Assembly (NCBI GenBank): GCA_000165425.1 | Contig: CT868028.1 | Location: 114,835-178,834, forward strand | From: Paramecium tetraurelia | Taxonomy: Eukaryota | Direction: 5' to 3' | Length of the DNA stretch: 64,000 bases | Shown here: in pieces, positions 1 to 64,000 of the stretch | Layout of the letters: each line of letters begins with the position of its first letter | Numbering within the stretch: position 1 is the stretch's first letter | Translations under genes and position numbers: made by a program | Notes under the pieces: model-generated | Database searches by the model: none | Told to the model about the DNA's origin: nothing | The model's input: only the letters and a program-made list of their open reading frames with translations

Positions 1-53
1 CCTGAGAGCATAAAGAGCAACAGCAAGGCAAAGGCCTTCTATTTACTATTCAT
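1..53 (-). CDS. 5' end of a gene running off the window; signal-peptide-like N-terminus
   Basis: ATG at 53 (minus) reads MNSKQKAFALLLLFMLS in code 6. Confidence 0.5.
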
Positions 54-522
54 TAAAAATATTAATGATTTGCATTCACCATACCTTAAATAATATATAT
101 CCAAAAACACGTGTGTTATCACATTTTCTAGAAATTAATTAAAAAAACCTCTTTTTTATATACATTTTCAAATTCCATACGAATATTCATGTTCAATCTC
201 ATTGAATCAAACAAAAATTATTCATTCCTGAACATACTTAGGCTGATTCTTCATTTTTATTAGATTAATTAAATGGAATTTCAAAAAATAAAATAAATTA
301 ATTCGCATTATATATATATTCGATCTTAATTATTAAATCTCAAGACAACAAATGAACCTAAATCTCACTTTGAAATGGAACCCACATATTTTATGTTCCA
401 TTTAAAAAACAAAACGAATATGATCATCAATAAAATAATAATGGTTAAATCGGATTTTACGAAGTGAATGTTGATAACCAAATCAGAAATTTTTATATCT
501 ATTATTTAATTTTATGTAATTT

Positions 523-872
523 TCAATCATTAGATAATTTGATTGCAAGCACAATAATATTAGCGGCAAACAGGAGTAAAGCAATTAAATAGAGAATTAG
601 TTTCATGTAGAATTCCCTCCTAATAATTTAATTTGTTTGCTTATCAACTCTTCTTGTTTCCCTTTATATATCTTTGTTCTAATTTTTAAGGTAATTTATA
701 CTGTATTTGCAATACCGACAATTTTTTCTCCTTAATCCAAAAGTTTCTCTTAAACAATCGCAGCAGTTTGATTAGTTTAGGCTAAAGTAGTTACAATGTT
801 TTCTATTTATTAATTCTAATTGTAAAGCATATTGTTGTTATCTAACAAGAGTTCTTTTGATTTATTCGCCAT
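523..872 (-). CDS. Short tail-anchored Q-SNARE (Qb/Qc-like), ~108 aa
   Basis: With one 23-nt GTA..TAG intron reads ...EKLLDQGEKIVGIANTNKDIQRETRRVDKQTNQIIRREFYMKLILYLIALLLFAANIIVLAIKLSND*: heptad motif with central Gln, then basic residues and a C-terminal TM helix. Confidence 0.65.
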
Positions 873-1404
873 TTTTACAAAGAATAATATTCAATTTAAT
901 TATTACTTTTTTATATTCATATAAGTCTTAAAAAATTAATATTCAATGATATAGAATTTTAATATTATCTCGTCAACATCTCCTCAATCGTAATACCTAA
1001 TAACAAAATCATAGATAATATTAATTTTTTACACATTTATCATGTATTCATACTTATTCACTTAAATAATAGGTCAGGCTGAGAAATTCTCACATTTGTT
1101 TTCCTAATTAATGAATGTACATTAATTAATTTTATAAAATCTTTCTTAAATTAGTAATTCTCTAAATTGATATGTCATATAAATTCTACAATAAACAAGA
1201 TTGGAACAATTTTTCAGCATTCATTTTAGATATACTGTCTATATTTTAATTTTAAATTAATAAAATCACAATAATTAATGAATTGAAACTATATATATAA
1301 TTTGTTCAAAAAATGATAGTGAATCTAAATAAAATAAGAATTGAATCAGATAAACAAACTATTTTTGTTAATTATATAATTAATTTACAAATAAAAAAGG
1401 TTAT

Positions 1405-3752
1405 TCATAAAATTTTATACATAATCTGCCGTGCAATATATTGAGCAAATCTATTTTTATGACCTCTTATCTTATCCAAGACTTTAGAATATATATTTTA
1501 ATTGTTAATCAACTTAATTACTTTTGTAATATTATAATGAGGATAATAATAATCGTATTCTTCTACTTTATCGATATTTGTTTCAGAATTAAAAATTTAT
1601 GTTTGAATGTCCTCTTAATTTTCTTGGGCATTATTACCTGAAGATGTAGCTGCAAATAAACATCGATGACTCACTTGCCTAGTAATCCTATTCTTAAAAA
1701 CGAATTTTTGTTCTAACTGATTTTGTGGAGTTAACTGAGGAGCATGAACTGAAGTCTAATCAGGATATGATGCTTCGTCTTCATCATTTCTTTGCAAACC
1801 TAATCTAATGAGAAGCTTGTTGTCAACCACAGCAAGTGTTTTGTTCTACTCTAGAAATTATTCAAAGGCTCTTTCCTTAACCAATTAGGAATTAAACCTT
1901 CTTTTCTTTCTCTATCTCATATACATTTGCCTTTCGTGGTCAACACTGCTATTGTAAATTGAGATAACTTTATTCTTATTTTTCCTAAAGAAAACTAATG
2001 GACAATGTTTGAATTGATGATGACTAGAACATGCCTCGCAAATTATCTGATTGTTGTTGTCTCCAAATTAGGTTCCATCCAAAATTAGTCTATACTTTTC
2101 ATACTACCTTGTGTCTTTCTAAAGAATATTCAAGAAATCATTTTAATTGATATAAGCTACTTAGACAAATGTTTAGGCCACCATGTCAAATTGCATCTAA
2201 TCCTAAAAGAAGAATTCTCTTTCACAAACTAATTTACCACTTACATATCTTTTGATTGTCCTATCCAACAAAACTGATTTGATTTTTCCTGAGAGCACAA
2301 TGTAGAGTTTCTCAGGATGATCATCCTTCTTGATTATAAATTCTTCAGGGGCATAGGTTCTTTCATGAACACAATAACATAGTTTTTTTAGTATTTCATC
2401 TGAAAGATTTGAACCTAACAATTTCGATTTCTTGAAATAACTGAAATACATTGCTATTTGAACTTCCTATTTTAATTTTGGATTCAATTGTCCCATCAAT
2501 TCATCCAAATCTAATTCCTCCTCTTATTTAAATTACAAATAATATTCAATATATTTCCGAACTCTAAATTGCAATTAGGTATTTAATCCCCTCTATTTGA
2601 TGTGATTGCTCACTAATCTAAGTTTAGCATTATTAAGATTTTGTTATTCAGCTAATTTGTAGAATATGCTCTAAATCATTCCCAAGGCATATCCAAATGT
2701 ACCCACAACTAGAAATGTCATAAATGTTACAAGTATTTTCTCAGGTGTTGTCACAGGTACTATGTCTCCATATCCCACAGTCATTGAGGTTATGGTTACC
2801 CAATACAACGAAGTAAAGTATTTTACAAATGCATCTGATTCGTATATTCCTTGCTGATGCAGCCAAGTGTGTGAGTATCCATTATCTATTTCAAGAATGG
2901 CAAAGTAATGAAATAAACATGCACAAAAATGAGATATCAGCAAAAGCGAATAAATCAAGCAGAATAGTGAATATATTACTGCTGTCTTTTCTTTGAAATT
3001 AGAGATCTCTTCTATGACTACCATAGTCCTTCTTACCTTGGTCATGCGAATCAACATAAGGTAATTGGCAAATGAGTAGCCGAACCATGAGATTATGAAG
3101 GGTAGCACTACTGTGAGATCAAGAATGAACTCTCCTTTTACGTAATGCCAAAATATATCATGTTTGGAAGTATGTAATATTCCTCTGACATAATAGCCTT
3201 TAAAAAAATTCAAGATTAATTCGATTAAAAATATGCAACTTGGAAGAGTACTAAACAATAAGTAAGCATTTCCAATTTCTTCCTTGCCCAAATCGAATGA
3301 CAACTAGAAGGGAACATACAATATATTCACAATCGTCACAAACATTAAGATGACATCCCACACAAATAGAAATTTGTCAGCAGGTAATAATACAGTTTGA
3401 TTACTTTTAAGGAATGACCATAGTCTCCACCAAATTGCATTCATTAATTTGGCTTCGTACTTGATTTCACCAAACTATATTTTATTAAAATGCCTTATAC
3501 CCTTGTAGGCTGATTTTCTAACAGTCGACTATATAGGTAATATTAAAATGAACTAGTTCGATCCCTAATCAGGTAAAATATATTCTTGTTCAAAATCTTA
3601 AATCTATAAATAGGGGAAAAGTGTTTCATTTTTGTGATAAAAATAGCTATTTTTTGAATAATCTTGAGAGGCTTCATTTTCCATACGCTACTTATTCTAT
3701 AAATTTACTCACTGTTCTCGAACTGTTGTATTTCTTTTTCGACATTATTCAT
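1405..3752 (-). CDS. 6-TM K+ channel with cyclic-nucleotide-binding homology domain (EAG/CNG-like)
   Basis: Pore motif SMTVGYGDI, S1-S6 helices, C-linker and CNBD (ERTYAPEEFIIKKDDHPEKLYIVLSG); 26-nt intron 3475-3500; TGA at 1405-1407; true start may lie ~80 nt upstream. Confidence 0.92.
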
Positions 3753-4313
3753 GGCTTCTAACTCAATCCTCTTGTCCTCCTGATGTTGAGCTTCTTTTAT
3801 GGAAAACTAGAATAAGAATCTCGTCTTTTTTCATGTTATATTTAGATTTATAAATTGTGTTTAAAAATTAAAGCATTCCAGTCATGGAATATGTTCTAGA
3901 ATATGATATAGATGTACCAATAGAAACAACCATCGCAAAAGTATTCTAGATGCAGCCATTTATGCAAAGGAGCACCATTCAGTAATTATCTTGAGGATAA
4001 CTGAACAATTGGAGATTTGAAACAAGATGCTATTGCAAAGTGATGCTATTACGCGAAGAAGACGAGTTATAAAACAAATTGTAATTGGCTATATTATTGA
4101 TGCTTTTCGGTTAAATAAATTGATTAAATATTTAAGAAATATAATAGATTGTTGATATTATGAGAAATACTTATTTAGTTTTTTAGCAAGGTGGATGAAT
4201 ATAATACTGAATAAATGATTTAAATTTATAATCTTATATTTAACTTTTGATGGTAATTGGAATAAAAGGCAATCTCGCTTATTACAACAAAATATAATTA
4301 ATTCATTTATTTT

Positions 4314-7300
4314 ATGGAGGAGGAATAATAAATCTTTCGAAATATGGAGATAATATTATTCTTAGATGCATGGTGGATAATAAGATCTATTATTTGCTCG
4401 CAAGAAACGAACAGTACCTCATGGAAACAAAGCTTTAATTGGGTAATTCTTGCACATTTAACATGTACAATTTCCCTTAACACATGGTGTTCACAGTATT
4501 CCCCAAACTTTTATACGAAGCACAAAAAAAATACAATTCAGACAAGTCCATTGGAGCCTCTTTTGATGTTTAGAAACAACTTCTGTACACGAGAATGGAA
4601 ACCGAAAAAAAATATAATCAAAATCTGTTGAAGCAAACCAGAGGGTAAAAAATAATGTACGGAGATACAATAATGCTCTATTAACCATTGAGTTAAGTCT
4701 TTTTACTAAGAGCGGAGAACAATAATTCAAATTCAAATATCGGAACAATTTTGAGTTCTTCAATGTACTTCACAGTTCAACCTGATCCCTTGGCGTTAGA
4801 CATTAAATAAGGATGTCCAGTACACTCTTTCGATCAATTCCTTCTAGTTCAAAGTGACACAATATTGAAATTTGACACCTTGCAAGAAATTTACCGCCTG
4901 CCTGAAGTAGTGAAATCTTAGAATCTTGATCACAATAACGAATTCCTAACCATCCCAGCCATGATTGAGAATCAATACTAATTCAAGTTTTACAAGGCTC
5001 AATACAAGCAATTCACAACTGATTCAAAAGAGTCCATCAGCCACAACACTCTTCAAGCAATTGTATTGAAATAAGACAAAGACAAAAATCATTTGTTCTA
5101 CGGTCAGTATGTACGCATAGTGCACATGCAATAGAAGATAAAAAAAGAGAGGTAGGAATCAAGGAGAAGATCAATCAAAATTGAGGAAGCTTAAGAAAAC
5201 CAAATTAATAAAGGTTACTTGACATCATCGATTAATGCAGTTGGATGCTACCCCTCAGTTTATCTATAGATTAACGACATCTAGAATTCTGATTCAATCG
5301 AAAGGGCAGCATCTATCTTCTAGATCTTGCCAGAAAATGACCAAAAGTATAGTGATGAAGTTTAATTTACTGTTGGAAATAAACCCAATTTGGTAGGTTA
5401 CACTACTTTCCTGCTTAGACACATGTTAACAGGGGAATTCCTAAGAGTCAATCCTTTCGATAATAAGCTGTAATTATCTAAAGATGTTATCAATAAGTAT
5501 CGATAAATCAATACTACGTCATCAAAAAAACTAGAGACCACAAGATAAAATGAACCAAAGTCTACTGTGTAAAAGAATCTGCCAGGCATCAAATTATATA
5601 GAAATCTAATTACTCAATCAAATAACACCAATTAAAATAATATTAATAATATTCAAACTCAATAGGACGAGCGCATTGCAACTCAATACTAATAAACTTA
5701 AGGAAATATAGAAGAACTTGAATAAGGTTCATGTATGTCTGACCATCAATTGCTATTTGTAACTAAATTGGGCAATAATCCTATATTCTATAAAGATTAG
5801 TTGCCTTTTACAAATGATACAACATTCAATATTGCTACAAAAGATGGAAAATGTCCAATTGAAGTTGACAATTAAGAAGAGGGTGGGTATTAAGTTAAGT
5901 TAATAACCAAGTTAGGAATGTTTAATCAATATGGAGAGGATAACTTGGAGTAAACTCTGTATAGATAATTGCACGATGAGTGGATTACTTTGATCCCTGA
6001 TTTAGATTCATTCATAAAAAAGAATAAATATCAATTATCATCATAAGAAAAAGAAGTTCTTGAGTTCATTGAAGGTGAAAAGAAGAGTCAAGCAAAAAAC
6101 AAAGTTGATATGAGACATTATAAATCTGATGATGAAACCTTTAAACCTACTTTTATTAATTTGAATCCTCTCAATACTAAATACTTGGATGTATTAGCAA
6201 ATGAGGACTTTTCAGGTTCCAATTTTAAATTTGAAGTTGTAGACTAAAGTGAAATAGAAGAATTGAGTGAAGTCTTAGATCTAATGTTCCCACTCACAGT
6301 CTTAGCTAAAAACTCAATCCAACTATCAACTTTAAAATTCAAATTCAGCAATCTTAAATTCAAGGACTCCAAAGAATCCAAAGATCTAGCTTCCCAATTT
6401 CTCAGGTGTCAAGCCTAAGCCGTTCAAAATGTCAATTAGGCAGTCAAGTCACTGTTCAAAATTATGTTATGGTTAACTGCCTCTCAAGAAGCTTTGGCTT
6501 AAGAAAATTTAATCTCTGAACCTTTGGTAAGAAGATAGTGTATTGCCAGAGAAATCGGTTGCATAGACTATGTAAATAAGATAATCTATGAGTTAAATAT
6601 CAATGGGCTATTATATGAAGATAAAGATTCAATCAAGTAGGATGAGGAGATGTTTCAATAGGATATCAATCAACTAATTGATTTGCTTTCCTCGTTTTTA
6701 TAATTGGTTTGTAAGAATTCAAATGATAACTCCTTATACGTCGTCTAATGGTATTGTCTCTATAAGCACATACTGTTGAGAGGATAAGTAAACGATTTGA
6801 TGAGACTAGACATCTTGATTACTTAATTGTTCTAATAGTCAGACGTTATGGTTTCGTTTGAATTTGAAGTCACTCAATTATCGAAGGAAACCAAATCTAC
6901 AAACTACAACAAACATGCTTTTAATTTATTAATTGCCTTTTGTCTTTTCACTGAGTTTAGAAAGAAGGAGGGCATCGAAGGAATAATTGATCATATCTTC
7001 AAGCAAAATAAGGATTCCATATTTGCATAGCTCATATTTGATGGCAATATTCAATTGATTTTGAGGGAAAAGATCTAGGACTTTTAGAAAACCATAAGAC
7101 AATCTATGGATTCAGGTCTTCCCATTTCAAGTCCAATCATGATAGAGGGCTTGAATTTTTCGAACAGACTAGCATTGCACGATTACATCATTTCTTGTGT
7201 GAGGTTGGCTTCAGAAATTTCTAAGTCCTCCCCTGCTTTGACTCTAAAGGAAATCAAGCACTTATTTCCCTTCTATACCGTAGCCAAGATAATCCAAGAT

Positions 7301-10300
7301 AATAGCATTTCATCGTTAACCAAATCGTACTTTTTGGAGTTATTCCAGAATTCCTATATGGCTAAACACTTAAATCCTTTGCCAAGAGCCTAATTCCCTT
7401 AGTATTTAAAAATGGTTGTCAAATAGAACAAAGGGAAAGGATTCTTATCAATGTTTAAAAAAGAAGAGTACGACATCATTCTCTATACATTTGCATAGAA
7501 GAAGATTGCTGATGTCTATTAAAAGGTGGCCAAAAAATATTTGGTGGAAACTGATACAACTGTTGATTTTTGGTTATTTTTATCAGATTTCATCACAAAC
7601 TTTTGGAAAAGCAAATCCATATATGAAATTAAAGGCACTGATCACATTTATATTAAATAATTGATTTTAACATTCACAGAGTTCTTAAAAAAAGGATTAT
7701 TCATTGAATATCTTAGCAATGCTCACAATTTTTATAACATGTACCATAAATTCATTGAATTCCTGAAGAATTCTGTCGTTTCAGCTACTCTAGAGGAGAA
7801 ATACATCAAACATTAGTTGTAGGACAACAAAAAATCAAAGGAGCAGAAACCTTTAGAAGTGAAGGATTATTTGTTTGAGAGTTCAGTGGCATAAAGGGCA
7901 GTGTCTAGAACGACTTATGCAAAGAGTATGATATGGCTTGATGAGTTAATTGAGATTCTAATTCTGTTAGAACAATTTCAGCAATCGAGAATGGCAGACC
8001 AATTTATTATCACAGATGACAACTAAACAATGTTTGATGATCTCCAATACTTATAGAAGTTTGCCAAGGATAAAAAGTATGCAGATGTAGTTTAAAGGTT
8101 GAGATAAGCCAAACGAGCAAGTTATCATACAAGAGGATAGCAATCACAAAGTCAACTCAATCAAAAGGATATATTCACAACTCAAGAGTTGACAACAATA
8201 TTGAGAGAGTGTTCTTATGCTCGTAAGACTGTGATCTTAGAATATTTAGGAGGTATAAAATAAACTGATATATCGTTGGTTTACTTTTTGATTGAATTGC
8301 TTACATTAAATTAAATAAGACTATCAGCCAAAGTGACTGAATTATTGTGGCTGATTTATTCATCAAGAAGTAACTTTCTTTAAACATTGAACTAAACTAT
8401 CTTGATTGAGGCATTTGATCAAGGAGAGTTACAATTATAAGTAAATTAGAACATATTTACAGACTTTTCAAATATTTATTGGAAATTGCATTTTGCAATT
8501 ATAGACTTGAAAGAATCCTTGGAGAAAGACTCTAACAAACATTATGAAACAATTAATGATGCCTTATCAGACATGTTAGTGATATTCTTCCCTGATTATG
8601 CTGCTAAATCTGATATGTAAATGTTCATGGAGATTAATTAATTGGAGAATGAGGAGAAACATTACTAGGCACAAGAAGAGAAGATGGTTAAGAGCAAAAT
8701 AAAATAAGAGGTGGCTGTCATAGAATAGTTTGTATCAAGGGCAGAACTTGATCTAATTGACGTCTCAGCACAAAGTCCAATGAGGGATTAATAAAATGAA
8801 TAATTATAATCACTGAAATCGGCCACAATCGATTAGTAATAAAAGTATGTTTGGAAAATCAATAACTCTCTATCAATTGATGTGTTGACCATCTATTATA
8901 GATAAAAGTTATTGAGATACCTGGGATTTCATGATTTGATGTATAAATTGATTGAAAACCTAATATAAGAAACAAGCACTCTATTTAGAGAGAAGGATGT
9001 CCTTGTAAGCAATGCAAATAAGAAAGGATGGGAGATTAAGAGCGACATCTTAGAAAAGAGTATTCTATTCTTGATTTATTTTGTAATACGAAATGAAGAA
9101 AACCAAGAGATGATACTCAATTTAAGTAAGAGGAAGGATTCCTTTCTACATGAAATGTCTAATGTAAAGAGAAAGCAATTGTAGACTTTAATTTATATTT
9201 TGTTTGCTGAACTGTTTAGAGACAATTACAACATATTATTCTCATTAGATAAGTACAACGACGAAAATTCAATATTGGCGAAATTGTTCGGTATTTTTGG
9301 TAACAACTTTGCAAGTAAAAATTATGAAGCAGCAATCTATTTCCTTTAATTTTTATAAATCCTATTGAAAGTAAAAGAGAGTGAAGTTGTGTAAAACTAT
9401 TCAGTAATTATACAATTGTTTTAATCAACTAAACAATTGGCCACATTTGCCAAAGATATTGCAACTCTGATCCACACTATTTATCTCTTAAGATTGGAGC
9501 AATTCTTTACTGGCAGCCATGCACCTCTGCCTCAAACACCCAATAATTAATAAAGGCATGCATAATTTAATGGATTCATTGAAATGCCTTTAGAGGTGCT
9601 ATTCATGACAGAACTACTAAGATTAATGAGAATTATCTGTTCCAAGAGATCAGTTCTCGTTAATGAATTCGTCAATAAACTCTTTCCAGTTACAAGAGTG
9701 GCTGAAATGTTGAAGTAATTGGACGAATGGTACCCTTTGAAATCAGAACTAATCCTCTATTTTTAGAGTGTGTTTCTGGATAATTTACAATTCTTAACCT
9801 TTGAAGAGAAACAAGAAGTTGTTAAAACCATTACTGAAGTGATATTCAAATAAATGACATTGAGTTTTATTGAGAATTAGAATCTTAAGAAAATGGCAAA
9901 TGCAAAATTAGTAAATAACATAGTATTCAATATCTTTGGAATAAGAAATTAGTACACTAGTTAAGAGTTCATTATGTCAATATCCCACGAGAAAGCAAGC
10001 TTTATCTATGTGATTTTTGGAGTCTTGGAAGTGACTGAAAACTTTGTGAAGAAGGTGTTTCCTAAATTTTTTTAGAGTGATGAACAAGAACACTTTGAAG
10101 ATGTTTAAAATGAAATTATTTTCATGGCATAAACCATAAGTGAAACAGTTCAAAAAGTAAAAGAGTACATTAATGATGTACCTAATGGAGGCACAGGTGG
10201 GAAAATGAAAAATTCGAATTATAAGAGAAGAAGTGGGTAAAAAACAACTAAATTGTTTAATCTAACACATAAATTGCTATCTAGTAACTAGGATGAATAG

Positions 10301-13300
10301 AATCAGGAATTGAGCATTCTGGCTAAAGAAGATAATGAAATTGATAAGATCAATATAATTATGATAGTTAAAACAATAGACTCGGTCAAGCTCTCAGAAG
10401 TTTCCTTTTAATTGTAAAGGAATGATATGCAATAAGCAGAATAAGGAATTCTAAATAAATGGATAAATTCCATTAAATCCTAGAGAACCAAACTAGTAGA
10501 TGAACATCTTGTGGCTTCAGAGAGAGAAAATGAAATTTAATAGTTAGTTAATTTAATTATTACTTTAAAACGAGATGATACCACCAAATTTAAGAGAATG
10601 GTAACTGCCCTTATTTAAATGTTATCTGAAACCTCAGTATCTCCCTCTATCAAGTTGAAATCTATCAATATAGTAAGAAAACTATCTAATTATAAAGAAG
10701 ACTTTCAAGTAACCAAGTCGATACTTAAGGATTTGGGTGAACTTGGATTCACAGATTTTCTATGCGATTTAATCAAACAAGAGGTTGATTCTGAATAAAA
10801 GCTCGAATACATTAAGGCCTTTGTGGATTACATTGATGATTCATCGAGAGAAATTTAGAACTCCTTTTTATTGTATCTACAAAGGGATGTTCAGAACACC
10901 TTTATAAGAAATTTGTAAAACTTCATAACAGACATGTTCTAAGATGTCAGAATGGCAGAGATATCTAGAATAGAGAGGAATAATAAGAATATAAATAAGA
11001 TATTGAATAATAAGATCAATGGTTGCATTTTGATATTTGAAATGTTTCGTCTAGGTTGTGAAGATCATTTTAGTGACATGTAAAACTTTTTGAGGATTCA
11101 ACCTAATAGTAAATAACCAATCAACTTTATTATGTTTACAGCTGAATTATTCGAGAAATACGTTGAAAAAATGAATGAACATAACGCAGCTCTAGGTTAA
11201 AAAATACTAGATTTTTTAATTGAATGCGTTTAGGGTCCTTGTCTCGAGAACTAGACTGAATTATGTTAATCTACTAAGATTTTGGAGGTTCTCGAATAAA
11301 TTATCATTCAATAAAGAGTTGATAATGATAAGTTTTAAAGAAGAGATATCGTATTTTCAAGTTTGAGAAGTAAGGTGTTCTTACTTTAATTATCCTTAAT
11401 GGAAGGTAATAGTGATTAAGAAATTGCAAATAAGATATCTCAATATTTCAATCCTCAGATACTCTTCGAGAGAATATAATTAGTTTACTGGAAGATTATC
11501 AAAAAGATAAGAAATACATAAATGCAAATAAATTTAGAGTTGAAAGTGTTGGATAGAGTGAAAACGGAAGCTGAAGAATCTGTAAATCTGCACGGAATCA
11601 TACAGACCAAGGATACTAAGGAGACTTTACCTAATTAAAATTTATTCATGGAGTTCTTCTCGGAGAACTTTAATAGTTCTCGTGGTCCATCACATCTCAG
11701 AGAGTCATAACAAACTTAAGTAAATGCTATACAGGAAGAGGAGATGGAAGAAATGGTTGGTGAAACCTTTATGATGTATCTATTACTCAAGAAACTCAGC
11801 AATTACATTCCCCAAATCAAAAACTTAACTGATGGCGAAAACAATCCCAAATTGAGAAGAGCTCTGAATTACTACAAAAATGAGACTGCCTCCATTGAAA
11901 TTGTGAATATGAATGGCAAATTAGAGAAAATATACTTTTAGGTTCCCACTCTGATGAAATATTTGACAGAAGAAACCAAACACTAATTCATGGAAGAAGT
12001 AGAAAGAGATTCTATCAATGATAAGATCAATGGCTTGCTAGATAACATGGATAACTTTTATATGGAAATGGTGCATTTTATGAAGTTACGAAAAATCGGA
12101 ATCAGATTTAACAATAATTTTATTGTTTATCTGAGAAATGTCTGCATTATTTTGGCTCTCCTCTTGAACATCCTAATTACAATAAATGACACTGAAGAAA
12201 AGCTGGCAAACCTTGCCAAAGCCATAGCTATTGTGAATTGCATTTTGTATGGATTGATTATGCTCACCTGGGTATTTATCAGAATGCAATTGGAGTACGA
12301 TCGAATCTATAAATAGGTGTCAGATTTGATCCAATTAAATTACAATAAGAAATCGAATCAAGGATAGACTTAATAGGTCAATCCAAAAACAGTCATTTAT
12401 CCTTTCCAAATTACATTATTGCAAGCATTCTTAATTATAAAACGAATGTTATTTAGTAGTTACACCTTTTATTGGTTCTTATTGCTGGTCATCAATTTGT
12501 TGGGTTTGCTGTATAATAAATTATTTTATGGGTTTCTACTGTTGGATATCATAGATCATTCGCAAGTGTTAAGAAATGTCATCAAAAGTATTTCACTCAA
12601 TTACAAACAACTTTTGATGACAGCCTTATTGGGAGTCTTAATCATGTATTTAAACATAGTATTTATTTAGGTATTTGTACTCTTTGGTCGCATACTAAAG
12701 CACTGATTTTAAATAATAATTGAAAGATGGCAATGATAATAATGGAGATGATGAAGTTACTGATCCTTTAGATTAGACGGTCTGTTACTCTGCATTTTAA
12801 TGTCTTGTGTATGTAATTCACTAAGGTTTACGAGCAGGTGGAGGAATAGGAGATGCTCTTGAAGCACCTCCGACTCATTCAAACTTAAACTATTATTCAT
12901 AGAGAGTTCTTTATGATGTGACTTTTTTCATTCTCATTAATATCATTTGGCTGAATATCATCTTTGGTATTATTATTGATACCTTTGCTGAATTGAGAGA
13001 TTAGAAGAATCAAAAAGGTAACCTATTATTGTACTATTCAAGATTTCGATTCTCAGAACAGATGTTATATTTGCGACTTAACAAGAACAGTATTTGAAAA
13101 AGAAGGTATATCTTTCGACAATCACGTTCAAAAATATCATAACCCTTGGAATTATCTGGCTTATTTGCTATACTTAAAAGTGAAGCAGAAAACCGAGCAT
13201 ACAGGCACAGAATCATATGTCTATAGTAAATTCCTGCAAAATGATATAAGTTGGTTGCCCATTTAAAAGGCACTTGATTTAGAATTAATTGCAGAACAAT

Positions 13301-13359
13301 AGTAAAAATAAACAATTAATATCAACATCGAAGAACACAACTAAAAATCGCTACATTGA
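4314..13359 (+). CDS. IP3-receptor/ryanodine-receptor-type Ca2+ release channel (~3000 aa)
   Basis: N-terminal [31 protein letters not shown] motifs, RIH-associated region (LIECVQGPCLENQ), [13 protein letters not shown], pore [25 protein letters not shown]-terminal CYIC..H..YH; the main ORF-track fragments from 6848 to 12670 (all but 7416) share the N-terminal reading frame; two short introns near 12647-12670 and 13018-13042; start codon uncertain (4250, 4314 or 4370). Confidence 0.93.
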
Positions 13360-13736
13360 ATCAATCATTATTCTAGTTATCAAATATAAATATCATGAAT
13401 TTCAATTTTATTTACACAATATATTTGTTGATTTTTTTAGAAATGAATGCTTCATATATTATTATGATTCTAGAATATATTTTTATTGTTCATCAAAAAT
13501 TACTACCTCTTTAATTATTTTATATTTAATACAAAATATTACTTTTTTGTTTTACAGATACATTCTTCAAAAGAAATCTTTCTCTCTAAATTTTACATTC
13601 ATATTATTATTAAAAATGATAAACAGCATCTATCCTACCAAAATTATAAAAGGATTAGAGAAAACGTAATTTGAATTTAATTCACTTTTTCATTCCAAGT
13701 TTAAATAATATATAAAATAGCCTTAATTATTAATTA

Positions 13737-16785
<3,049 letters not shown>

Positions 16786-16796
16786 TAATTATATCC

Positions 16797-17595
16797 TCAT
16801 TTTTATTTAACTTTTTTGTCTTTTTTCGCTTTCTTCACTGGACCTTATGTATTCTATTACACAAATCTCAATCCTATTAAATAAATGGTGAAATAGACCT
16901 AAAAATAAAATGACACTAAAAAGTGAAATCAAACCAGCAAAGATAATAGTCTGAGTGGTACCTGACAGCTTTGACAAATCAACTCCAAATAACCTATAAC
17001 CCTATGGTTATTGTCTTCTTCTTGGATCCATTTCTTCGTCATCGTCATCATCATCATAGCCTTGTTCTTACTTATATTTCTTTTATTATTCTTGCATGTT
17101 TTTATCGAATTGCTAAGGTGATCATAAGGAATACCTCTATCTCTTTCGATAATATCTTCTCCTAATCTGTTAATGTGAGATCATCTTCCAAACTCAGATC
17201 AGTCATCATGAAGACATCCTAGAAATCCTAATACTTAAAGGTTTATTGTCTCAATTAATTAAAGAGATCAGCCAATTATTAGTATTGGATTTTTTGGATG
17301 CACTGCATCACTAATTGAACCTATAATTTTTCATATGCATTTCTTTTGTCTTATTCGTTTGTAATCTATTTGAATAACTACATCAATTCTTGGCTTCTCT
17401 CTTATAAGTGGTACTTTGTTAAAATAATGCACCCATATTATTACTACTAATAATAATTTTGTTATGCTATCCTATTAATGATTGATTTGTACAGTCCTAT
17501 TATTAGAATTAAGATTCTTGGTCTTCCTCACTCAATTCCTCTTCCTAGGCTCTGAGTTGTATAAGAGTCAAGGCAATCAACAGTAATTTCCACAT
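16797..17595 (-). CDS. Hypothetical type-I membrane protein (signal peptide, C-terminal TM, Lys-rich tail; ER-like)
   Basis: MWKLLLIALTLIQLRA..., TM TIIFAGLISLFSVILFLGLF, ends KKAKKDKKVKQK*; two short introns. Confidence 0.65.
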
Positions 17596-17662
17596 TAATA
17601 AATTAATATGTGATATTAAATTTATAAGGAATTCTAATTATGAGTTATTAATATTAAAATCA

Positions 17663-18323
17663 TCATAACAATTAATTTAATAGTTCTTTTATTTCTTCCT
17701 TGACTCTCTTGCCAAATTAAGGACACTCTTCAATATGTCTTTTGATTAAGCAAAAGAAGAATTTACTATCTATCTTTTTCATTTATATCAATCTTTCAAG
17801 TTGTTGCAATAGTTTTCTAACTGTTTATTTGTTATTAATACTCATTAAATTATTTCTAAATATCCATAGTAGTTTGTTTGCTACTTATTCTGTCTGATCG
17901 TTTTTTTAATTCTGGATAATCTTAAGACAAAGCTGATTTCTATCTGACTTGTTTCTCGGGCTTATCTACGCATTCTTTTATTACTAATTTCTGATTCTAC
18001 TCAAATTATTTCTATTTTGAATTGTCTTCAATGTGTTAACTATTCTTATTTTTGCTCTTTTTCTCGCTTTCTCTTTTTTAAATCTAATTATTTCTCATTT
18101 CCGACATTATATTCTTGAACTCATCTCTATTTGTGACTGATGAAGATTTAATGCCCATTTTGGTATTTTGAAATTTCATCTCATCTCTTAATTGTCCAAC
18201 GCCAATATCATGTTTTCCAACGAAGATGTCAGAATATTTAATTGTTTCTTGAGTCCTTGTATTGGAAATGTATTTATTATATCTACTCAATAATTCTTTC
18301 TCCTAATTGTTTAATAATTCCAT
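17663..18323 (-). CDS. Hypothetical coiled-coil protein
   Basis: Code-6 ORF MELLNNQEKELLSRYNKY... ending FGKRVKEEIKELLNQLL*. Confidence 0.55.
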
Positions 18324-18402
18324 TTGTTATTGTTATTAATATAATTAATCAATGCTATATATTATTATAAAATAATCATGTTATGTACATATGATAAACT
18401 AC

Positions 18403-19691
18403 TCATCTGAGTGACCTATTGAAAGTTGCTAACTTCTCCACTCCTTTGATCAATTCAATTTACTGGAGGGGAGTTAATTATTAGGTGAATTAGTTGACAT
18501 TCTCCTCTACTTCTTATTGAATTAATTTCAACCTTTTCATTTCTGTATTGAACTTTAATAATAATCTACTTATAACAGATGAGAATACTATTAGGATATC
18601 TTTCTATGATTTAATAATTTATCAATTATGGGGAGTACTTTATAAATCAAATTCTCGTCATCTAATTTGGTTTGTTTTTTTACTATTTCAACGTAGGTAT
18701 TGAATTCGTCGTCATCTAAAATGATATCAAACACAATAGTACAATTCTTAACATCCTTATTGAAACTAATCAGTTGCAAACCATAATTTCCTTTTAAGAA
18801 ATTCCTCTGTATATTTTTAACTGCATATTTAAAATAGTCTCTCCTTTTGATTCCACAGGTACCATACCTCATCTAATAGTTAATAGCCATGAATACCAAA
18901 TATGAATCTAAAATAAGCTAAGCCTAATCAGATTATCTGCATTATATAATTTGATCAATGGCATTGGAATTCCCAATGATCATGCTGTTTAGAATGGGAT
19001 GGGAAGTGAGCAGTTAAGTCAAATACTCAAAAGACTGTCTTGTTGTTTTTTTATATTCCTGTATTTTTTAATCCAAATCTGAAACCTAGTGTTAAGAGTG
19101 CAATGTTACCTTCTTCTCCAATAACTTCAAATACACCTTCTTTCGTAAACGTGAATTCTTAGCACTTTGCCTTAATCGCTTATTCTTTGACTCAGCAGTC
19201 AACAAATCATTCGCAGATCCCAAGAGTCCGGCCAAACCGAATTTCTATTCCTTCGATACTTCCTCTGATGAACTGTCTCCTTGTAAATCCTCCTGCAATT
19301 CCTCATCCAAGAGTTTTTCGCCTTCTACACTGAGCAAGGAGGTAATTTTTTTGATGTAGGCATTTTTGACGTTACCCTTAATTTCCTGTATTTAAGGGGT
19401 CTGTTCTTTTATACTGGCATTAGATTGAATTCTCTGGAGTGTCGATTTGGTCTTCTTGATCTTTTTGCTTTCTTGAGTGATTTATGAATTTATGAAGTTG
19501 TTCTGCAGTACATTCTAAGTGAATAGACTTTGCAAATTCAGCATCCTCTACTATTCATGTAATTGCTAGAGCAGTCTAGCATTTTGTGCCAGCAATTGAT
19601 CCTACGTGAGGGCTTATTGTAGGAAGGGAATGGTTGATTAATTATTTAAGGTTTGTATAAATTAATCTAATTCTTCTGCAGGTTATTACAT
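18403..19691 (-). CDS. bZIP-domain transcription factor
   Basis: Basic region and zipper KNKRLRQSAKNSRLRKKVYLKLLEKK/VSDLDQKIQEYKK across a 24-nt intron; Gln-rich N-terminus. Confidence 0.8.
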
Positions 19692-19957
19692 ATATATATT
19701 TATTATTTATCTTAGATGGTCTATTCATTATATTAATAATGCCTATGACATTTAATTGCAAAATCATGTGAACCACATATTCAGACAGTTCCTTATTTAT
19801 ACTTTCAATTTATGACATGGATTCTGAGAATCAATTAATAGATCGAGATGATCTTTTTAATATCTGTCAATTAATAAATTTGGTGAAATAAATTGATGGA
19901 GTAAAATGAGTTATGATTCACATGAAACAAAAGCAGAAAACTAAACACAATAAAAGA

Positions 19958-20558
19958 TCAAAGTTTTTTGTAGCGAGTGTATGTAAGGATAGAGTACAAA
20001 AGCGAGATGACTAGCATTACAACTACGATTATCAAGTAAGACGTGGGTACAAAGTCGAACTGTGCCATCAATCTAACTGCTGCCTCATTAAAAAATTAGT
20101 TTACTAAAACTGTAGTTTGTATTACTAGTCAAGTTGTATTGAGTATTGATATACAAACGCTCATAAATAGTGAACTCTTCGATCTCCTCTCCATCTAAGG
20201 ATAGTTACACATCAAGCAACAGAATATCAGTTTTGGAAAACATTTGCACACTAATTGGAGGATCCCATGTTTATTCCATCGTAAATATTCCTCCTTTCTG
20301 GGATACATCTAACTCAATATAATCTGCCTATAGAACTATAGATGGAATCATTAGGGCCAGAAAGAAGAATGCTATGAGCTATTATGTTTTCAATGTACAC
20401 AGTAATATATGCAAAATTATTCTTCTACGGAATATCTAGAAGTACTCCTACAAACTCTCTACAAATGGATCTTGTCTTGAGTGCTCTTTCTCATGTAAGA
20501 AGTACTTCTATTTGATTGGTTGAAATTCAACTCCTAATTACCCTTAATGTTCTTTCAT
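19958..20558 (-). CDS. Hypothetical membrane protein with two TM segments
   Basis: Hydrophobic LIAFFFLALMIPSIVL near the N-terminus and YLIIVVVMLVISLLYSIL near the C-terminus. Confidence 0.55.
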
Positions 20559-20584
20559 TTAATTATTATAATTTAATTATATAA

Positions 20585-20758
20585 ATGTGTCCAACCTCCG
20601 AAATACAATTGGTTATAACTTGTAGACGCAAATTATCCAACCCCTCTTTCTTCTAAGGAACCATTAAAACTCTGATCTACAAAGGAGTTGATAATCGAAT
20701 CTACTTTGATTGTAATGTAGAAATGAGCGAAGAAACCTAAAAAAGCATAGTGCAATGA
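20585..20758 (+). CDS. Possible small ORF (57 aa)
   Basis: MCPTSEIQLVITCRRKLSNPSFFQGTIKTLIYKGVDNRIYFDCNVEMSEETQKSIVQ*; higher GC than flanks; no homology recognised. Confidence 0.3.
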
Positions 20759-20921
20759 CGACAACAACAGAATTCAGAGTTCAACTTCTATTTGATTTTA
20801 ATTATCCGTTAGAATGATTTAATTTTAAATATAGAATACAATTTGTTAGTGTGTGAGTTTTTTATATTGGAGCAGTGAAAATTTTCAATTTCAATGATAA
20901 AATCGAAAATGGCAAAATTAA

Positions 20922-21789
20922 TCAAACTTAAGATTTTTTCTTTATCTTTTTATTTATCTAAGTATTTTATTAATTCTTTTTTTATTTCTTTTGTGGCATC
21001 CTTCTGTTTTCACATTCCGTACATTAGCAATGAGATGTGCACTTCTTTCCCCTAATGAAGCATTCACAGTAACCTTTTACACATTTTGTCTTTTTGCACT
21101 TACAGCCCCACACTTATTTAGTATCGAAGGAATCCAAATCATGATGTGATGCTCTCTGTTCTTTTATCTTAATTTATTCAACTGCCTTTTAAACTTCTTC
21201 CTCGTGTTGCCCATCATTATAACAATCGTTGCATCTGCATTCACTCATGCATCGACGCCGATTATGAAAACAAGAACAATATAATTATAAACAATGAGTC
21301 TTTGTGCAATGACAAGGTTTCATCTCGTCTTATTCCACAGGAGAATCATCAACATTATAATTTGCTTTATTCCCTTTTCTTCTCGTTTGAATCTATTAAA
21401 TAGTTGGTATTTCCTATATTTCAAACTATCTTATTTCAGACACAGCCTCCTATTGAACTTTCCTCTCCTGTTTCTTAGGAGGAGAATATTTCATTGGACT
21501 CATGCCTTCTATTGACATTGGTTTCTTTGTTTGATTTTGACAGTCATCTATCGACATTTGTGAACTATTCAAATCATGCCCATCTATACATATATAGCAT
21601 TAGTTTAGGCACTGGAACATCCTCTATTAATTCAGCAGATGACAATTAACTCTGAGTTTGCGGCCTTACTAATTCCTATTTAACGTTATCCCGCTATTCA
21701 TTATCCTTCGGCATAAATAAATCCTCATGCTTTGCCAAATCATTAGATGATGAAATATACATTCCATTTTAGCTCTCTTTATTACTCAT
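20922..21789 (-). CDS. CRC/CXC (tesmin/TSO1/LIN54-like) DNA-binding protein
   Basis: PCHCTKTHCLQLYCSCF..C..EC.C.DCYN and GCKCKKTKCVKGYCECF..C...C.C.ECEN. Confidence 0.9.
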
Positions 21790-22096
21790 TCTTTAATTTT
21801 AATAAAAAAACAATAATTTTTTAAACAGTTTCCATTATTGCATTAGAAAATGCTAATATATAAACTTTTTTATAATAATCTAACATTAACGCCACTACTC
21901 AAAAGCTATTTCTTCCTTAATCCTTTAAATTGTATCCCTCCCTCTCCTTTTCAAAGCATCTAGAATGCTCCGTCAAGATTCATTTGATGTAGAAGATCTA
22001 AATTTTAGTATTAATTCTAATTATTCTATTATTATTAAATAAAAAAAGAGCAATTCGACAAAAATACAAACAATTATATATACGTTAAATTAATCA

Positions 22097-22992
22097 ATGA
22101 ATTTGGAAGAAATTCTTCTGCACCTGTTTGATAAGACCTTAGACTCTAGTTCCAATGATCATCTGTAAACCATTTTAGCCAGTCAAGCCAAGATTATACA
22201 ATTGAAAAAGGAGAATGTCACTCCAACCATTATCCATTAGAAATCATCAATATAAAAAAAATTAGATACCTTAGATAAGAAAATTCTTAACAGAGATAGT
22301 CTTAAAAGTAAGAGGAAATCAAAAAATGACAATGTTTTCAAAACTGCCTCCCAACATGAAAATGATAATACATAAAAGTTCGTAATCAATAATAATGAAG
22401 ATTAAAAAGATCAATCACTACTAAAATTATAGAACAAACAATTGTAAACTCTGATTGCCTCACTGGAATTTAAATAAAGAGAAAAATACTTACAAAATTG
22501 CAATCGCATCAGATAAATTCAATAAGAGAAAGAGAAATTATTAGAGAACAATACAAACTTGAATGAAAAATAAGAAAAACTCAATCAAAGATCATAAACT
22601 CTAATGTAGAAATAAGTGATTTTAGAAAAACAAGAAAAGTAAATGCAATATTAAGGATTATGCATATAACAAAATTAATAAGAATAGTAAAAAAATGTAA
22701 TAAATTTTATTATTAATTTTAGGATGAATTATTAAATGAAAGGAGAGAACACATGGAAGGATTGCAGATGAAACTTAATGAATTCGTTAGTCAGTTATTA
22801 AATTTGGCAAATTCAAAAAATAAAGTCGAAAATTAATTGCCTATATAATTTGATGCTATTGAATTCCTGATTCAATACATTCTAAAAGAAAGATCTATAC
22901 TGCAATCAGAATAACAATATCTAAGGAAATTTAAGTAGGATGTTCTAAATGAGAAAAAGCATGTCTTAGAATTGAAAGATTAATTTTCATGA
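22097..22992 (+). CDS. Hypothetical coiled-coil protein, probable paralogue of 37958-38893
   Basis: Code-6 ORF with intron ~22697-22722; N-terminus LLHLFDKTLDSSSNDHLQTILASQAKIIQ. Confidence 0.65.
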
Positions 22993-23122
22993 TTTCAAAC
23001 TTTTAAACAATTTTTCATTTGTCATATCTAAATAATTAACTTATTTGTAGCGATAATGATAAATTCAATAATGAAAATTACATTTATATAAAACTTAATA
23101 AATATTATTTAATTAAACTCTT

Positions 23123-24400
23123 ATGCAATAATTGGAAACTCAATATTGCTATTATAGCAATTTCAATTTATTTGAAAGCACATCTCAATTGTTAAAGAGA
23201 GATAAGTTTGTTAAATCATTATTGCTAACTCTAGGAGAGGAATGGCGCATATATGCTGGACAAGCAATCACTATAGAATTAGATGGATAAGTACATCATT
23301 TCGCATGGCAATTTTGTTTTGAGAATTTACTTTTTGCTTGGTTAGAGAACGAAGATACACCGTATTTAGAATTTTATGATAAATCAATTTAACGCATAAG
23401 TCCTTATAATATAGGTATCAATCAAATAATTTAAATTAGATGTGGTTTATTTTAGGCCTGTTTTTGATGGTTTCTTCTATTCTGCTTAATAATTGTGGTA
23501 AAAAATGAGATTGAGCAGACCACCCTCCCAAGAATCCTTCAAATCTTTAGATCAAATTAAGTAAGAGGAAATTAAACCAATGTCAAATATTCTAAAACCA
23601 TTGGTGGTTGTAAGTGAAAGGATTATCAATTATTTCAGAAAAGAAGAGCAAGCATAGCCTTAAAGAATGGAATATCCATAATACTAATAGCCAAGTTGGA
23701 AACAAATCTCTAAACTCACAGAAGATTCTTTGCCTCTTGAATTGATCGAGAATGCATACATCTACGTCAGTTAATTCATTCAAAAAACATACAAGAATTG
23801 TCAAGTAGCAAAATCATTCATCGTTAATATTATTGAACTAAATCATGATGCGCTTAGCAAATTCCAAATCTCAAATTAACAAATCAAAATTAGAATAATG
23901 TAGCCATCTTGTTTGATGTACGATAATTTACTATCAATTTGGACGTTAGCAAATGCAGGTATTTAACCTCAATACTTTGATCTTATCGACAGGGCTAAAT
24001 CTTTATTGGGTAATAATTGGAAAGACAATTATTAATAGCCTGTGGAAGTGTTTTTTTAAATGATGTCCAAACTGCATGGCAGCATCATTCTAAATCCATA
24101 GATAAAGTCAGAAGATTAATTAAACCATTTGCTATAGAATATGAGAATTCAAATGGCTCAATTGTGGGAATAAGAAATAGTTTAATCAACTTTAGAAAAA
24201 TAATGATTAATGTTATATTGTGTATAAAATGTGAAATATTTCAATTTAATTCAGAAATGATTAACCCTCAATTGATGGAAAGTGGAGAACAGAGATTTTC
24301 CAAGATCTAGTGCTGAACAAACTCTTTGATTAACATTTAACCTTGGAGGAATTTGTCCTATTAATCTTCAAGAATTTTTCCATCAAAATTGTTTAATTGA
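23123..24400 (+). CDS. Hypothetical protein (3' end uncertain)
   Basis: Long code-6 ORF MQQLETQYCYYSNFNLF... with 25-nt intron at ~23415-23439. Confidence 0.5.
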
Positions 24401-24880
24401 AGGATATATTTAAATTTAACCTAAATAAATCAATCTATTTCAATGTAATTAGATCACTACATCAAAAATAATTACGAGTTGTTATTTGAGGATCTTAAAG
24501 ATGTAAGATTCAAAGTATGAAAAGAAATATTAACACTGTGATAACATTTCATAATTGAAGCCTTAAATAAACTGTAGTTAATTAAAAAGATTTAAGGAAG
24601 AATATCTCACTAAATATTGTGATAAGTGAACAATATAAGATATTATTTTTAAATTCTTAATCCTTTTACTTAAACTATAGAAATAAAAATAAAGTTAATC
24701 AAATTAGAGGATTATATGAATTATGTATGTTAAGTAAAAACAATCCAAATTGAAATAAATACATTAAATACGAATAATTGGATTATAAATATTAGATGCT
24801 TATATGAATTTTTTCTGTTTTAAGATATAAACTAATAATTTTATATAAATCTTTTCATTATGAGATAAAATTTTAAAGAA

Positions 24881-24951
24881 TTGACCGTCGCACATAGGAA
24901 GTGCAACTGATTGTAGCTCAGAAGGTTATGGTTCGATTCCATATGGTCAGA
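24881..24951 (+). tRNA. tRNA-like gene 1 (subtype A), loop TTGTAGC, nominal anticodon GTA (Tyr)
   Basis: TTGACCG-TC-GCAC-ATAGGAA-GTGC-A-ACTGA-TTGTAGC-TCAGA-AGGT-TATGG-TTCGATT-CCATA-TGGTCAG-A folds as a cloverleaf; T5 run downstream. Confidence 0.8.
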
Positions 24952-25118
24952 ATGTTTTTATAATCATAACTTTTTTATTTTACAAGAATAACTTGATAAA
25001 TTCAAGATAATTTCAATTATCACGCAAATCTTGTTATATTATTACTTTATGATAGTGAATAGATACTAGATTATTCTAACTTAATTAATATAATCCTTTA
25101 TGAGATATTTTTTAATGA

Positions 25119-25189
25119 TTGACCGTCGCACATAGGAAGTGCAACTGATAGGATGTCGGAGGGTTATGGTTCGATTCCATATGGTCAAG
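25119..25189 (+). ncRNA. tRNA-like gene 2 (subtype A), loop TAGGATG, nominal GGA; lacks U33 and purine 37
   Basis: 4 differences from gene 1 outside the loop; perfect B box GGTTCGATTCC; T-run terminator. Confidence 0.8.
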
Positions 25190-25311
25190 ATTATTTTTAT
25201 TAATACTTTTATTTTTAATTTAAGACCATTTTACATAACCAACTATTAATACATCCAAGAATTCATTAAATTATTGTATTTTAGTTATTACTTATTTATA
25301 ATATCATAGTA

Positions 25312-25383
25312 GTGATCCTCGCACAAATGGTAGTGCAACCGAAAGACAATCGGAGGGATATGGTTCGATTCCATGGGGTTACA
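25312..25383 (+). ncRNA. tRNA-like gene 3 (subtype B), loop AAGACAA, nominal GAC; lacks U33
   Basis: GTGATCC/GGGTTAC acceptor, GCAC/GTGC D stem, CCGA/TCGG anticodon stem, TATGG/CCATG T stem. Confidence 0.8.
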
Positions 25384-25549
25384 ACTTTTAATCATAACTT
25401 TTTATTGTGAATTGAAGGTTATTTAAAAAATAACTTTAGAAATTCAAGAAATTCTTATTTATATTGTGAATTTTTGTATTATGATGTTAATAGATATTCG
25501 ATAATTATAAGAAAATTCAGATTTAAGCTAATGAAAAAATATTCAATGA

Positions 25550-25620
25550 TTGACCGTCGCACATTGGAAGTGCAACTGATTGCAAGTCAGAGGATTATGG
25601 TTCGATTCCATATGGTCAAT
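25550..25620 (+). tRNA. tRNA-like gene 4 (subtype A), loop TTGCAAG, nominal anticodon GCA (Cys), U73
   Basis: Cloverleaf fully paired except the A27:A43 mismatch; B box and T-run present. Confidence 0.8.
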
Positions 25621-25715
25621 ATTATTTTATTAATACGTATATTTTTAAATTATAACATCCAATAATCAAATAATTTATTTTATTTTTGTAATTATCTATT
25701 TAAAATATCATAGTA

Positions 25716-25786
25716 GGAACCCTCGCACAATGGTAGTGCAACCGATTACATATCGGAGGGCATTGGTTCGATTCCAATGGGTTTCG
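25716..25786 (+). tRNA. tRNA-like gene 5 (subtype B), loop TTACATA, nominal ACA
   Basis: GGAACCC/GGGTTTC acceptor; ATTGG/CCAAT T stem (compensatory relative to gene 3); CTTTTT follows. Confidence 0.8.
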
Positions 25787-25957
25787 CTTTTTATCATATC
25801 TTTTTATTGTGAATTGAGGAATATTTAAAAAATAACTTTAGAAATTCAAGAAATTCTTAGTTATATTGTGAATTTTTGTATTATGATGTGAAAGTTAATA
25901 GATATTCTATAATTATAAGAAAATTCAGATTTGAGCTTATGAAAAAATATTCAATGA

Positions 25958-26028
25958 TTGACTGTCGCATATAGGAAGTGCAACTGATTGCTAGTCAGAG
26001 GGTCATGGTTCGATTCCATAGGGTCAAT
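25958..26028 (+). tRNA. tRNA-like gene 6 (subtype A), loop TTGCTAG, nominal GCT without a long variable arm
   Basis: Same body; G7:G66 and C49:A65 mismatches suggest decay. Confidence 0.75.
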
Positions 26029-26260
26029 ATTATTTTTTAACTAATATAGATTATTATTTAACAATAAAAATATATAAATTAGGGTCAGTCACACTTTTTT
26101 TAAATAACCTATTTATTATGAATTTTATGCATTTGATAAAAAAAAACAATCTAATGTCTAGGTATCTTCAATTATTCTATGAAATTCGCCATTTATTTAG
26201 CTAGTGATTGAATAATTACAAATAAATTAATATTGTAATTTAAAAGAAAAATTTCAATGA

Positions 26261-26331
26261 TTGACCGTCGCATATAGGAAGTGCAACTGATCGCAAGTCA
26301 GAGGGTAATGGTTCGATTCCATAGGGTCAAT
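26261..26331 (+). ncRNA. tRNA-like gene 7 (subtype A), loop TCGCAAG, nominal GCA; C33
   Basis: Same body; G7:G66 and A49:A65 mismatches; T6 terminator. Confidence 0.75.
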
Positions 26332-26660
26332 ATTATTTTTTAATTATTTAGATTATTATAATTAATTAGAATTTAGTGAAAAAAATTTATTTAAGAAATT
26401 CTAGATTATTTTTGAATTATTTAATAATTATAGTGAAATAATTAAAAGAAGTAATTACAAATATCATTTGGGCCCATTCCTTTATTTATATTTTTCAATC
26501 AAACTAATCATAAACAGGATTCAATAACAGTATAATACTTTTATTGAAATTAAATAATAGATTTTTGTTCTCAATAATTCATAGAATTACTATATATTTA
26601 GAACTATAATCTTGAATTGAATAATTATGGTGGATATATTATAAAATTTAACATAAAAAA

Positions 26661-27817
26661 TCAAATCAAATTTTTTCTGCAATTATTTGATCTAGCAGAT
26701 CTTTGTGTGTATCGATGGTATAGAATTCATCAATCTTTTTATCTGGCATAATTTAAGAATAGGTTTTGGTTTAGAATGTAGAAACTAATTTTAGGAAGAA
26801 TAATACTTTTTTCTTAAATATTTCTGATTCTTGATGAAAGCATACATTAGTAATTGGACAAAGTTTAAAGATGCATTAATTTATATTGCAAGGCTTCATC
26901 TACGTCCATATTTGGTTGTTTTTCGTAATACTTGATCATATTATTAACAGTGCTAGTCAATCGATCTAATTATTCATATTATTGAATAATTAGTTGTTCT
27001 TAATATTTTTAGGGAACAGAAAACTATTAATTAAGTCTAACTGTGCCGGATAATTGATCATATGATTCCTTCATAGTTTGTTAAGCTTTTTAATAATCAT
27101 TGCATTGAGCCTCTTCTTTTTTTAAGACTTCAAGCCCATCCTCTGTAATTTTCTAAACCAATCCAACAGTCGAAATGTATTCATTTAGATTTTTAGACAA
27201 ATCCTTTTAACCAGCTAAAATCTATTCAGAAGTATCTAGAACAGATTTGGTATCAATTTGAAAGACTATTTGAGAAATTGGCTAGATCATTTATTACCAT
27301 TATTAGTTTTAAGCAGGTTGATTAATAAAGGTTTTTTCTGTTTCACCGATCTTTAGAGTCAATGCATTATATTTTTCTTTAAAGGCATTAGAATCATTAA
27401 TTAAAGTTTGAATCTAATTTTATTGAGGATATTATAGACCATTCTACATCATTCCTGGTTACTATTATTAAGGCGTGGTAGCAAATAAATTAGGTTATTA
27501 TCCAAAGGCTGGTTATGTGTTTCCAAATAGGTTAGGAGTTGTCGTTGATGTAGGACCAAATAAACCTTAATTTTGAGCTGGTTATCCTAATAATGATGTT
27601 TATCCAAATCCACCTATAGAATAATATATATGGAAATACCTATCCCTTGTTAAGTTTAAGTATTTGTCTATCCAAACATCATATTATTTTATTGCGTTGT
27701 TTATGGATTGTTAAAGAGGTTATTTGATTATTGAGCAGCAGGTGCAGAGAATATGGAATTTGTTTAAGGAGGTTAATTTCCGAATAAACCTTATTATGTT
27801 GCATTTGGATTGAACAT
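26661..27817 (-). CDS. FG-repeat nucleoporin with C-terminal coiled coil (Nup58/Nup49-like)
   Basis: GLFG, MMFG, GFG, GLFG, NLFG, PAFG repeats in a Q/N/T-rich N-terminus, then a helical region; two short introns. Confidence 0.75.
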
Positions 27818-27883
27818 ATTAAATGCTTTAATTATTTGTTTAAATTATTTGAATATTTATTTTAGTAAAATAATGAATAATAC

Positions 27884-28482
27884 TCAATTCAATGGATAGT
27901 TTAAATATTATGTGAATTGAGGAATATATTTCTGAGGATAATGATGACCATATGATAACAAGAGAATTTTATTTTAAAACCTTTCAATGTCAGTCCAATT
28001 AAGTGGCATCAGTTTAAAAACTAATGATGTTAACCCATTTCTATCAAATGAACCACTGCAACTGGAGAAAGTATCACCTGGATAATTTAAATAAAATACC
28101 ATAATTTTCAATGTTAAATGACTCTCCCAAACAAGATGCTTTAAAGTGCATAGATTAACCGTTATACGTCACAAATTATAAAGAGGTGATGTACATTCCA
28201 TCATAAGTGCCAGTCACCTACTATAAATCTACATAACCCATTAAAATTACAATCATCCTTTTCTATAACGAACTCTTCTTCCCATACATAGAAATAAAAC
28301 TTGCTGAGACTATTGGCACAGAAATTATGATCTTTATAGATTTATCTCTATTCATAAAATATTCCTATCGCTACTATATTTTGTTTATTGTATTGGATTT
28401 TGACTCTAGTTATTTTATCTATCATTCCATCATCAAAATCATCCCCCTAGGGTTTACCAATCGATAGATATTTGCCTTCCAT
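27884..28482 (-). CDS. Jacalin-like (beta-prism) lectin domain protein
   Basis: GKPQGDDFDDG...ITRVKIQY...EEFVIEKDDYLQQVTGTYDGMYITSLQFVTYNG...FSSCSGSFDRNGLTSLVF; two 22-nt introns. Confidence 0.7.
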
Positions 28483-28527
28483 CTTTTAAAATCAATATTA
28501 ATTTAATTATATATAATTTATCAAAAG

Positions 28528-30011
28528 TCAATTGATTTATTCCTATTTGATATCCGATTAAAAGTTAGTTTGAGGATGCTACTGCTTATTCTATATCATT
28601 GATTGATCAATGTCACCTACTTTTTACTCAATAGATGCCCATTAAGGTAAATTAAAATAAATAAGATCAGAAGTGACCCATTAACGTTTCGAATCATCAT
28701 CCTTATTCTTTAAACATTGCTGCAATATTGCTTATTATGAAGCTGGAGATTTCCCTCTTTTTGGACTATTCTTTATCATCGATTTTGATGTATTTAATTT
28801 CGATTGAACCTTCTTCCTCTTCTTAGGTTATTGTTCTTCATCACTTGAATTCTACACCTCCAATCTAGCCTTATATTTATGCTTATCACAAAAAAATTTA
28901 AACTAATTCTCTATCAATTTGCCTTATCATAACATATTTAGCTTTACCTGTTTGGGAACTCTTCATTAGACAGGTAAAATGAAATGATTAAGGACACACT
29001 GCACAACAAATTGTTGCTCCCGCTCTACTACACAAAAAACACCTCTAAAATTAATGATATTCTTACAGTTTTCTTAGATTTCTCAACCTCTTCATCTATG
29101 TTCTTTGGATCACTTTATTCTAACCCATTAAAAAACACCAAATTCTAACTCCATAATCCACACATCTCATGTATTTAATACTTCTAACTTGAATTATTGT
29201 TTGAAGGTATTAATAAAAGAGACCCTAAATTTTAATCATTTGCTTCCAACCCACAAAATGCACAATTACCCTCATTTTACTTTGGATATATTAATTTCTA
29301 ATATTAAAATTTCTATAATCTCCCAAAGGTTATGACCGATTCCTTTATTTCTTGCCTTTGTTTCAATATTGGCTTGATTGTTTCCGTCTACTGTTCGGAT
29401 GAATTTTAAATTTAAGTTGTAACCCTTTATTAGTTATTTTCTTTTTAAGTATTTTAATTTTATTAAGTCTAAAATTATGTCGAGTTCTATGCTTATAATT
29501 ATTAGACTTGCAATTAGAGATGTGTTTATTATTGACCTAAAGTAGATTAACTCTGGTTATAAGAATTTTGGCCTGGCTGACCTGGATTCCTTGTTTATTT
29601 GAACAATGGGTAAAATTTTTAATCTTGCTGTACAATTTTTTAAGGGACTTTTTATTCAGTCTATTTATTTGTTTACTCTTATTGATTTAATTCCTCAATT
29701 ACATATGTTTATGGATTGGAGGGAACCATCTCTTTCAAATCTCTTAATTATTTATCCACTTCCTTATGAAACTTATTAAAATATTCCAATATCTTCAATT
29801 GATTATATGATTATTTATCTAGTTGTTTCATGCTATTAGAGTCCTCTGTAATATTATTCAAATGATATCTTCGCTCCATTTTTTCTTACTATTTCCTTTT
29901 CAGATAATTTGTAAATTTTTGAAGAGTAGCCTTTGTTAATGCTAACAATTGATCAGCGTCTGAAATGGCTTATTCGAACTCTTCAGCGGCTTATTCTAAA
30001 TACAAATTCAT
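28528..30011 (-). CDS. Extended PHD (zf-HC5HC2H) finger chromatin protein
   Basis: CAFC...HEMCGLWS...CFLCSRAGATICCAVCPQSFHFTCL...FFCDKH followed by an NLS-like PKKRKKV. Confidence 0.82.
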
Positions 30012-30490
30012 TAAATTATTTATATTAATTTTTTCAAAAAATAACCATGACTTTGAATTGAACTTATTAAATTTTAATGTATTGTATTTTTTTTATGTTT
30101 TTCGTTTTTTATGAAGTATATATTCCCTATATATTTATTATATATTCTATATATCAACATACACACAAAAATAAAAATTGGCTACTTAATTTATTTTTCA
30201 ATCTTTTTCCTCATTTTCTTCTTTTTGATTTACAGACTTTTTTTCTATAATAATATAGTAATATTTGATAAATCAAACGTATTATTATTTGCAATAGGAA
30301 ACTGCTTCAGACTTGAATAAGTAAGGAATCTCAGAATTTTTAATTACATGAGACCCATGTTATTTAGCTTGAAATCAGTCATCAAATAAGATACTTAATG
30401 ACTTGAATTTAGTTTCATTAAATATTTAACGAATTAAAAATAATTTGTTCAGAATTATTAAATATATACTCAATCTATCATCAGAGGACT

Positions 30491-30971
30491 TCATACAGTT
30501 TTCAATCCTTGATATTAATCATTTTGTTAAAAAAAAACCTTAAATTCCTTTGAAGATACAACCCTACTTGAAAGAGTGGAAATAATTTTGTATTTTAGGA
30601 TTCTATTTTCCGATATTGAGGTATATTTGCAGTTTTTGGACTTTATCTTCATCTTTTTCACGTTTTCTTTGCGCATATGGAATATTATGGTCTTAGCCGT
30701 GGCGTATTTGATGCCCAATTTTTTAGCAGCCTATTTAATACTTAATTCAGTAGTATACATCTTTGATTTTAAACCCTTCCATGAATACCAACTAAGCAAG
30801 CTATTCCTTTGCATTAGACGGTACCTTAACGTAAGTTCGTTTATATTCTTAAAAAACACCAGGCCCTAAATTATTTCGAGGTCTAAGTTCCTTCTTTTCT
30901 TACGATTTCTCAACTTCAGAACTAGCATTATTTGAATATTCATTTTCATTGAGACAACGAATTATGTTCAT
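30491..30971 (-). CDS. Small helix-turn-helix (homeodomain-like) DNA-binding protein
   Basis: KRTYVKVPSNAKEQLAQLVFMEGFKIKD/AAKKLGIKYATAKTIIFHMRK across a 28-nt intron. Confidence 0.78.
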
Positions 30972-32614
30972 TATAAATAATAATTTTGATCCCTTCAACA
31001 TAATCTTGAATATAAACAGATATTTTAATGCGTCATAATTAATTAACGTGTGTAAATTTTATAAATCTCGTGTAATTGATTGATATCAACTCGTCGTGTT
31101 GAAATTTAATGATTTAATAGTATCATTTTTTATGATATTTTTGTACAATTTATAGGAAAATATAGGGTATCAAATAAAATTTAAAAATTAACTCCATAAT
31201 TAATAAAACAAAAACTCGCATTATTTAATAATAAAATGAATTAAATCTAAGAGGTTGTCTAGCGAAAGAAATAAAGGAATATTTAAATTCTCATGATATT
31301 AAATAAATTAAACATTATCCTATTTTTATATTTATTCCTTAGTTTTACTCAATACTGCAACTTATTCAATAAAAAAAAGATACCATATTTATTCTTTCTA
31401 ATAACTCAACCTAATTATAAAAATATAATATTGTCTCATCTTAGGCTAAATAGAATAATATTTTTGGTAAATTTTAAGAAAAACCAAAAAAAATAAATTA
31501 TTTATGTTTTCAATATATGAAAGTAAAGTTGAAGCAATCTTCAAATCCGATAGTATATTATTAACAATAATAGATAAATTAAAAATTGAAACTTTTAAAG
31601 GTGTAAGTAATAAAAAAGGTTTGGACTTCTTAAGTAGTTTTATTTTATAATACTTATCAATTATTTCATAAAACACAAGCATTTTCAATAAACAAGTTTA
31701 CAATTGCTTAGCAATGATAAATTACATAAAGTAAATATAAGAAAAGCTAGAAAAAACATTAAAAATAAATGAGGAATAAAAAAAGGAGAAGAATTTAGGT
31801 AACTAAGAATAGAATGCTAATATAGGGGTCAAATTTTAATTCCGCACCTTTTTAATTATTTCTTACCCAGAAATTCTTAATTTATTTAAGTTTCAGATAA
31901 ATATCTTCATATGCGTTAAAAAATGCGATATTGTCAAATCCAATATAAAAGCGATTACTGTACATCTTTACCTAATTATTAATGAATAAACTAAAGATTA
32001 TCAGTTAATAATTTATAGTTTTGCTTAAGTTAGATTAGGATATAATTCTTAGAACAATACATCAGGATTTTTACTTCTTGAAAATAAATGTAAGACCCTA
32101 AAACTGGAAGATTTCTTTTTTCAGTTAAATACTTCTTTCAATAAGAAATTATCTCCTTTTAGTACATTAAGACATTATTATTACATCAATTTCAATTTGG
32201 TTTGATTACCATGTAATTTGTGGAGATAGCTTAGTTTTGCAGAGAAATAAATGTTTGATTAAATTGTGATTATGTATGTAATTTTCTTATGAGGTTCGAT
32301 AATTGATCTAGAGCAGCAAGGTTATAAAATATAAAAGATTTCAATAAAAAATACAATGTTTTATTTTTCAAATTCTTTGAAATAGATTGATTAAAAGGGG
32401 ATGATTAAATTTGTAAAAATTACAGTTTCTTTGTTTATTTAATGAGTTTGATTGAAATTGATAATCTGATTAAAATAATCGTTGATTATAATGGAAAAGA
32501 TAAAATCAATTTTTAATAATTAATTGTATAAGAGGAGAATGAGAGTTACATAATTAAGAAAAGAAATATAAAAATAATAATTATATAAATCAAATTTAGT
32601 TGAAGAAACAATTT

Positions 32615-33944
32615 ATGATGAACATGGAATCTCTCAGTTTTAGTTGTATTAGACCACATACGTTTTTTTCTAAAACATATTTCTTAAAAGTAATGGAGGA
32701 TGAAGTATAGATATCGGCTGTAAATTCTTGATCACAATATTCAGTTTAGCAATTACTAGAACCCAAAATATCGAATAGAACTTAAATTAACGACATAAAT
32801 TTTATGGAAAATGGGAAAGCAATCATTAAAAGCCTTTGGAATAATTTACCAGAATAAAATTAAATATTTTGAAGCCTAATAGATACATCTTGAATCCTTA
32901 AAAGCAACTATTGGAGCCAAAGTTATTTACAGGAACATGGCATCATTTTATGAACCAGTTGAATTTATAGGAGAAGGATTGTCAGCCAAAGTAAATCCAA
33001 TTATTAATTTAGGTATTCTAAAGTATTGAGAAGAAGACCAAAAAAGAAGTGGCTGTGAAAATGATAAAATAGGAATTTGGAAGAGAAGATCAAGCTTTGG
33101 TAAGTAAACTAAATTGATTTTATGTTTTTAGGACATTGTCAAAACTGAAGTATCAATTCTAAAGTCACTTAACCACTAGAACATTATAAAGGTACTTGAA
33201 GTTTATGAAAACGATCAAACTTTTTGGATAGTTCAAGAATTTGTAGCAGGCACTCCATTAAGTCAAATATTAAAACAAAAGCTTCCAATCCATCAAATTA
33301 AAACAATTATGATTGTAATATTAATAAAAATAGGAATAGGGGTTATTGTAAACAGTTTGTTATTTATAATCTTAAAAAATTGTACATAGAGACATAAAAC
33401 CAGAAAATATCATAATATAAAAAGATAATTCAATAAAAGTTATAGATTTTGGATTTGCAGCAAATTTAAAGTTTGGATCGGTTAGCAGTGTGTGTGGTAC
33501 TCCAGGATATTATGCTCCAGAAGTATTGAGATAGAAGGAATCAAGTTTTAATTCAGATATGTTTAGTGTTGGGGTTGTTTTATTCAATTTGTAAAGTATT
33601 CTCTTAACTAATAGAATAACAAATCAACCCATGTTAAAATCAAAAATGTATAATGCCTAATAATATGTTGCTGATGAAGAAGCAGCAGATCTTTTGAAGA
33701 AAATGTTAGAAGTCGATCCAATTAAACGTATTACTGCTTAGCAAGCTTTGGAGCATCTATATTTCAAAGATGAAATGGAGAAAATTATTGATGAAAAATA
33801 AATCAGCTTATTTCCATCCGAAAAACAAATTCCAATGTAATAGCAGTAGGTAAATATTCAATAGTATCAAATTAGAAAATTAATAAATGCCCAGTTGCAA
33901 AAACAATGAAATCTCTCAGAACTACCAATATTATTGACTATTGA
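32615..33944 (+). CDS. Ser/Thr protein kinase (CAMK-like) with N-terminal PH-like extension
   Basis: IGEGLSAKV, VAVK, HRDIKPEN, DFG, CGTPGYYAPE, SDMFSVGV; at least five short introns. Confidence 0.92.
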
Positions 33945-34917
33945 ATTTATGATTTTTCATTTCTACTATTTCTTTGCTCTCAATAATTAATATATTTCAA
34001 TTTACTTTATCTTTTTAATTTAATTATTAAACATATATATTTTGTTATTAATCTCTTTATAATACTTAAAAAATTCAGTAATCCTAACTGATTAAAGCTA
34101 TTATAGTTTGAACAAAAGGATTTTAGAAACCAAAATTAGAAGGAGATGTTTTAAAGTGACACAAACAAACAAAAATAATGAATATCAAAATGGTTCTGAT
34201 AGCAGAACTACCATTTAAGAAAAAGATTAATACAAGACATCAAGTTTAAATTTAAACTTTTATCTAAATCTTTTCTAACATCTCAAGGAAAAAGAGAGTG
34301 ATATATTAAATTTAAACTAAATAGGAATAAAAAATGAGATATCTTATATAAACGGTTCAATAGCCTATCTACTTATTAATATCTTAAAGGATAAGATAGT
34401 AAATATATCAATATAAAGTGTAATTTATTCAATACATTGCATTCATTTTAATTTCATCTTTTAGAGTAATATTTAATGAGATCGAAAACTACTATGAAAA
34501 ACTCTTATTTTGATAAAGAGATACATTAAAACAGAGTGATAATTAAAATAAAACAACTAATACATTCTATAATTCAACTTCCATACTCATCAAAATTTTT
34601 GAAATAATCTACATCTTACAATTTATTTTTCTTAAGCAAGTACGGTTCTAATTACTCATTATATCTCAAAACATTCTAAAAATGATAATTAAGATAGTTG
34701 ATATTCTTCTTATACTGAGATTGTCTCAAATTGTATATAACTGTACTAAAATTAAAAATCTGGTAACAATCGAATTACTATTAATAGAGTCAATTCGCTT
34801 TGAAATATTGTTAGTGTTTGCATCCTTAATATTTCTAATAAAAATAGAGATATTTTGCATTAATTTTCTAAATGATATACTAATTGCTTACCTGCTATAT
34901 AATTTAATTATTTATTA

Positions 34918-35404
34918 ATGGCATAAGAACCTAATCCATTTAGTAATAATATACAATATTATCAAGAGCATGTGACATTTATGGACACTAATTGTGCAGC
35001 AAAAGCAGGCATGGTCACTGTAGCTGGAGGTGCAATGGGATTTTTAATGGCTTTGTTCATGAATGCAGTAGAAATGAGAGACATGGATTATGGTAGAACC
35101 AAATAATCAACTCGATATGTGTTAAGAGTAAATAATAATTCAATACTAGAGAGATATAAACAAGATGTTTGGAATGGCAAAAGGGTTTGCTATTTTCGGT
35201 GCTTTTTACTCAATATTTGAATGTCAATTAGAAAAATTAAGAATTAGAGATGATGCAACTAACTCATTTCTCTCTTGTATGTTTTCATCTATGGTACTGG
35301 CTGCTGAATCAGTGGGATGGAAGGGTTTAATGATGTCAGGATTAGGTGGAGGTATGTTTGGAGGGGTTATGTATTATGTTTAGATAAAATTTATGAATCA
35401 CTGA
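34918..35404 (+). CDS. TIM22: Tim17/Tim22/Tim23-family mitochondrial inner-membrane translocase, Tim22-like
   Basis: NCAAKAGMVTVAGGAMGFLMALF, GFAIFGAFYSIFECQLEKLRIRDDATNS (Tim22-type Cys pair); 22-nt intron. Confidence 0.82.
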
Positions 35405-35421
35405 TATATTTTATTATTAAA

Positions 35422-36045
35422 ATGAAAAAATAATTTCATTTCTAAAAAAAAAATAAGGAATGGCAATAAGAATTTCAAGATTTAGATGATTAAGCAGTTC
35501 TAGAAAAAGTGCAATTGCCACCTTCTGAAGATGAAGAATAAGTAGTTTAAGAAGAATAATTAGTAGAGTAAACCAAATCGGATGAGGAAAACGAAATTGA
35601 AATTATAGAAGAAAAAGAAGTGATTAATGAATAGCCGAATGAAAAGTCCAAGAAAATTGAATGGTTAGACTCCGATATTGAGGGTGTTGATGATATAGAT
35701 GATGAAGAAGAATTAATTGACGATGCTAATGAAATAGATCATGATTAAAAAACTATTTTTGTATAAGGACTTCCACTCAAAATAAGTGATAAAGAGATAG
35801 CTGATTTCTTTTCAGAATACGGGACAATTGTGTCACTTGAAATTCCTCGAAATGAGGGATCTTAATTTACTAAGAGAAGAGCATTTATTGAATATAGCAC
35901 AGTTAGTGAAGCGTAGGGTATTGCTATGCTTGATCTGGAATTGAAAGGCTGTCAACTTAAATTGAGGATTGGGATATAGCAATAATAAGATAAAGGACAA
36001 AAGATGTAAAATGATAGAAGTAGAAGTAGAAGTTAATCAAAATGA
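35422..36045 (+). CDS. Acidic RRM-domain RNA-binding protein with short RS tail
   Basis: TIFVQGLP (RNP2), FFSEYGTI, RRAFIEY (RNP1), ends RSRSRSQSK*. Confidence 0.82.
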
Positions 36046-36127
36046 AATAAACAGAATGATTTATTTATACAGTTTATATATTTCTTTAATTAATAGAGTA
36101 TCATATAAATTTTTTAATTAAAAAATC

Positions 36128-36310
36128 ATGGACTTCTTAGGAATCAAAAATAATAAATTTGTTAGGAATAAAGAACTTTATAGATAATAAGAGGAATTGT
36201 GCATGAGAGATGATTACCTATTATAAATAGATAACGACACTCATATTATTGTTCCAGAATCTCCAGATTTTAAATTCATATAAACGATAAAAAGAAAAAG
36301 AAATCATTGA
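36128..36310 (+). CDS. Possible small ORF (60 aa)
   Basis: MDFLGIKNNKFVRNKELYRQQEELCMRDDYLLQIDNDTHIIVPESPDFKFIQTIKRKRNH*. Confidence 0.35.
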
Positions 36311-37395
36311 TTACCTTAAGAAGGAATTGAGCTCATTTTTATATTATTTTGTACTAAAATTCTAATTCTAAATATTATACACATGAAATTTCTTCTTTAA
36401 ATAAGATCAGGTAATTCGTTTTGTAATCTGATGATCTGCGAAAAGCTAAAGAACACATTTTCATTAGAAGCGATCTCAAAAAAATACATTTGGGAAAGTA
36501 TTCCATGTGTTCAAATGGGACTCAATTCAAAACACACATAAATTAGATACTTTGGAAATTTAAGTTGAATATTCAATAATAAATTACTCATATAAAAAAG
36601 AATAAAATTCGGGTAAAATTAAAACATCATTTACTTTTTATGCAGGTTAGTTTCCTTTATAACTTTATAATTTTATCTAAAGATCATTCGCAAATATTAG
36701 TGGATTTTCCTTAAAGCACTCTTATAGAATTTGTCAAAGGTTTTACCATCCTTTGTCTATTAGAAAGCGTAATCCTCCAACAGTATCATCAATAAACTCT
36801 CCTATCTGAGAATACATTAACTGATTTATGGATGCAATGGAGGTGGTTAAATTAACCAATCAGGCGACTCAATTCTAAATAATCTAAAAATAATTCTTCT
36901 CCATCTTTAATAACTTTAATTCTTGTAAACTTAGGTCTCTTATGTGATTTTTATAATGATGATCAAGAAAAGATATGCTCTACGAAAAATTTTACATCGT
37001 GGAGAAATTTTAAGTTGGCCAAAATTGCATCAATTCTTGAAGAAGTTTTTAGGGACAAATATATCGATTAAACGTAAATTAATTGATTTTTTTCTTGGAG
37101 TGTGATTGATTTTGTGACCTAGAGCATAAGGATTTATGTCCTCTTCTTTTCCTAGTTGTTAGACTCTTTCAATTTATTTCTATATGGTCTATTAGAGTGA
37201 GCAGCTTATTCTTATATTTCTGATATTTTTTGTTCATATTCTTCAAAACCAAATCCTGAGATGCAAGATAGTATAAACTGGATGTAAAATCAAAGATGGG
37301 CCGATCGAATCAAAAGAAATGCTATTGAGATTGGTGTACTCTTTAATAAGGATTTTAGATAAAATGTTTGGATTTCGATATAAATGTCTAAACAT
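36304..37395 (-). CDS. Hypothetical protein (exon structure unresolved)
   Basis: Coding-like composition and long code-6 open segments on the minus strand. Confidence 0.35.
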
Positions 37396-37402
37396 AAATA
37401 AT

Positions 37403-37876
37403 TCATAATTTCTCATTTTGTAACAAGTACTTAATTGGTTGGCCTTCTTCTGAAATCAAGAATTTGCAGAAGTCTTATTTGATTTGTCTTCCATTAGCCA
37501 GCTTCTCATCATACAATTAAGGGGTTTGTCTTTTGAGAAATTTGTACAATGGATGAGTAAATTAACCATTCAATTCCACTTTCTAATAGACTTTGAATCC
37601 TTGTAATTTATCGGCAATCTGCTTATAAGTGAATGTGTGATCGCATTTAGGAAAGAGGAGCACTTAATACGGTAGAGATTTCAAATAATTCAATTGATCA
37701 TTCAATTCAGGTGAGTCGATTGCAACATTAACTATGACTACTTTTTGACCCTTATATTGAGAGAGTGATTCTTCAGACTTATTAATATCGATGACATTGA
37801 TTTCATGAATGGATTTAAATGGAGTTTCAACAGGAGAATCCAAAAACCATAACTTTCTTATTCCTGAATTTCCCAT
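37403..37876 (-). CDS. Glutathione-peroxidase-fold protein lacking catalytic residues
   Basis: SLSQYKGQKVVIVNVA, VLLFP, KVELNG..THPLYKFLK, FCKFLI align with GPx motifs; intronless, 157 aa. Confidence 0.8.
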
Positions 37877-37957
37877 AATTAATTAATTAATTTTTATATT
37901 TTTCCCGTTATTTATACTTAGTATATATAAATAAATATATATATTAATTCGTTAAAG

Positions 37958-38893
37958 ATGGACGACAAACTATACGAATTGTTCCAAAAAACACTGATAG
38001 AAAATTCGAATGTGAATATCTAGAAGATTGTATAAGGATAAGCAAGAGTGATACAATAGAATACTCAACCATTAGGTTAAAAAAATGAGTCCATTTCAAT
38101 AAAAGATGTTTAGAAGAAGTTGGAAGCCATAGAAAAGAATTTAATGATCTAGGATTCAGCCAGGAAAAGGAGAACATCTCGTTATCATTCTAAAAAGTGT
38201 AGCATTAAAATTAATACTCAAAATGGGTCGGATTCTCCATCTCCATATTAATTGGACTTTGAAGATGCAAAGGAATACGAAGTTGATATTTTAAGAAAGG
38301 AGAATCAAAGACTATAAGTATGACTTAAGTAATTAATTAGGAACGCTTAGAATAATTGAAATCATAAAATGGTGATGAAAATTCAGAGGATTTGAATCGT
38401 GAAAGAGAGACTCTTCAAAAGATGAAAAAGGATTACTAAATCAAAGACGATGAATTGAAGATTCTAAATAACAAATTAGATCTCTTGGAAATTGATTTAA
38501 ATAAGAAACATTCACTATTATTACAGAAATCTAAGAAACTGGAAGTTTAACAATAGACTCTATAAAAGAATGTATATTATTAGATTAATATATAATTAGG
38601 AAGAACAAATCAAAGAAAAGAGGGATTGCATTGATGCATTACAATAACAAATCAATTTAAATATTTCATAAGTGATTTCATTGAATAAGTTTTAATTATT
38701 TTATTATTTTAGAAATGAATTAAAACTAAAATTACCACAGAAACTAGGAGTTCAATTAGATGTTATTGAATAACTCATTTTATCAACCTTTAAAGAAAGA
38801 CAAGTAGCTTAACAAGAGTATCTATGTTTAAGATAATTGAAGAATGTTATTAAAGATCAATAAAAAGAACTATTAAAAAAGATCTAAATCTGA
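37958..38893 (+). CDS. Hypothetical coiled-coil protein, probable paralogue of 22097-22992
   Basis: MDDKLYELFQKTLIENSNVNIQKIVQGQARVIQ...; three short introns. Confidence 0.65.
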
Positions 38894-38901
38894 ATAACTT
38901 A

Positions 38902-41900
38902 TCAATCATCATGATCCACATGAGCTTATTAAATACTTTTAAAGTACTAAACAATATTAATTGCAGAGAACTTTTATTCTTCTCTCTTTACTTATTTTAA
39001 TTATTATCGCAAGGTTTGCTTTTTGCCCCCAACTGTGTTACCTAAGAGATTTGTTATTTGACTGGATAAATGCGGTAATTCAACCCTAGGATCGTAAGGT
39101 GGTTCATCTCCATCAGTAAATGAGTCTTCTAATTTCTACTTCAAAGATTTGAAATCATTAATCATACACTTGTCTACTCCGCGTATATCTGGGTCATTGG
39201 AAGGCAGCGCTTGTTTCATATCATTTCCTATGACCAAGTAAACATACAATAGAAATCCATCTAATTTTGGAGTTAGATCTTTGGCTCTTCTATCGTCTAT
39301 ATCTATCGGTTTATCTCCCCTGATTATGGATAGCCTTTCTGCGAGTCTGCCTATACTTTCTATGAATTCATGGAAGTTCATCTAATAGTGTTTGCTAGAA
39401 TAGAGTTCATCTTTTTGAGTTATCATTGATAGTAAATAGATTAGATAGCACTCTCTTTCACTCAAGTCATCGCATATTAATTTTGATTGCACAATCCAAT
39501 CCTTAAAATCCTAGACAGAAATATAATCATATCTGCACACTTATTTATCCTTCTTACTCAATTTGCATATATATTTAAATAGAGATTTCAACATAGCCAA
39601 TCGATCATTGAGTATGATATCACATTTCTAATTCCATAATCTAGTCTTCCTCCACATCTAAGCCTAATCAAACTTTGCAAAGTAGTCTTAGGCTTATTTG
39701 GTCACTAGAGTTATAGCCTCAGTCATCGTGGCACAGAGTCCTTGTCTGAGAAATTTATCATTGCACATTCTTATCATTATTTCCAACAATTAACATCGTA
39801 CCAATCCCTTATCAAAGGCTTATGGAAATGGCACATCCTTAGCTGCAGTTGTTGATGTGAAACTAATATCAATATCATTAGTCTTGTATCCATCCATCAA
39901 TGAAGTCTAGACTAAAAAGTCGATATAGTCTTAAATCATTATGGAGGGAATAGGGGCTGCTAATGAACCAGAGGCATGATATTTGTAAACATGAAACAAC
40001 TGTCGGTACAAAAGCTTTAAATTCTCTTTTATTTCTAATAATTCCGTTTCCTTCACTAATCGAGTAACTTTAGAATTCTGAAAATCAAATTCAAAGCATT
40101 CATCAATTAATTAGGGTGTGTCTGGTTAAAAATGTTTAAATATTGAATTTTCAACTGACCATCTATGTTTCTTTATATTCAAATAGGGAGAAAAATCAAA
40201 TTTCGCCATTGGTTCTCTAGGCTTGCATTGTACCATTGGCATATATTTATCAAACAATTGTTATTTAATGGTGGTTCTTAAAACGTTAACATACTCCATT
40301 ACGTTCCCATCAACCAGAATTTCATCATTGTACAAAAATGGAATCGATTAGATTTACATATTCTTAATATTCTAATCCATAGCTGGTTGTTGAACTCCGA
40401 GTATTGGATTAGTAAAGAAGTAGTGTATTTCCTTGTTTGGAGGACACATTTTAATAAAAAAGAACTCATTATTAAGAAAGGTCATTAATAAAGGTCGATA
40501 ATCCTCAAAATCAAAATGAATAAAGATAGGCTCATTGTATAAGCTTCCAGATTTGTGAGCTGTCCATTCAAACTTAATTTCCTACCACCCTTCGCATATC
40601 CAACACGTATCTAGTTTATTTATTTCATTCACTTTCTAAACATTCATTTTAGTAGATCGGATTTTCCTTGATCTACTAAAGGGCATTACAAGAGATTCCT
40701 CTCTCCTTATTATAGTTTACTCTACTTTGGCTTCTTCCAACAATTTGAAATATTATGGTTATTTGTAGAGTTGAGTCAATTTATCCTTTAATTGTGAATG
40801 GTATACGATATTGTTAATTAGAAATCCATTGGGATTGACACACAATTCAGCTTAATTGCCTTCAAAATGAAAACCATAGATAGTTTCATTCTTTTGAAGA
40901 GCATCTGAGATGATTTAAGCTTGCGGATATGTAAATTTATTAAAAGAAAGATCGACATGTAAAAGTTCATTATAAGGCCTTGATACAGCTTTATTGATTG
41001 ATTAAGCACATTCAAGAGATGCAATATTGTTGTGAGATAAATCTAAAATTTTAACACTAGTATTTTTATACATAGCTTTCCAAATAGTAGTACCAGCACT
41101 TGCATTTAGATAATTGTAACCAAGATACAATTCTAAAAGTCGTTGAGTCTATTTCAATAGATTAGAAATAGATGTACTTGCACATTCTGTGATTTAATTA
41201 TTGTTAAGATTGAGTGATTATAATGTATTATTGTTGAGTAGATGTTTCATAATTATTTGCGATCCGAGATCACGAATATTATTACATTCAAGATTCAACT
41301 TGTAAATTTGATTCTTTCCTACGAATGACATCAAAATCTCCATATGCATATAATTTAATTTACAATTTTATAATTCTAAGTCTTTCAATGTAATTGGAAA
41401 TGTAAGCAAGATATCTCTTAACTATTTGGGAGTAAATTGATTGTGATTCAATTACATGACTTGAATTTACCTGCTCTATTGAGTAAGCATGGCATTAGAG
41501 AAGGCATTCCCATCATCAAGGTTTCTTATTGATCTGCTAGCATTTGCAGTTACTAATGATCGAGTATTCTGAATCAAACCAAAGGTTTTAGGGACTCGTT
41601 CGGCTTATGAGAAGTTTAGACTTAAGTATAGATTTTGTGGTTGTTGTTTATATAATTTTGAATAATCTTCCAATTTCTAGGAGTACCGAACAGTCTTTAA
41701 AAAATCTTGTGTACTGATAACAGACAATTGCTTGCTTAAGATGATTAATGAAATTTTACTTGCCTTGTTTCATCTTATAAAAATAGTTAGTTCTATCATT
41801 TATGGGACTTACCATACTTGGGGATGTCTTCATCTTTAGGGTTAAAGGAGTCTTGATTTCTGCTTTAGTTATGTCTTCATTATCGATTTATTAAATGGCA

Positions 41901-42166
41901 TGATGTTCCTTTTCTAAGAATCCTTACCAATCGTTAACTTCCATATTAAGCAATTCCTCTTAGGCCTCAAAGCTCTCATTTCTCTCTTGTTTAGATTGGA
42001 ATCTCTTCTAAAAGAGTTATTTCTAATTTTTCTACTAAGAATTTCGCTGATTGGTCAAATCTGTGTACAATTCTGAAGCCTCATTCTTTTACTTAAAAAC
42101 TAATCTACGATAGGCAGAAGGAGTTGAAGTACCCAAAGTTGTAAGTTCTGAATAATCATCCTTCAT
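38902..42166 (-). CDS. RNI-like leucine-rich-repeat protein, tandem copy 1
   Basis: LxxLNLxxNxI repeats, CWICEGW motif, C-terminal MNFHEFIESIGRLAE. Confidence 0.85.
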
Positions 42167-42206
42167 GCTATTATTATATATAAATAAATATATATAAAAT
42201 CAAAAG

Positions 42207-45200
42207 TCATCCTTATTCCATCTCATTTTGTAACATTTCCTCCTCTTTTTACTTGAAGTATTAGACAACATTGGTCAATAAGAAATTTGATTTCAATTGC
42301 TTCTACTGTTGCATCTACTTTATAACCGAGAAGAAGGACAATGCTTTCTTTAATTTAGATCCTGTTTGAATTGTTTAGACTGGCACTTGTTTCAATTACT
42401 CTTCAAGTGCTGATGCTTCTATAGCTGGATTATATGGTTTTTCTTCTTCCTCACTCCCCATCTCCTCTATTTATTGTTGCAAGGTCTTTTGCTTTCTGGT
42501 CATACACTTATCAAAATCAGTAAAATCTTCAGCTTCCTTCAATTGCTATTTGATAGCATCTCCAGCCCTCAAGTAGATGAGGAGTAAAAAGGCATCAATC
42601 TTCTTATGGAGGGGTTCTTGTCTCCTGTCATCAATGCTCAAGATGTCCTTAGTTCTAATCAAGGATAGTTTCTCAGCACACCTACACAAGGCTTCAATAA
42701 ATTCATAGAATTCCATTTGAAAATGTCTCAGACTAAACAGCTCATCTACTTGAGTTTGCATTGATAACAAATATGCCAAATAGGCATCTCTTTCAACAAA
42801 GATGTCACAATACAAATCACATCTGAGCATTAGATCTCTGAAATCCTTGAATTGAATCCAAGTGTGTTTATAGAATTTCTACTTGGGATTCAACTTGGAT
42901 GTAAATTTAAATAACAATTTAAGCATGGGCAATCGATCCTCTATATTATTTAGTGTACTTTCTTACTTATTAACATGTCACTCTGTTCATTCCACAATCT
43001 CATATCTCTCCAATCCTGAGCTCGATCAATCTCTTGCAATCTGGCCTTAACCAAATCATCCTCAAATAATTTCAAGACACTTAATTTCATTGATTTACAT
43101 ATTCCCGTTCGTGTATACTTATCCAAAGCAATTCTTACGAGCACTTCCATAAATTGGTATCTTACTAATGCCTTCTCATAAACATTTGGATATTGAATGT
43201 CCTTAACATTTGAAGTCGAGATGAAATTCAAATCAATGTCTCCTGGTCTGAATTTGTCAGTCAATACTGTAGTCTAACCGATAAAATCAAAAAAACGCAT
43301 TCGATGATATGCAAGGGAATCTATACATATAAATCAACTATTTTACACTGGCTCCGATTAGAGTGGAAGCATAGAATTTATAACTAGCAAAGATATACGG
43401 ATAATATTCCCTCAAGATTTCCTTTACTTCCATCAACTCTTGAGGATCACGGACTATCCTGTTTATTTTCGAAGTCTGAAAATCGTATTCAAAACATTCA
43501 TCAATTAATTCATCATTATCTGGCTGATAGTTTTTGAATATTGAAATTTCATAACTCCAAAATGCCTACTTTTTATTCATGTATTAAGTTAAGTCGTAAG
43601 TTCTCTCCTCCTCTCTCGGTTTACTGAATATCTTCGGAACATATTTATCAACCACAGTGTGTTTGCCTTCAGTGAATACTTCATTCACAAATGTCATCTT
43701 GTTACCCTCAATCAAGATGTCTCCATTGTAAAGGAATTCCTACAAGCCCTTGGGCAATCGGATCATTGGCTGGAGTTTGCATGATCATCTAATTTTTTGC
43801 AGTTGTTTGGATCCCCAGTATTGGATTACTGAAGAAATACAGAATCCTTTGATTGGGTGGACACATTCGATATAAATGATATTCTCCTTGATGAGGATTC
43901 ATTAGAACAGGACGATATCCATCGAAATTGACATGTAAGAAGATAGGATCATTGTTCATACCACCTGATTTGCCTGGACTCCAAGTGAATTTTACTTCCT
44001 CCCATCCTTCACATATCCAACAAGAATCCCGTTATTTATCAAACTATTGATTCTATTTGACTGGTTTCATTCCCCAAATTCTTCTAAATCGATGAACCTA
44101 CTGAATCTCTTCCTTCTTGTGAATCGTCTTCTTTGGCTAAACAACCACATCATCATCCAGTAATCTGAGTGAAGTTTATGGGTTTTTCCTGCATTCCTCG
44201 ATTTTCTTCTATCTTGTTTATTCTTCCGAATCCCTGTCTCTGAGATGGCCAGTAGCATCAACTGCAAATTTGGGACAATTCCCTTCATAATGGAATCCAT
44301 AAATATTTTGATTTACATTTAATGCCTTCATGATTTCGATTGAAGATGGCTCATCAAAACCGTTATGCGATACATCTATGTGCATCAACTCAGGATATGG
44401 TTTTGCAATCACTCTGGCCATCTATTGAGCACACTCAAAGGAGGCTGTTCGATTGTAAGAGATGTCAAAGACCTTCACACTTGAATTCTTGTATAGAGCT
44501 TTCCATATATTGACACCTCCCTTGCTGTTGATGGAATTAAAGTGCAGATACAATTCAAACATTACATTTGACTTTTTCAAATAATTTGCTAAATCATTAG
44601 TACAGTTGTCTAAATTAGAATTATAGTAGAAGTACCTGTCAAATTGTTGCGACTTAGATTCAACAAAGTCAAGTAATCATTATCTTGCAAAGCCACGAAG
44701 AGATAATTGGCACCTAGGTCTCCTATTTTATTGTTTTCCAAGGAGAGCTTCTTCACTCTTGATTTCTGCATGTACTTGGCCAAGGTTTCGCAGGATTTGG
44801 AATCCAATCCATTGTTATTCAGATCCAGATCCTGAATTTGTTATGGAAAATTTTCAACCAAACTCTTGATTTTAGGAGAGGTTAATTGATTGTGGCTGAG
44901 TTTCAATTGCGTGATCTATTTACATTGAGGAGATTAGAGAGCTTCTGTGAATACCCTGATTTTAGACTCGTTCCTCAGCATTCCTTGGGATTCAGCAGTT
45001 TAGATGGTGTAATTGGAGTTGATCAAGCCAAGGCCAGATTGAAAGATATTGTAGACTGAGACTCAATATAAATTAATACCTTGAGAGCTCTTATTTAATT
45101 GCAGATAGATGTTGGGTTGTTGTTTATAGAACTAAGCATATTCTTCGAGCTTCTTAAAATTTTTGGTAGTGCTTCTAAAATCCTTTTGATTTATCTTCTG

Positions 45201-45920
45201 TAGGTTTTTACTATTCATGTAGGATAAAAGTAACTTACTTCCCCAATCTATAATTTTTCAGAAACTTTCCCTCGATCTGATAAATCATCGTAAGGCTGAT
45301 CCAGACGATCCTCATAGAGGTAAGGCTATTGTTTCTTGAGATCTTCAAGTTTTGTAGGCGCGATGAGCGTAGCCCCTCTTCTTTATGGCCTTTGGATTTG
45401 GTTTGGTTAATGATGTTTACGATTTAAGGGGCGAACTGGACTAGCTTCCTCTTTAGTGGCAAGCCTTTGTGATAGGACTTAGGCTTCTTCGTTTAGTTGA
45501 TCGATAAGTTTCTGATCTCCTTGGTAAAGATCATACATGGTTTCCATCCTAAGGTTCTATTGCATTTCCTTCAGATCCTCGTTGTCATTGTAGCGAGCAG
45601 TATGCATCTGCATCCTCTGTCGAATGGGTATCTCTGTAATCCGAGTACATGAATTCATATTGGTAGATGGCATTCGCATTTTCACTATGTCAAGTTGCGA
45701 TTTAACAATGGGAGACTTTTGATTAAGGCCAGTCCACGTACTCCGTAAGCTCGTTTGCCGCACTAGATAAGGGCTATGTCGTAGTACCGATCTTCTATTT
45801 TTCTGGCTCCTTATTTTGGGATCCCATTTGTTCCTCCTGTTCTTGTTGTCTGCGAACTTCCCGTAACTTCTCCAACAGTTTGGCTGGAGTGTTGTAGATC
45901 TTGAGTTTCTCAAACAACAT
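42207..45920 (-). CDS. RNI-like leucine-rich-repeat protein, tandem copy 2
   Basis: LSLENNKIGDLGA, LNLSRNNL, CWICEGW, MEFYEFIEALCRCAE; several short introns including a 25-nt one just after the start. Confidence 0.85.
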
Positions 45921-45974
45921 AATTTTATTAATGAAGTAAATTGGACATTATACATACGATGAAATAAATTGTCT

Positions 45975-46900
45975 TTGATAAGGTCTATGAAGGATTCCAC
46001 ACTCTCAACGACGAAATAGTTGCCATCAAACAATTAGACTTGATCATCCTCCAAAAGGACAAGTAATTAAACAAACCAATAGGTACCACACCAATTCAAA
46101 TCAACTAATTGCAGAGGATAGAAATCATGTGTAAATTGAGTCACAAGAATATTGTCAAACTTTTTGAGCTCTTGAATAACAAGAAATCCTTATTGAATAT
46201 GTCTGAAATGTGTTTTAAGCAGATATCTTAAACTATTGATCGAAAGCAAGTTATTAGTGAGTATCAAGTAAACTCTTCATTCTATAGCCTAGGCTATCGA
46301 TATTATGCTCCAAATACTAGAAGGTTTCAAATGATTAATCAAGAGCGGCGTTATTCATCTAGATATGAAACCAGCCAAAGTTTTCAGATATAGTCATTGT
46401 CAAATTTACTAATTTTGGAATTGCTAAATATGTTGAGAATTATTCATCCCAATTACTTATACCTGAAGTTGGAAGTCCAGTTTATATGGTACTTCAAGTA
46501 ATAGAAAAGATAGCATTACAGTACTAAATGTGATATTTGGTCGCTCAGAGTTATTTTTATTGAAATTTTACACTTCGATGTAATCTTTTATCCCATCTAC
46601 AATACCTTGAAAAGAGATGGATGGAGTAGACCTTTTACTAAACATCAAAACTTAATATTTATAATTCAAAAATGAACTCAAAACGTTTTCAAAACAATAT
46701 CTTACCATGGTAGTTATAATATTATCTATTATAGTCTTTTGTAATTGAACAAGAAAATAGAGCTTCGTTGCATCAAATATTGATCTATCCAATAATTGTG
46801 GGTTATAGAAGACATTCTCTGCTAAAGATATCAACGAGGTAAGCAATTACCGACTTGGATTCAAAGACCTATCATTTTATAAAAATTACCCCAAAAAAGT
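45975..46900 (+). pseudogene. Decayed Ser/Thr kinase (ULK/Atg1-like)
   Basis: KVYEG, VAIK, HKNIVKL, HLDMKPA, NFG, VGSPVYMVLQ, KCDIWSL are recognisable, but with an in-frame TGA at 46332-46334, frame changes and lost HRD/DFG/APE residues. Confidence 0.75.
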
Positions 46901-47546
46901 AGGATGAGCATAAAATACAAAAAATTAGATGAATTAAATTTAATTGAGAAAATAGAATAGCTCATTTACCACTTTTTAAAGGAACAGAATACCTATGTTG
47001 AAAAATTTCGTAGAAATAATGTATAGTATTTAAAAATAAATAAATTAATTTGAATTAGAATATTGTTAAAGAATAACAAATTTGAGTTTGGTATTGTGAA
47101 GTTTAAAATAGACTAGCATCGATTTGTATGAAAAATTCTCATTTCAAAAATTGCTTTTGAAATTTCAAGACTAATTCAACAGTGAATACATTGAATGCAT
47201 AATTATTTGTAAAAGTAGATTGATTTAAAAATTGGTTGTCTTTCAATTAAACCAAACGATAAGTAAATAAATGAAGCACAGAATTAATTGAAAACACGTA
47301 ATAATTCTAATATAATTATTGATACATGAGATAAGCTATATAAATTTATTAGATTTGATAAATAATTATAATAAAATAGCTTGATTTTGTATAATATAGA
47401 AATATCATAATTACAATTACATTAATTTCAGTCAATGTGCTTCAAATTCACCCTGTTTATGATACAACCTCCAATCTAGAATTATTTTAACTCAAACTTA
47501 TTATAATTAGAATGATCTAATATTGATTATTAAATTTAAATATAAA

Positions 47547-47966
47547 ATGGCTTCTGCAAATTAACAATTTTCTTTTTTCCAAGAATATGCCCTTAAGAAA
47601 ATACAGTTTGTGGTGGACAATATTAGATACGAGTTTGATAACCATAAAATGTTATGGTCAACTGATGTTATTGAGGAAGATGATAATCCAGATGATGAGG
47701 TGAATAAGGAACAACTGAAAAAGAGAGGATTAAAATAAATAGAGTTGAGAGAATAAGTAAGATAGAATGAACACACCATTTCTAAATTAGCATCAGAGAT
47801 TCAGTTGCTGAATGATAATATAAATAAATATTAAGAAAAATTATAACAAAGTCAAGCAGAATAGAATCAATTAATAGATGAGTACATTCATGAGCATTTA
47901 GAAACTGAGAAGATTAAGGGTGCCAGAGAGAGATTGGATAAACTCAAACGTGAGTTGGGACTATGA
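47547..47966 (+). CDS. Small coiled-coil protein (139 aa)
   Basis: Intronless code-6 ORF MASANQQFSFFQEYALKKIQFVVDNIRYEFDNHKMLWST...LKRELGL*. Confidence 0.7.
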
Positions 47967-47980
47967 ATATAATAATTATA

Positions 47981-48927
47981 ATGAATAATATTATCGATTT
48001 TATAAAATAAAATGGCAGTCCATTTGAAACTTTAGAACTTGACATGACAGCAGATAAAAAAGAGATTAAATCGCAATATAAAGAATTAGCCAGAAAATAT
48101 CATCCTGATAAGAATTTGAATACCAAAGAGAAATTCATTAAAATTTAAAAAGCCTATGAGTTCTTAATCCACAATTTAGCAGATATTCATAAATACGTTG
48201 AGCATTAGAAATTCAGATAATAAGAACAAAAGAAAATGACTAGTGAATAGAAGTAATATGCGGAAGATTTAAAGAGAAGAGAACAAATGGCTGAGAGGTA
48301 GAAACAATAGGAAGATATAGTAAAGTAGATGAGAGTGAATGAAGAAGTATTAATGGCTAATATTTTAGATGAACAGACTTGAGGAATAGAGAAAATTTGA
48401 AGAGAATGAGAAGAAGTAGAAGCAGGAGAAATTAATTTAATTTGAGTTGCAAAATCAAGATCTGTATAAGAGATTAAATACAATTAAGATCAAGTGGGCA
48501 AAAGATTAATTGTATACTCCTGATTTGTTGAGTTTGTTATTCAAGAACTACGGTGCTATTCAGGAGATTAAGGTTCAGGATAATAAGAGGAAAGCAACTA
48601 TCACTTTTCATACGACTGAAGCAGCTGTAAACATATAAATAAATTTAGAATAATGCAGTGATTCAATAGAGTGATGGATTTTTGAAGGTTAAGCATTTTA
48701 TGAAAAAAGAAAAGAGACAGTAGGTTCAGAAACAATTGCAAACAGAGAAGGAGATGATCAATAGGAATGATCAAGATGTTTATCAACTCAGTACTGATAC
48801 TTTGAATAGGATTTCACATTTTTATAATAAGGATTCTAAGATTAAGGAAGGGTTGGATGAACTTAAGAGGGAGCAGGAGAGATTAAAATTAATAAATTAG
48901 ATTTATGAAGAGGAACTAAATAAATGA
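47981..48927 (+). CDS. DNAJC17: J-domain + RRM protein, DNAJC17/Cwc23-like
   Basis: KYHPDKN J-domain, coiled coil, IKIKW...LFKNYGAI...KATITF RRM; short introns. Confidence 0.8.
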
Positions 48928-49058
48928 GTCTGATTTTGTATTGTCATTTATATGATTATTGATTTAAAGAGGGTGTTTGATTGCAACTTTGATGAATGGG
49001 ACTTAATATTAATTAATAATTAGGTTTATAGTATAATAATTAAAAAACGTATACGATT

Positions 49059-52000
49059 ATGGATTAGTAGAGATTTTAGATATCTTATCCCTAATTGTAA
49101 AGCATGTTTGACACAGGCAACTTGCAATCTGGTCAATCGACTGAAATATTAGATCAAATAGGGTAAGTTGTAATGTAAATAGAAGGGGTGTTGAATAAAT
49201 TTTCAGGAGTTTGGAAAGTGATCCCAAAAGTGGAGTGCAAGATGTGAGCGATAGAGTAGAGCAATTTGGTAGTAATAAGTTGGATCCACCTGCTTTATCT
49301 CCCTTCTATATGTGCATGTACAAATAGAGCAAAGATTTCTGTATTCGAATATTAGCACTTGCAACTGTAATAATGTTTCTGATGGCTTTATTCTCTGAAG
49401 AACCATTCGAATAGATAGTGTAAGCATTTTCAATTCTTATTGCAATTTGTGCAGTGGTGATTATTGGAGCGTTGACTGACTATAGAAAGGAAAAATAATT
49501 TAGACAATTGTATTTGGAATAGGAAGAACAATAGAAGAAACTATTTTAAGTAGTTCGAAATGGAGTGATCTAATAATTGAATCATCTTGACCTTGTTGTA
49601 GGAGATATCATTACAATTAAACCAGGAGATAATGTGACTGTAGATGGAATACTCATTGATGGTACTGAGACAGTAGAAGTGGATGAAAGTATGATAACTG
49701 GTTTAACTGATTCATTATCTAAATAACCTATTTCAAGAGGCAAGAATTGTTTTATAAGAGGAGGTAGCAATATTTTTGAAGGAACAGCAAAAGTGATAGT
49801 TTTAGCTGTGGGTAAATTTACGTATTCAAACAGAATGAAGAATGATAATTAAATTAAAGAAGAGGGGGAAGAGGAATTGATTCATGATGAACGATCTCCA
49901 TTGTCAAAAGCATTAGAAACATTGGCTAAATTCTTAGTCTTCATTGGTTGCATGAGTGCTTTAGCCATGTTCATTATTTTGGAATTGTATATGGTCAGAG
50001 AACTTTAAGAATTGCAAGAGAAAATATTCTCTTAATTTACTTTAAAGAAGGTCTTATCAGATTTTATTGATGCATTCCTAATCATAGTACTCTCTATTCC
50101 AGAAGGATTGCCATTAATTGTGACATTGTCTTTGGCATTTTCGATTGCCAAATTGAGATAACAAGATATTGTGATTAGAAATTTGCATGTTTGTTAGGTG
50201 TTGGGAGGTATTGACACTATTTGCTTTGATAAAACTGGAACATTAACTTATAATAATCTCAAGGTTAGTAATGTTCACATAGCAAGTGAAGAAAGATATC
50301 ATAATTTAAGATCTAATGATCCTATTTTTAGAATGCTAGCTGAGGCAGTATTATCTACAAATTCAGCCTTTTTATCAGAAGATATTATTAATCAAATTAA
50401 ATAGGGTGAGCAAGAAGAGGGTCAATCTGAACATAGTGGGAAATCAAATAAGAAATCTTAAAAATCAAAGAGTTCTTCTTCAAAATCTATTAAATCTAAT
50501 AGTGTTTTCGAGGCAACCATAAAAAGCGATTGGAGTGGTAATAGATTGGATGTTGCTTTAATTGATTATGTGGAATTGAAACTGAAAAGGGAATTCGTCT
50601 ATGAATATTTATAGGATCTAAAGAATCAGATAAGAAAAACTATTCCAATTAATAATTATGGATTCCATACTGAAATTTTATAGATAAGAGGTGATAAATA
50701 CAGGATCATTCTGAAAGGTAAATCCAAAGAAATCATTGAAAAATGCACTTAAATCAATATCTCAATTCCAGATAATAGGGATTTCGAATTATATGAGCCA
50801 GGACAATTCAAGTTGCAAGAATGTTGTAATCAAGTTATGAACTAAGAATTTTCGGAATTAGAAAAGAAAGCAGTATTAAATTACAATTCATAATCACTAA
50901 AAACTATATCATTTGCATATAGAGATGTTTAAATAAACAATTTGATTGAATAAGATTGGAATCAATTAATCTCTTAGAATAACTTTACTTATATTGGAAC
51001 GATAGCTATGAGAGATGACATTAGACAGGAAGCTAAGAGATTAGATAGTGCTTTGAAGATGGGTAGTATGAGTGTGATGATACTGACTGGAGACACTAGA
51101 GTAAATGCAGTTAATGTAGCCAAACAATTAGGATGGGTAAGTAGTGATTAAGCAGACCATGAAATATAAAGAATAAGCGAACATTTACCAAAATCTTCTC
51201 AAATGGAATAACCTAATATCATTGAACCACCATTTATCAATAACGATGAATAATAAGCAATCAAGATTACATCAGCAATAATGGAATGTCCACAAGATGA
51301 AATTGCTCCACTCTTGAATAATAAATTTGAGCAATAATAAAATCCATCATCAGCTGCGCTAAAAACTATATTGATTTTGAATTTCTAAGAATATGTAATT
51401 AGAATTAGAAAGATCTTAAACGATTCTAAAATCTATTATACTCATTAAGAAGTTAATGAAAGAAACATAGTATCTAAAATTCCTGAGATTCTGGATGATG
51501 CCATCGCAAGCAAGGTATTATTTTTACATTTAAATCTAGTCAGTTTCAAATATGAATAAAGTATTACAAATTTTAGCAGATCTCAATTAACATTAAAAGC
51601 ATCAATTTTTGGAGGTGTATTCCAATATCAATGAATCCACTATTGGATATGTTGGAGATGGTAACAATGATGCTATTGCTTTGTAAACTGCAGCTGTAGG
51701 AATCACATTAGGAAAGACTGCCACTAACATAGCTCGAGAATGTAGTGGAGTGATCTTGATGGATGATAAATTAGATGGTATAGAACTCTGTATGAAATAC
51801 GGCAGAAACATCTTCTTAAATATCAAAAGATTCATCTATTTCTAATTGAGTTTCTTTTTGAACTCAATTGCCATCATGCTTACTGCCTCCATTGTTTTGA
51901 AATAATAACCGTACACTGTCCTAGAAGTCATTTGGTTGAGCTTGTAATTATAAAATTTCATTATTAGAGTACAAGATATATTTTCAGCTGTCGCCCTTAG

Positions 52001-52545
52001 TACTGAGATACCTTAGGATGATATCCTAAATAGAACTAAACCTGCTAAAAGAGGAGAAAACATCATAGACAAGTTTCTATTATAAATGACTTGCACATAA
52101 GCTTTATTTCAATACTTGGCTACTTTGATTGTTCTCTTTTTAACTCCGTTGATTTTTGGCATTGAGTAATGTTATTTATTTATAAAATAGGCCTTCTTAC
52201 AATCATGATTTACATGCATTAGGAGCAGAATTTGTTTCTGAATGGGCTGTTCATTATACTCTTGTCTATCATTTAACTGCTAATTTCTAGATTGTCAATT
52301 TAATATGCAGTCGTAGAATTGGATAACATGAATACAATGTCCTTGAAGGTATCCAAAAGAATAAACCATTTACGGTGATGATTATTGGCTTGATAATAAT
52401 TCAATAGGTTATCATTTATGCTGGAGGCAAGTACTTTAAAACTGCTCCTTTAACTATATTTGAAAATCTGTTTTGCTTAATTTTATCTTTTGGAGCCATG
52501 ATTGTCTTTTGGTTGTCTAAATATTTCTATTCAACTACGAAATGA
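49059..52545 (+). CDS. Divergent P-type ATPase of the Ca2+-pump (P2B/PMCA-like) class
   Basis: LVVGDI, VDESMITG, SIPEGLPL, CFDKTGTLT, LTGD, VGDGNNDAIAL, GRNIF, C-terminal TM segments; several introns. Confidence 0.88.
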
Positions 52546-52596
52546 GATATCAATATAGAGATATATGTAAATAAGAAAATTAAATTTAATTTATAA

Positions 52597-53202
52597 TCAA
52601 TACACAACATATTACTTAATCTCGACATTATTCAATTATTCTTATTTCAATATCTCGGAAGAGAGTTGTTCTTCCCTTCTTATAAAAATTAGACTGGCAA
52701 ATAAGATTAATGAGACAAAAAATTAAGACACAATCACCCATGCTTGGAGATCGTAATTGTTAATTGCCGACATCAAAATTATTGACAGCACAATTAATGT
52801 CAATCCTGAGACTGCAACTGAAATAATGGATATGTAGTTGAAATTTATAGTATTCCCTGGCAAATTCGATTGTTTCAATAAACACATTGTTAGTGCTATC
52901 ACAATTAAAACTAAATCAATAATTGTAATAGGATAGGCAGCTAAAATCGTATTACATACATATTAATCCTGACAATCTGATGAATTAATTCTTTCTTTAT
53001 ACAGCAATTTATTATTGAGCCTGCATCTCTTATACCCATCATATTTTAATTTGCATTCCAACTATTCCCCATAATACTCCTATTTTGAAAATTGATAATT
53101 TGAAAATAACAAAATAATCAACCACACACCAGCACTTGCCAAAAAAACAATTTGCAATGTCGTATTTGTTTTTGGATTTATCCTATTAATGTATGAATTC
53201 AT
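52597..53202 (-). CDS. Hypothetical multi-pass membrane protein (3' end uncertain)
   Basis: TM LQIVFLASAGVWLIILLF, Cys-containing loop, further TMs IIDLVLIVIALTMCLL and IISVAVSGLTLIVLSIILMS. Confidence 0.55.
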
Positions 53203-55365
53203 AAAAATTTTATTATTACAATCAATACTATGATGTAATTACTTAAATTTAATACCATAGAATGCACTCATTTTGATAAACATATTTAATACTAATTCCA
53301 AAGTGATACCAAAAAGAGATAGTTCTTAAGATAAGTCATTGTACTAAACCAGAAAAACCAATATGAAACGAGAAGAAGATTTATATTGAAGTTCAATATG
53401 AAAACCTTGGCTCAAATCAGAATTGCCTATACTTAATCTAATAATGCATTAAGATTCCCAACGAAGAATGAGAAGAAAGTGGAAGATGCACATCAATATA
53501 TTAACTGAAAAAATAGGGGAAGTATAGAAAAGGATGAGAATATGACTCAACAAATATAATAGGGCCCAAGATAAATCTACAAAATGGAATACAAAAATAA
53601 GATTATTAAAGATTTATTTACTAAAATCAGAAATTATCAGATTCCATTTATAATTTAATTTGTTAATTGCATCTAAAAGGAAAGGTGAAGCGGACTATAT
53701 ATTTTATCTAACTTAAACCTCATCAGACTTGATCTATTGACACCATTTAAGAAGTAAATATGTAATTTTTGATTTAGTTTTAGAAATTAATTGTCCTCAA
53801 ATAATTATTTAATATTGGCAAACAGAATTTACCTATTTTTTGAACTAGCTGTTAGGATGGGTGAACTTAAGTAAATAACATTTTATTCTAGAACCTTTAG
53901 ATCTTAAATTTTACATCCTCAATTGATAAAAGACACGGAAGATTTAGAGTATAAGTTTAAGGAGAACAGATTAGATACACATCTTTAAGAATATTTTATT
54001 TTAAAATTTTTCTTTTTTCTAATTGTTTTGTTCATTCTTACCTGACCTACACTTAAATTAAACTGAGCTGAGATTACAGAATTTTCAATCCTTCTTTTAT
54101 AACCCTTAAATTTTTTAGTTATGCTTAGATTAATGGAGAAAATCTGAACTTTTTTGTTGTTGTTAATTTCAATTTATTATTAAATTTTTCTTTTCTATTT
54201 TTTCACATGTTTCAATCTAACTTATTAATTCATAACTTTTGTTATAAGGAGATTGGTTGAAAAATAGAATATTAAAACTCAATTGTGTTTTAAACACATC
54301 ATTTTCATAAATGATAAACAGTATGTTGTACAAACCATATGCCTATTTAGCAGTGTTTGACTATTGTATGAAAAAGGTTGAGATTCATCTTTATTTGAGT
54401 TGACCGTTCTTGACTTTTTAATATCAGACTGGAAATTAAATTCGATTATGTAATTAGAAATCAAAATGTTTTAGGAAGATTAAATATTTTAATTTGACTT
54501 AAGAGAAAAGATCAGTTGATACGATTTTTTCGAGTAGCAAAGAATAAGTCAGCTCAAATTTAAGAATAAAAAAAGTCTGATTATAAATAAGTATTGGAAA
54601 AAATAAAATATCAAAAAAATACAGATTAAATTAGGAGCAAGAAAAGAATTAGAGACCTGATTAATCATTTGAAACTAAATTACAAAAAACTAAAATAAAT
54701 TAATGGAAACCTCACTTCGTTAGAATCGAATAAAATGTCTTAGAAAATGTTCAAGAAGTAGGACTAAATTTGGATACATTGATTTTTGCAAGCTGGAATC
54801 AGTAATAATCTTAGAAATATAAGGAAAAATAAACACAAATTAAAGTGCGAAAATGTCCAAAGAATTTTGTTCATAAGACTATGTCCACAGAATAATAATT
54901 CTCTAGACAAATAAATAATTTTCAAAAAATCATTGATTTGCCAGTTTCCATTTCTACTTTTGGATAAAATCCTCTTGTAAAAATAGAAAAAATTTAGAAC
55001 ATTACAATGGTCTAGAATTCTATAATTTGTTCTTCCAAAGACTTTATGATAAATCATTTTTATAGGAGAATTTCATAAAAGATGGAGGACTTTTGAAGCA
55101 AATTTTTTCCATATTTAAAATGATTATTGTTTTTAGAACCTAAATTTCAATATATAAGTTTTGGAATGACCTTAAATTAGGATTTTAGGTTCTCACAATA
55201 TCAATTTTAAGTTAAAAACTATTTATTTCAAGGTAAGTATTAAATTATATCATTGTTGTTTTTAATTTATAATATTAGTTTACCAAAACACACTCTTTCC
55301 TACAAACACAAATTGTAAAAAATTTCCTGAATTGATCATAGTAGAAATGTAAAATGACAAAAACT

Positions 55366-55435
55366 TGACCCTTGAGGAATTGAACCTCGAGCTTCCAATT
55401 ATGAGTTGGTTGCACCACTATTGTGCGAAAGAATC
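55366..55435 (-). tRNA. tRNA-like gene 8 (dispersed family member), loop CTCATAA, anticodon CAT (Met)
   Basis: GATTCTT-TC-GCAC-AATAGTG-GTGC-A-ACCAA-CTCATAA-TTGGA-AGCTC-GAGG-TTCAATT-CCTC-AAGGGTC-A; T5 terminator; shares C9, the GCAC/GTGC D stem and A27:A43 with the array. Confidence 0.75.
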
Positions 55436-55736
55436 AATATATAATAGCCATCCAAAGATTAAGTGAGAATATAAAATTTATATATCTAGGCTATGATTTA
55501 GATGTCTCAATCTCATTAAATTATCTAAGATGATCAAGAGTTCTTGAATTATTTTGTATATATATTTTGGTTCTAAGTAATTTAAGAATGCTTTTGGTTG
55601 CTTTAATACATAAAAATAATTATTGAGATAAATATTATAATAGTAGTGATTTAGACTCATCATTTCCCTTATTTTGAACTATAAATTATTATTTTGGAGA
55701 ATTCATTAATGAAAGGATAAGAAATATGTTAAGCTA

Positions 55737-55810
55737 GCCCTCCTAGCTCAGTTGGTCAGAGCGTTGGCCTTTTAAGCCAAATGTCAAGGGTTCGACCCCC
55801 TTGGAGGGCG
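55737..55810 (+). tRNA. tRNA-Lys(TTT)
   Basis: Canonical cloverleaf GCCCTCC-TA-GCTC-AGTTGGTCA-GAGC-G-TTGGC-CTTTTAA-GCCAA-ATGTC-AAGGG-TTCGACC-CCCTT-GGAGGGC-G; T6 terminator. Confidence 0.97.
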
Positions 55811-56029
55811 GTTCTTTTTTATTTTTTAATTATCATAAATTAAATGTAAATACAAGCTGTAATTATCAAACAATTATCGATTTTACTACTATTTAATATA
55901 AAATAACGCATATTGAACTGAAAGTATTTGTATATTCAAAGCATTCTACCATTATTAAAGTAATTCAAAAATATATGAATTATCAAATGGTTTCCAATAC
56001 AAATAATTATTATTAGAGATATTATAAAT

Positions 56030-56179
56030 NNNNNNNNNNNNNNNNNNNNNNNNNNNNNNNNNNNNNNNNNNNNNNNNNNNNNNNNNNNNNNNNNNNNNNN
56101 NNNNNNNNNNNNNNNNNNNNNNNNNNNNNNNNNNNNNNNNNNNNNNNNNNNNNNNNNNNNNNNNNNNNNNNNNNNNNNN
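56030..56179. other. Assembly gap (150 N)
   Basis: Run of N. Confidence 1.
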
Positions 56180-56731
56180 TGACCCCCTTCCAATTTGCTA
56201 ACTTGAATAAACTACTGTACCTGACTCATCTCCACTCATACTGCTTCTCCTTCTTTGGCTACTCAAATCACCGTCGCCTTCTCTGAACTTGCTCTTTTCG
56301 CCCAGCCTTTTCCCTCGCTCTTCCGCCCCCGCTTTGTCCACCCACTCCCCCCTGTGTTAGCATGATTCTGGCCTTCTCTCCTCTCACCCCTACTATATCT
56401 TCGCCACCCGTGTAATACAGAGCTTTCCTCTTTACAACCTACTAGTTGCACTTGGCTTTTTCCTACATAGAACCATAACGTATCCAAACCTCCTTAAACT
56501 CGCATATCTATCCACTAATCACCCTTTAGGAGTCGGCTAGAATTTTGCGACTAGGCTCCTTCGCGATCGACACAACAGTAGCATGTCTAACCCCCAATGC
56601 CGCATTAAGTTCCCACTTTGCTCGTCCCTAAGGTGCCTCTTTCCCAATTTCGCGCTAACCTAGCCACTCCATAATCAGATCTTTAGTTTTTCAATTAAAA
56701 AATTAATTAATTATTAAAAATAAAAAAGAAC

Positions 56732-56805
56732 CGCCCTCCAAGGGGGTCGAACCCTTGACATTTGGCTTAAAAGGCCAACGCTCTGACCAACTGAGCTAGG
56801 AGGGC
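56732..56805 (-). tRNA. tRNA-Lys(TTT), identical inverted copy
   Basis: Exact reverse complement of 55737-55810. Confidence 0.95.
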
Positions 56806-57039
56806 TAGCTTAACATATTTCTTATCCTTTCATTAATGAATTCTCCAAAATAATAATTTATAATTCAAAATAAGGAATTATTCTCTTTTGATAAATTCCT
56901 ATATAAAATCTAAACAAATTATTGATTATAAACTGGCTTGAATTAGCTTTTCTATAGATTTACTCATTTATGCATAATCCATTATTGAATTTATGTAATA
57001 TTTATAGATAACCCTAAATCAATTTATTGAATTATTAAT

Positions 57040-57531
57040 ATGAATAAATTATTTCGCTTTGCCAAAGTGATTGCAAAATCGATTTTCAAACCTGTTTAAA
57101 CAAGTTTTTATAGGATTCCTTAAATTAATCAAGTTATAAGTGATGATAATAGAAAGAAACACTCATTTAATACACTCGCATTCTAGTAATTTAAATTAAT
57201 ATATATATTTCTAGGAATCATTTGCAAATAATTTACTTATAAAATTAAGTACAAATACAATAAAAAGTATAAGCAGGCCTCTCGGAATTAGGTAATTAAT
57301 TTTAAACTATCCCAAGTAAAAATCAATGCCTAGTTATTAAAATAAACAAATTATGTCAGGTTTGCAGGAGACTATAGTCCTTGCGTTAACCCCGAATAGT
57401 TTGTTCATGCTTTATAGTTTTATAGATATGGAGCCGTGGCTTAATTCTATAGTATCGACGATTTGGAGACAACCAACAGCGGTTACGAATCAGACCCAGA
57501 GGTTGAATTTTAGGATAGCCAGATTCTATGA
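57040..57531 (+). CDS. Hypothetical protein with mitochondrial-presequence-like N-terminus
   Basis: MNKLFRFAKVIAKSIFKPVQTSFYR...; two short introns; ends EVEFQDSQIL*. Confidence 0.5.
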
Positions 57532-57772
57532 AGCAATGGCTAGCCAATGGATTTATTCTGATGGTTTTATTTAAAATGGCTTTTATTTTAATCATCTTTT
57601 AATATTATAGAATTTTCTATCAATAAACTTAAACATAGAATAGATGATCTATCTTTTGGATTGATAAATTTTCATATAATAGTTTGAATAAAGCTGGGAA
57701 TTAGGAGAAATGTAGCTGTATACCATCTTATTGGATTTTGATGATATTATCAATTAAAAATTTTATTATTAA

Positions 57773-58532
57773 ATGAATAAAGAGAGTGTGCCAATGTTTA
57801 AGTTTATAGTCATAGGCGATCAATGTAAGTGGGTATGTCAGACTTAGCTGTGGGTAAAAGTAGCTTTGTAAAATAATATTCCGAATCCATTTTCATTGAA
57901 ACTCATAAACCAACTATCGGAGTAGAATTTGTAAAAAAAATGGTAGTTGTGGATAAACGCAAGGTTGAATTATAAATTTGGGATACTGTATTTCAGGTCT
58001 TATAAAATAGGCTGGATAAGAATAATTTCGTAGTATGATTAAGAGTTTTTATCGTGGTGCAGCTGCAGTTTTTGTTTTGTATAGTGTAAATTAAAGAGAT
58101 TCCTTTGAAAAATTGCATGAATGGTTAGGAGAATTACAGGAGAGTGCTCATGAAGAAATTGTTAAAATTTTGGTTGGAAATAAATCAGATTTGGATAGAG
58201 AAATTTCAATATAAGAGGCAGAAAAATTCATGAATGGAAATAATTTTAGTTTATTTTTTGAAACATCTGCCAAAACAGGATAAAATGTAGAAAAAGTAAA
58301 TATAGTTATTGATTTTAAGGTTTTTGTAGAAGCTGTCAAATTAGTAATTATGCGTATGTTTACAAGTGAATCCTTTAAAAACTCTATAAAAACAATCAAA
58401 AAGACACCTGCAAATTCTAGACAAAATACTAGTAGAAACGAGCTATAAGATGATTCGAATTAAATACAGAAACCAATACAATTATAAGTTACTCCACAAG
58501 CACAAAAACAAGAAGAAAAGTAATGTTGTTGA
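57773..58532 (+). CDS. Rab-family small GTPase (Rab2/4/14-like)
   Basis: GDQSVGKS, PTIGVEF, WDTAGQEQFRS, GNKSD, ETSAK, C-terminal CC; three short introns. Confidence 0.93.
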
Positions 58533-58599
58533 ATATTAAAATATTGTCATGTATTATATATAACATTATTGCATCCAATTAATTTAAAAATTAATACTC

Positions 58600-61500
58600 A
58601 ATTAGTTAAATTTAAGGAAAGAGTTTTAATATGATATTATCTGAGAAAAGAGAGTTTATTTCTAAAATGATATGAAAAGGAATTTTTAATTAAAGAAATT
58701 AACTTTTGAATTATTTTAAAATATTTAGCATTACTTAATTTTATAGTAACCATAAATTACTAACAATTTCATAAATTCCTCCTAATATTCTATCTATGTT
58801 AATCATGTAATGCATTTCTCACAATATGTTAATATTAATTTAATAAAATAATCTTCGAAATTTAGTCTACTTTATCCATATCTAATTTATATTTATCCCA
58901 ATCTAGATCATCATCAGTTATTTATTCTAATTCTTGACCTAGGTTATTATAATATAAGGTGAAAAAATTAACTAATGATATTGGATAAGATGTTATCACA
59001 ACTTTGCCAGAACTCAAACAAACATAGAGTGAATGGCCGTTGTGTTCCTCTTCAGCATGTAAACTCAAGTTGCCAGATTAATTGTTATTACATGAACCTA
59101 AGCAATATGTTTTCAAACAAAGTAAACAAACAGAAATATCTTTACTATTTTGAAAGTTTAAGTTAAAAAAGCCACACTTTTTGCATAAGTTCTTGATATA
59201 TCTAAGTCGAAAAATTTCAAAATTATTTCCCAATAGTGTGGCTATTTAATTTGATATTTCATTTTAAATTTGATAAAAATCTGCAATACATTTTGATGAT
59301 ATTTTATATTATTAACTATGAAAGAGTTTCTCCTTGAATTCTATTTCGAAAAAGTTAAAAAATATTTTAACTATGTCATCATTTTGTATTGGCAATGATA
59401 ACAATATATTTTAGACCCCCTATTAGAACTCATTTTTACTAATTACTTACATTACATAATTTTCGATCATCAGCATTATATCCAAAATAAATATTTATCC
59501 TTCTTTAAAATTGAGTATCTTTTACTGATATTTTACATTGCTATAATTATACCTTAGAATTTTTAAAAGTTGTTAAAAAATCTAAATCTTTCCAGATCTC
59601 TAAAAGTCAACTTTTGACACTAACATTTAGATCAAAATATTAATAAGTAACTAATAAATCATTTCGGGTACAATTAGCTCCTCATTACCTTGATGTTTTG
59701 TTAATAATTCTTTATCTAAATTTAGCTCAATTAAAGTTGCCGATGCATCTTAAATAAATTAATCAAAATGAACCTCAAGTAAAGTATTTGGAAATAAAAG
59801 ATTGCAACTTTATTAGCAAATAGGACAATGAGATATTAACCATAATGGTAAGTCTTTATTGAATTTATTTAAAAATGAGTTTACTAGGCATTCAAAATGA
59901 AACTAATGCTTGCAACTAGATATATAAAACAGATTTAATTTCGAGTCATTTAATAGGTTTTATAATGTAGTCGGCATAGTCTCATATAGGTCTTATTTTG
60001 CAAATGTTTAGATTAAAATAGGGGTATATCTATCATTGTTGGTTAAGATCAATTTACATGACTAGCAGTAATCGTTTTCATCATATTTTTCTTATGGTAT
60101 TTCTAATTGAACGTTGAAATCTAATTATTGATTAAATTTAGTCTATTTCTAAAGATATTTATTTTTCATCTTGCATTTATCTGAAACCAATATTTAAGTA
60201 TTTTATGATTATAATGTGCTTGATCCTATTTAAAATATTTATTTTAAATTATCAATAATACGAGTCATATGTGTTACACAGGTTTAATCATTAGAATTTT
60301 ATTATTAAGCAAGTGAATGTATTAATGCAAATACCTCTTAATCAATCATATTTTATTATTTAAATAAAATAATAATCAAATAATTTAGTAGTTGATAAGT
60401 TTATATGGGTTATTGATGATTCTATTATATTTAATAAATCAACTATTAAATAAATGGTTTATTAGCCAGTAGGAGAAACTTATCAAAAAATATTTAATTT
60501 GCATTTGGATTAATTTACCTGATGATCTCATCAGCTTTATATTGAATGTAATTTCCATAAGTGATAAATTCTTATGATTTTCTTTGATCTATTAATCTGT
60601 CTAAGAATTATCCTTAAATTGTTGTATTTTTCTAGAATAAGATAGGATCAAAATATTATGGAACATCCTTTTTTAGAGTAAATTTTTTAGATATCTAGTC
60701 CAATTGACATACCTCTTAAACAAAATTCTGTATTTATTAATTAGTTGCTATTTTTAATTATGATATGTATTTCTTTATTTCATTATAGCTCAAACTTGAG
60801 GATTGATTGAATATATTTATTATTGCATAATGAATGGTCGATTTAAGCTAATCAGGATATAAGTCTATTTTTTCTTCTAACATTTATAAAACATTCCAAA
60901 AATCTATATCTGATGATATTACGTTTAATAAAATGGAACTATAATTTATGAGGATAATTACTTATAAATTTAAGATGCTACAATTTAAATAGGAATTCTG
61001 AAGTTTTAAAATACATCATCTAAAATCAATAATCCATCCTGCTAAAATAAAAATAGGAATAACTTTATGAAAGCAAGATCAATAGATTCCAGTTAGTTAT
61101 TTATATTTGAATATTTAAAATATAATTTCTTTTATGAATCAAAATTAAAAGAAATAAAATTTTAAAGGCATTCAATTAGTAAATAATTAAACAATTTCTT
61201 TAAATCCTTCAAGCATTCTATTCTAAGAACTTACATCAAATGTTTTAGAAATCCTTATTTATCAACAAATTAACCATCAAAATACTCAAGAATTAACATT
61301 TCAATAAAAATTAGATTTGTAACTATGGGTCTTTTCAAAAGTTTTAGACTTAATAGCAGATATGCATCATATACTTCTTTCTACTTTTATGGAAAGGCCT
61401 CAGTGTTTATGTAATCTGAATAGAAATCATCAATTTATTCAAAATTTCTATAATTTTCCATGTCTTAGATTAATTGTAAATAACATTGATACAAAATTAT

Positions 61501-63087
61501 TCTTGATAGATTTCTTTTTCCAATCTGTTTGGGCATCAGACTTCTCAAGCTTTTAAGCATACTATTAAATATCTTAAGTTGAAGTGAGATATAATTAATA
61601 AGAATAGCAACTGTAATTAGATCATTTTATTAAACAACAAGTTTATCGAATTTGAATCTCCTCGTTTCCTTTTTAACATTATTATAGGAATGGAGCAATT
61701 ATGTTAAGAAAAATTGCCTTTATTAAAAATCCTCATAATCCTTTTCGGAAATGATTGTCATTTAAAACGAATCAAATTTATCATCTAAAATTTATTTGAA
61801 TGAGTTCATGATAGCATACTTAAACCATTTGATTTCAATTCTAAATGTTAATAGATTTAAATGTAAATATGAAAAATCTTAACTATACTCAACATTTTAA
61901 AAATATAGTTATTGACTCAAAATAAGGCTTTGTAGATAAGGAGAACAAATTTTAGGATTTAAAAAGGTTTCTATCGTTTCTTAAGGACAAAATTGTGTAT
62001 GTTGACCTCTAAATAATGTTATGTATAAATAAACAAAGTTCTTCTCGTTTTCTAATTGATGTTTTTGCAAAGAAAGAATTTCTTGTGATTCGTTATATTC
62101 TGTTGCCTTTAGAGTAACGACATTTTTCCCTTTATCACAATTTTCTAATTTCTCATGTATAATTTTTAACTTATTGAAGACATCTTAATTTAGTTAGTAA
62201 AATTTATGAAATTTGTGAAAATTATTCATAAAAATTAAGTGTGTTAGCTATTTAAATTAATCGTCAGCATGAAAAGCATAAAAAATTTATACTATTTATT
62301 CTCCTTTATAAGGTCCTAATGATTCTAAAACTAATTATCTTTCAAAAATGTCTTGCAATATTAATTGTTTGGAATTCGTATCAATTTGTTATAAAATAGT
62401 AGTGATCAAAAAGATATTCTTATGATCAACTTCTATAAACCAAGATATAAATTTAATTAATAGCTGATGAAAATAAAGTGCTTTGCAAAAGCTTACATAA
62501 TAGTCCTATATACCAATGGCCTCTTATATTTTTTTCAAGTTCCATCTAACAGCAATATCATAAATCTTAACATAAGTTGGAAGGATGAAAGTCTTAGGTT
62601 GAATTTCAAGGTATAGCTAATTTAAGATATTATTGAGACATTTAATAAGCATTTAAGTATTATTTTGGATCTCATCAGGTATTTATGATAGAATTTCTTC
62701 TTTATTTATATGAGCATGACCCTGATGATGATCACAAATTCCTAATTTAAGAGAATTAATATCTCCGCAGTCACAACATCCACTAGTGTCCTTAAGAACA
62801 AATTTATGATCTAAAATATTATTCATAATACTTATGTGTTTGTTAATATCAAAGCATTTGACGCAAATCATATGATGAGTGTCTCCAGAGCAATCAAAAC
62901 ATTGAAAACTCAACTCTCCTTTTGGAATATGAGCTCCACATACAGAATGTACTTTTTATTTATGATCTTATAATTATAAAGATTTCTTTGAAATCAAAAG
63001 ATTGTACAATTACTCCATTTCTACTTGTTGTTGATTATTATTGTAGAGACTTTACAATTCTGATTCGATTGTTTCCATTGACATCAT
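58600..63087 (-). CDS. UBR-box/RING N-recognin-type E3 ubiquitin ligase (3' end approximate)
   Basis: VCGAHIPKGELSFQCFDC...MICVKCF...H..H.....GCCDCGD...CDHH UBR box; RING-like CKHQFHFECL...CPIC near 59800-59920. Confidence 0.8.
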
Positions 63088-64000
63088 GATTGATTAAAAT
63101 ATTTAATAAAATATTTTTATTTTTGCAATACTTTTAAAATGAAAAGCCTCATTTCTGATGAAGTTAAGAAAACTTAATATAATTTTTTTTAAGTCTTTAA
63201 AATTAAAATTATACATATTTATTCTTTCAATATTTCATTTATATTCAAGAAAATCAAAGAGAATTTTTCCCTTTAATTTTTGAATGAAATATAAAATTTT
63301 AATTATTAATATAAATAAGGAAACTAATATAATTTAATTGATAGAAATAATAGTGATATGAAATACATTATTGTAAACCTAGATTAATTAATATTCAATT
63401 CTTCCCTATATATAATAACTTAATTTATAATCTTGTGAGGGATTTAGAATGATATATCACATAATTTTATTTAACTCAAAGTGAATAGTAAATTATAATT
63501 GTTTATTAAATATTTGTGATGACTTATTAATAGCTTTATTATATATTGTAAATCAAATTCATAATCTAAATGAACTTAATCTCTTTATTTGCATAAATTC
63601 CAATTTTAATTTATTAATACAATTTTATAATGGTTCAGTATATATGATAATAAGAATAAAGTTTAGAATAAAGTATTTAAAGGGAAAAACACACATATCC
63701 TCAGAGTATATAATTTTCCACTTACCTAATAAATAGAAGATTTTAAAAAAGTTAAGTTGATATCACAAATTAGACTTAATTTAAGGTACAACATAAATTG
63801 TTTTCAACCATTCGTATAATCTAAATATCTCTTCGTTATTTGAAAGGAATAGTAAGTTTGCAAAATTTGAGTGCATTTATTTCCACATTGTTTATTAAGT
63901 ATTTTAAAATATGTATTAAACTCTTAGAGAAATGAAGTTAAAGCAATTGATCTCCTGATAGATGTAAAATATAAATATAAACATAAAGTCATTTGTTTTC

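What the first reader, a model, noticed from the sequence alone, without database searches (positions are those of the whole stretch)
24881..26331. Tandem array of seven non-canonical tRNA-like genes: conserved cloverleaf, a different anticodon loop in every copy
Seen in sequence: seven 71-72 nt elements, all on the + strand within 1.45 kb of otherwise non-coding DNA. Each folds into a cloverleaf and has the B box GGTTCGATTCC and a T>=4 run downstream. Stems change compensatorily between copies: acceptor TTGACCG/TGGTCAA vs GTGATCC/GGGTTAC vs GGAACCC/GGGTTTC; anticodon stem CTGA/TCAG vs CCGA/TCGG; T stem TATGG/CCATA vs ATTGG/CCAAT. The 7-nt loops all differ: TTGTAGC, TAGGATG, AAGACAA, TTGCAAG, TTACATA, TTGCTAG, TCGCAAG. 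Established: true isodecoder copies keep the anticodon loop and U33, as the two identical tRNA-Lys genes in this window do. Inference: a Pol III-transcribed tRNA-mimic family selected for structure but not for decoding. It could act as decoys for anticodon nucleases or synthetases, as a source of tRNA-fragment small RNAs (Tetrahymena Piwi Twi12 binds tRNA 3' fragments), or as missense-reading tRNAs. I do not recognise it as a described family.
Basis: partly seen in the sequence, partly recalled or inferred. Interest (0 to 1): 0.88.

Follow-up and report, generated by a model that had tools for sequence, protein, structure and literature searches.

The report
Paramecium tRNA-Cys-like array, scrambled anticodons
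A Paramecium chromosome carries a row of seven tRNA-shaped genes descended from a cysteine-type tRNA, of which only one still looks able to decode, while four others keep a perfect tRNA fold but have let the anticodon loop change freely.

Summary
Seven 71-72 nt tRNA-shaped genes lie on the + strand at 24881-26331 of Paramecium aurelia-complex nuclear DNA. An eighth relative lies at 55364-55437 (-). All seven have a perfect B box, a T run 2-5 nt downstream, and a different 7-nt anticodon loop.

It is not a uniform mimic family. The array grew by unequal crossing-over inside the genes. Copy c4 has U33, GCA, A37 and U73, the marks of a decoding tRNA-Cys. Copies c6 and c7 carry two broken stem pairs each and look like decaying copies.

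Copies c1, c2, c3 and c5 keep every stem pair, some through compensatory changes. They have lost the Cys anticodon loop and discriminator.

Substitutions pile up in the loop: 8 of 20 in one subfamily and 6 of 17 in the other. Flanks of the older copies are close to random. This fits selection on the fold but not on decoding.

I could obtain no expression data and no other Paramecium genome. Pseudogenes kept alike by recombination therefore remain a serious rival.

Closest precedents are eukaryotic anticodon shifts and a co-located Loxodes tRNA cluster read as pseudogenes.

Interest is moderate, 0.5.

The parts
24881..24951 (+). c1, A-type body. Loop TTGTAGC (U33, GUA, G37), discriminator A, U1.G72. 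All 20 scored stem pairs are standard. It sits where B-type genes sit in the repeat unit.
25119..25189 (+). c2, A-type body. Loop TAGGATG (A33, U37), discriminator G. All scored stem pairs are standard. Below the Rfam tRNA threshold.
25312..25383 (+). c3, B-type body (G1-C72), 8-nt D loop. Loop AAGACAA (A33), discriminator A. All scored stem pairs are standard. Missed by both ARAGORN and Rfam.
25550..25620 (+). c4, A-type. Loop TTGCAAG (U33, GCA, A37), discriminator U73. The only copy with the full tRNA-Cys decoding and identity set; probably a working tRNA-Cys gene.
25716..25786 (+). c5, B-type. Loop TTACATA (U33, ACA, U37), discriminator G. All scored stem pairs are standard. It differs from c3 by changes on both sides of three pairs.
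25958..26028 (+). c6, A-type. Loop TTGCTAG (GCU), U73. Two non-standard pairs: G.G at alignment columns 7/65 and C.A at 48/64. Mosaic: its upstream resembles c4's, while its 3' end and downstream resemble c7's.
26261..26331 (+). c7, A-type. Loop TCGCAAG (C33, GCA), U73. Two non-standard pairs: G.G at alignment columns 7/65 and A.A at 48/64.
55364..55437 (-). c8, eighth relative, 29 kb away. Same D arm and the same A.A at 27-43. Its acceptor resembles the A type, with 2+1 extra nt. Loop CTCATAA (CAU, a canonical Met-type loop); only 4 T-stem pairs are standard.
25190..25549 (+). Repeat unit 1: short spacer, B gene c3, long spacer. It lies between A genes c2 and c4.
25621..25957 (+). Repeat unit 2: short spacer, B gene c5, long spacer. 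It lies between A genes c4 and c6. It is 80-93% identical to unit 1 outside the B gene.
24952..25118 (+). Older copy of the long spacer, between c1 and c2. It aligns along its length with the c3-c4 and c5-c6 spacers.

Best explanation
This is a tandem array of Pol III tRNA-type genes descended from a tRNA-Cys-like gene. It was built and reshuffled by unequal crossing-over whose breakpoints lie inside the genes.

The copies fall into three states:
1. c4 is a normal decoding tRNA-Cys(GCA).
2. c6 and c7 are decaying Cys copies.
3. c1, c2, c3 and c5 are kept as correctly folding tRNA-shaped RNAs that no longer decode.

The third group has lost the GCA anticodon and U73, which CysRS reads. c2 and c3 also lack U33, and c5 has U37. 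Their stems, tertiary-contact bases, A and B boxes and terminators stay intact.

Shown here: the anatomy, the mosaic flanks, the excess of loop changes, and the fold-preserving pattern of stem changes.

Inferred: that the copies are transcribed, processed into stable uncharged tRNA-like RNAs, and kept by selection for a role outside decoding. The role itself is unknown. The only published hook I saw is that 135 of the 198 annotated tRNA loci of P. tetraurelia (about 68%) give 23-nt small-RNA clusters.
For: Fold:
- c1-c5 have 0 non-standard pairs among the 20 scored; pair 27-43 is A.A in all seven.
- c3 and c5 differ at 8 stem positions in 5 pairs. Three pairs changed on both sides and none is broken.
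- Only 0.74% of 200,000 neutral trials with 10 body substitutions keep all pairs.

Loop versus rest:
- Minimum substitutions are 8 in the 7 loop columns against 12 in the other 64 columns for the A type (P=0.00038).
- For the B type they are 6 against 11 (P=0.0043).
- Pairwise, c1-c2 differ at 4/7 loop and 4/64 body positions (p=0.0022). c3-c5 differ at 6/7 and 10/64 (p=0.00034).

Not only promoter constraint: outside the A and B boxes the loop is still in excess (P=0.0053). The acceptor and anticodon stems are in deficit (P=0.0028).

Flanks:
- The 40 nt upstream of c1 and c2 match at 17/40, against 13.7 +/- 3.0 for random 40-mers. Their bodies match at 60/64.
- c3/c5 flanks are 80-93% alike, yet their loops match at 1/7. 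P(at least 6 of 7 differ) is 0.00037 or less at flank-level divergence.

Expression signals: the B box is invariant, the tertiary-contact bases U8, A14, G18, A21 (tRNA numbering) and the T loop are invariant, G19 holds on all but c8, and T4-6 runs are kept in three different downstream flank types.

Identity: U73 and G34-C35-A36 are the listed eukaryotic Cys determinants (Table 1 and the Cys paragraph of PMC9976931). Only c4 has all of them together with U33.

Context: the array lies between the 3' ends of two convergent ORFs.
Against: - I have no evidence of transcription. No RNA holder was listed, and 0 reads of an oligo-dT RNA run could be laid.
- No orthologue, ohnologue or other family member could be fetched. 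Everything rests on eight copies in one window, and the numbers are small.
- Recombination inside the genes is demonstrably active. Part of the body similarity may be homogenisation, not selection.
- c6 and c7 show plain decay.
- Rfam scores are low, and c2 and c3 fail the threshold.
- Single-sequence MFE folds are not cloverleaves for c1, c2 and c6. The z-scores are weak, +0.05 to -2.7.
- The eukaryotic Cys core determinants in the table, G15:G48 and A13:A22, are absent from c4.
- The loop statistics were framed after seeing the data.
Confidence: 0.48

Rival explanations
1. This is ordinary tRNA gene-family turnover. Unequal crossing-over keeps making spare copies of a tRNA-Cys gene. All copies except c4 are pseudogenes. 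Their bodies look conserved because recombination and gene conversion within the array keep homogenising them. The loops are simply what has escaped so far.
For: - Flanks and bodies are mosaic. c6 has c4-like upstream (38/40) and c7-like 3' end and downstream. c1 has an A-type body at a B-type position.
- c6 and c7 have two broken pairs each.
- c4/c6 body divergence (6/64) is about the same as flank divergence.
- There is a precedent in another ciliate. Co-located Loxodes magnus tRNA genes with similar bodies and different anticodons were read as 'likely pseudogenes' (passages of bioRxiv 10.1101/2023.10.09.561518).
Against: - Homogenising tracts confined to a 71-nt gene should cover the central loop at least as often as the ends. 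Yet the loop is 6-fold richer in substitutions per site (8 per 7 columns against 12 per 64).
- No stem pair is broken in c1, c2, c3 or c5, despite flanks near random for c1/c2.
- Three pairs changed on both sides between c3 and c5, which neutral drift rarely gives (0.74%).
- From recall, not tested here: a 1.45-kb block of dead DNA would be unusual in the compact Paramecium macronuclear genome.
Confidence: 0.27
2. Some copies are working decoders with a new identity (alloacceptor shifts). One example would be c1 as a Cys-to-Tyr shift (GCA to GUA). The array would then be a nursery for anticodon remodelling or for deliberate missense reading.
For: - c1 keeps U33 and a purine at position 37, and has an intact fold.
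- Four of c1's six private changes give U35, G37, G72 and A73.
- A73, G72 (as part of C1-G72), G34 and U35 are the listed eukaryotic Tyr determinants.
- Single-base shifts at position 35, with covarying identity sites, are documented in eukaryotes (PMC3923123, abstract and section 7).
- c8 has a perfect Met-type loop on the same scaffold.
Against: - c1 has U1, not C1.
- c1's 3' end abuts a B-type downstream spacer and shares A73 with c3. G72 and A73 may therefore come from recombination.
- c2 and c3 lack U33, c7 has C33, and c5 has U37.
- The GGA and GCU anticodons would need the long variable arm of tRNA-Ser, which is absent.
- No charging or ribosome data exist.
Confidence: 0.1
3. The function is at the DNA level. 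The copies would be kept as TFIIIC/Pol III binding sites, for example as boundary or nucleosome-positioning elements between two convergent genes. The RNA itself would be irrelevant.
For: - The B box is invariant and the A-box region nearly so in 7 of 7 copies.
- The anticodon loop lies between the two boxes, where such a function imposes no constraint.
- The array lies between the 3' ends of two convergent ORFs.
Against: - The acceptor and anticodon stems lie outside the boxes. They are nevertheless poorer in substitutions than expected (P=0.0028).
- Their changes keep pairing, including changes on both sides of a pair.
- Terminators are kept in every copy.
Confidence: 0.08

Closest known systems
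tRNA anticodon shifts (alloacceptor and isoacceptor) in eukaryotic tRNA gene families; Rogers & Griffiths-Jones 2014, PMC3923123 (abstract and section 7 read)
   Same: Paralogous or orthologous tRNA genes share a body but carry different anticodons. Changes at position 35 are the most common. Identity sites sometimes covary. c1 (GCA to GUA), c6 (GCA to GCU) and c5 (GCA to ACA) are one-base shifts of this kind.
   Different: The published cases keep a canonical loop and were filtered for stable structure, and most involve a single base. Here c2 and c3 changed 3-4 loop bases and lost U33. In addition, every one of eight copies differs.
Co-located tRNA-Trp-like genes of Loxodes magnus with different anticodons (CUU, CUA, CCU); bioRxiv 10.1101/2023.10.09.561518 (passages read)
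   Same: Both are in ciliates. Both are clusters on one contig with similar sequence and structure but different anticodons.
   Different: [quoted passage not shown] Here only c6, c7 and c8 show that. c1, c2, c3 and c5 have intact, compensated stems.
tRNA pseudogenes from local tandem duplication
   Same: The array arose by tandem duplication through unequal crossing-over. c6 and c7 have broken pairs and low covariance-model scores.
   Different: Substitutions are not spread evenly. The loop, discriminator and variable region take most of them. The stems of four copies take only fold-preserving changes.
Non-decoding tRNA-like RNAs and tRNA-derived small RNAs. Examples: cell-wall tRNA-Gly of staphylococci, Bacillus cereus tRNA-Other and Twi12-bound 3' tRNA fragments of Tetrahymena (all recalled, not read); 23-nt small-RNA clusters at 135 of 198 annotated (about 68%) P. 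tetraurelia tRNA loci (PMC6735861, passages read)
   Same: In each case a tRNA fold is used or kept without ordinary decoding. Small-RNA production from tRNA loci is reported in Paramecium itself.
   Different: None of these is a tandem family in which the anticodon loop differs in every copy. No link between this array and any small-RNA pathway was tested.

Membership tests
Cytosolic tRNA (Rfam RF00005) | Reaches the family's gathering score (29 bits) | tested here: inconclusive
   5 of 7 array copies pass: c5 51.1, c4 48.3, c1 46.6, c6 33.1, c7 30.7 bits. c2 and c3 are not listed even at E<=1. c8 scores 44.5 and the tRNA-Lys genes 71.2.
Cytosolic tRNA (Rfam RF00005) | Cloverleaf with 7-bp acceptor, 4-bp D, 5-bp anticodon and 5-bp T stems | tested here: inconclusive
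   The acceptor, D and T stems are fully paired in c1-c5. Pair 27-43 is A.A in 7 of 7, so the anticodon stem has 4 bp. c6 and c7 have two further non-standard pairs each.
Cytosolic tRNA (Rfam RF00005) | Decoding loop with U33 and a purine at position 37 | tested here: not met
   U33 is present in 4 of 7 (c1, c4, c5, c6). A purine at 37 is present in 5 of 7 (c1, c3, c4, c6, c7). Both are present in 3 of 7 (c1, c4, c6).
Cytosolic tRNA (Rfam RF00005) | Conserved tertiary-contact bases, T loop and B box | tested here: met
   U8, A14, G18, G19, A21 (tRNA numbering) and GGTTCGATTCC are invariant in 7 of 7.
tRNA-Cys | Discriminator U73 | tested here: inconclusive
   3 of 7 have it (c4, c6, c7). c1 and c3 have A; c2 and c5 have G. 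Determinant as listed in PMC9976931 Table 1.
tRNA-Cys | Anticodon G34-C35-A36 | tested here: inconclusive
   2 of 7 have it (c4, c7). Only c4 combines it with U33.
tRNA-Cys | Core determinants listed for Eukarya (G15:G48, A13:A22) | tested here: not met
   A-type copies have U15 and U48. Pair 13-22 is C-G in c1, c2 and c4, and U.G in c6 and c7.
Neutrally decaying tRNA pseudogene | Substitutions spread evenly and break stems; the body diverges like the flanks | tested here: not met
   Not met for c1, c2, c3 and c5, which show a loop excess, no broken pair, and bodies far more alike than flanks. Met in part for c6 and c7, which have two broken pairs, and for c4/c6, whose body divergence is about the flank divergence.
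tRNA-derived SINE / retroposon | tRNA-related head followed by an unrelated body and tail; dispersed copies with target-site duplications | tested here: not met
   Each element ends at the discriminator and is followed by a T run. The shared flanks are tandem repeat units of about 400-430 bp. The family model finds no dispersed partial copies in the 64 kb.
Alloacceptor anticodon shift (Rogers & Griffiths-Jones) | Same body, anticodon changed (usually by one base), canonical loop and stable fold kept | tested here: inconclusive
   c1 fits. c6 has a one-base change but a damaged fold. c5 has a one-base change but U37. c2 and c3 do not fit, with 3-4 loop changes and no U33. Orthology, which the published method requires, is not testable here.
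tRNA-Sec (considered for c8 only) | 9/4 acceptor/T-stem fold with UCA anticodon and a long variable arm | tested here: not met
   c8 can draw a 9-bp acceptor and a 4-bp T stem. However, its anticodon is CAU and its variable region is short. The Rfam clan competition reports tRNA.

The most novel reading that the evidence does not exclude
The anticodon loop of this family is not merely unconstrained but driven to differ. Paramecium would then keep a set of Pol III tRNA-shaped RNAs with a fixed scaffold: 4-nt variable region, A.A at 27-43, and a shared D arm. The 7-nt loop would be a variable recognition module. It could serve as a panel of decoys or baits for anticodon-reading enzymes or nucleases, or as precursors of small RNAs. 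In support, c3 and c5 differ at 6 of 7 loop bases inside repeat units whose spacers are 80-93% identical.
Probability: 0.15. Interest if true: 0.85.

Novelty: new variant of a known kind. Interest (0 to 1): 0.5.

Why it matters
tRNA genes are normally read as either decoders or dead copies. If four of these copies really are held to a perfect tRNA fold while their anticodon loops run free, then a well-studied model ciliate has a class of tRNA-shaped RNAs with a job outside translation.

Each copy carries a unique loop, so each can be told apart in tRNA-seq data. That would make the question of what non-decoding tRNA-like RNAs do directly testable.

If they are only pseudogenes, the array is still a clear example of how unequal crossing-over and anticodon change turn over tRNA families in a compact genome.

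Tried and rejected
- Own genome: none is held, so I could make no census, ohnologue or orthologue comparison.
- Public runs: no RNA holder was listed.
- Laying four runs: 0 reads of the oligo-dT raw RNA run were laid. Contigs of three runs guessed to be RNA cover genes and spacers alike. Several contig ends fall where c6 and c7 share identical sequence. I draw nothing on expression from them.
Among the 120 parsed matches, only 6 had a T-arm motif downstream. All 6 have long inserts before the T arm and 0.37-0.53 G+C, so none has the family's architecture.
- Family-specific patterns in genome contigs (2 scans) and viral contigs (2 scans): 0 matches.
- Earlier findings of this scan: nothing on this genome or sequence.
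- Literature: eight searches found no description of this family in Paramecium. That includes a search for a 20-nt string of the D arm (0 papers).
- The Tetrahymena genome paper gave only methods text on tRNA. The tRNAscan-SE 2.0 paper mentions ciliates only in its reference list.
- Loop inversion or template switching as a one-step origin of the odd loops: no forward or reverse-complement template lies nearby. The two extra 7-mer matches lack the flanking context.
- SINE and tRNA-Sec readings are rejected (see membership tests).
- The first gapped flank comparison was discarded. Random AT-rich 60-mers already gave 77% identity, and the loop index was off by one. It was replaced by ungapped anchored counts.
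- The 'c1 is becoming tRNA-Tyr' reading is kept only as a minor rival. c1's 3' end joins a B-type spacer.
Full report
ORGANISM AND SETTING

The window reads as ciliate nuclear DNA. With TAA and TAG read as Gln there are 122 stop-to-stop frames of at least 150 aa, including one of 2831 aa. Under the standard code there are 3.

A leucine-rich-repeat protein from the window is 96% identical to a P. primaurelia protein, 93% to P. sonneborni and 86% to P. tetraurelia. The window therefore belongs to the Paramecium aurelia complex. No whole genome is held for it.

The array lies in a 2.5-kb gap between the 3' ends of two convergent frames, 22953-24206 (+) and 26730-27983 (-).

THE OBSERVATION

Seven tRNA-shaped genes stand on the + strand:

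| Copy | Coordinates |
|---|---|
| c1 | 24881-24951 |
| c2 | 25119-25189 |
| c3 | 25312-25383 |
| c4 | 25550-25620 |
| c5 | 25716-25786 |
| c6 | 25958-26028 |
| c7 | 26261-26331 |

- GGTTCGATTCC and the tertiary-contact bases U8, A14, G18, G19 and A21 (tRNA numbering) are invariant across the seven array copies.
- A T4-6 run starts 2-5 nt after the discriminator in 7 of 7 copies. The background is 0.13-0.18, and the run is kept in three different downstream flank types.
- On the cloverleaf I supplied, 92.5% of 147 pair cells are standard pairs and 7 of 21 pairs change on both sides. None of 500 shuffles reached the covariation score. Sliding the partners drops pairing to 24-37%.
- ARAGORN finds 5 of the 7 and Rfam tRNA finds 5 of the 7. 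c3 is missed by both.
- Sixteen sequencing-run rows hold 0.95 of the sampled words of the stretch; the 20 rows holding any part of it come from 10 studies.

A model built from the seven copies finds one more relative in the 64 kb. This is c8 at 55364-55437 (-), scoring 47.9 bits against 27.3 for the tRNA-Lys genes. Nothing else scores above 10.6 bits.

ANATOMY

There are two body types.

- A type (c1, c2, c4, c6, c7) starts U1-A72. c1 has U1.G72.
- B type (c3, c5) starts G1-C72.

All copies share the D arm, a 4-nt variable region and an A.A mismatch at 27-43, which leaves a 4-bp anticodon stem. c8 has the same D arm and the same A.A mismatch. Its acceptor resembles the A type, and it carries 2+1 extra bases.

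| Copy | Loop (positions 32-38) | Discriminator |
|---|---|---|
| c1 | UUGUAGC | A |
| c2 | UAGGAUG | G |
| c3 | AAGACAA | A |
| c4 | UUGCAAG | U |
| c5 | UUACAUA | G |
| c6 | UUGCUAG | U |
| c7 | UCGCAAG | U |
| c8 | CUCAUAA | G |

Only c4 combines U33, GCA, A37 and U73. U73 and G34-C35-A36 are the listed determinants of eukaryotic tRNA-Cys (PMC9976931, Table 1 and the Cys paragraph). The core determinants in that table, G15:G48 and A13:A22, are not present in c4.

Both subfamilies' loops lie a few substitutions from the c4 loop, from 1 change (c6, c7) to 4 (c3). I therefore read the whole array as tRNA-Cys-derived, with c4 the probable working gene.

HOW THE ARRAY WAS BUILT

The repeat unit is [gene X, long spacer, A gene, short spacer].

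- Spacers c3-c4 and c5-c6 are 93% identical over 106 nt.
- The 40 nt upstream of c4 and c6 match at 38/40.
- The short spacers are 80-89% alike.
- The c1-c2 spacer aligns along its length with those two long spacers.

So c1, which has an A-type body, sits where B-type genes sit.

c6 has c4-like upstream sequence. It shares its 3' part and its downstream flank with c7.

Unit borders fall inside the genes. This is what unequal crossing-over between the 71-nt homologies predicts. Gene bodies are thus uncoupled from their flanks.

WHERE THE CHANGES FALL

| Subfamily | Minimum substitutions, 7 loop columns | Minimum substitutions, other 64 columns | P |
|---|---|---|---|
| A type | 8 | 12 | 0.00038 |
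| B type | 6 | 11 | 0.0043 |

The next most variable places are the discriminator and the variable region. The T loop has no change.

| Pair | Loop differences | Body differences | One-sided p |
|---|---|---|---|
| c1-c2 | 4/7 | 4/64 | 0.0022 |
| c3-c5 | 6/7 | 10/64 | 0.00034 |
| c4-c6 | 1/7 | 6/64 | 0.53 |
| c4-c7 | 1/7 | 5/64 | 0.48 |

The two younger pairs, c4-c6 and c4-c7, show no excess.

Outside the A and B boxes the loop is still in excess (P=0.0053). The acceptor and anticodon stems are in deficit (P=0.0028).

c1-c5 have no non-standard pair among the 20 scored. c6 and c7 have two each.

c3 and c5 differ at 8 stem positions in 5 pairs, and 3 of those pairs changed on both sides. None is broken. 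In a neutral simulation only 0.74% of 200,000 trials kept all pairs.

Flanks of the older copies are near random. c1/c2 upstream matches at 17/40, against 13.7 +/- 3.0 for random 40-mers. Their bodies match at 60/64.

READING

Whatever the history of duplication or conversion, the loop has changed several-fold faster per site than the rest since each pair of copies was last identical. The stem changes in c1, c2, c3 and c5 preserve pairing.

Homogenisation confined to a 71-nt gene should cover the centre at least as often as the ends. It therefore does not explain a variable loop in a constant body.

The simplest account is selection on the fold and on Pol III signals, but not on decoding, in c1, c2, c3 and c5. 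c4 decodes normally, and c6 and c7 are decaying. I give this 0.48.

The steps from 'fold is constrained' to 'a stable, uncharged RNA with a role of its own' are inferred.

The only published hook I saw concerns P. tetraurelia. There, 135 of the 198 annotated tRNA loci (about 68%) give 23-nt small-RNA clusters with antisense reads (PMC6735861, passages).

RIVALS

1. Pseudogenes kept alike by recombination (0.27).
- For: the mosaics, c6/c7, and the Loxodes precedent, in which co-located look-alike tRNA genes with different anticodons were called likely pseudogenes.
- Against: the position of the variable site and the fold-preserving changes.

2. Anticodon-shifted decoders (0.10).
- For: c1's private changes give U35, G37, G72 and A73. 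Three of them (U35, G72, A73) are among the listed Tyr determinants. One-base shifts at position 35 are known.
- Against: c1 has U1. Its 3' end joins a B-type spacer and shares A73 with c3. c2 and c3 lack U33.

3. DNA-level tDNA function (0.08). The constraint on stems outside the promoter boxes argues against it.

WEAKNESSES

- I have no expression data.
- I have no other Paramecium sequence.
- There are only eight copies, and the tests were framed after seeing the alignment.
- Rfam scores are low (31-51 bits).
- Single-sequence MFE folds are not cloverleaves for c1, c2 and c6. Their z-scores run from +0.05 to -2.7, against -2.7 for tRNA-Lys.

KNOWN OR NEW

Eight literature searches found no description of this family. 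Supplements were not consulted.

The kind is known: tRNA paralogues that share a body and differ in anticodon, tRNA pseudogene clusters, and non-decoding tRNA-like RNAs.

The variant would be new. It is a tandem family in a model ciliate in which four members keep a compensated fold while every loop differs.

I rate it a new variant of a known kind, interest 0.5.

Noticed in passing
window 55364-55437 (-): An eighth family member (c8) lies 29 kb from the array. ARAGORN and Rfam call it tRNA-Met(CAU), at 44.5 bits. It has a perfect Met-type loop, CTCATAA. Its T stem has only four standard pairs, and its acceptor stem can be drawn with 9 bp. Relative to the A-type body it has 2+1 extra bases. 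Whether it is the working elongator tRNA-Met of this species is open.
   Followed up: partly
window 55667-55841 and 56701-56875: The two identical tRNA-Lys(UUU) genes are the cores of a 175-nt inverted repeat, 95% complementary, with 859 nt between the arms. Their identity reflects a recent inverted duplication.
   Followed up: partly
window 24881-26331 and 55364-55437, positions 27-43 of each gene: All eight family members have an A.A mismatch at the top of the anticodon stem, which leaves 4 bp. A preprint reports at least one tRNA-Trp with a 4-bp anticodon stem in P. biaurelia, and discusses such stems in connection with UGA reading. c4, the probable tRNA-Cys(GCA), is a near-cognate of UGA, the only stop codon here.
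   Followed up: no
window 25385-25548 and 25787-25957: The long spacer downstream of the B-type genes is 93-95% identical between units. It is better kept than the B genes themselves (54/64 body positions, 1/7 loop positions) and than the short spacers (80%). It contains an internal ATTGTGAATT repeat. No Rfam family matches it.
   Followed up: no
window 25830-26337: In one run guessed to be RNA, contig depth over c6, the c6-c7 spacer and c7 is 16-35, against 3-10 over the left part of the array. Two other runs hold only pieces around c6. The nature of the runs is not on record, so this is not evidence of transcription.
   Followed up: no
window 4211-12706 (+), 49145-51634 (+), 1405-3708 (-), 14524-16785 (+), 60790-63234 (-): Neighbouring frames match known families: RyR/IP3R-associated domain (2831-aa frame), P-type cation ATPase, cyclic-nucleotide-binding ion channel, DEAH-box helicase and a UBR-box protein. 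These are ordinary Paramecium genes.
   Followed up: no

Follow-up and report, generated by a model that had tools for sequence, protein, structure and literature searches.

Variable anticodon loops on a conserved cloverleaf in a tandem array of tRNA-shaped genes from Paramecium tetraurelia

Why do substitutions accumulate in the anticodon loops of tRNA-shaped genes whose remaining structure is conserved? The question is raised by an intergenic region of Paramecium tetraurelia, which we analyzed within a 64,000-nucleotide stretch of contig CT868028.1 (the window, in whose coordinates all positions are given). Seven tandem tRNA-shaped genes of 71–72 nt each lie here head to tail on one strand, where the initial annotation had claimed five; they comprise two alternating body types, A and B, and have a relative 30 kb distant, at 55364–55437 on the minus strand. 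The window is nuclear DNA of the P. aurelia complex, and in it the array is flanked by a CXC-domain gene near 20.9–21.8 kb and an FG-rich ORF at 26.7–27.9 kb. The interval first singled out, 24911–25752, extends from the start of the first anticodon loop (24911–24917) to the end of the fifth (25746–25752). Working from seven copies in one genome, we give slightly better than even chances to the explanation that these are tRNA-like genes that do not decode and whose loop is free of constraint, lying in array segments of differing age.

Two sequence patterns recovered all seven copies (chance expectation about 0.03 and 0.11), while Rfam and ARAGORN each missed two of the seven. All lie on the plus strand. 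The first, g1 (type A, 24881–24951, loop 24911–24917 TTGTAGC), has every stem paired, is labeled Tyr GTA by ARAGORN and scores 46.6 bits against the Rfam tRNA model. The second, g2 (type A, 25119–25189, loop 25149–25155 TAGGATG), carries A33 and is labeled Ser GGA by ARAGORN, with a 4-nt variable loop, but is not listed by Rfam. Both programs overlooked g3 (type B, 25312–25383, loop 25343–25349 AAGACAA, with A32 and A33), which was detected by pattern; its stems are all paired, its body has a G1-C72 acceptor and an 8-nt D loop, and the cloverleaf is its MFE fold. The loop of g4 (type A, 25550–25620, loop 25580–25586 TTGCAAG, Cys GCA, 48.3 bits with Rfam) equals the type-A consensus; this copy has T at position 73 and is the sole one to combine an unremarkable decoding loop with intact stems. 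ARAGORN also found g5 (type B, 25716–25786, loop 25746–25752 TTACATA, Cys ACA, 51.1 bits with Rfam), whose stems are all paired and which has a pyrimidine, T, at position 37. The last two are g6 (type A, 25958–26028, loop 25988–25994 TTGCTAG, Ser GCT on a short-arm body, 33.1 bits with Rfam) and g7 (type A, 26261–26331, loop 26291–26297 TCGCAAG, with C33, missed by ARAGORN, 30.7 bits with Rfam). They have the same two mismatched pairs, 7-66 and 49-65; the MFE fold of g6 is not a cloverleaf, and both genes, with two broken pairs each, may be on the path to pseudogene decay.

A model built from the seven array genes (R1) recovered, in the 64-kb window, the same seven (92.2 bits for g1, 93.9 for g2, 82.7 for g3 and 95.6 for g4) and the relative at 55364–55437, which scored 47.9 bits, against 27.3 for the window's two Lys tRNAs. 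ARAGORN labels this relative Met CAT, Rfam gives it 44.5 bits and its loop is canonical; it shares the array's D arm and a similar acceptor start, and is predicted to have a 9-bp acceptor and a 4-bp T stem. An A.A at pair 27-43 is common to all eight members, the relative included.

Substitutions do pile up in the anticodon loop, as first proposed: all seven loop columns vary, compared with 25 of 65 others (Fisher p = 0.002), and among the five type-A copies the figures are 5/7 and 10/64 (p = 0.004). Recounting by window coordinates reproduced the earlier pairwise counts exactly, with g1 and g2 differing at 4/7 loop positions and 4/64 elsewhere, g2 and g4 at 3/7 and 4/64, and the loops of g3 and g5 at 6/7. 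No two of the five structurally intact copies share a loop, and the 40 invariant columns, which include the entire B-box block GGTTCGATTCC, contain none from the loop. We infer eight loop changes among type-A copies, five of them transversions, with no preference for A/T. Position 73 varies much as the loop does, with three states in seven copies.

Outside the loop, the array retains the form of a tRNA. Judged by Rfam RF00005 (stems of 7/4/5/5 bp, a T-loop, GG in the D-loop and a gathering score of 29 bits), five of the seven genes reached the gathering score, while g2 and g3 were absent from the output even at E up to 5, though their stems are all paired. Aligned as a cloverleaf, 92.3% of cells are paired, compared with 27–39% in slid controls, and 9 of 21 pairs are altered on both sides, a number matched in none of 500 shuffles. 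All 20 standard pairs are retained by g1 to g5. Between g3 and g5, eight stem positions differ, yet both keep 20/20 standard pairs, with three pairs changed on both sides, two on one side and none broken; in simulations, eight random stem substitutions preserve all pairs in about 1e-4 of cases. The cloverleaf is under clear selection, whatever the reason for that selection. Type-A bodies diverge far less than their homologous spacers (g2/g4, 4/64 versus 49/152, p = 2e-5; g2/g6, 6/64 versus 52/157, p = 2e-4), whereas type-B bodies diverge at spacer speed (g3/g5, 10/64 versus 15/95; g1/g5, 20/64 versus 52/157). With all pairs kept, the type-B changes resemble active compensatory turnover more than quiet purifying selection. 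Positions 8–12 and the B box are invariant in all seven genes, and a run of at least four T begins 2–5 nt past the gene end in 7/7 (background at most 0.13). From these sequence features, namely internal A and B boxes and a T-run terminator, the array genes would qualify as RNA polymerase III type-2 genes. In a poly-A run, one partial read lay over the spacer between g6 and g7 (26054–26201) and none over the seven genes; contigs from four sequencing runs looked genomic and were identical to the window, with no variant letters.

The proposal that the loop evolves faster than adjacent spacer depends on how the spacers are related. Spacer A, between g1 and g2 (24952–25118), is homologous over its full length to spacers C and E, with 32–33% mismatch. 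Spacers B (g2–g3, 25190–25311) and D (g4–g5, 25621–25715) are homologous to each other, with 15/95 mismatches and a 26-nt indel, as are C (g3–g4, 25384–25549) and E (g5–g6, 25787–25957), with 9/165; spacer F (g6–g7, 26029–26260) resembles type-A flanks only in its first ~15 and last ~20 nt. All are given on the plus strand. In body and upstream flank g1 is type A, yet its downstream spacer is homologous to those after type-B genes. The spacers that follow g3 and g5 are indeed little diverged; the lengths and counts first given for them (~150 nt, ~7 substitutions and one indel) need revision to 166 and 171 nt, with nine substitutions and seven gap columns, mainly one 6-nt indel.

Comparing each loop with its matched spacer, we found the claimed excess in the two of six comparisons that involve g3: g3/g5, where 6/7 loop positions differ as against 9/165 in the downstream spacer (p = 1e-6) and 15/95 in the upstream one (p = 2e-4), and g1/g3 (6/7 versus 49/152, p = 0.007). 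In the other four, g2/g4, g4/g6, g2/g6 and g1/g5, it is not significant (p = 0.23–0.68), and keeping pace with the spacer in four of six comparisons is how a loop without constraint should behave. The loop of g3 differs from every other loop at 5–6 of 7 positions. Even without its loop, the g3/g5 body (10/64 substitutions and one indel) exceeds the downstream spacer, with three times its divergence (p = 0.017), and equals that of the upstream spacer (15/95, p = 1). Spacers B/D and C/E, parts of one repeat unit, have themselves diverged unequally (15/95 versus 9/165, p = 0.0075), and with loop columns removed, a change-point analysis placed a break after 25419, 36 nt past g3 (permutation p = 0.02), separating blocks with 31/194 (16%) and 11/201 (5.5%) divergence. 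The spacers do not tick as a single neutral clock, and because they differ in age they are an unreliable yardstick. Gene conversion or homogenization of the spacer had been rightly named as an alternative, and the change-point supports later duplication or homogenization; the reading preferred at that time, in which selection diversifies the loop or the loop serves as an address, is not favored, with no excess in four of six matched comparisons. Even against the 16% of the older block, however, 6/7 differences between the g3 and g5 loops are improbable (binomial 1e-4, assuming single-site changes), so that selection or a multi-base event may have shaped the loop of g3. As one such event we considered that the hairpin loop of g3 was inverted: its reverse complement would restore the T32-T33-G34 start of most copies but saves only one or two steps, a stem of 4 bp is short for an inversion, and the loop excess persists (p = 0.015). 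We do not adopt it as an explanation.

Could these genes nonetheless decode? ARAGORN reads Tyr, Ser, Cys, Cys and Ser anticodons on five copies of one shared body (GTA, GGA, GCA, ACA and GCT), and the available text of PMC3923123 documents eukaryotic gene families in which anticodon shifts moved members from one tRNA class to another. On this view the array would be a working isoacceptor set produced by anticodon shifts (alloacceptor remolding), one body reading Tyr, Ser, Val and Cys codons. The loops and bodies make this very unlikely. A decoding tRNA requires U33 and a purine at 37, seryl-tRNA synthetase needs a long variable arm, and eukaryotes do not normally use GGA and GAC anticodons for four-codon boxes. 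Just three of the seven loops are canonical in this sense (g1, g4 and g6); the rule is broken in the other four, by A33 in g2, A32/A33 in g3, T37 in g5 and C33 in g7. In g2 (GGA) and g6 (GCT), the body class disagrees with the anticodon, as Ser anticodons sit on bodies with 4-nt variable loops; GGA and GAC are both unusual for four-codon boxes, and the array genes reach 31–51 bits in Rfam, where the window's Lys tRNAs reach 71. If the genes do not decode, they might instead be ordinary decaying pseudogenes, with the likeness of their bodies owed to recent duplication and short-tract gene conversion and the RNA unselected. That g6 and g7 each have two mismatched pairs and score low in Rfam, and that g6 fails to fold as a cloverleaf, is consistent with this, as are the mosaic flanks of the array and the identity of the central blocks in types A and B next to differing gene ends, as predicted for conversion limited by flanking non-homology; tRNA-like paralogues of Blepharisma are so interpreted in the available text of 10.1101/2023.10.09.561518. 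We consider it unlikely. Conversion tracts over a 71-nt gene should homogenize the central loop too, g1 to g5 keep every standard pair, with the g3/g5 compensation so rarely reached by chance, and the terminator T-runs are kept in all seven genes, in at least four sequence contexts, so that pairing, promoter and terminator have not been lost at the neutral rate expected of decay. An origin as a tRNA-derived SINE or retroposed copy was rejected, as the units are 71–72 nt long, end at the T-run, lie head to tail and have homologous spacers.

Two further explanations concern the rate at which the loop changes. Diversifying or positive selection may act on the loop, perhaps also on base 73 and the acceptor end, in non-decoding RNAs with a 7-nt specificity loop. 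Several observations point this way, among them the g3/g5 and g1/g3 loops that exceed their flanking spacers (p = 2e-4, 1e-6 and 0.007), the distinct loops of all five intact copies, the loop-like variability of position 73, type-B bodies that change at spacer speed solely in pair-preserving ways, and type-A loop changes with no drift to A/T. We nevertheless doubt it, with about the same skepticism as for pseudogene decay: the excess is absent from four of six matched comparisons and both significant ones share the g3 lineage, just one of seven loop bases differs in g4/g6, the most recent of the clear duplicates, the heterogeneous spacer ages undermine the yardstick, and a single multi-base event in g3 would remove most of the signal. 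Its bolder form, in which a tRNA-shaped Pol III family serves a job other than decoding and the loop, base 73 and the outer acceptor pairs are positively selected specificity elements, seems to us a shade less likely still. For specificity-bearing identity positions, we note that the type-B lineage changes at spacer speed without a broken pair and that each intact copy has its own loop. Least probable of all would be transcription-associated mutagenesis, speeding change at unconstrained sites of the transcribed unit and its immediate flanks without selection. Such an effect would accord with the clustering of five of the nine C/E spacer mismatches in the first 40 nt past g3 and g5 (5/39 versus 4/126), and, in the available text of PMC6130373, tRNA loci are reported to mutate at 7–10 times the genome average, with variable immediate flanks. 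The loop excess is absent, however, in g4/g6 and g2/g4. In ciliates, a growing cell transcribes its macronucleus, which is not passed on, while the germline micronucleus stays silent, so that damage linked to transcription should rarely become heritable. The loop changes are also mostly transversions (5/8), while such mutagenesis is said, in the available part of PMC13034040, to yield mainly transitions.

The explanation that we favor, of non-decoding genes with an unconstrained loop in segments of differing age, would account for the array as follows. All seven would be RNA-polymerase-III-type genes derived from one tRNA body, for which a Cys-like ancestor is our guess from the type-A consensus loop GCA and the T at 73. 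Local duplications with differing boundaries would have assembled the array, and selection has maintained the cloverleaf and internal promoter. Because most copies are probably not decoders, their seven loop bases would be free of constraint and may have drifted to saturation. The Blepharisma paralogues, whose divergent anticodons were put down to relaxed selection, offer a precedent. That the g3/g5 loop outruns its adjoining spacer would then mostly reflect unequal segment ages, the spacer after g3 and g5 and the next gene having been duplicated or homogenized later than g3 and g5 themselves, as the change-point suggests; one or more multi-base hits probably also struck the loop of g3.

Searches beyond the array yielded no further members. 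The strict family pattern matched no stretch in metagenome contigs and none in viral contigs; a looser D-arm pattern matched 105 metagenome and 47 prokaryote stretches, among which were no Paramecium-like arrays. These 152 loci comprise 153 matches, 22 with a T-loop-like motif, and are bacterial or archaeal tRNAs and chance matches. One locus that resembled the array in D arm (identical) and acceptor start (similar) lies on a bacterial-type contig with a tRNA-Arg and two tRNA-Gln genes and was rejected as a clue to the family's origin. Reading frames of 44 and 112 aa that pass through the array genes gave no further copy candidate when used as queries, and a match from the exhaustive ORF search, to a 1408-aa repeat protein (E = 1.8e-4), is unrelated. 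A permissive Rfam scan of 24300–26800 returned tRNA matches only, plus two far below threshold; inspection by eye of the conserved spacer for box C/D features found no proper D box; and a scan for bacterial-type promoters and terminators, which is not applicable to ciliates, found sites no commoner than in shuffles.

If our favored explanation is true, a tRNA-shaped gene that has left decoding can retain selection on its fold and promoter while the anticodon loop becomes its freest part. Adjacent spacer in a tandem array is then a poor neutral clock, and the Tyr, Ser and Cys labels that gene finders attach to these copies would distort Paramecium codon/anticodon tables. If instead the bolder specificity reading holds, eukaryotes would have a family of tRNA mimics whose address loop varies, which would be new. 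In either case, their silent germline nucleus makes ciliates a useful control for transcription-associated mutagenesis at tRNA genes.

Literature searches on Paramecium tRNA-like genes, pseudogenes and arrays turned up no account of the family. The available text of a Paramecium small-RNA paper (198 annotated tRNAs and 689 "other RNA" loci; PMC6735861) holds nothing specific to the array, and the accessible portions of the Tetrahymena genome paper and of PMC10553269 hold nothing on this tRNA-shaped family. Among systems described in sources available to us in part, the closest parallels are clustered nuclear tRNA families in which anticodons have shifted and some copies are pseudogenes (Rogers and Griffiths-Jones 2014, PMC3923123; in Drosophila, PMC2997554). 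As portrayed there, these too arise by tandem local duplication of one body, their paralogues have differing anticodons and are assigned different amino acids, and flanks are needed to separate paralogues from orthologues, as in the array. Unlike the one-base shifts of those families, the array loops differ at 3–6 of 7 bases, four of them break decoding rules, and the stems change in compensatory fashion. Blepharisma, also a ciliate, has tRNA-Trp-like paralogues that are alike in body but not in anticodon and were taken for pseudogenes under relaxed selection (10.1101/2023.10.09.561518); in the available text they share with the array a conserved sequence and secondary structure, notably in the T stem, alongside divergent anticodons, and the 4-bp anticodon stems discussed there have a counterpart in the A.A at 27-43 of our eight members. 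They belong, however, to another ciliate class and derive from another tRNA body, and the portions of that report available to us contain no array with homologous spacers and no comparison of loop and spacer rates. The tandem tRNA-Ser/Tyr (SYY) cluster on Arabidopsis chromosome 1 (10.1101/2023.09.27.559738) likewise alternates tRNA gene types within a compound repeat unit, but its genes, in the part of the source available, are genuine decoding tRNAs for Ser and Tyr, each type on a body of its own, whereas the array types share one core and have mostly non-decoding loops. A tRNA-shaped RNA that does not decode is the pseudo-tRNA "tRNAOther" of Bacillus cereus, so described in the accessible text of PMC3399842. 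The array resembles such RNAs in keeping the tRNA fold and tRNA-type processing signals, presumably for another job, while the anticodon region departs from the rules. Others of this kind are mascRNA, the trypanosomatid SRP tRNA-like RNA and the tRNA-like stable RNAs of phages T4 and T5. These examples are single genes of fixed sequence, some with a known partner, whereas the Paramecium array has seven copies whose loops are all different.

The array consists of seven head-to-tail tRNA-shaped genes, not five (g1 to g7, 24881-26331, + strand); the interval singled out in the initial annotation, 24911..25752, spans the stretch from the anticodon loop of g1 to that of g5. Between 24.9 and 26.3 kb, a D-arm/anticodon-stem core pattern matched the + strand at seven places (about 0.03 matches expected by chance), with an extra three-mismatch match at 55.4 kb, and a T-loop block pattern matched at those same seven places. 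ARAGORN called five of the genes (Tyr-GTA, Ser-GGA, Cys-GCA, Cys-ACA and Ser-GCT), missing g3 and g7, and the Rfam tRNA model also listed five, missing g2 and g3, at 31-51 bits compared with 71 bits for the two Lys tRNAs of the window. A covariance model trained on all seven genes and run over the window recovered every one of them at 83-96 bits. This model scored a Met-CAT gene (55364-55437, - strand) at 47.9 bits, far more than the 27.3 bits of the ordinary Lys tRNAs, and the family therefore reaches beyond the array. The Met-CAT gene has a canonical loop, shares its D arm and an A.A mismatch at pair 27-43 with the array genes, and is predicted to fold with a 9-bp acceptor over a 4-bp T stem, which makes that stack one pair longer than the usual 7+5. 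The two tRNA-Lys (TTT) genes, identical in sequence and each scoring 71.2 bits with Rfam, lie inverted about 1 kb apart (55737-55810, +; 56732-56805, -). DNA pattern scans of metagenome, viral and prokaryote collections found no Paramecium-like copies, protein-level searches with reading frames through the genes gave no useful matches, and our search of the literature on Paramecium tRNA-like genes found no description of this family.

Counting differences from the window by coordinates, we confirmed the counts first made by eye: g1 and g2 differ at 4/7 loop positions and 4/64 elsewhere, g2 and g4 at 3/7 and 4/64, and g3 and g5 at 6/7 loop positions. Outside the loop, g3 and g5 differ at 12/65 under the MAFFT gap placement, made up of 10 substitutions plus 2 differences from placing a one-base D-loop indel. 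Across all seven copies, every loop column is variable (7/7, at least 13 steps), compared with 25/65 columns outside the loop (30 steps; Fisher test, p=0.002), and the loop contributes none of the 40 invariant columns. Type A alone shows the same concentration of change (5/7 versus 10/64 variable columns, p=0.004).

Cutting the genes arm by arm separates type A (g1, g2, g4, g6 and g7), with T1-A72 or T1.G72 as first pair, from type B (g3 and g5), which has G1-C72 and a different acceptor stem; the two types have the D stem (identical), base 26 and the T arm in common, along with a nearly identical anticodon stem. In all eight family members the topmost pair of the anticodon stem, 27-43, is an A.A mismatch, which leaves 4 bp of the stem; for other ciliates, short anticodon stems have come up in connection with stop-codon reading (10.1101/2023.10.09.561518). 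All other pairs are standard in g1 to g5; in both g6 and g7, pairs 7-66 and 49-65 are mismatched. In the eight-member alignment 92.3% of cells are paired and 9/21 pairs have changed on both sides; none of 500 shuffles reached any of five pairing measures, and sliding partners by 1-3 columns left only 27-39% pairing. Eight stem positions distinguish g3 from g5, and both retain 20/20 standard pairs, an outcome seen in about 1e-4 of simulations with eight random stem substitutions. Type-A bodies have diverged far less than homologous spacer (g2/g4, 4/64 versus 49/152, p=2e-5; g2/g6, 6/64 versus 52/157, p=2e-4). The B-box block is invariant across the array, and a run of at least four T begins 2-5 nt past all seven genes (chance at random positions at most 0.13), in at least four different flank contexts. 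Together, covariation, g3/g5 pairing, type-A conservation and the B-box and T-run signals show that the tRNA-shaped body is under selection, and the genes have the look of Pol III units that are being maintained. Thermodynamic folding gives weak structures (-15 to -23 kcal/mol, versus -29 for Lys), and the cloverleaf or a near form is the minimum-free-energy structure for g3, g4, g5 and g7 and not for g1, g2 and g6. The type-B lineage has changed at spacer speed with zero pairs broken, which is odd under simple purifying selection.

The array repeats as a compound unit of 5'-slot gene, C-type spacer, 3'-slot gene and B-type spacer (spacers A to F being the intergenic stretches in order). Spacers C and E differ by 9/165 mismatches and one 6-nt indel, B and D by 15/95 and one 26-nt indel, and A differs from C and E at 32-33% over full length. 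The claim that the loop outpaces spacer held for g3/g5 (6/7 versus 9/165, p=1e-6, or versus 15/95, p=2e-4) and g1/g3 (6/7 versus 49/152, p=0.007), and failed for g2/g4 (3/7 versus 49/152, p=0.68), g4/g6 (1/7 versus 9/165, p=0.35), g2/g6 and g1/g5 (both 4/7 versus 52/157, p=0.23). The excess is thus confined to comparisons with g3, whose loop differs from every other at 5-6/7 positions; elsewhere the loop behaves like unconstrained DNA.

Outside the loop, g3 and g5 are more diverged than their downstream spacer (10/64 versus 9/165, p=0.017) and equal to their upstream spacer (15/95, p=1), and the two spacers of one unit are themselves unequal (p=0.0075). When units 1 and 2 were compared in a maximum-chi-square scan, with loop columns removed and 5000 permutations, one break was placed after 25419, 36 nt past g3 (31/194 mismatches to the left, 11/201 to the right, p=0.02). 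The segments of the array thus form a mosaic of ages: duplication or homogenisation reached the distal part of spacer C/E and the next gene later than it did g3/g5 and the upstream spacer; gene conversion of the spacer, originally named as the alternative, matches this pattern. The g1 gene is hybrid-like (24881-25118, with its downstream spacer), having a type-A body and an upstream flank like that of g2 and a downstream spacer homologous to those following type-B genes, which suggests that an unequal exchange took place close to a gene's 3' end. g6 is also mosaic: its 3' flank and two derived changes in its body link it to g7, and its long upstream spacer links it to g4.

Against the 16% divergence of the older block, 6/7 loop differences between g3 and g5 still have a binomial probability of 1e-4. 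A pairwise aligner can shrink them to two indels and two substitutions, and reading the g3 loop as an inverted hairpin loop would restore the T-T-G start of most loops, with 4/7 differences remaining (p=0.015). One or a few multi-base events would be enough, and selection, preferred at first as diversifying or serving an address function, may also lie behind the g3 excess. Transcription-associated mutagenesis, under which gene and near flank should outrun distal spacer, is improbable here. In animals and other models, this mechanism is reported to make tRNA loci mutate 7-10 times faster than the genome as a whole does on average (PMC6130373), and 5/9 mismatches between spacers C and E fall in the first 40 nt, the near-flank excess that mutagenesis predicts. 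The effect is absent, however, from the other gene pairs, and transversions make up 5/8 inferred type-A loop changes. Ciliates keep their germline nucleus silent while they grow, which also counts against it. The loop observation is real yet narrower than first stated, and the claim that the loop outpaces neutral change rests on one lineage within an age-mosaic array.

Many indexed sequencing runs contain this sequence, none of them listed as RNA. Contigs from four runs over the array were identical to the window, with no variants and no usable expression signal. In run X17, whose kind is a guess, the two contigs that cover g6, spacer F and g7 (25830-26337) had a word depth of 16-35, compared with only 3-8 over the remaining array, and the last stops 6 nt past g7, within its T-run; this rise could reflect copy number, a repeat or RNA, among which contigs cannot discriminate. 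A 36-nt AT-rich piece of spacer F (26096-26131) matches longer contigs from elsewhere in three runs with 6 differences and is probably a short dispersed repeat.

The window has 23-38% G+C. Read with the bacterial code, its 64 kb contain only two ORFs of at least 150 aa; with the ciliate code (TAA/TAG = Gln) there are 22 of at least 250 aa. The 2819-codon frame among them (4247-12706, +), open under the ciliate code with 139 TAA/TAG codons, codes for a calcium release channel of the IP3/ryanodine-receptor type and CRC-IV kind. Its queried C-terminal part (residues 2200-2819, 620 residues) shares 96% identity with a P. pentaurelia protein and 91-92% with proteins of P. sonneborni and P. tetraurelia, which marks the window as nuclear DNA from the Paramecium aurelia species complex. 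A frame with Tesmin/TSO1 CXC domains (20922-21764, -; E=2e-21) and, directly downstream of the array, a Gln-rich frame with FG/GLFG-like motifs (26730-27884, -) are ordinary, with no evident link to the array.

Working tRNAs have a near-universal U33 and a purine at 37, and seryl-tRNA synthetase requires a long variable arm. Position 33 is A in g2 and g3 and C in g7, position 37 is T in g5, and g2 and g6 combine a Ser anticodon with a variable loop of just 4 nt, so that most array genes are unlikely decoders. Only g4 joins intact stems to an unremarkable loop; its loop is the type-A consensus and, with the T at 73 in g4, g6 and g7, leads us to guess at a Cys-like ancestor. Judged from sequence, the array genes are tRNA-shaped, probably Pol III-transcribed units with a selected body and a loop that is probably free and mostly non-decoding. 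The closest precedent comes from another ciliate, Blepharisma, where tRNA paralogues with similar bodies and divergent anticodons, as in the Paramecium array, have been taken as a sign of relaxed selection (10.1101/2023.10.09.561518).
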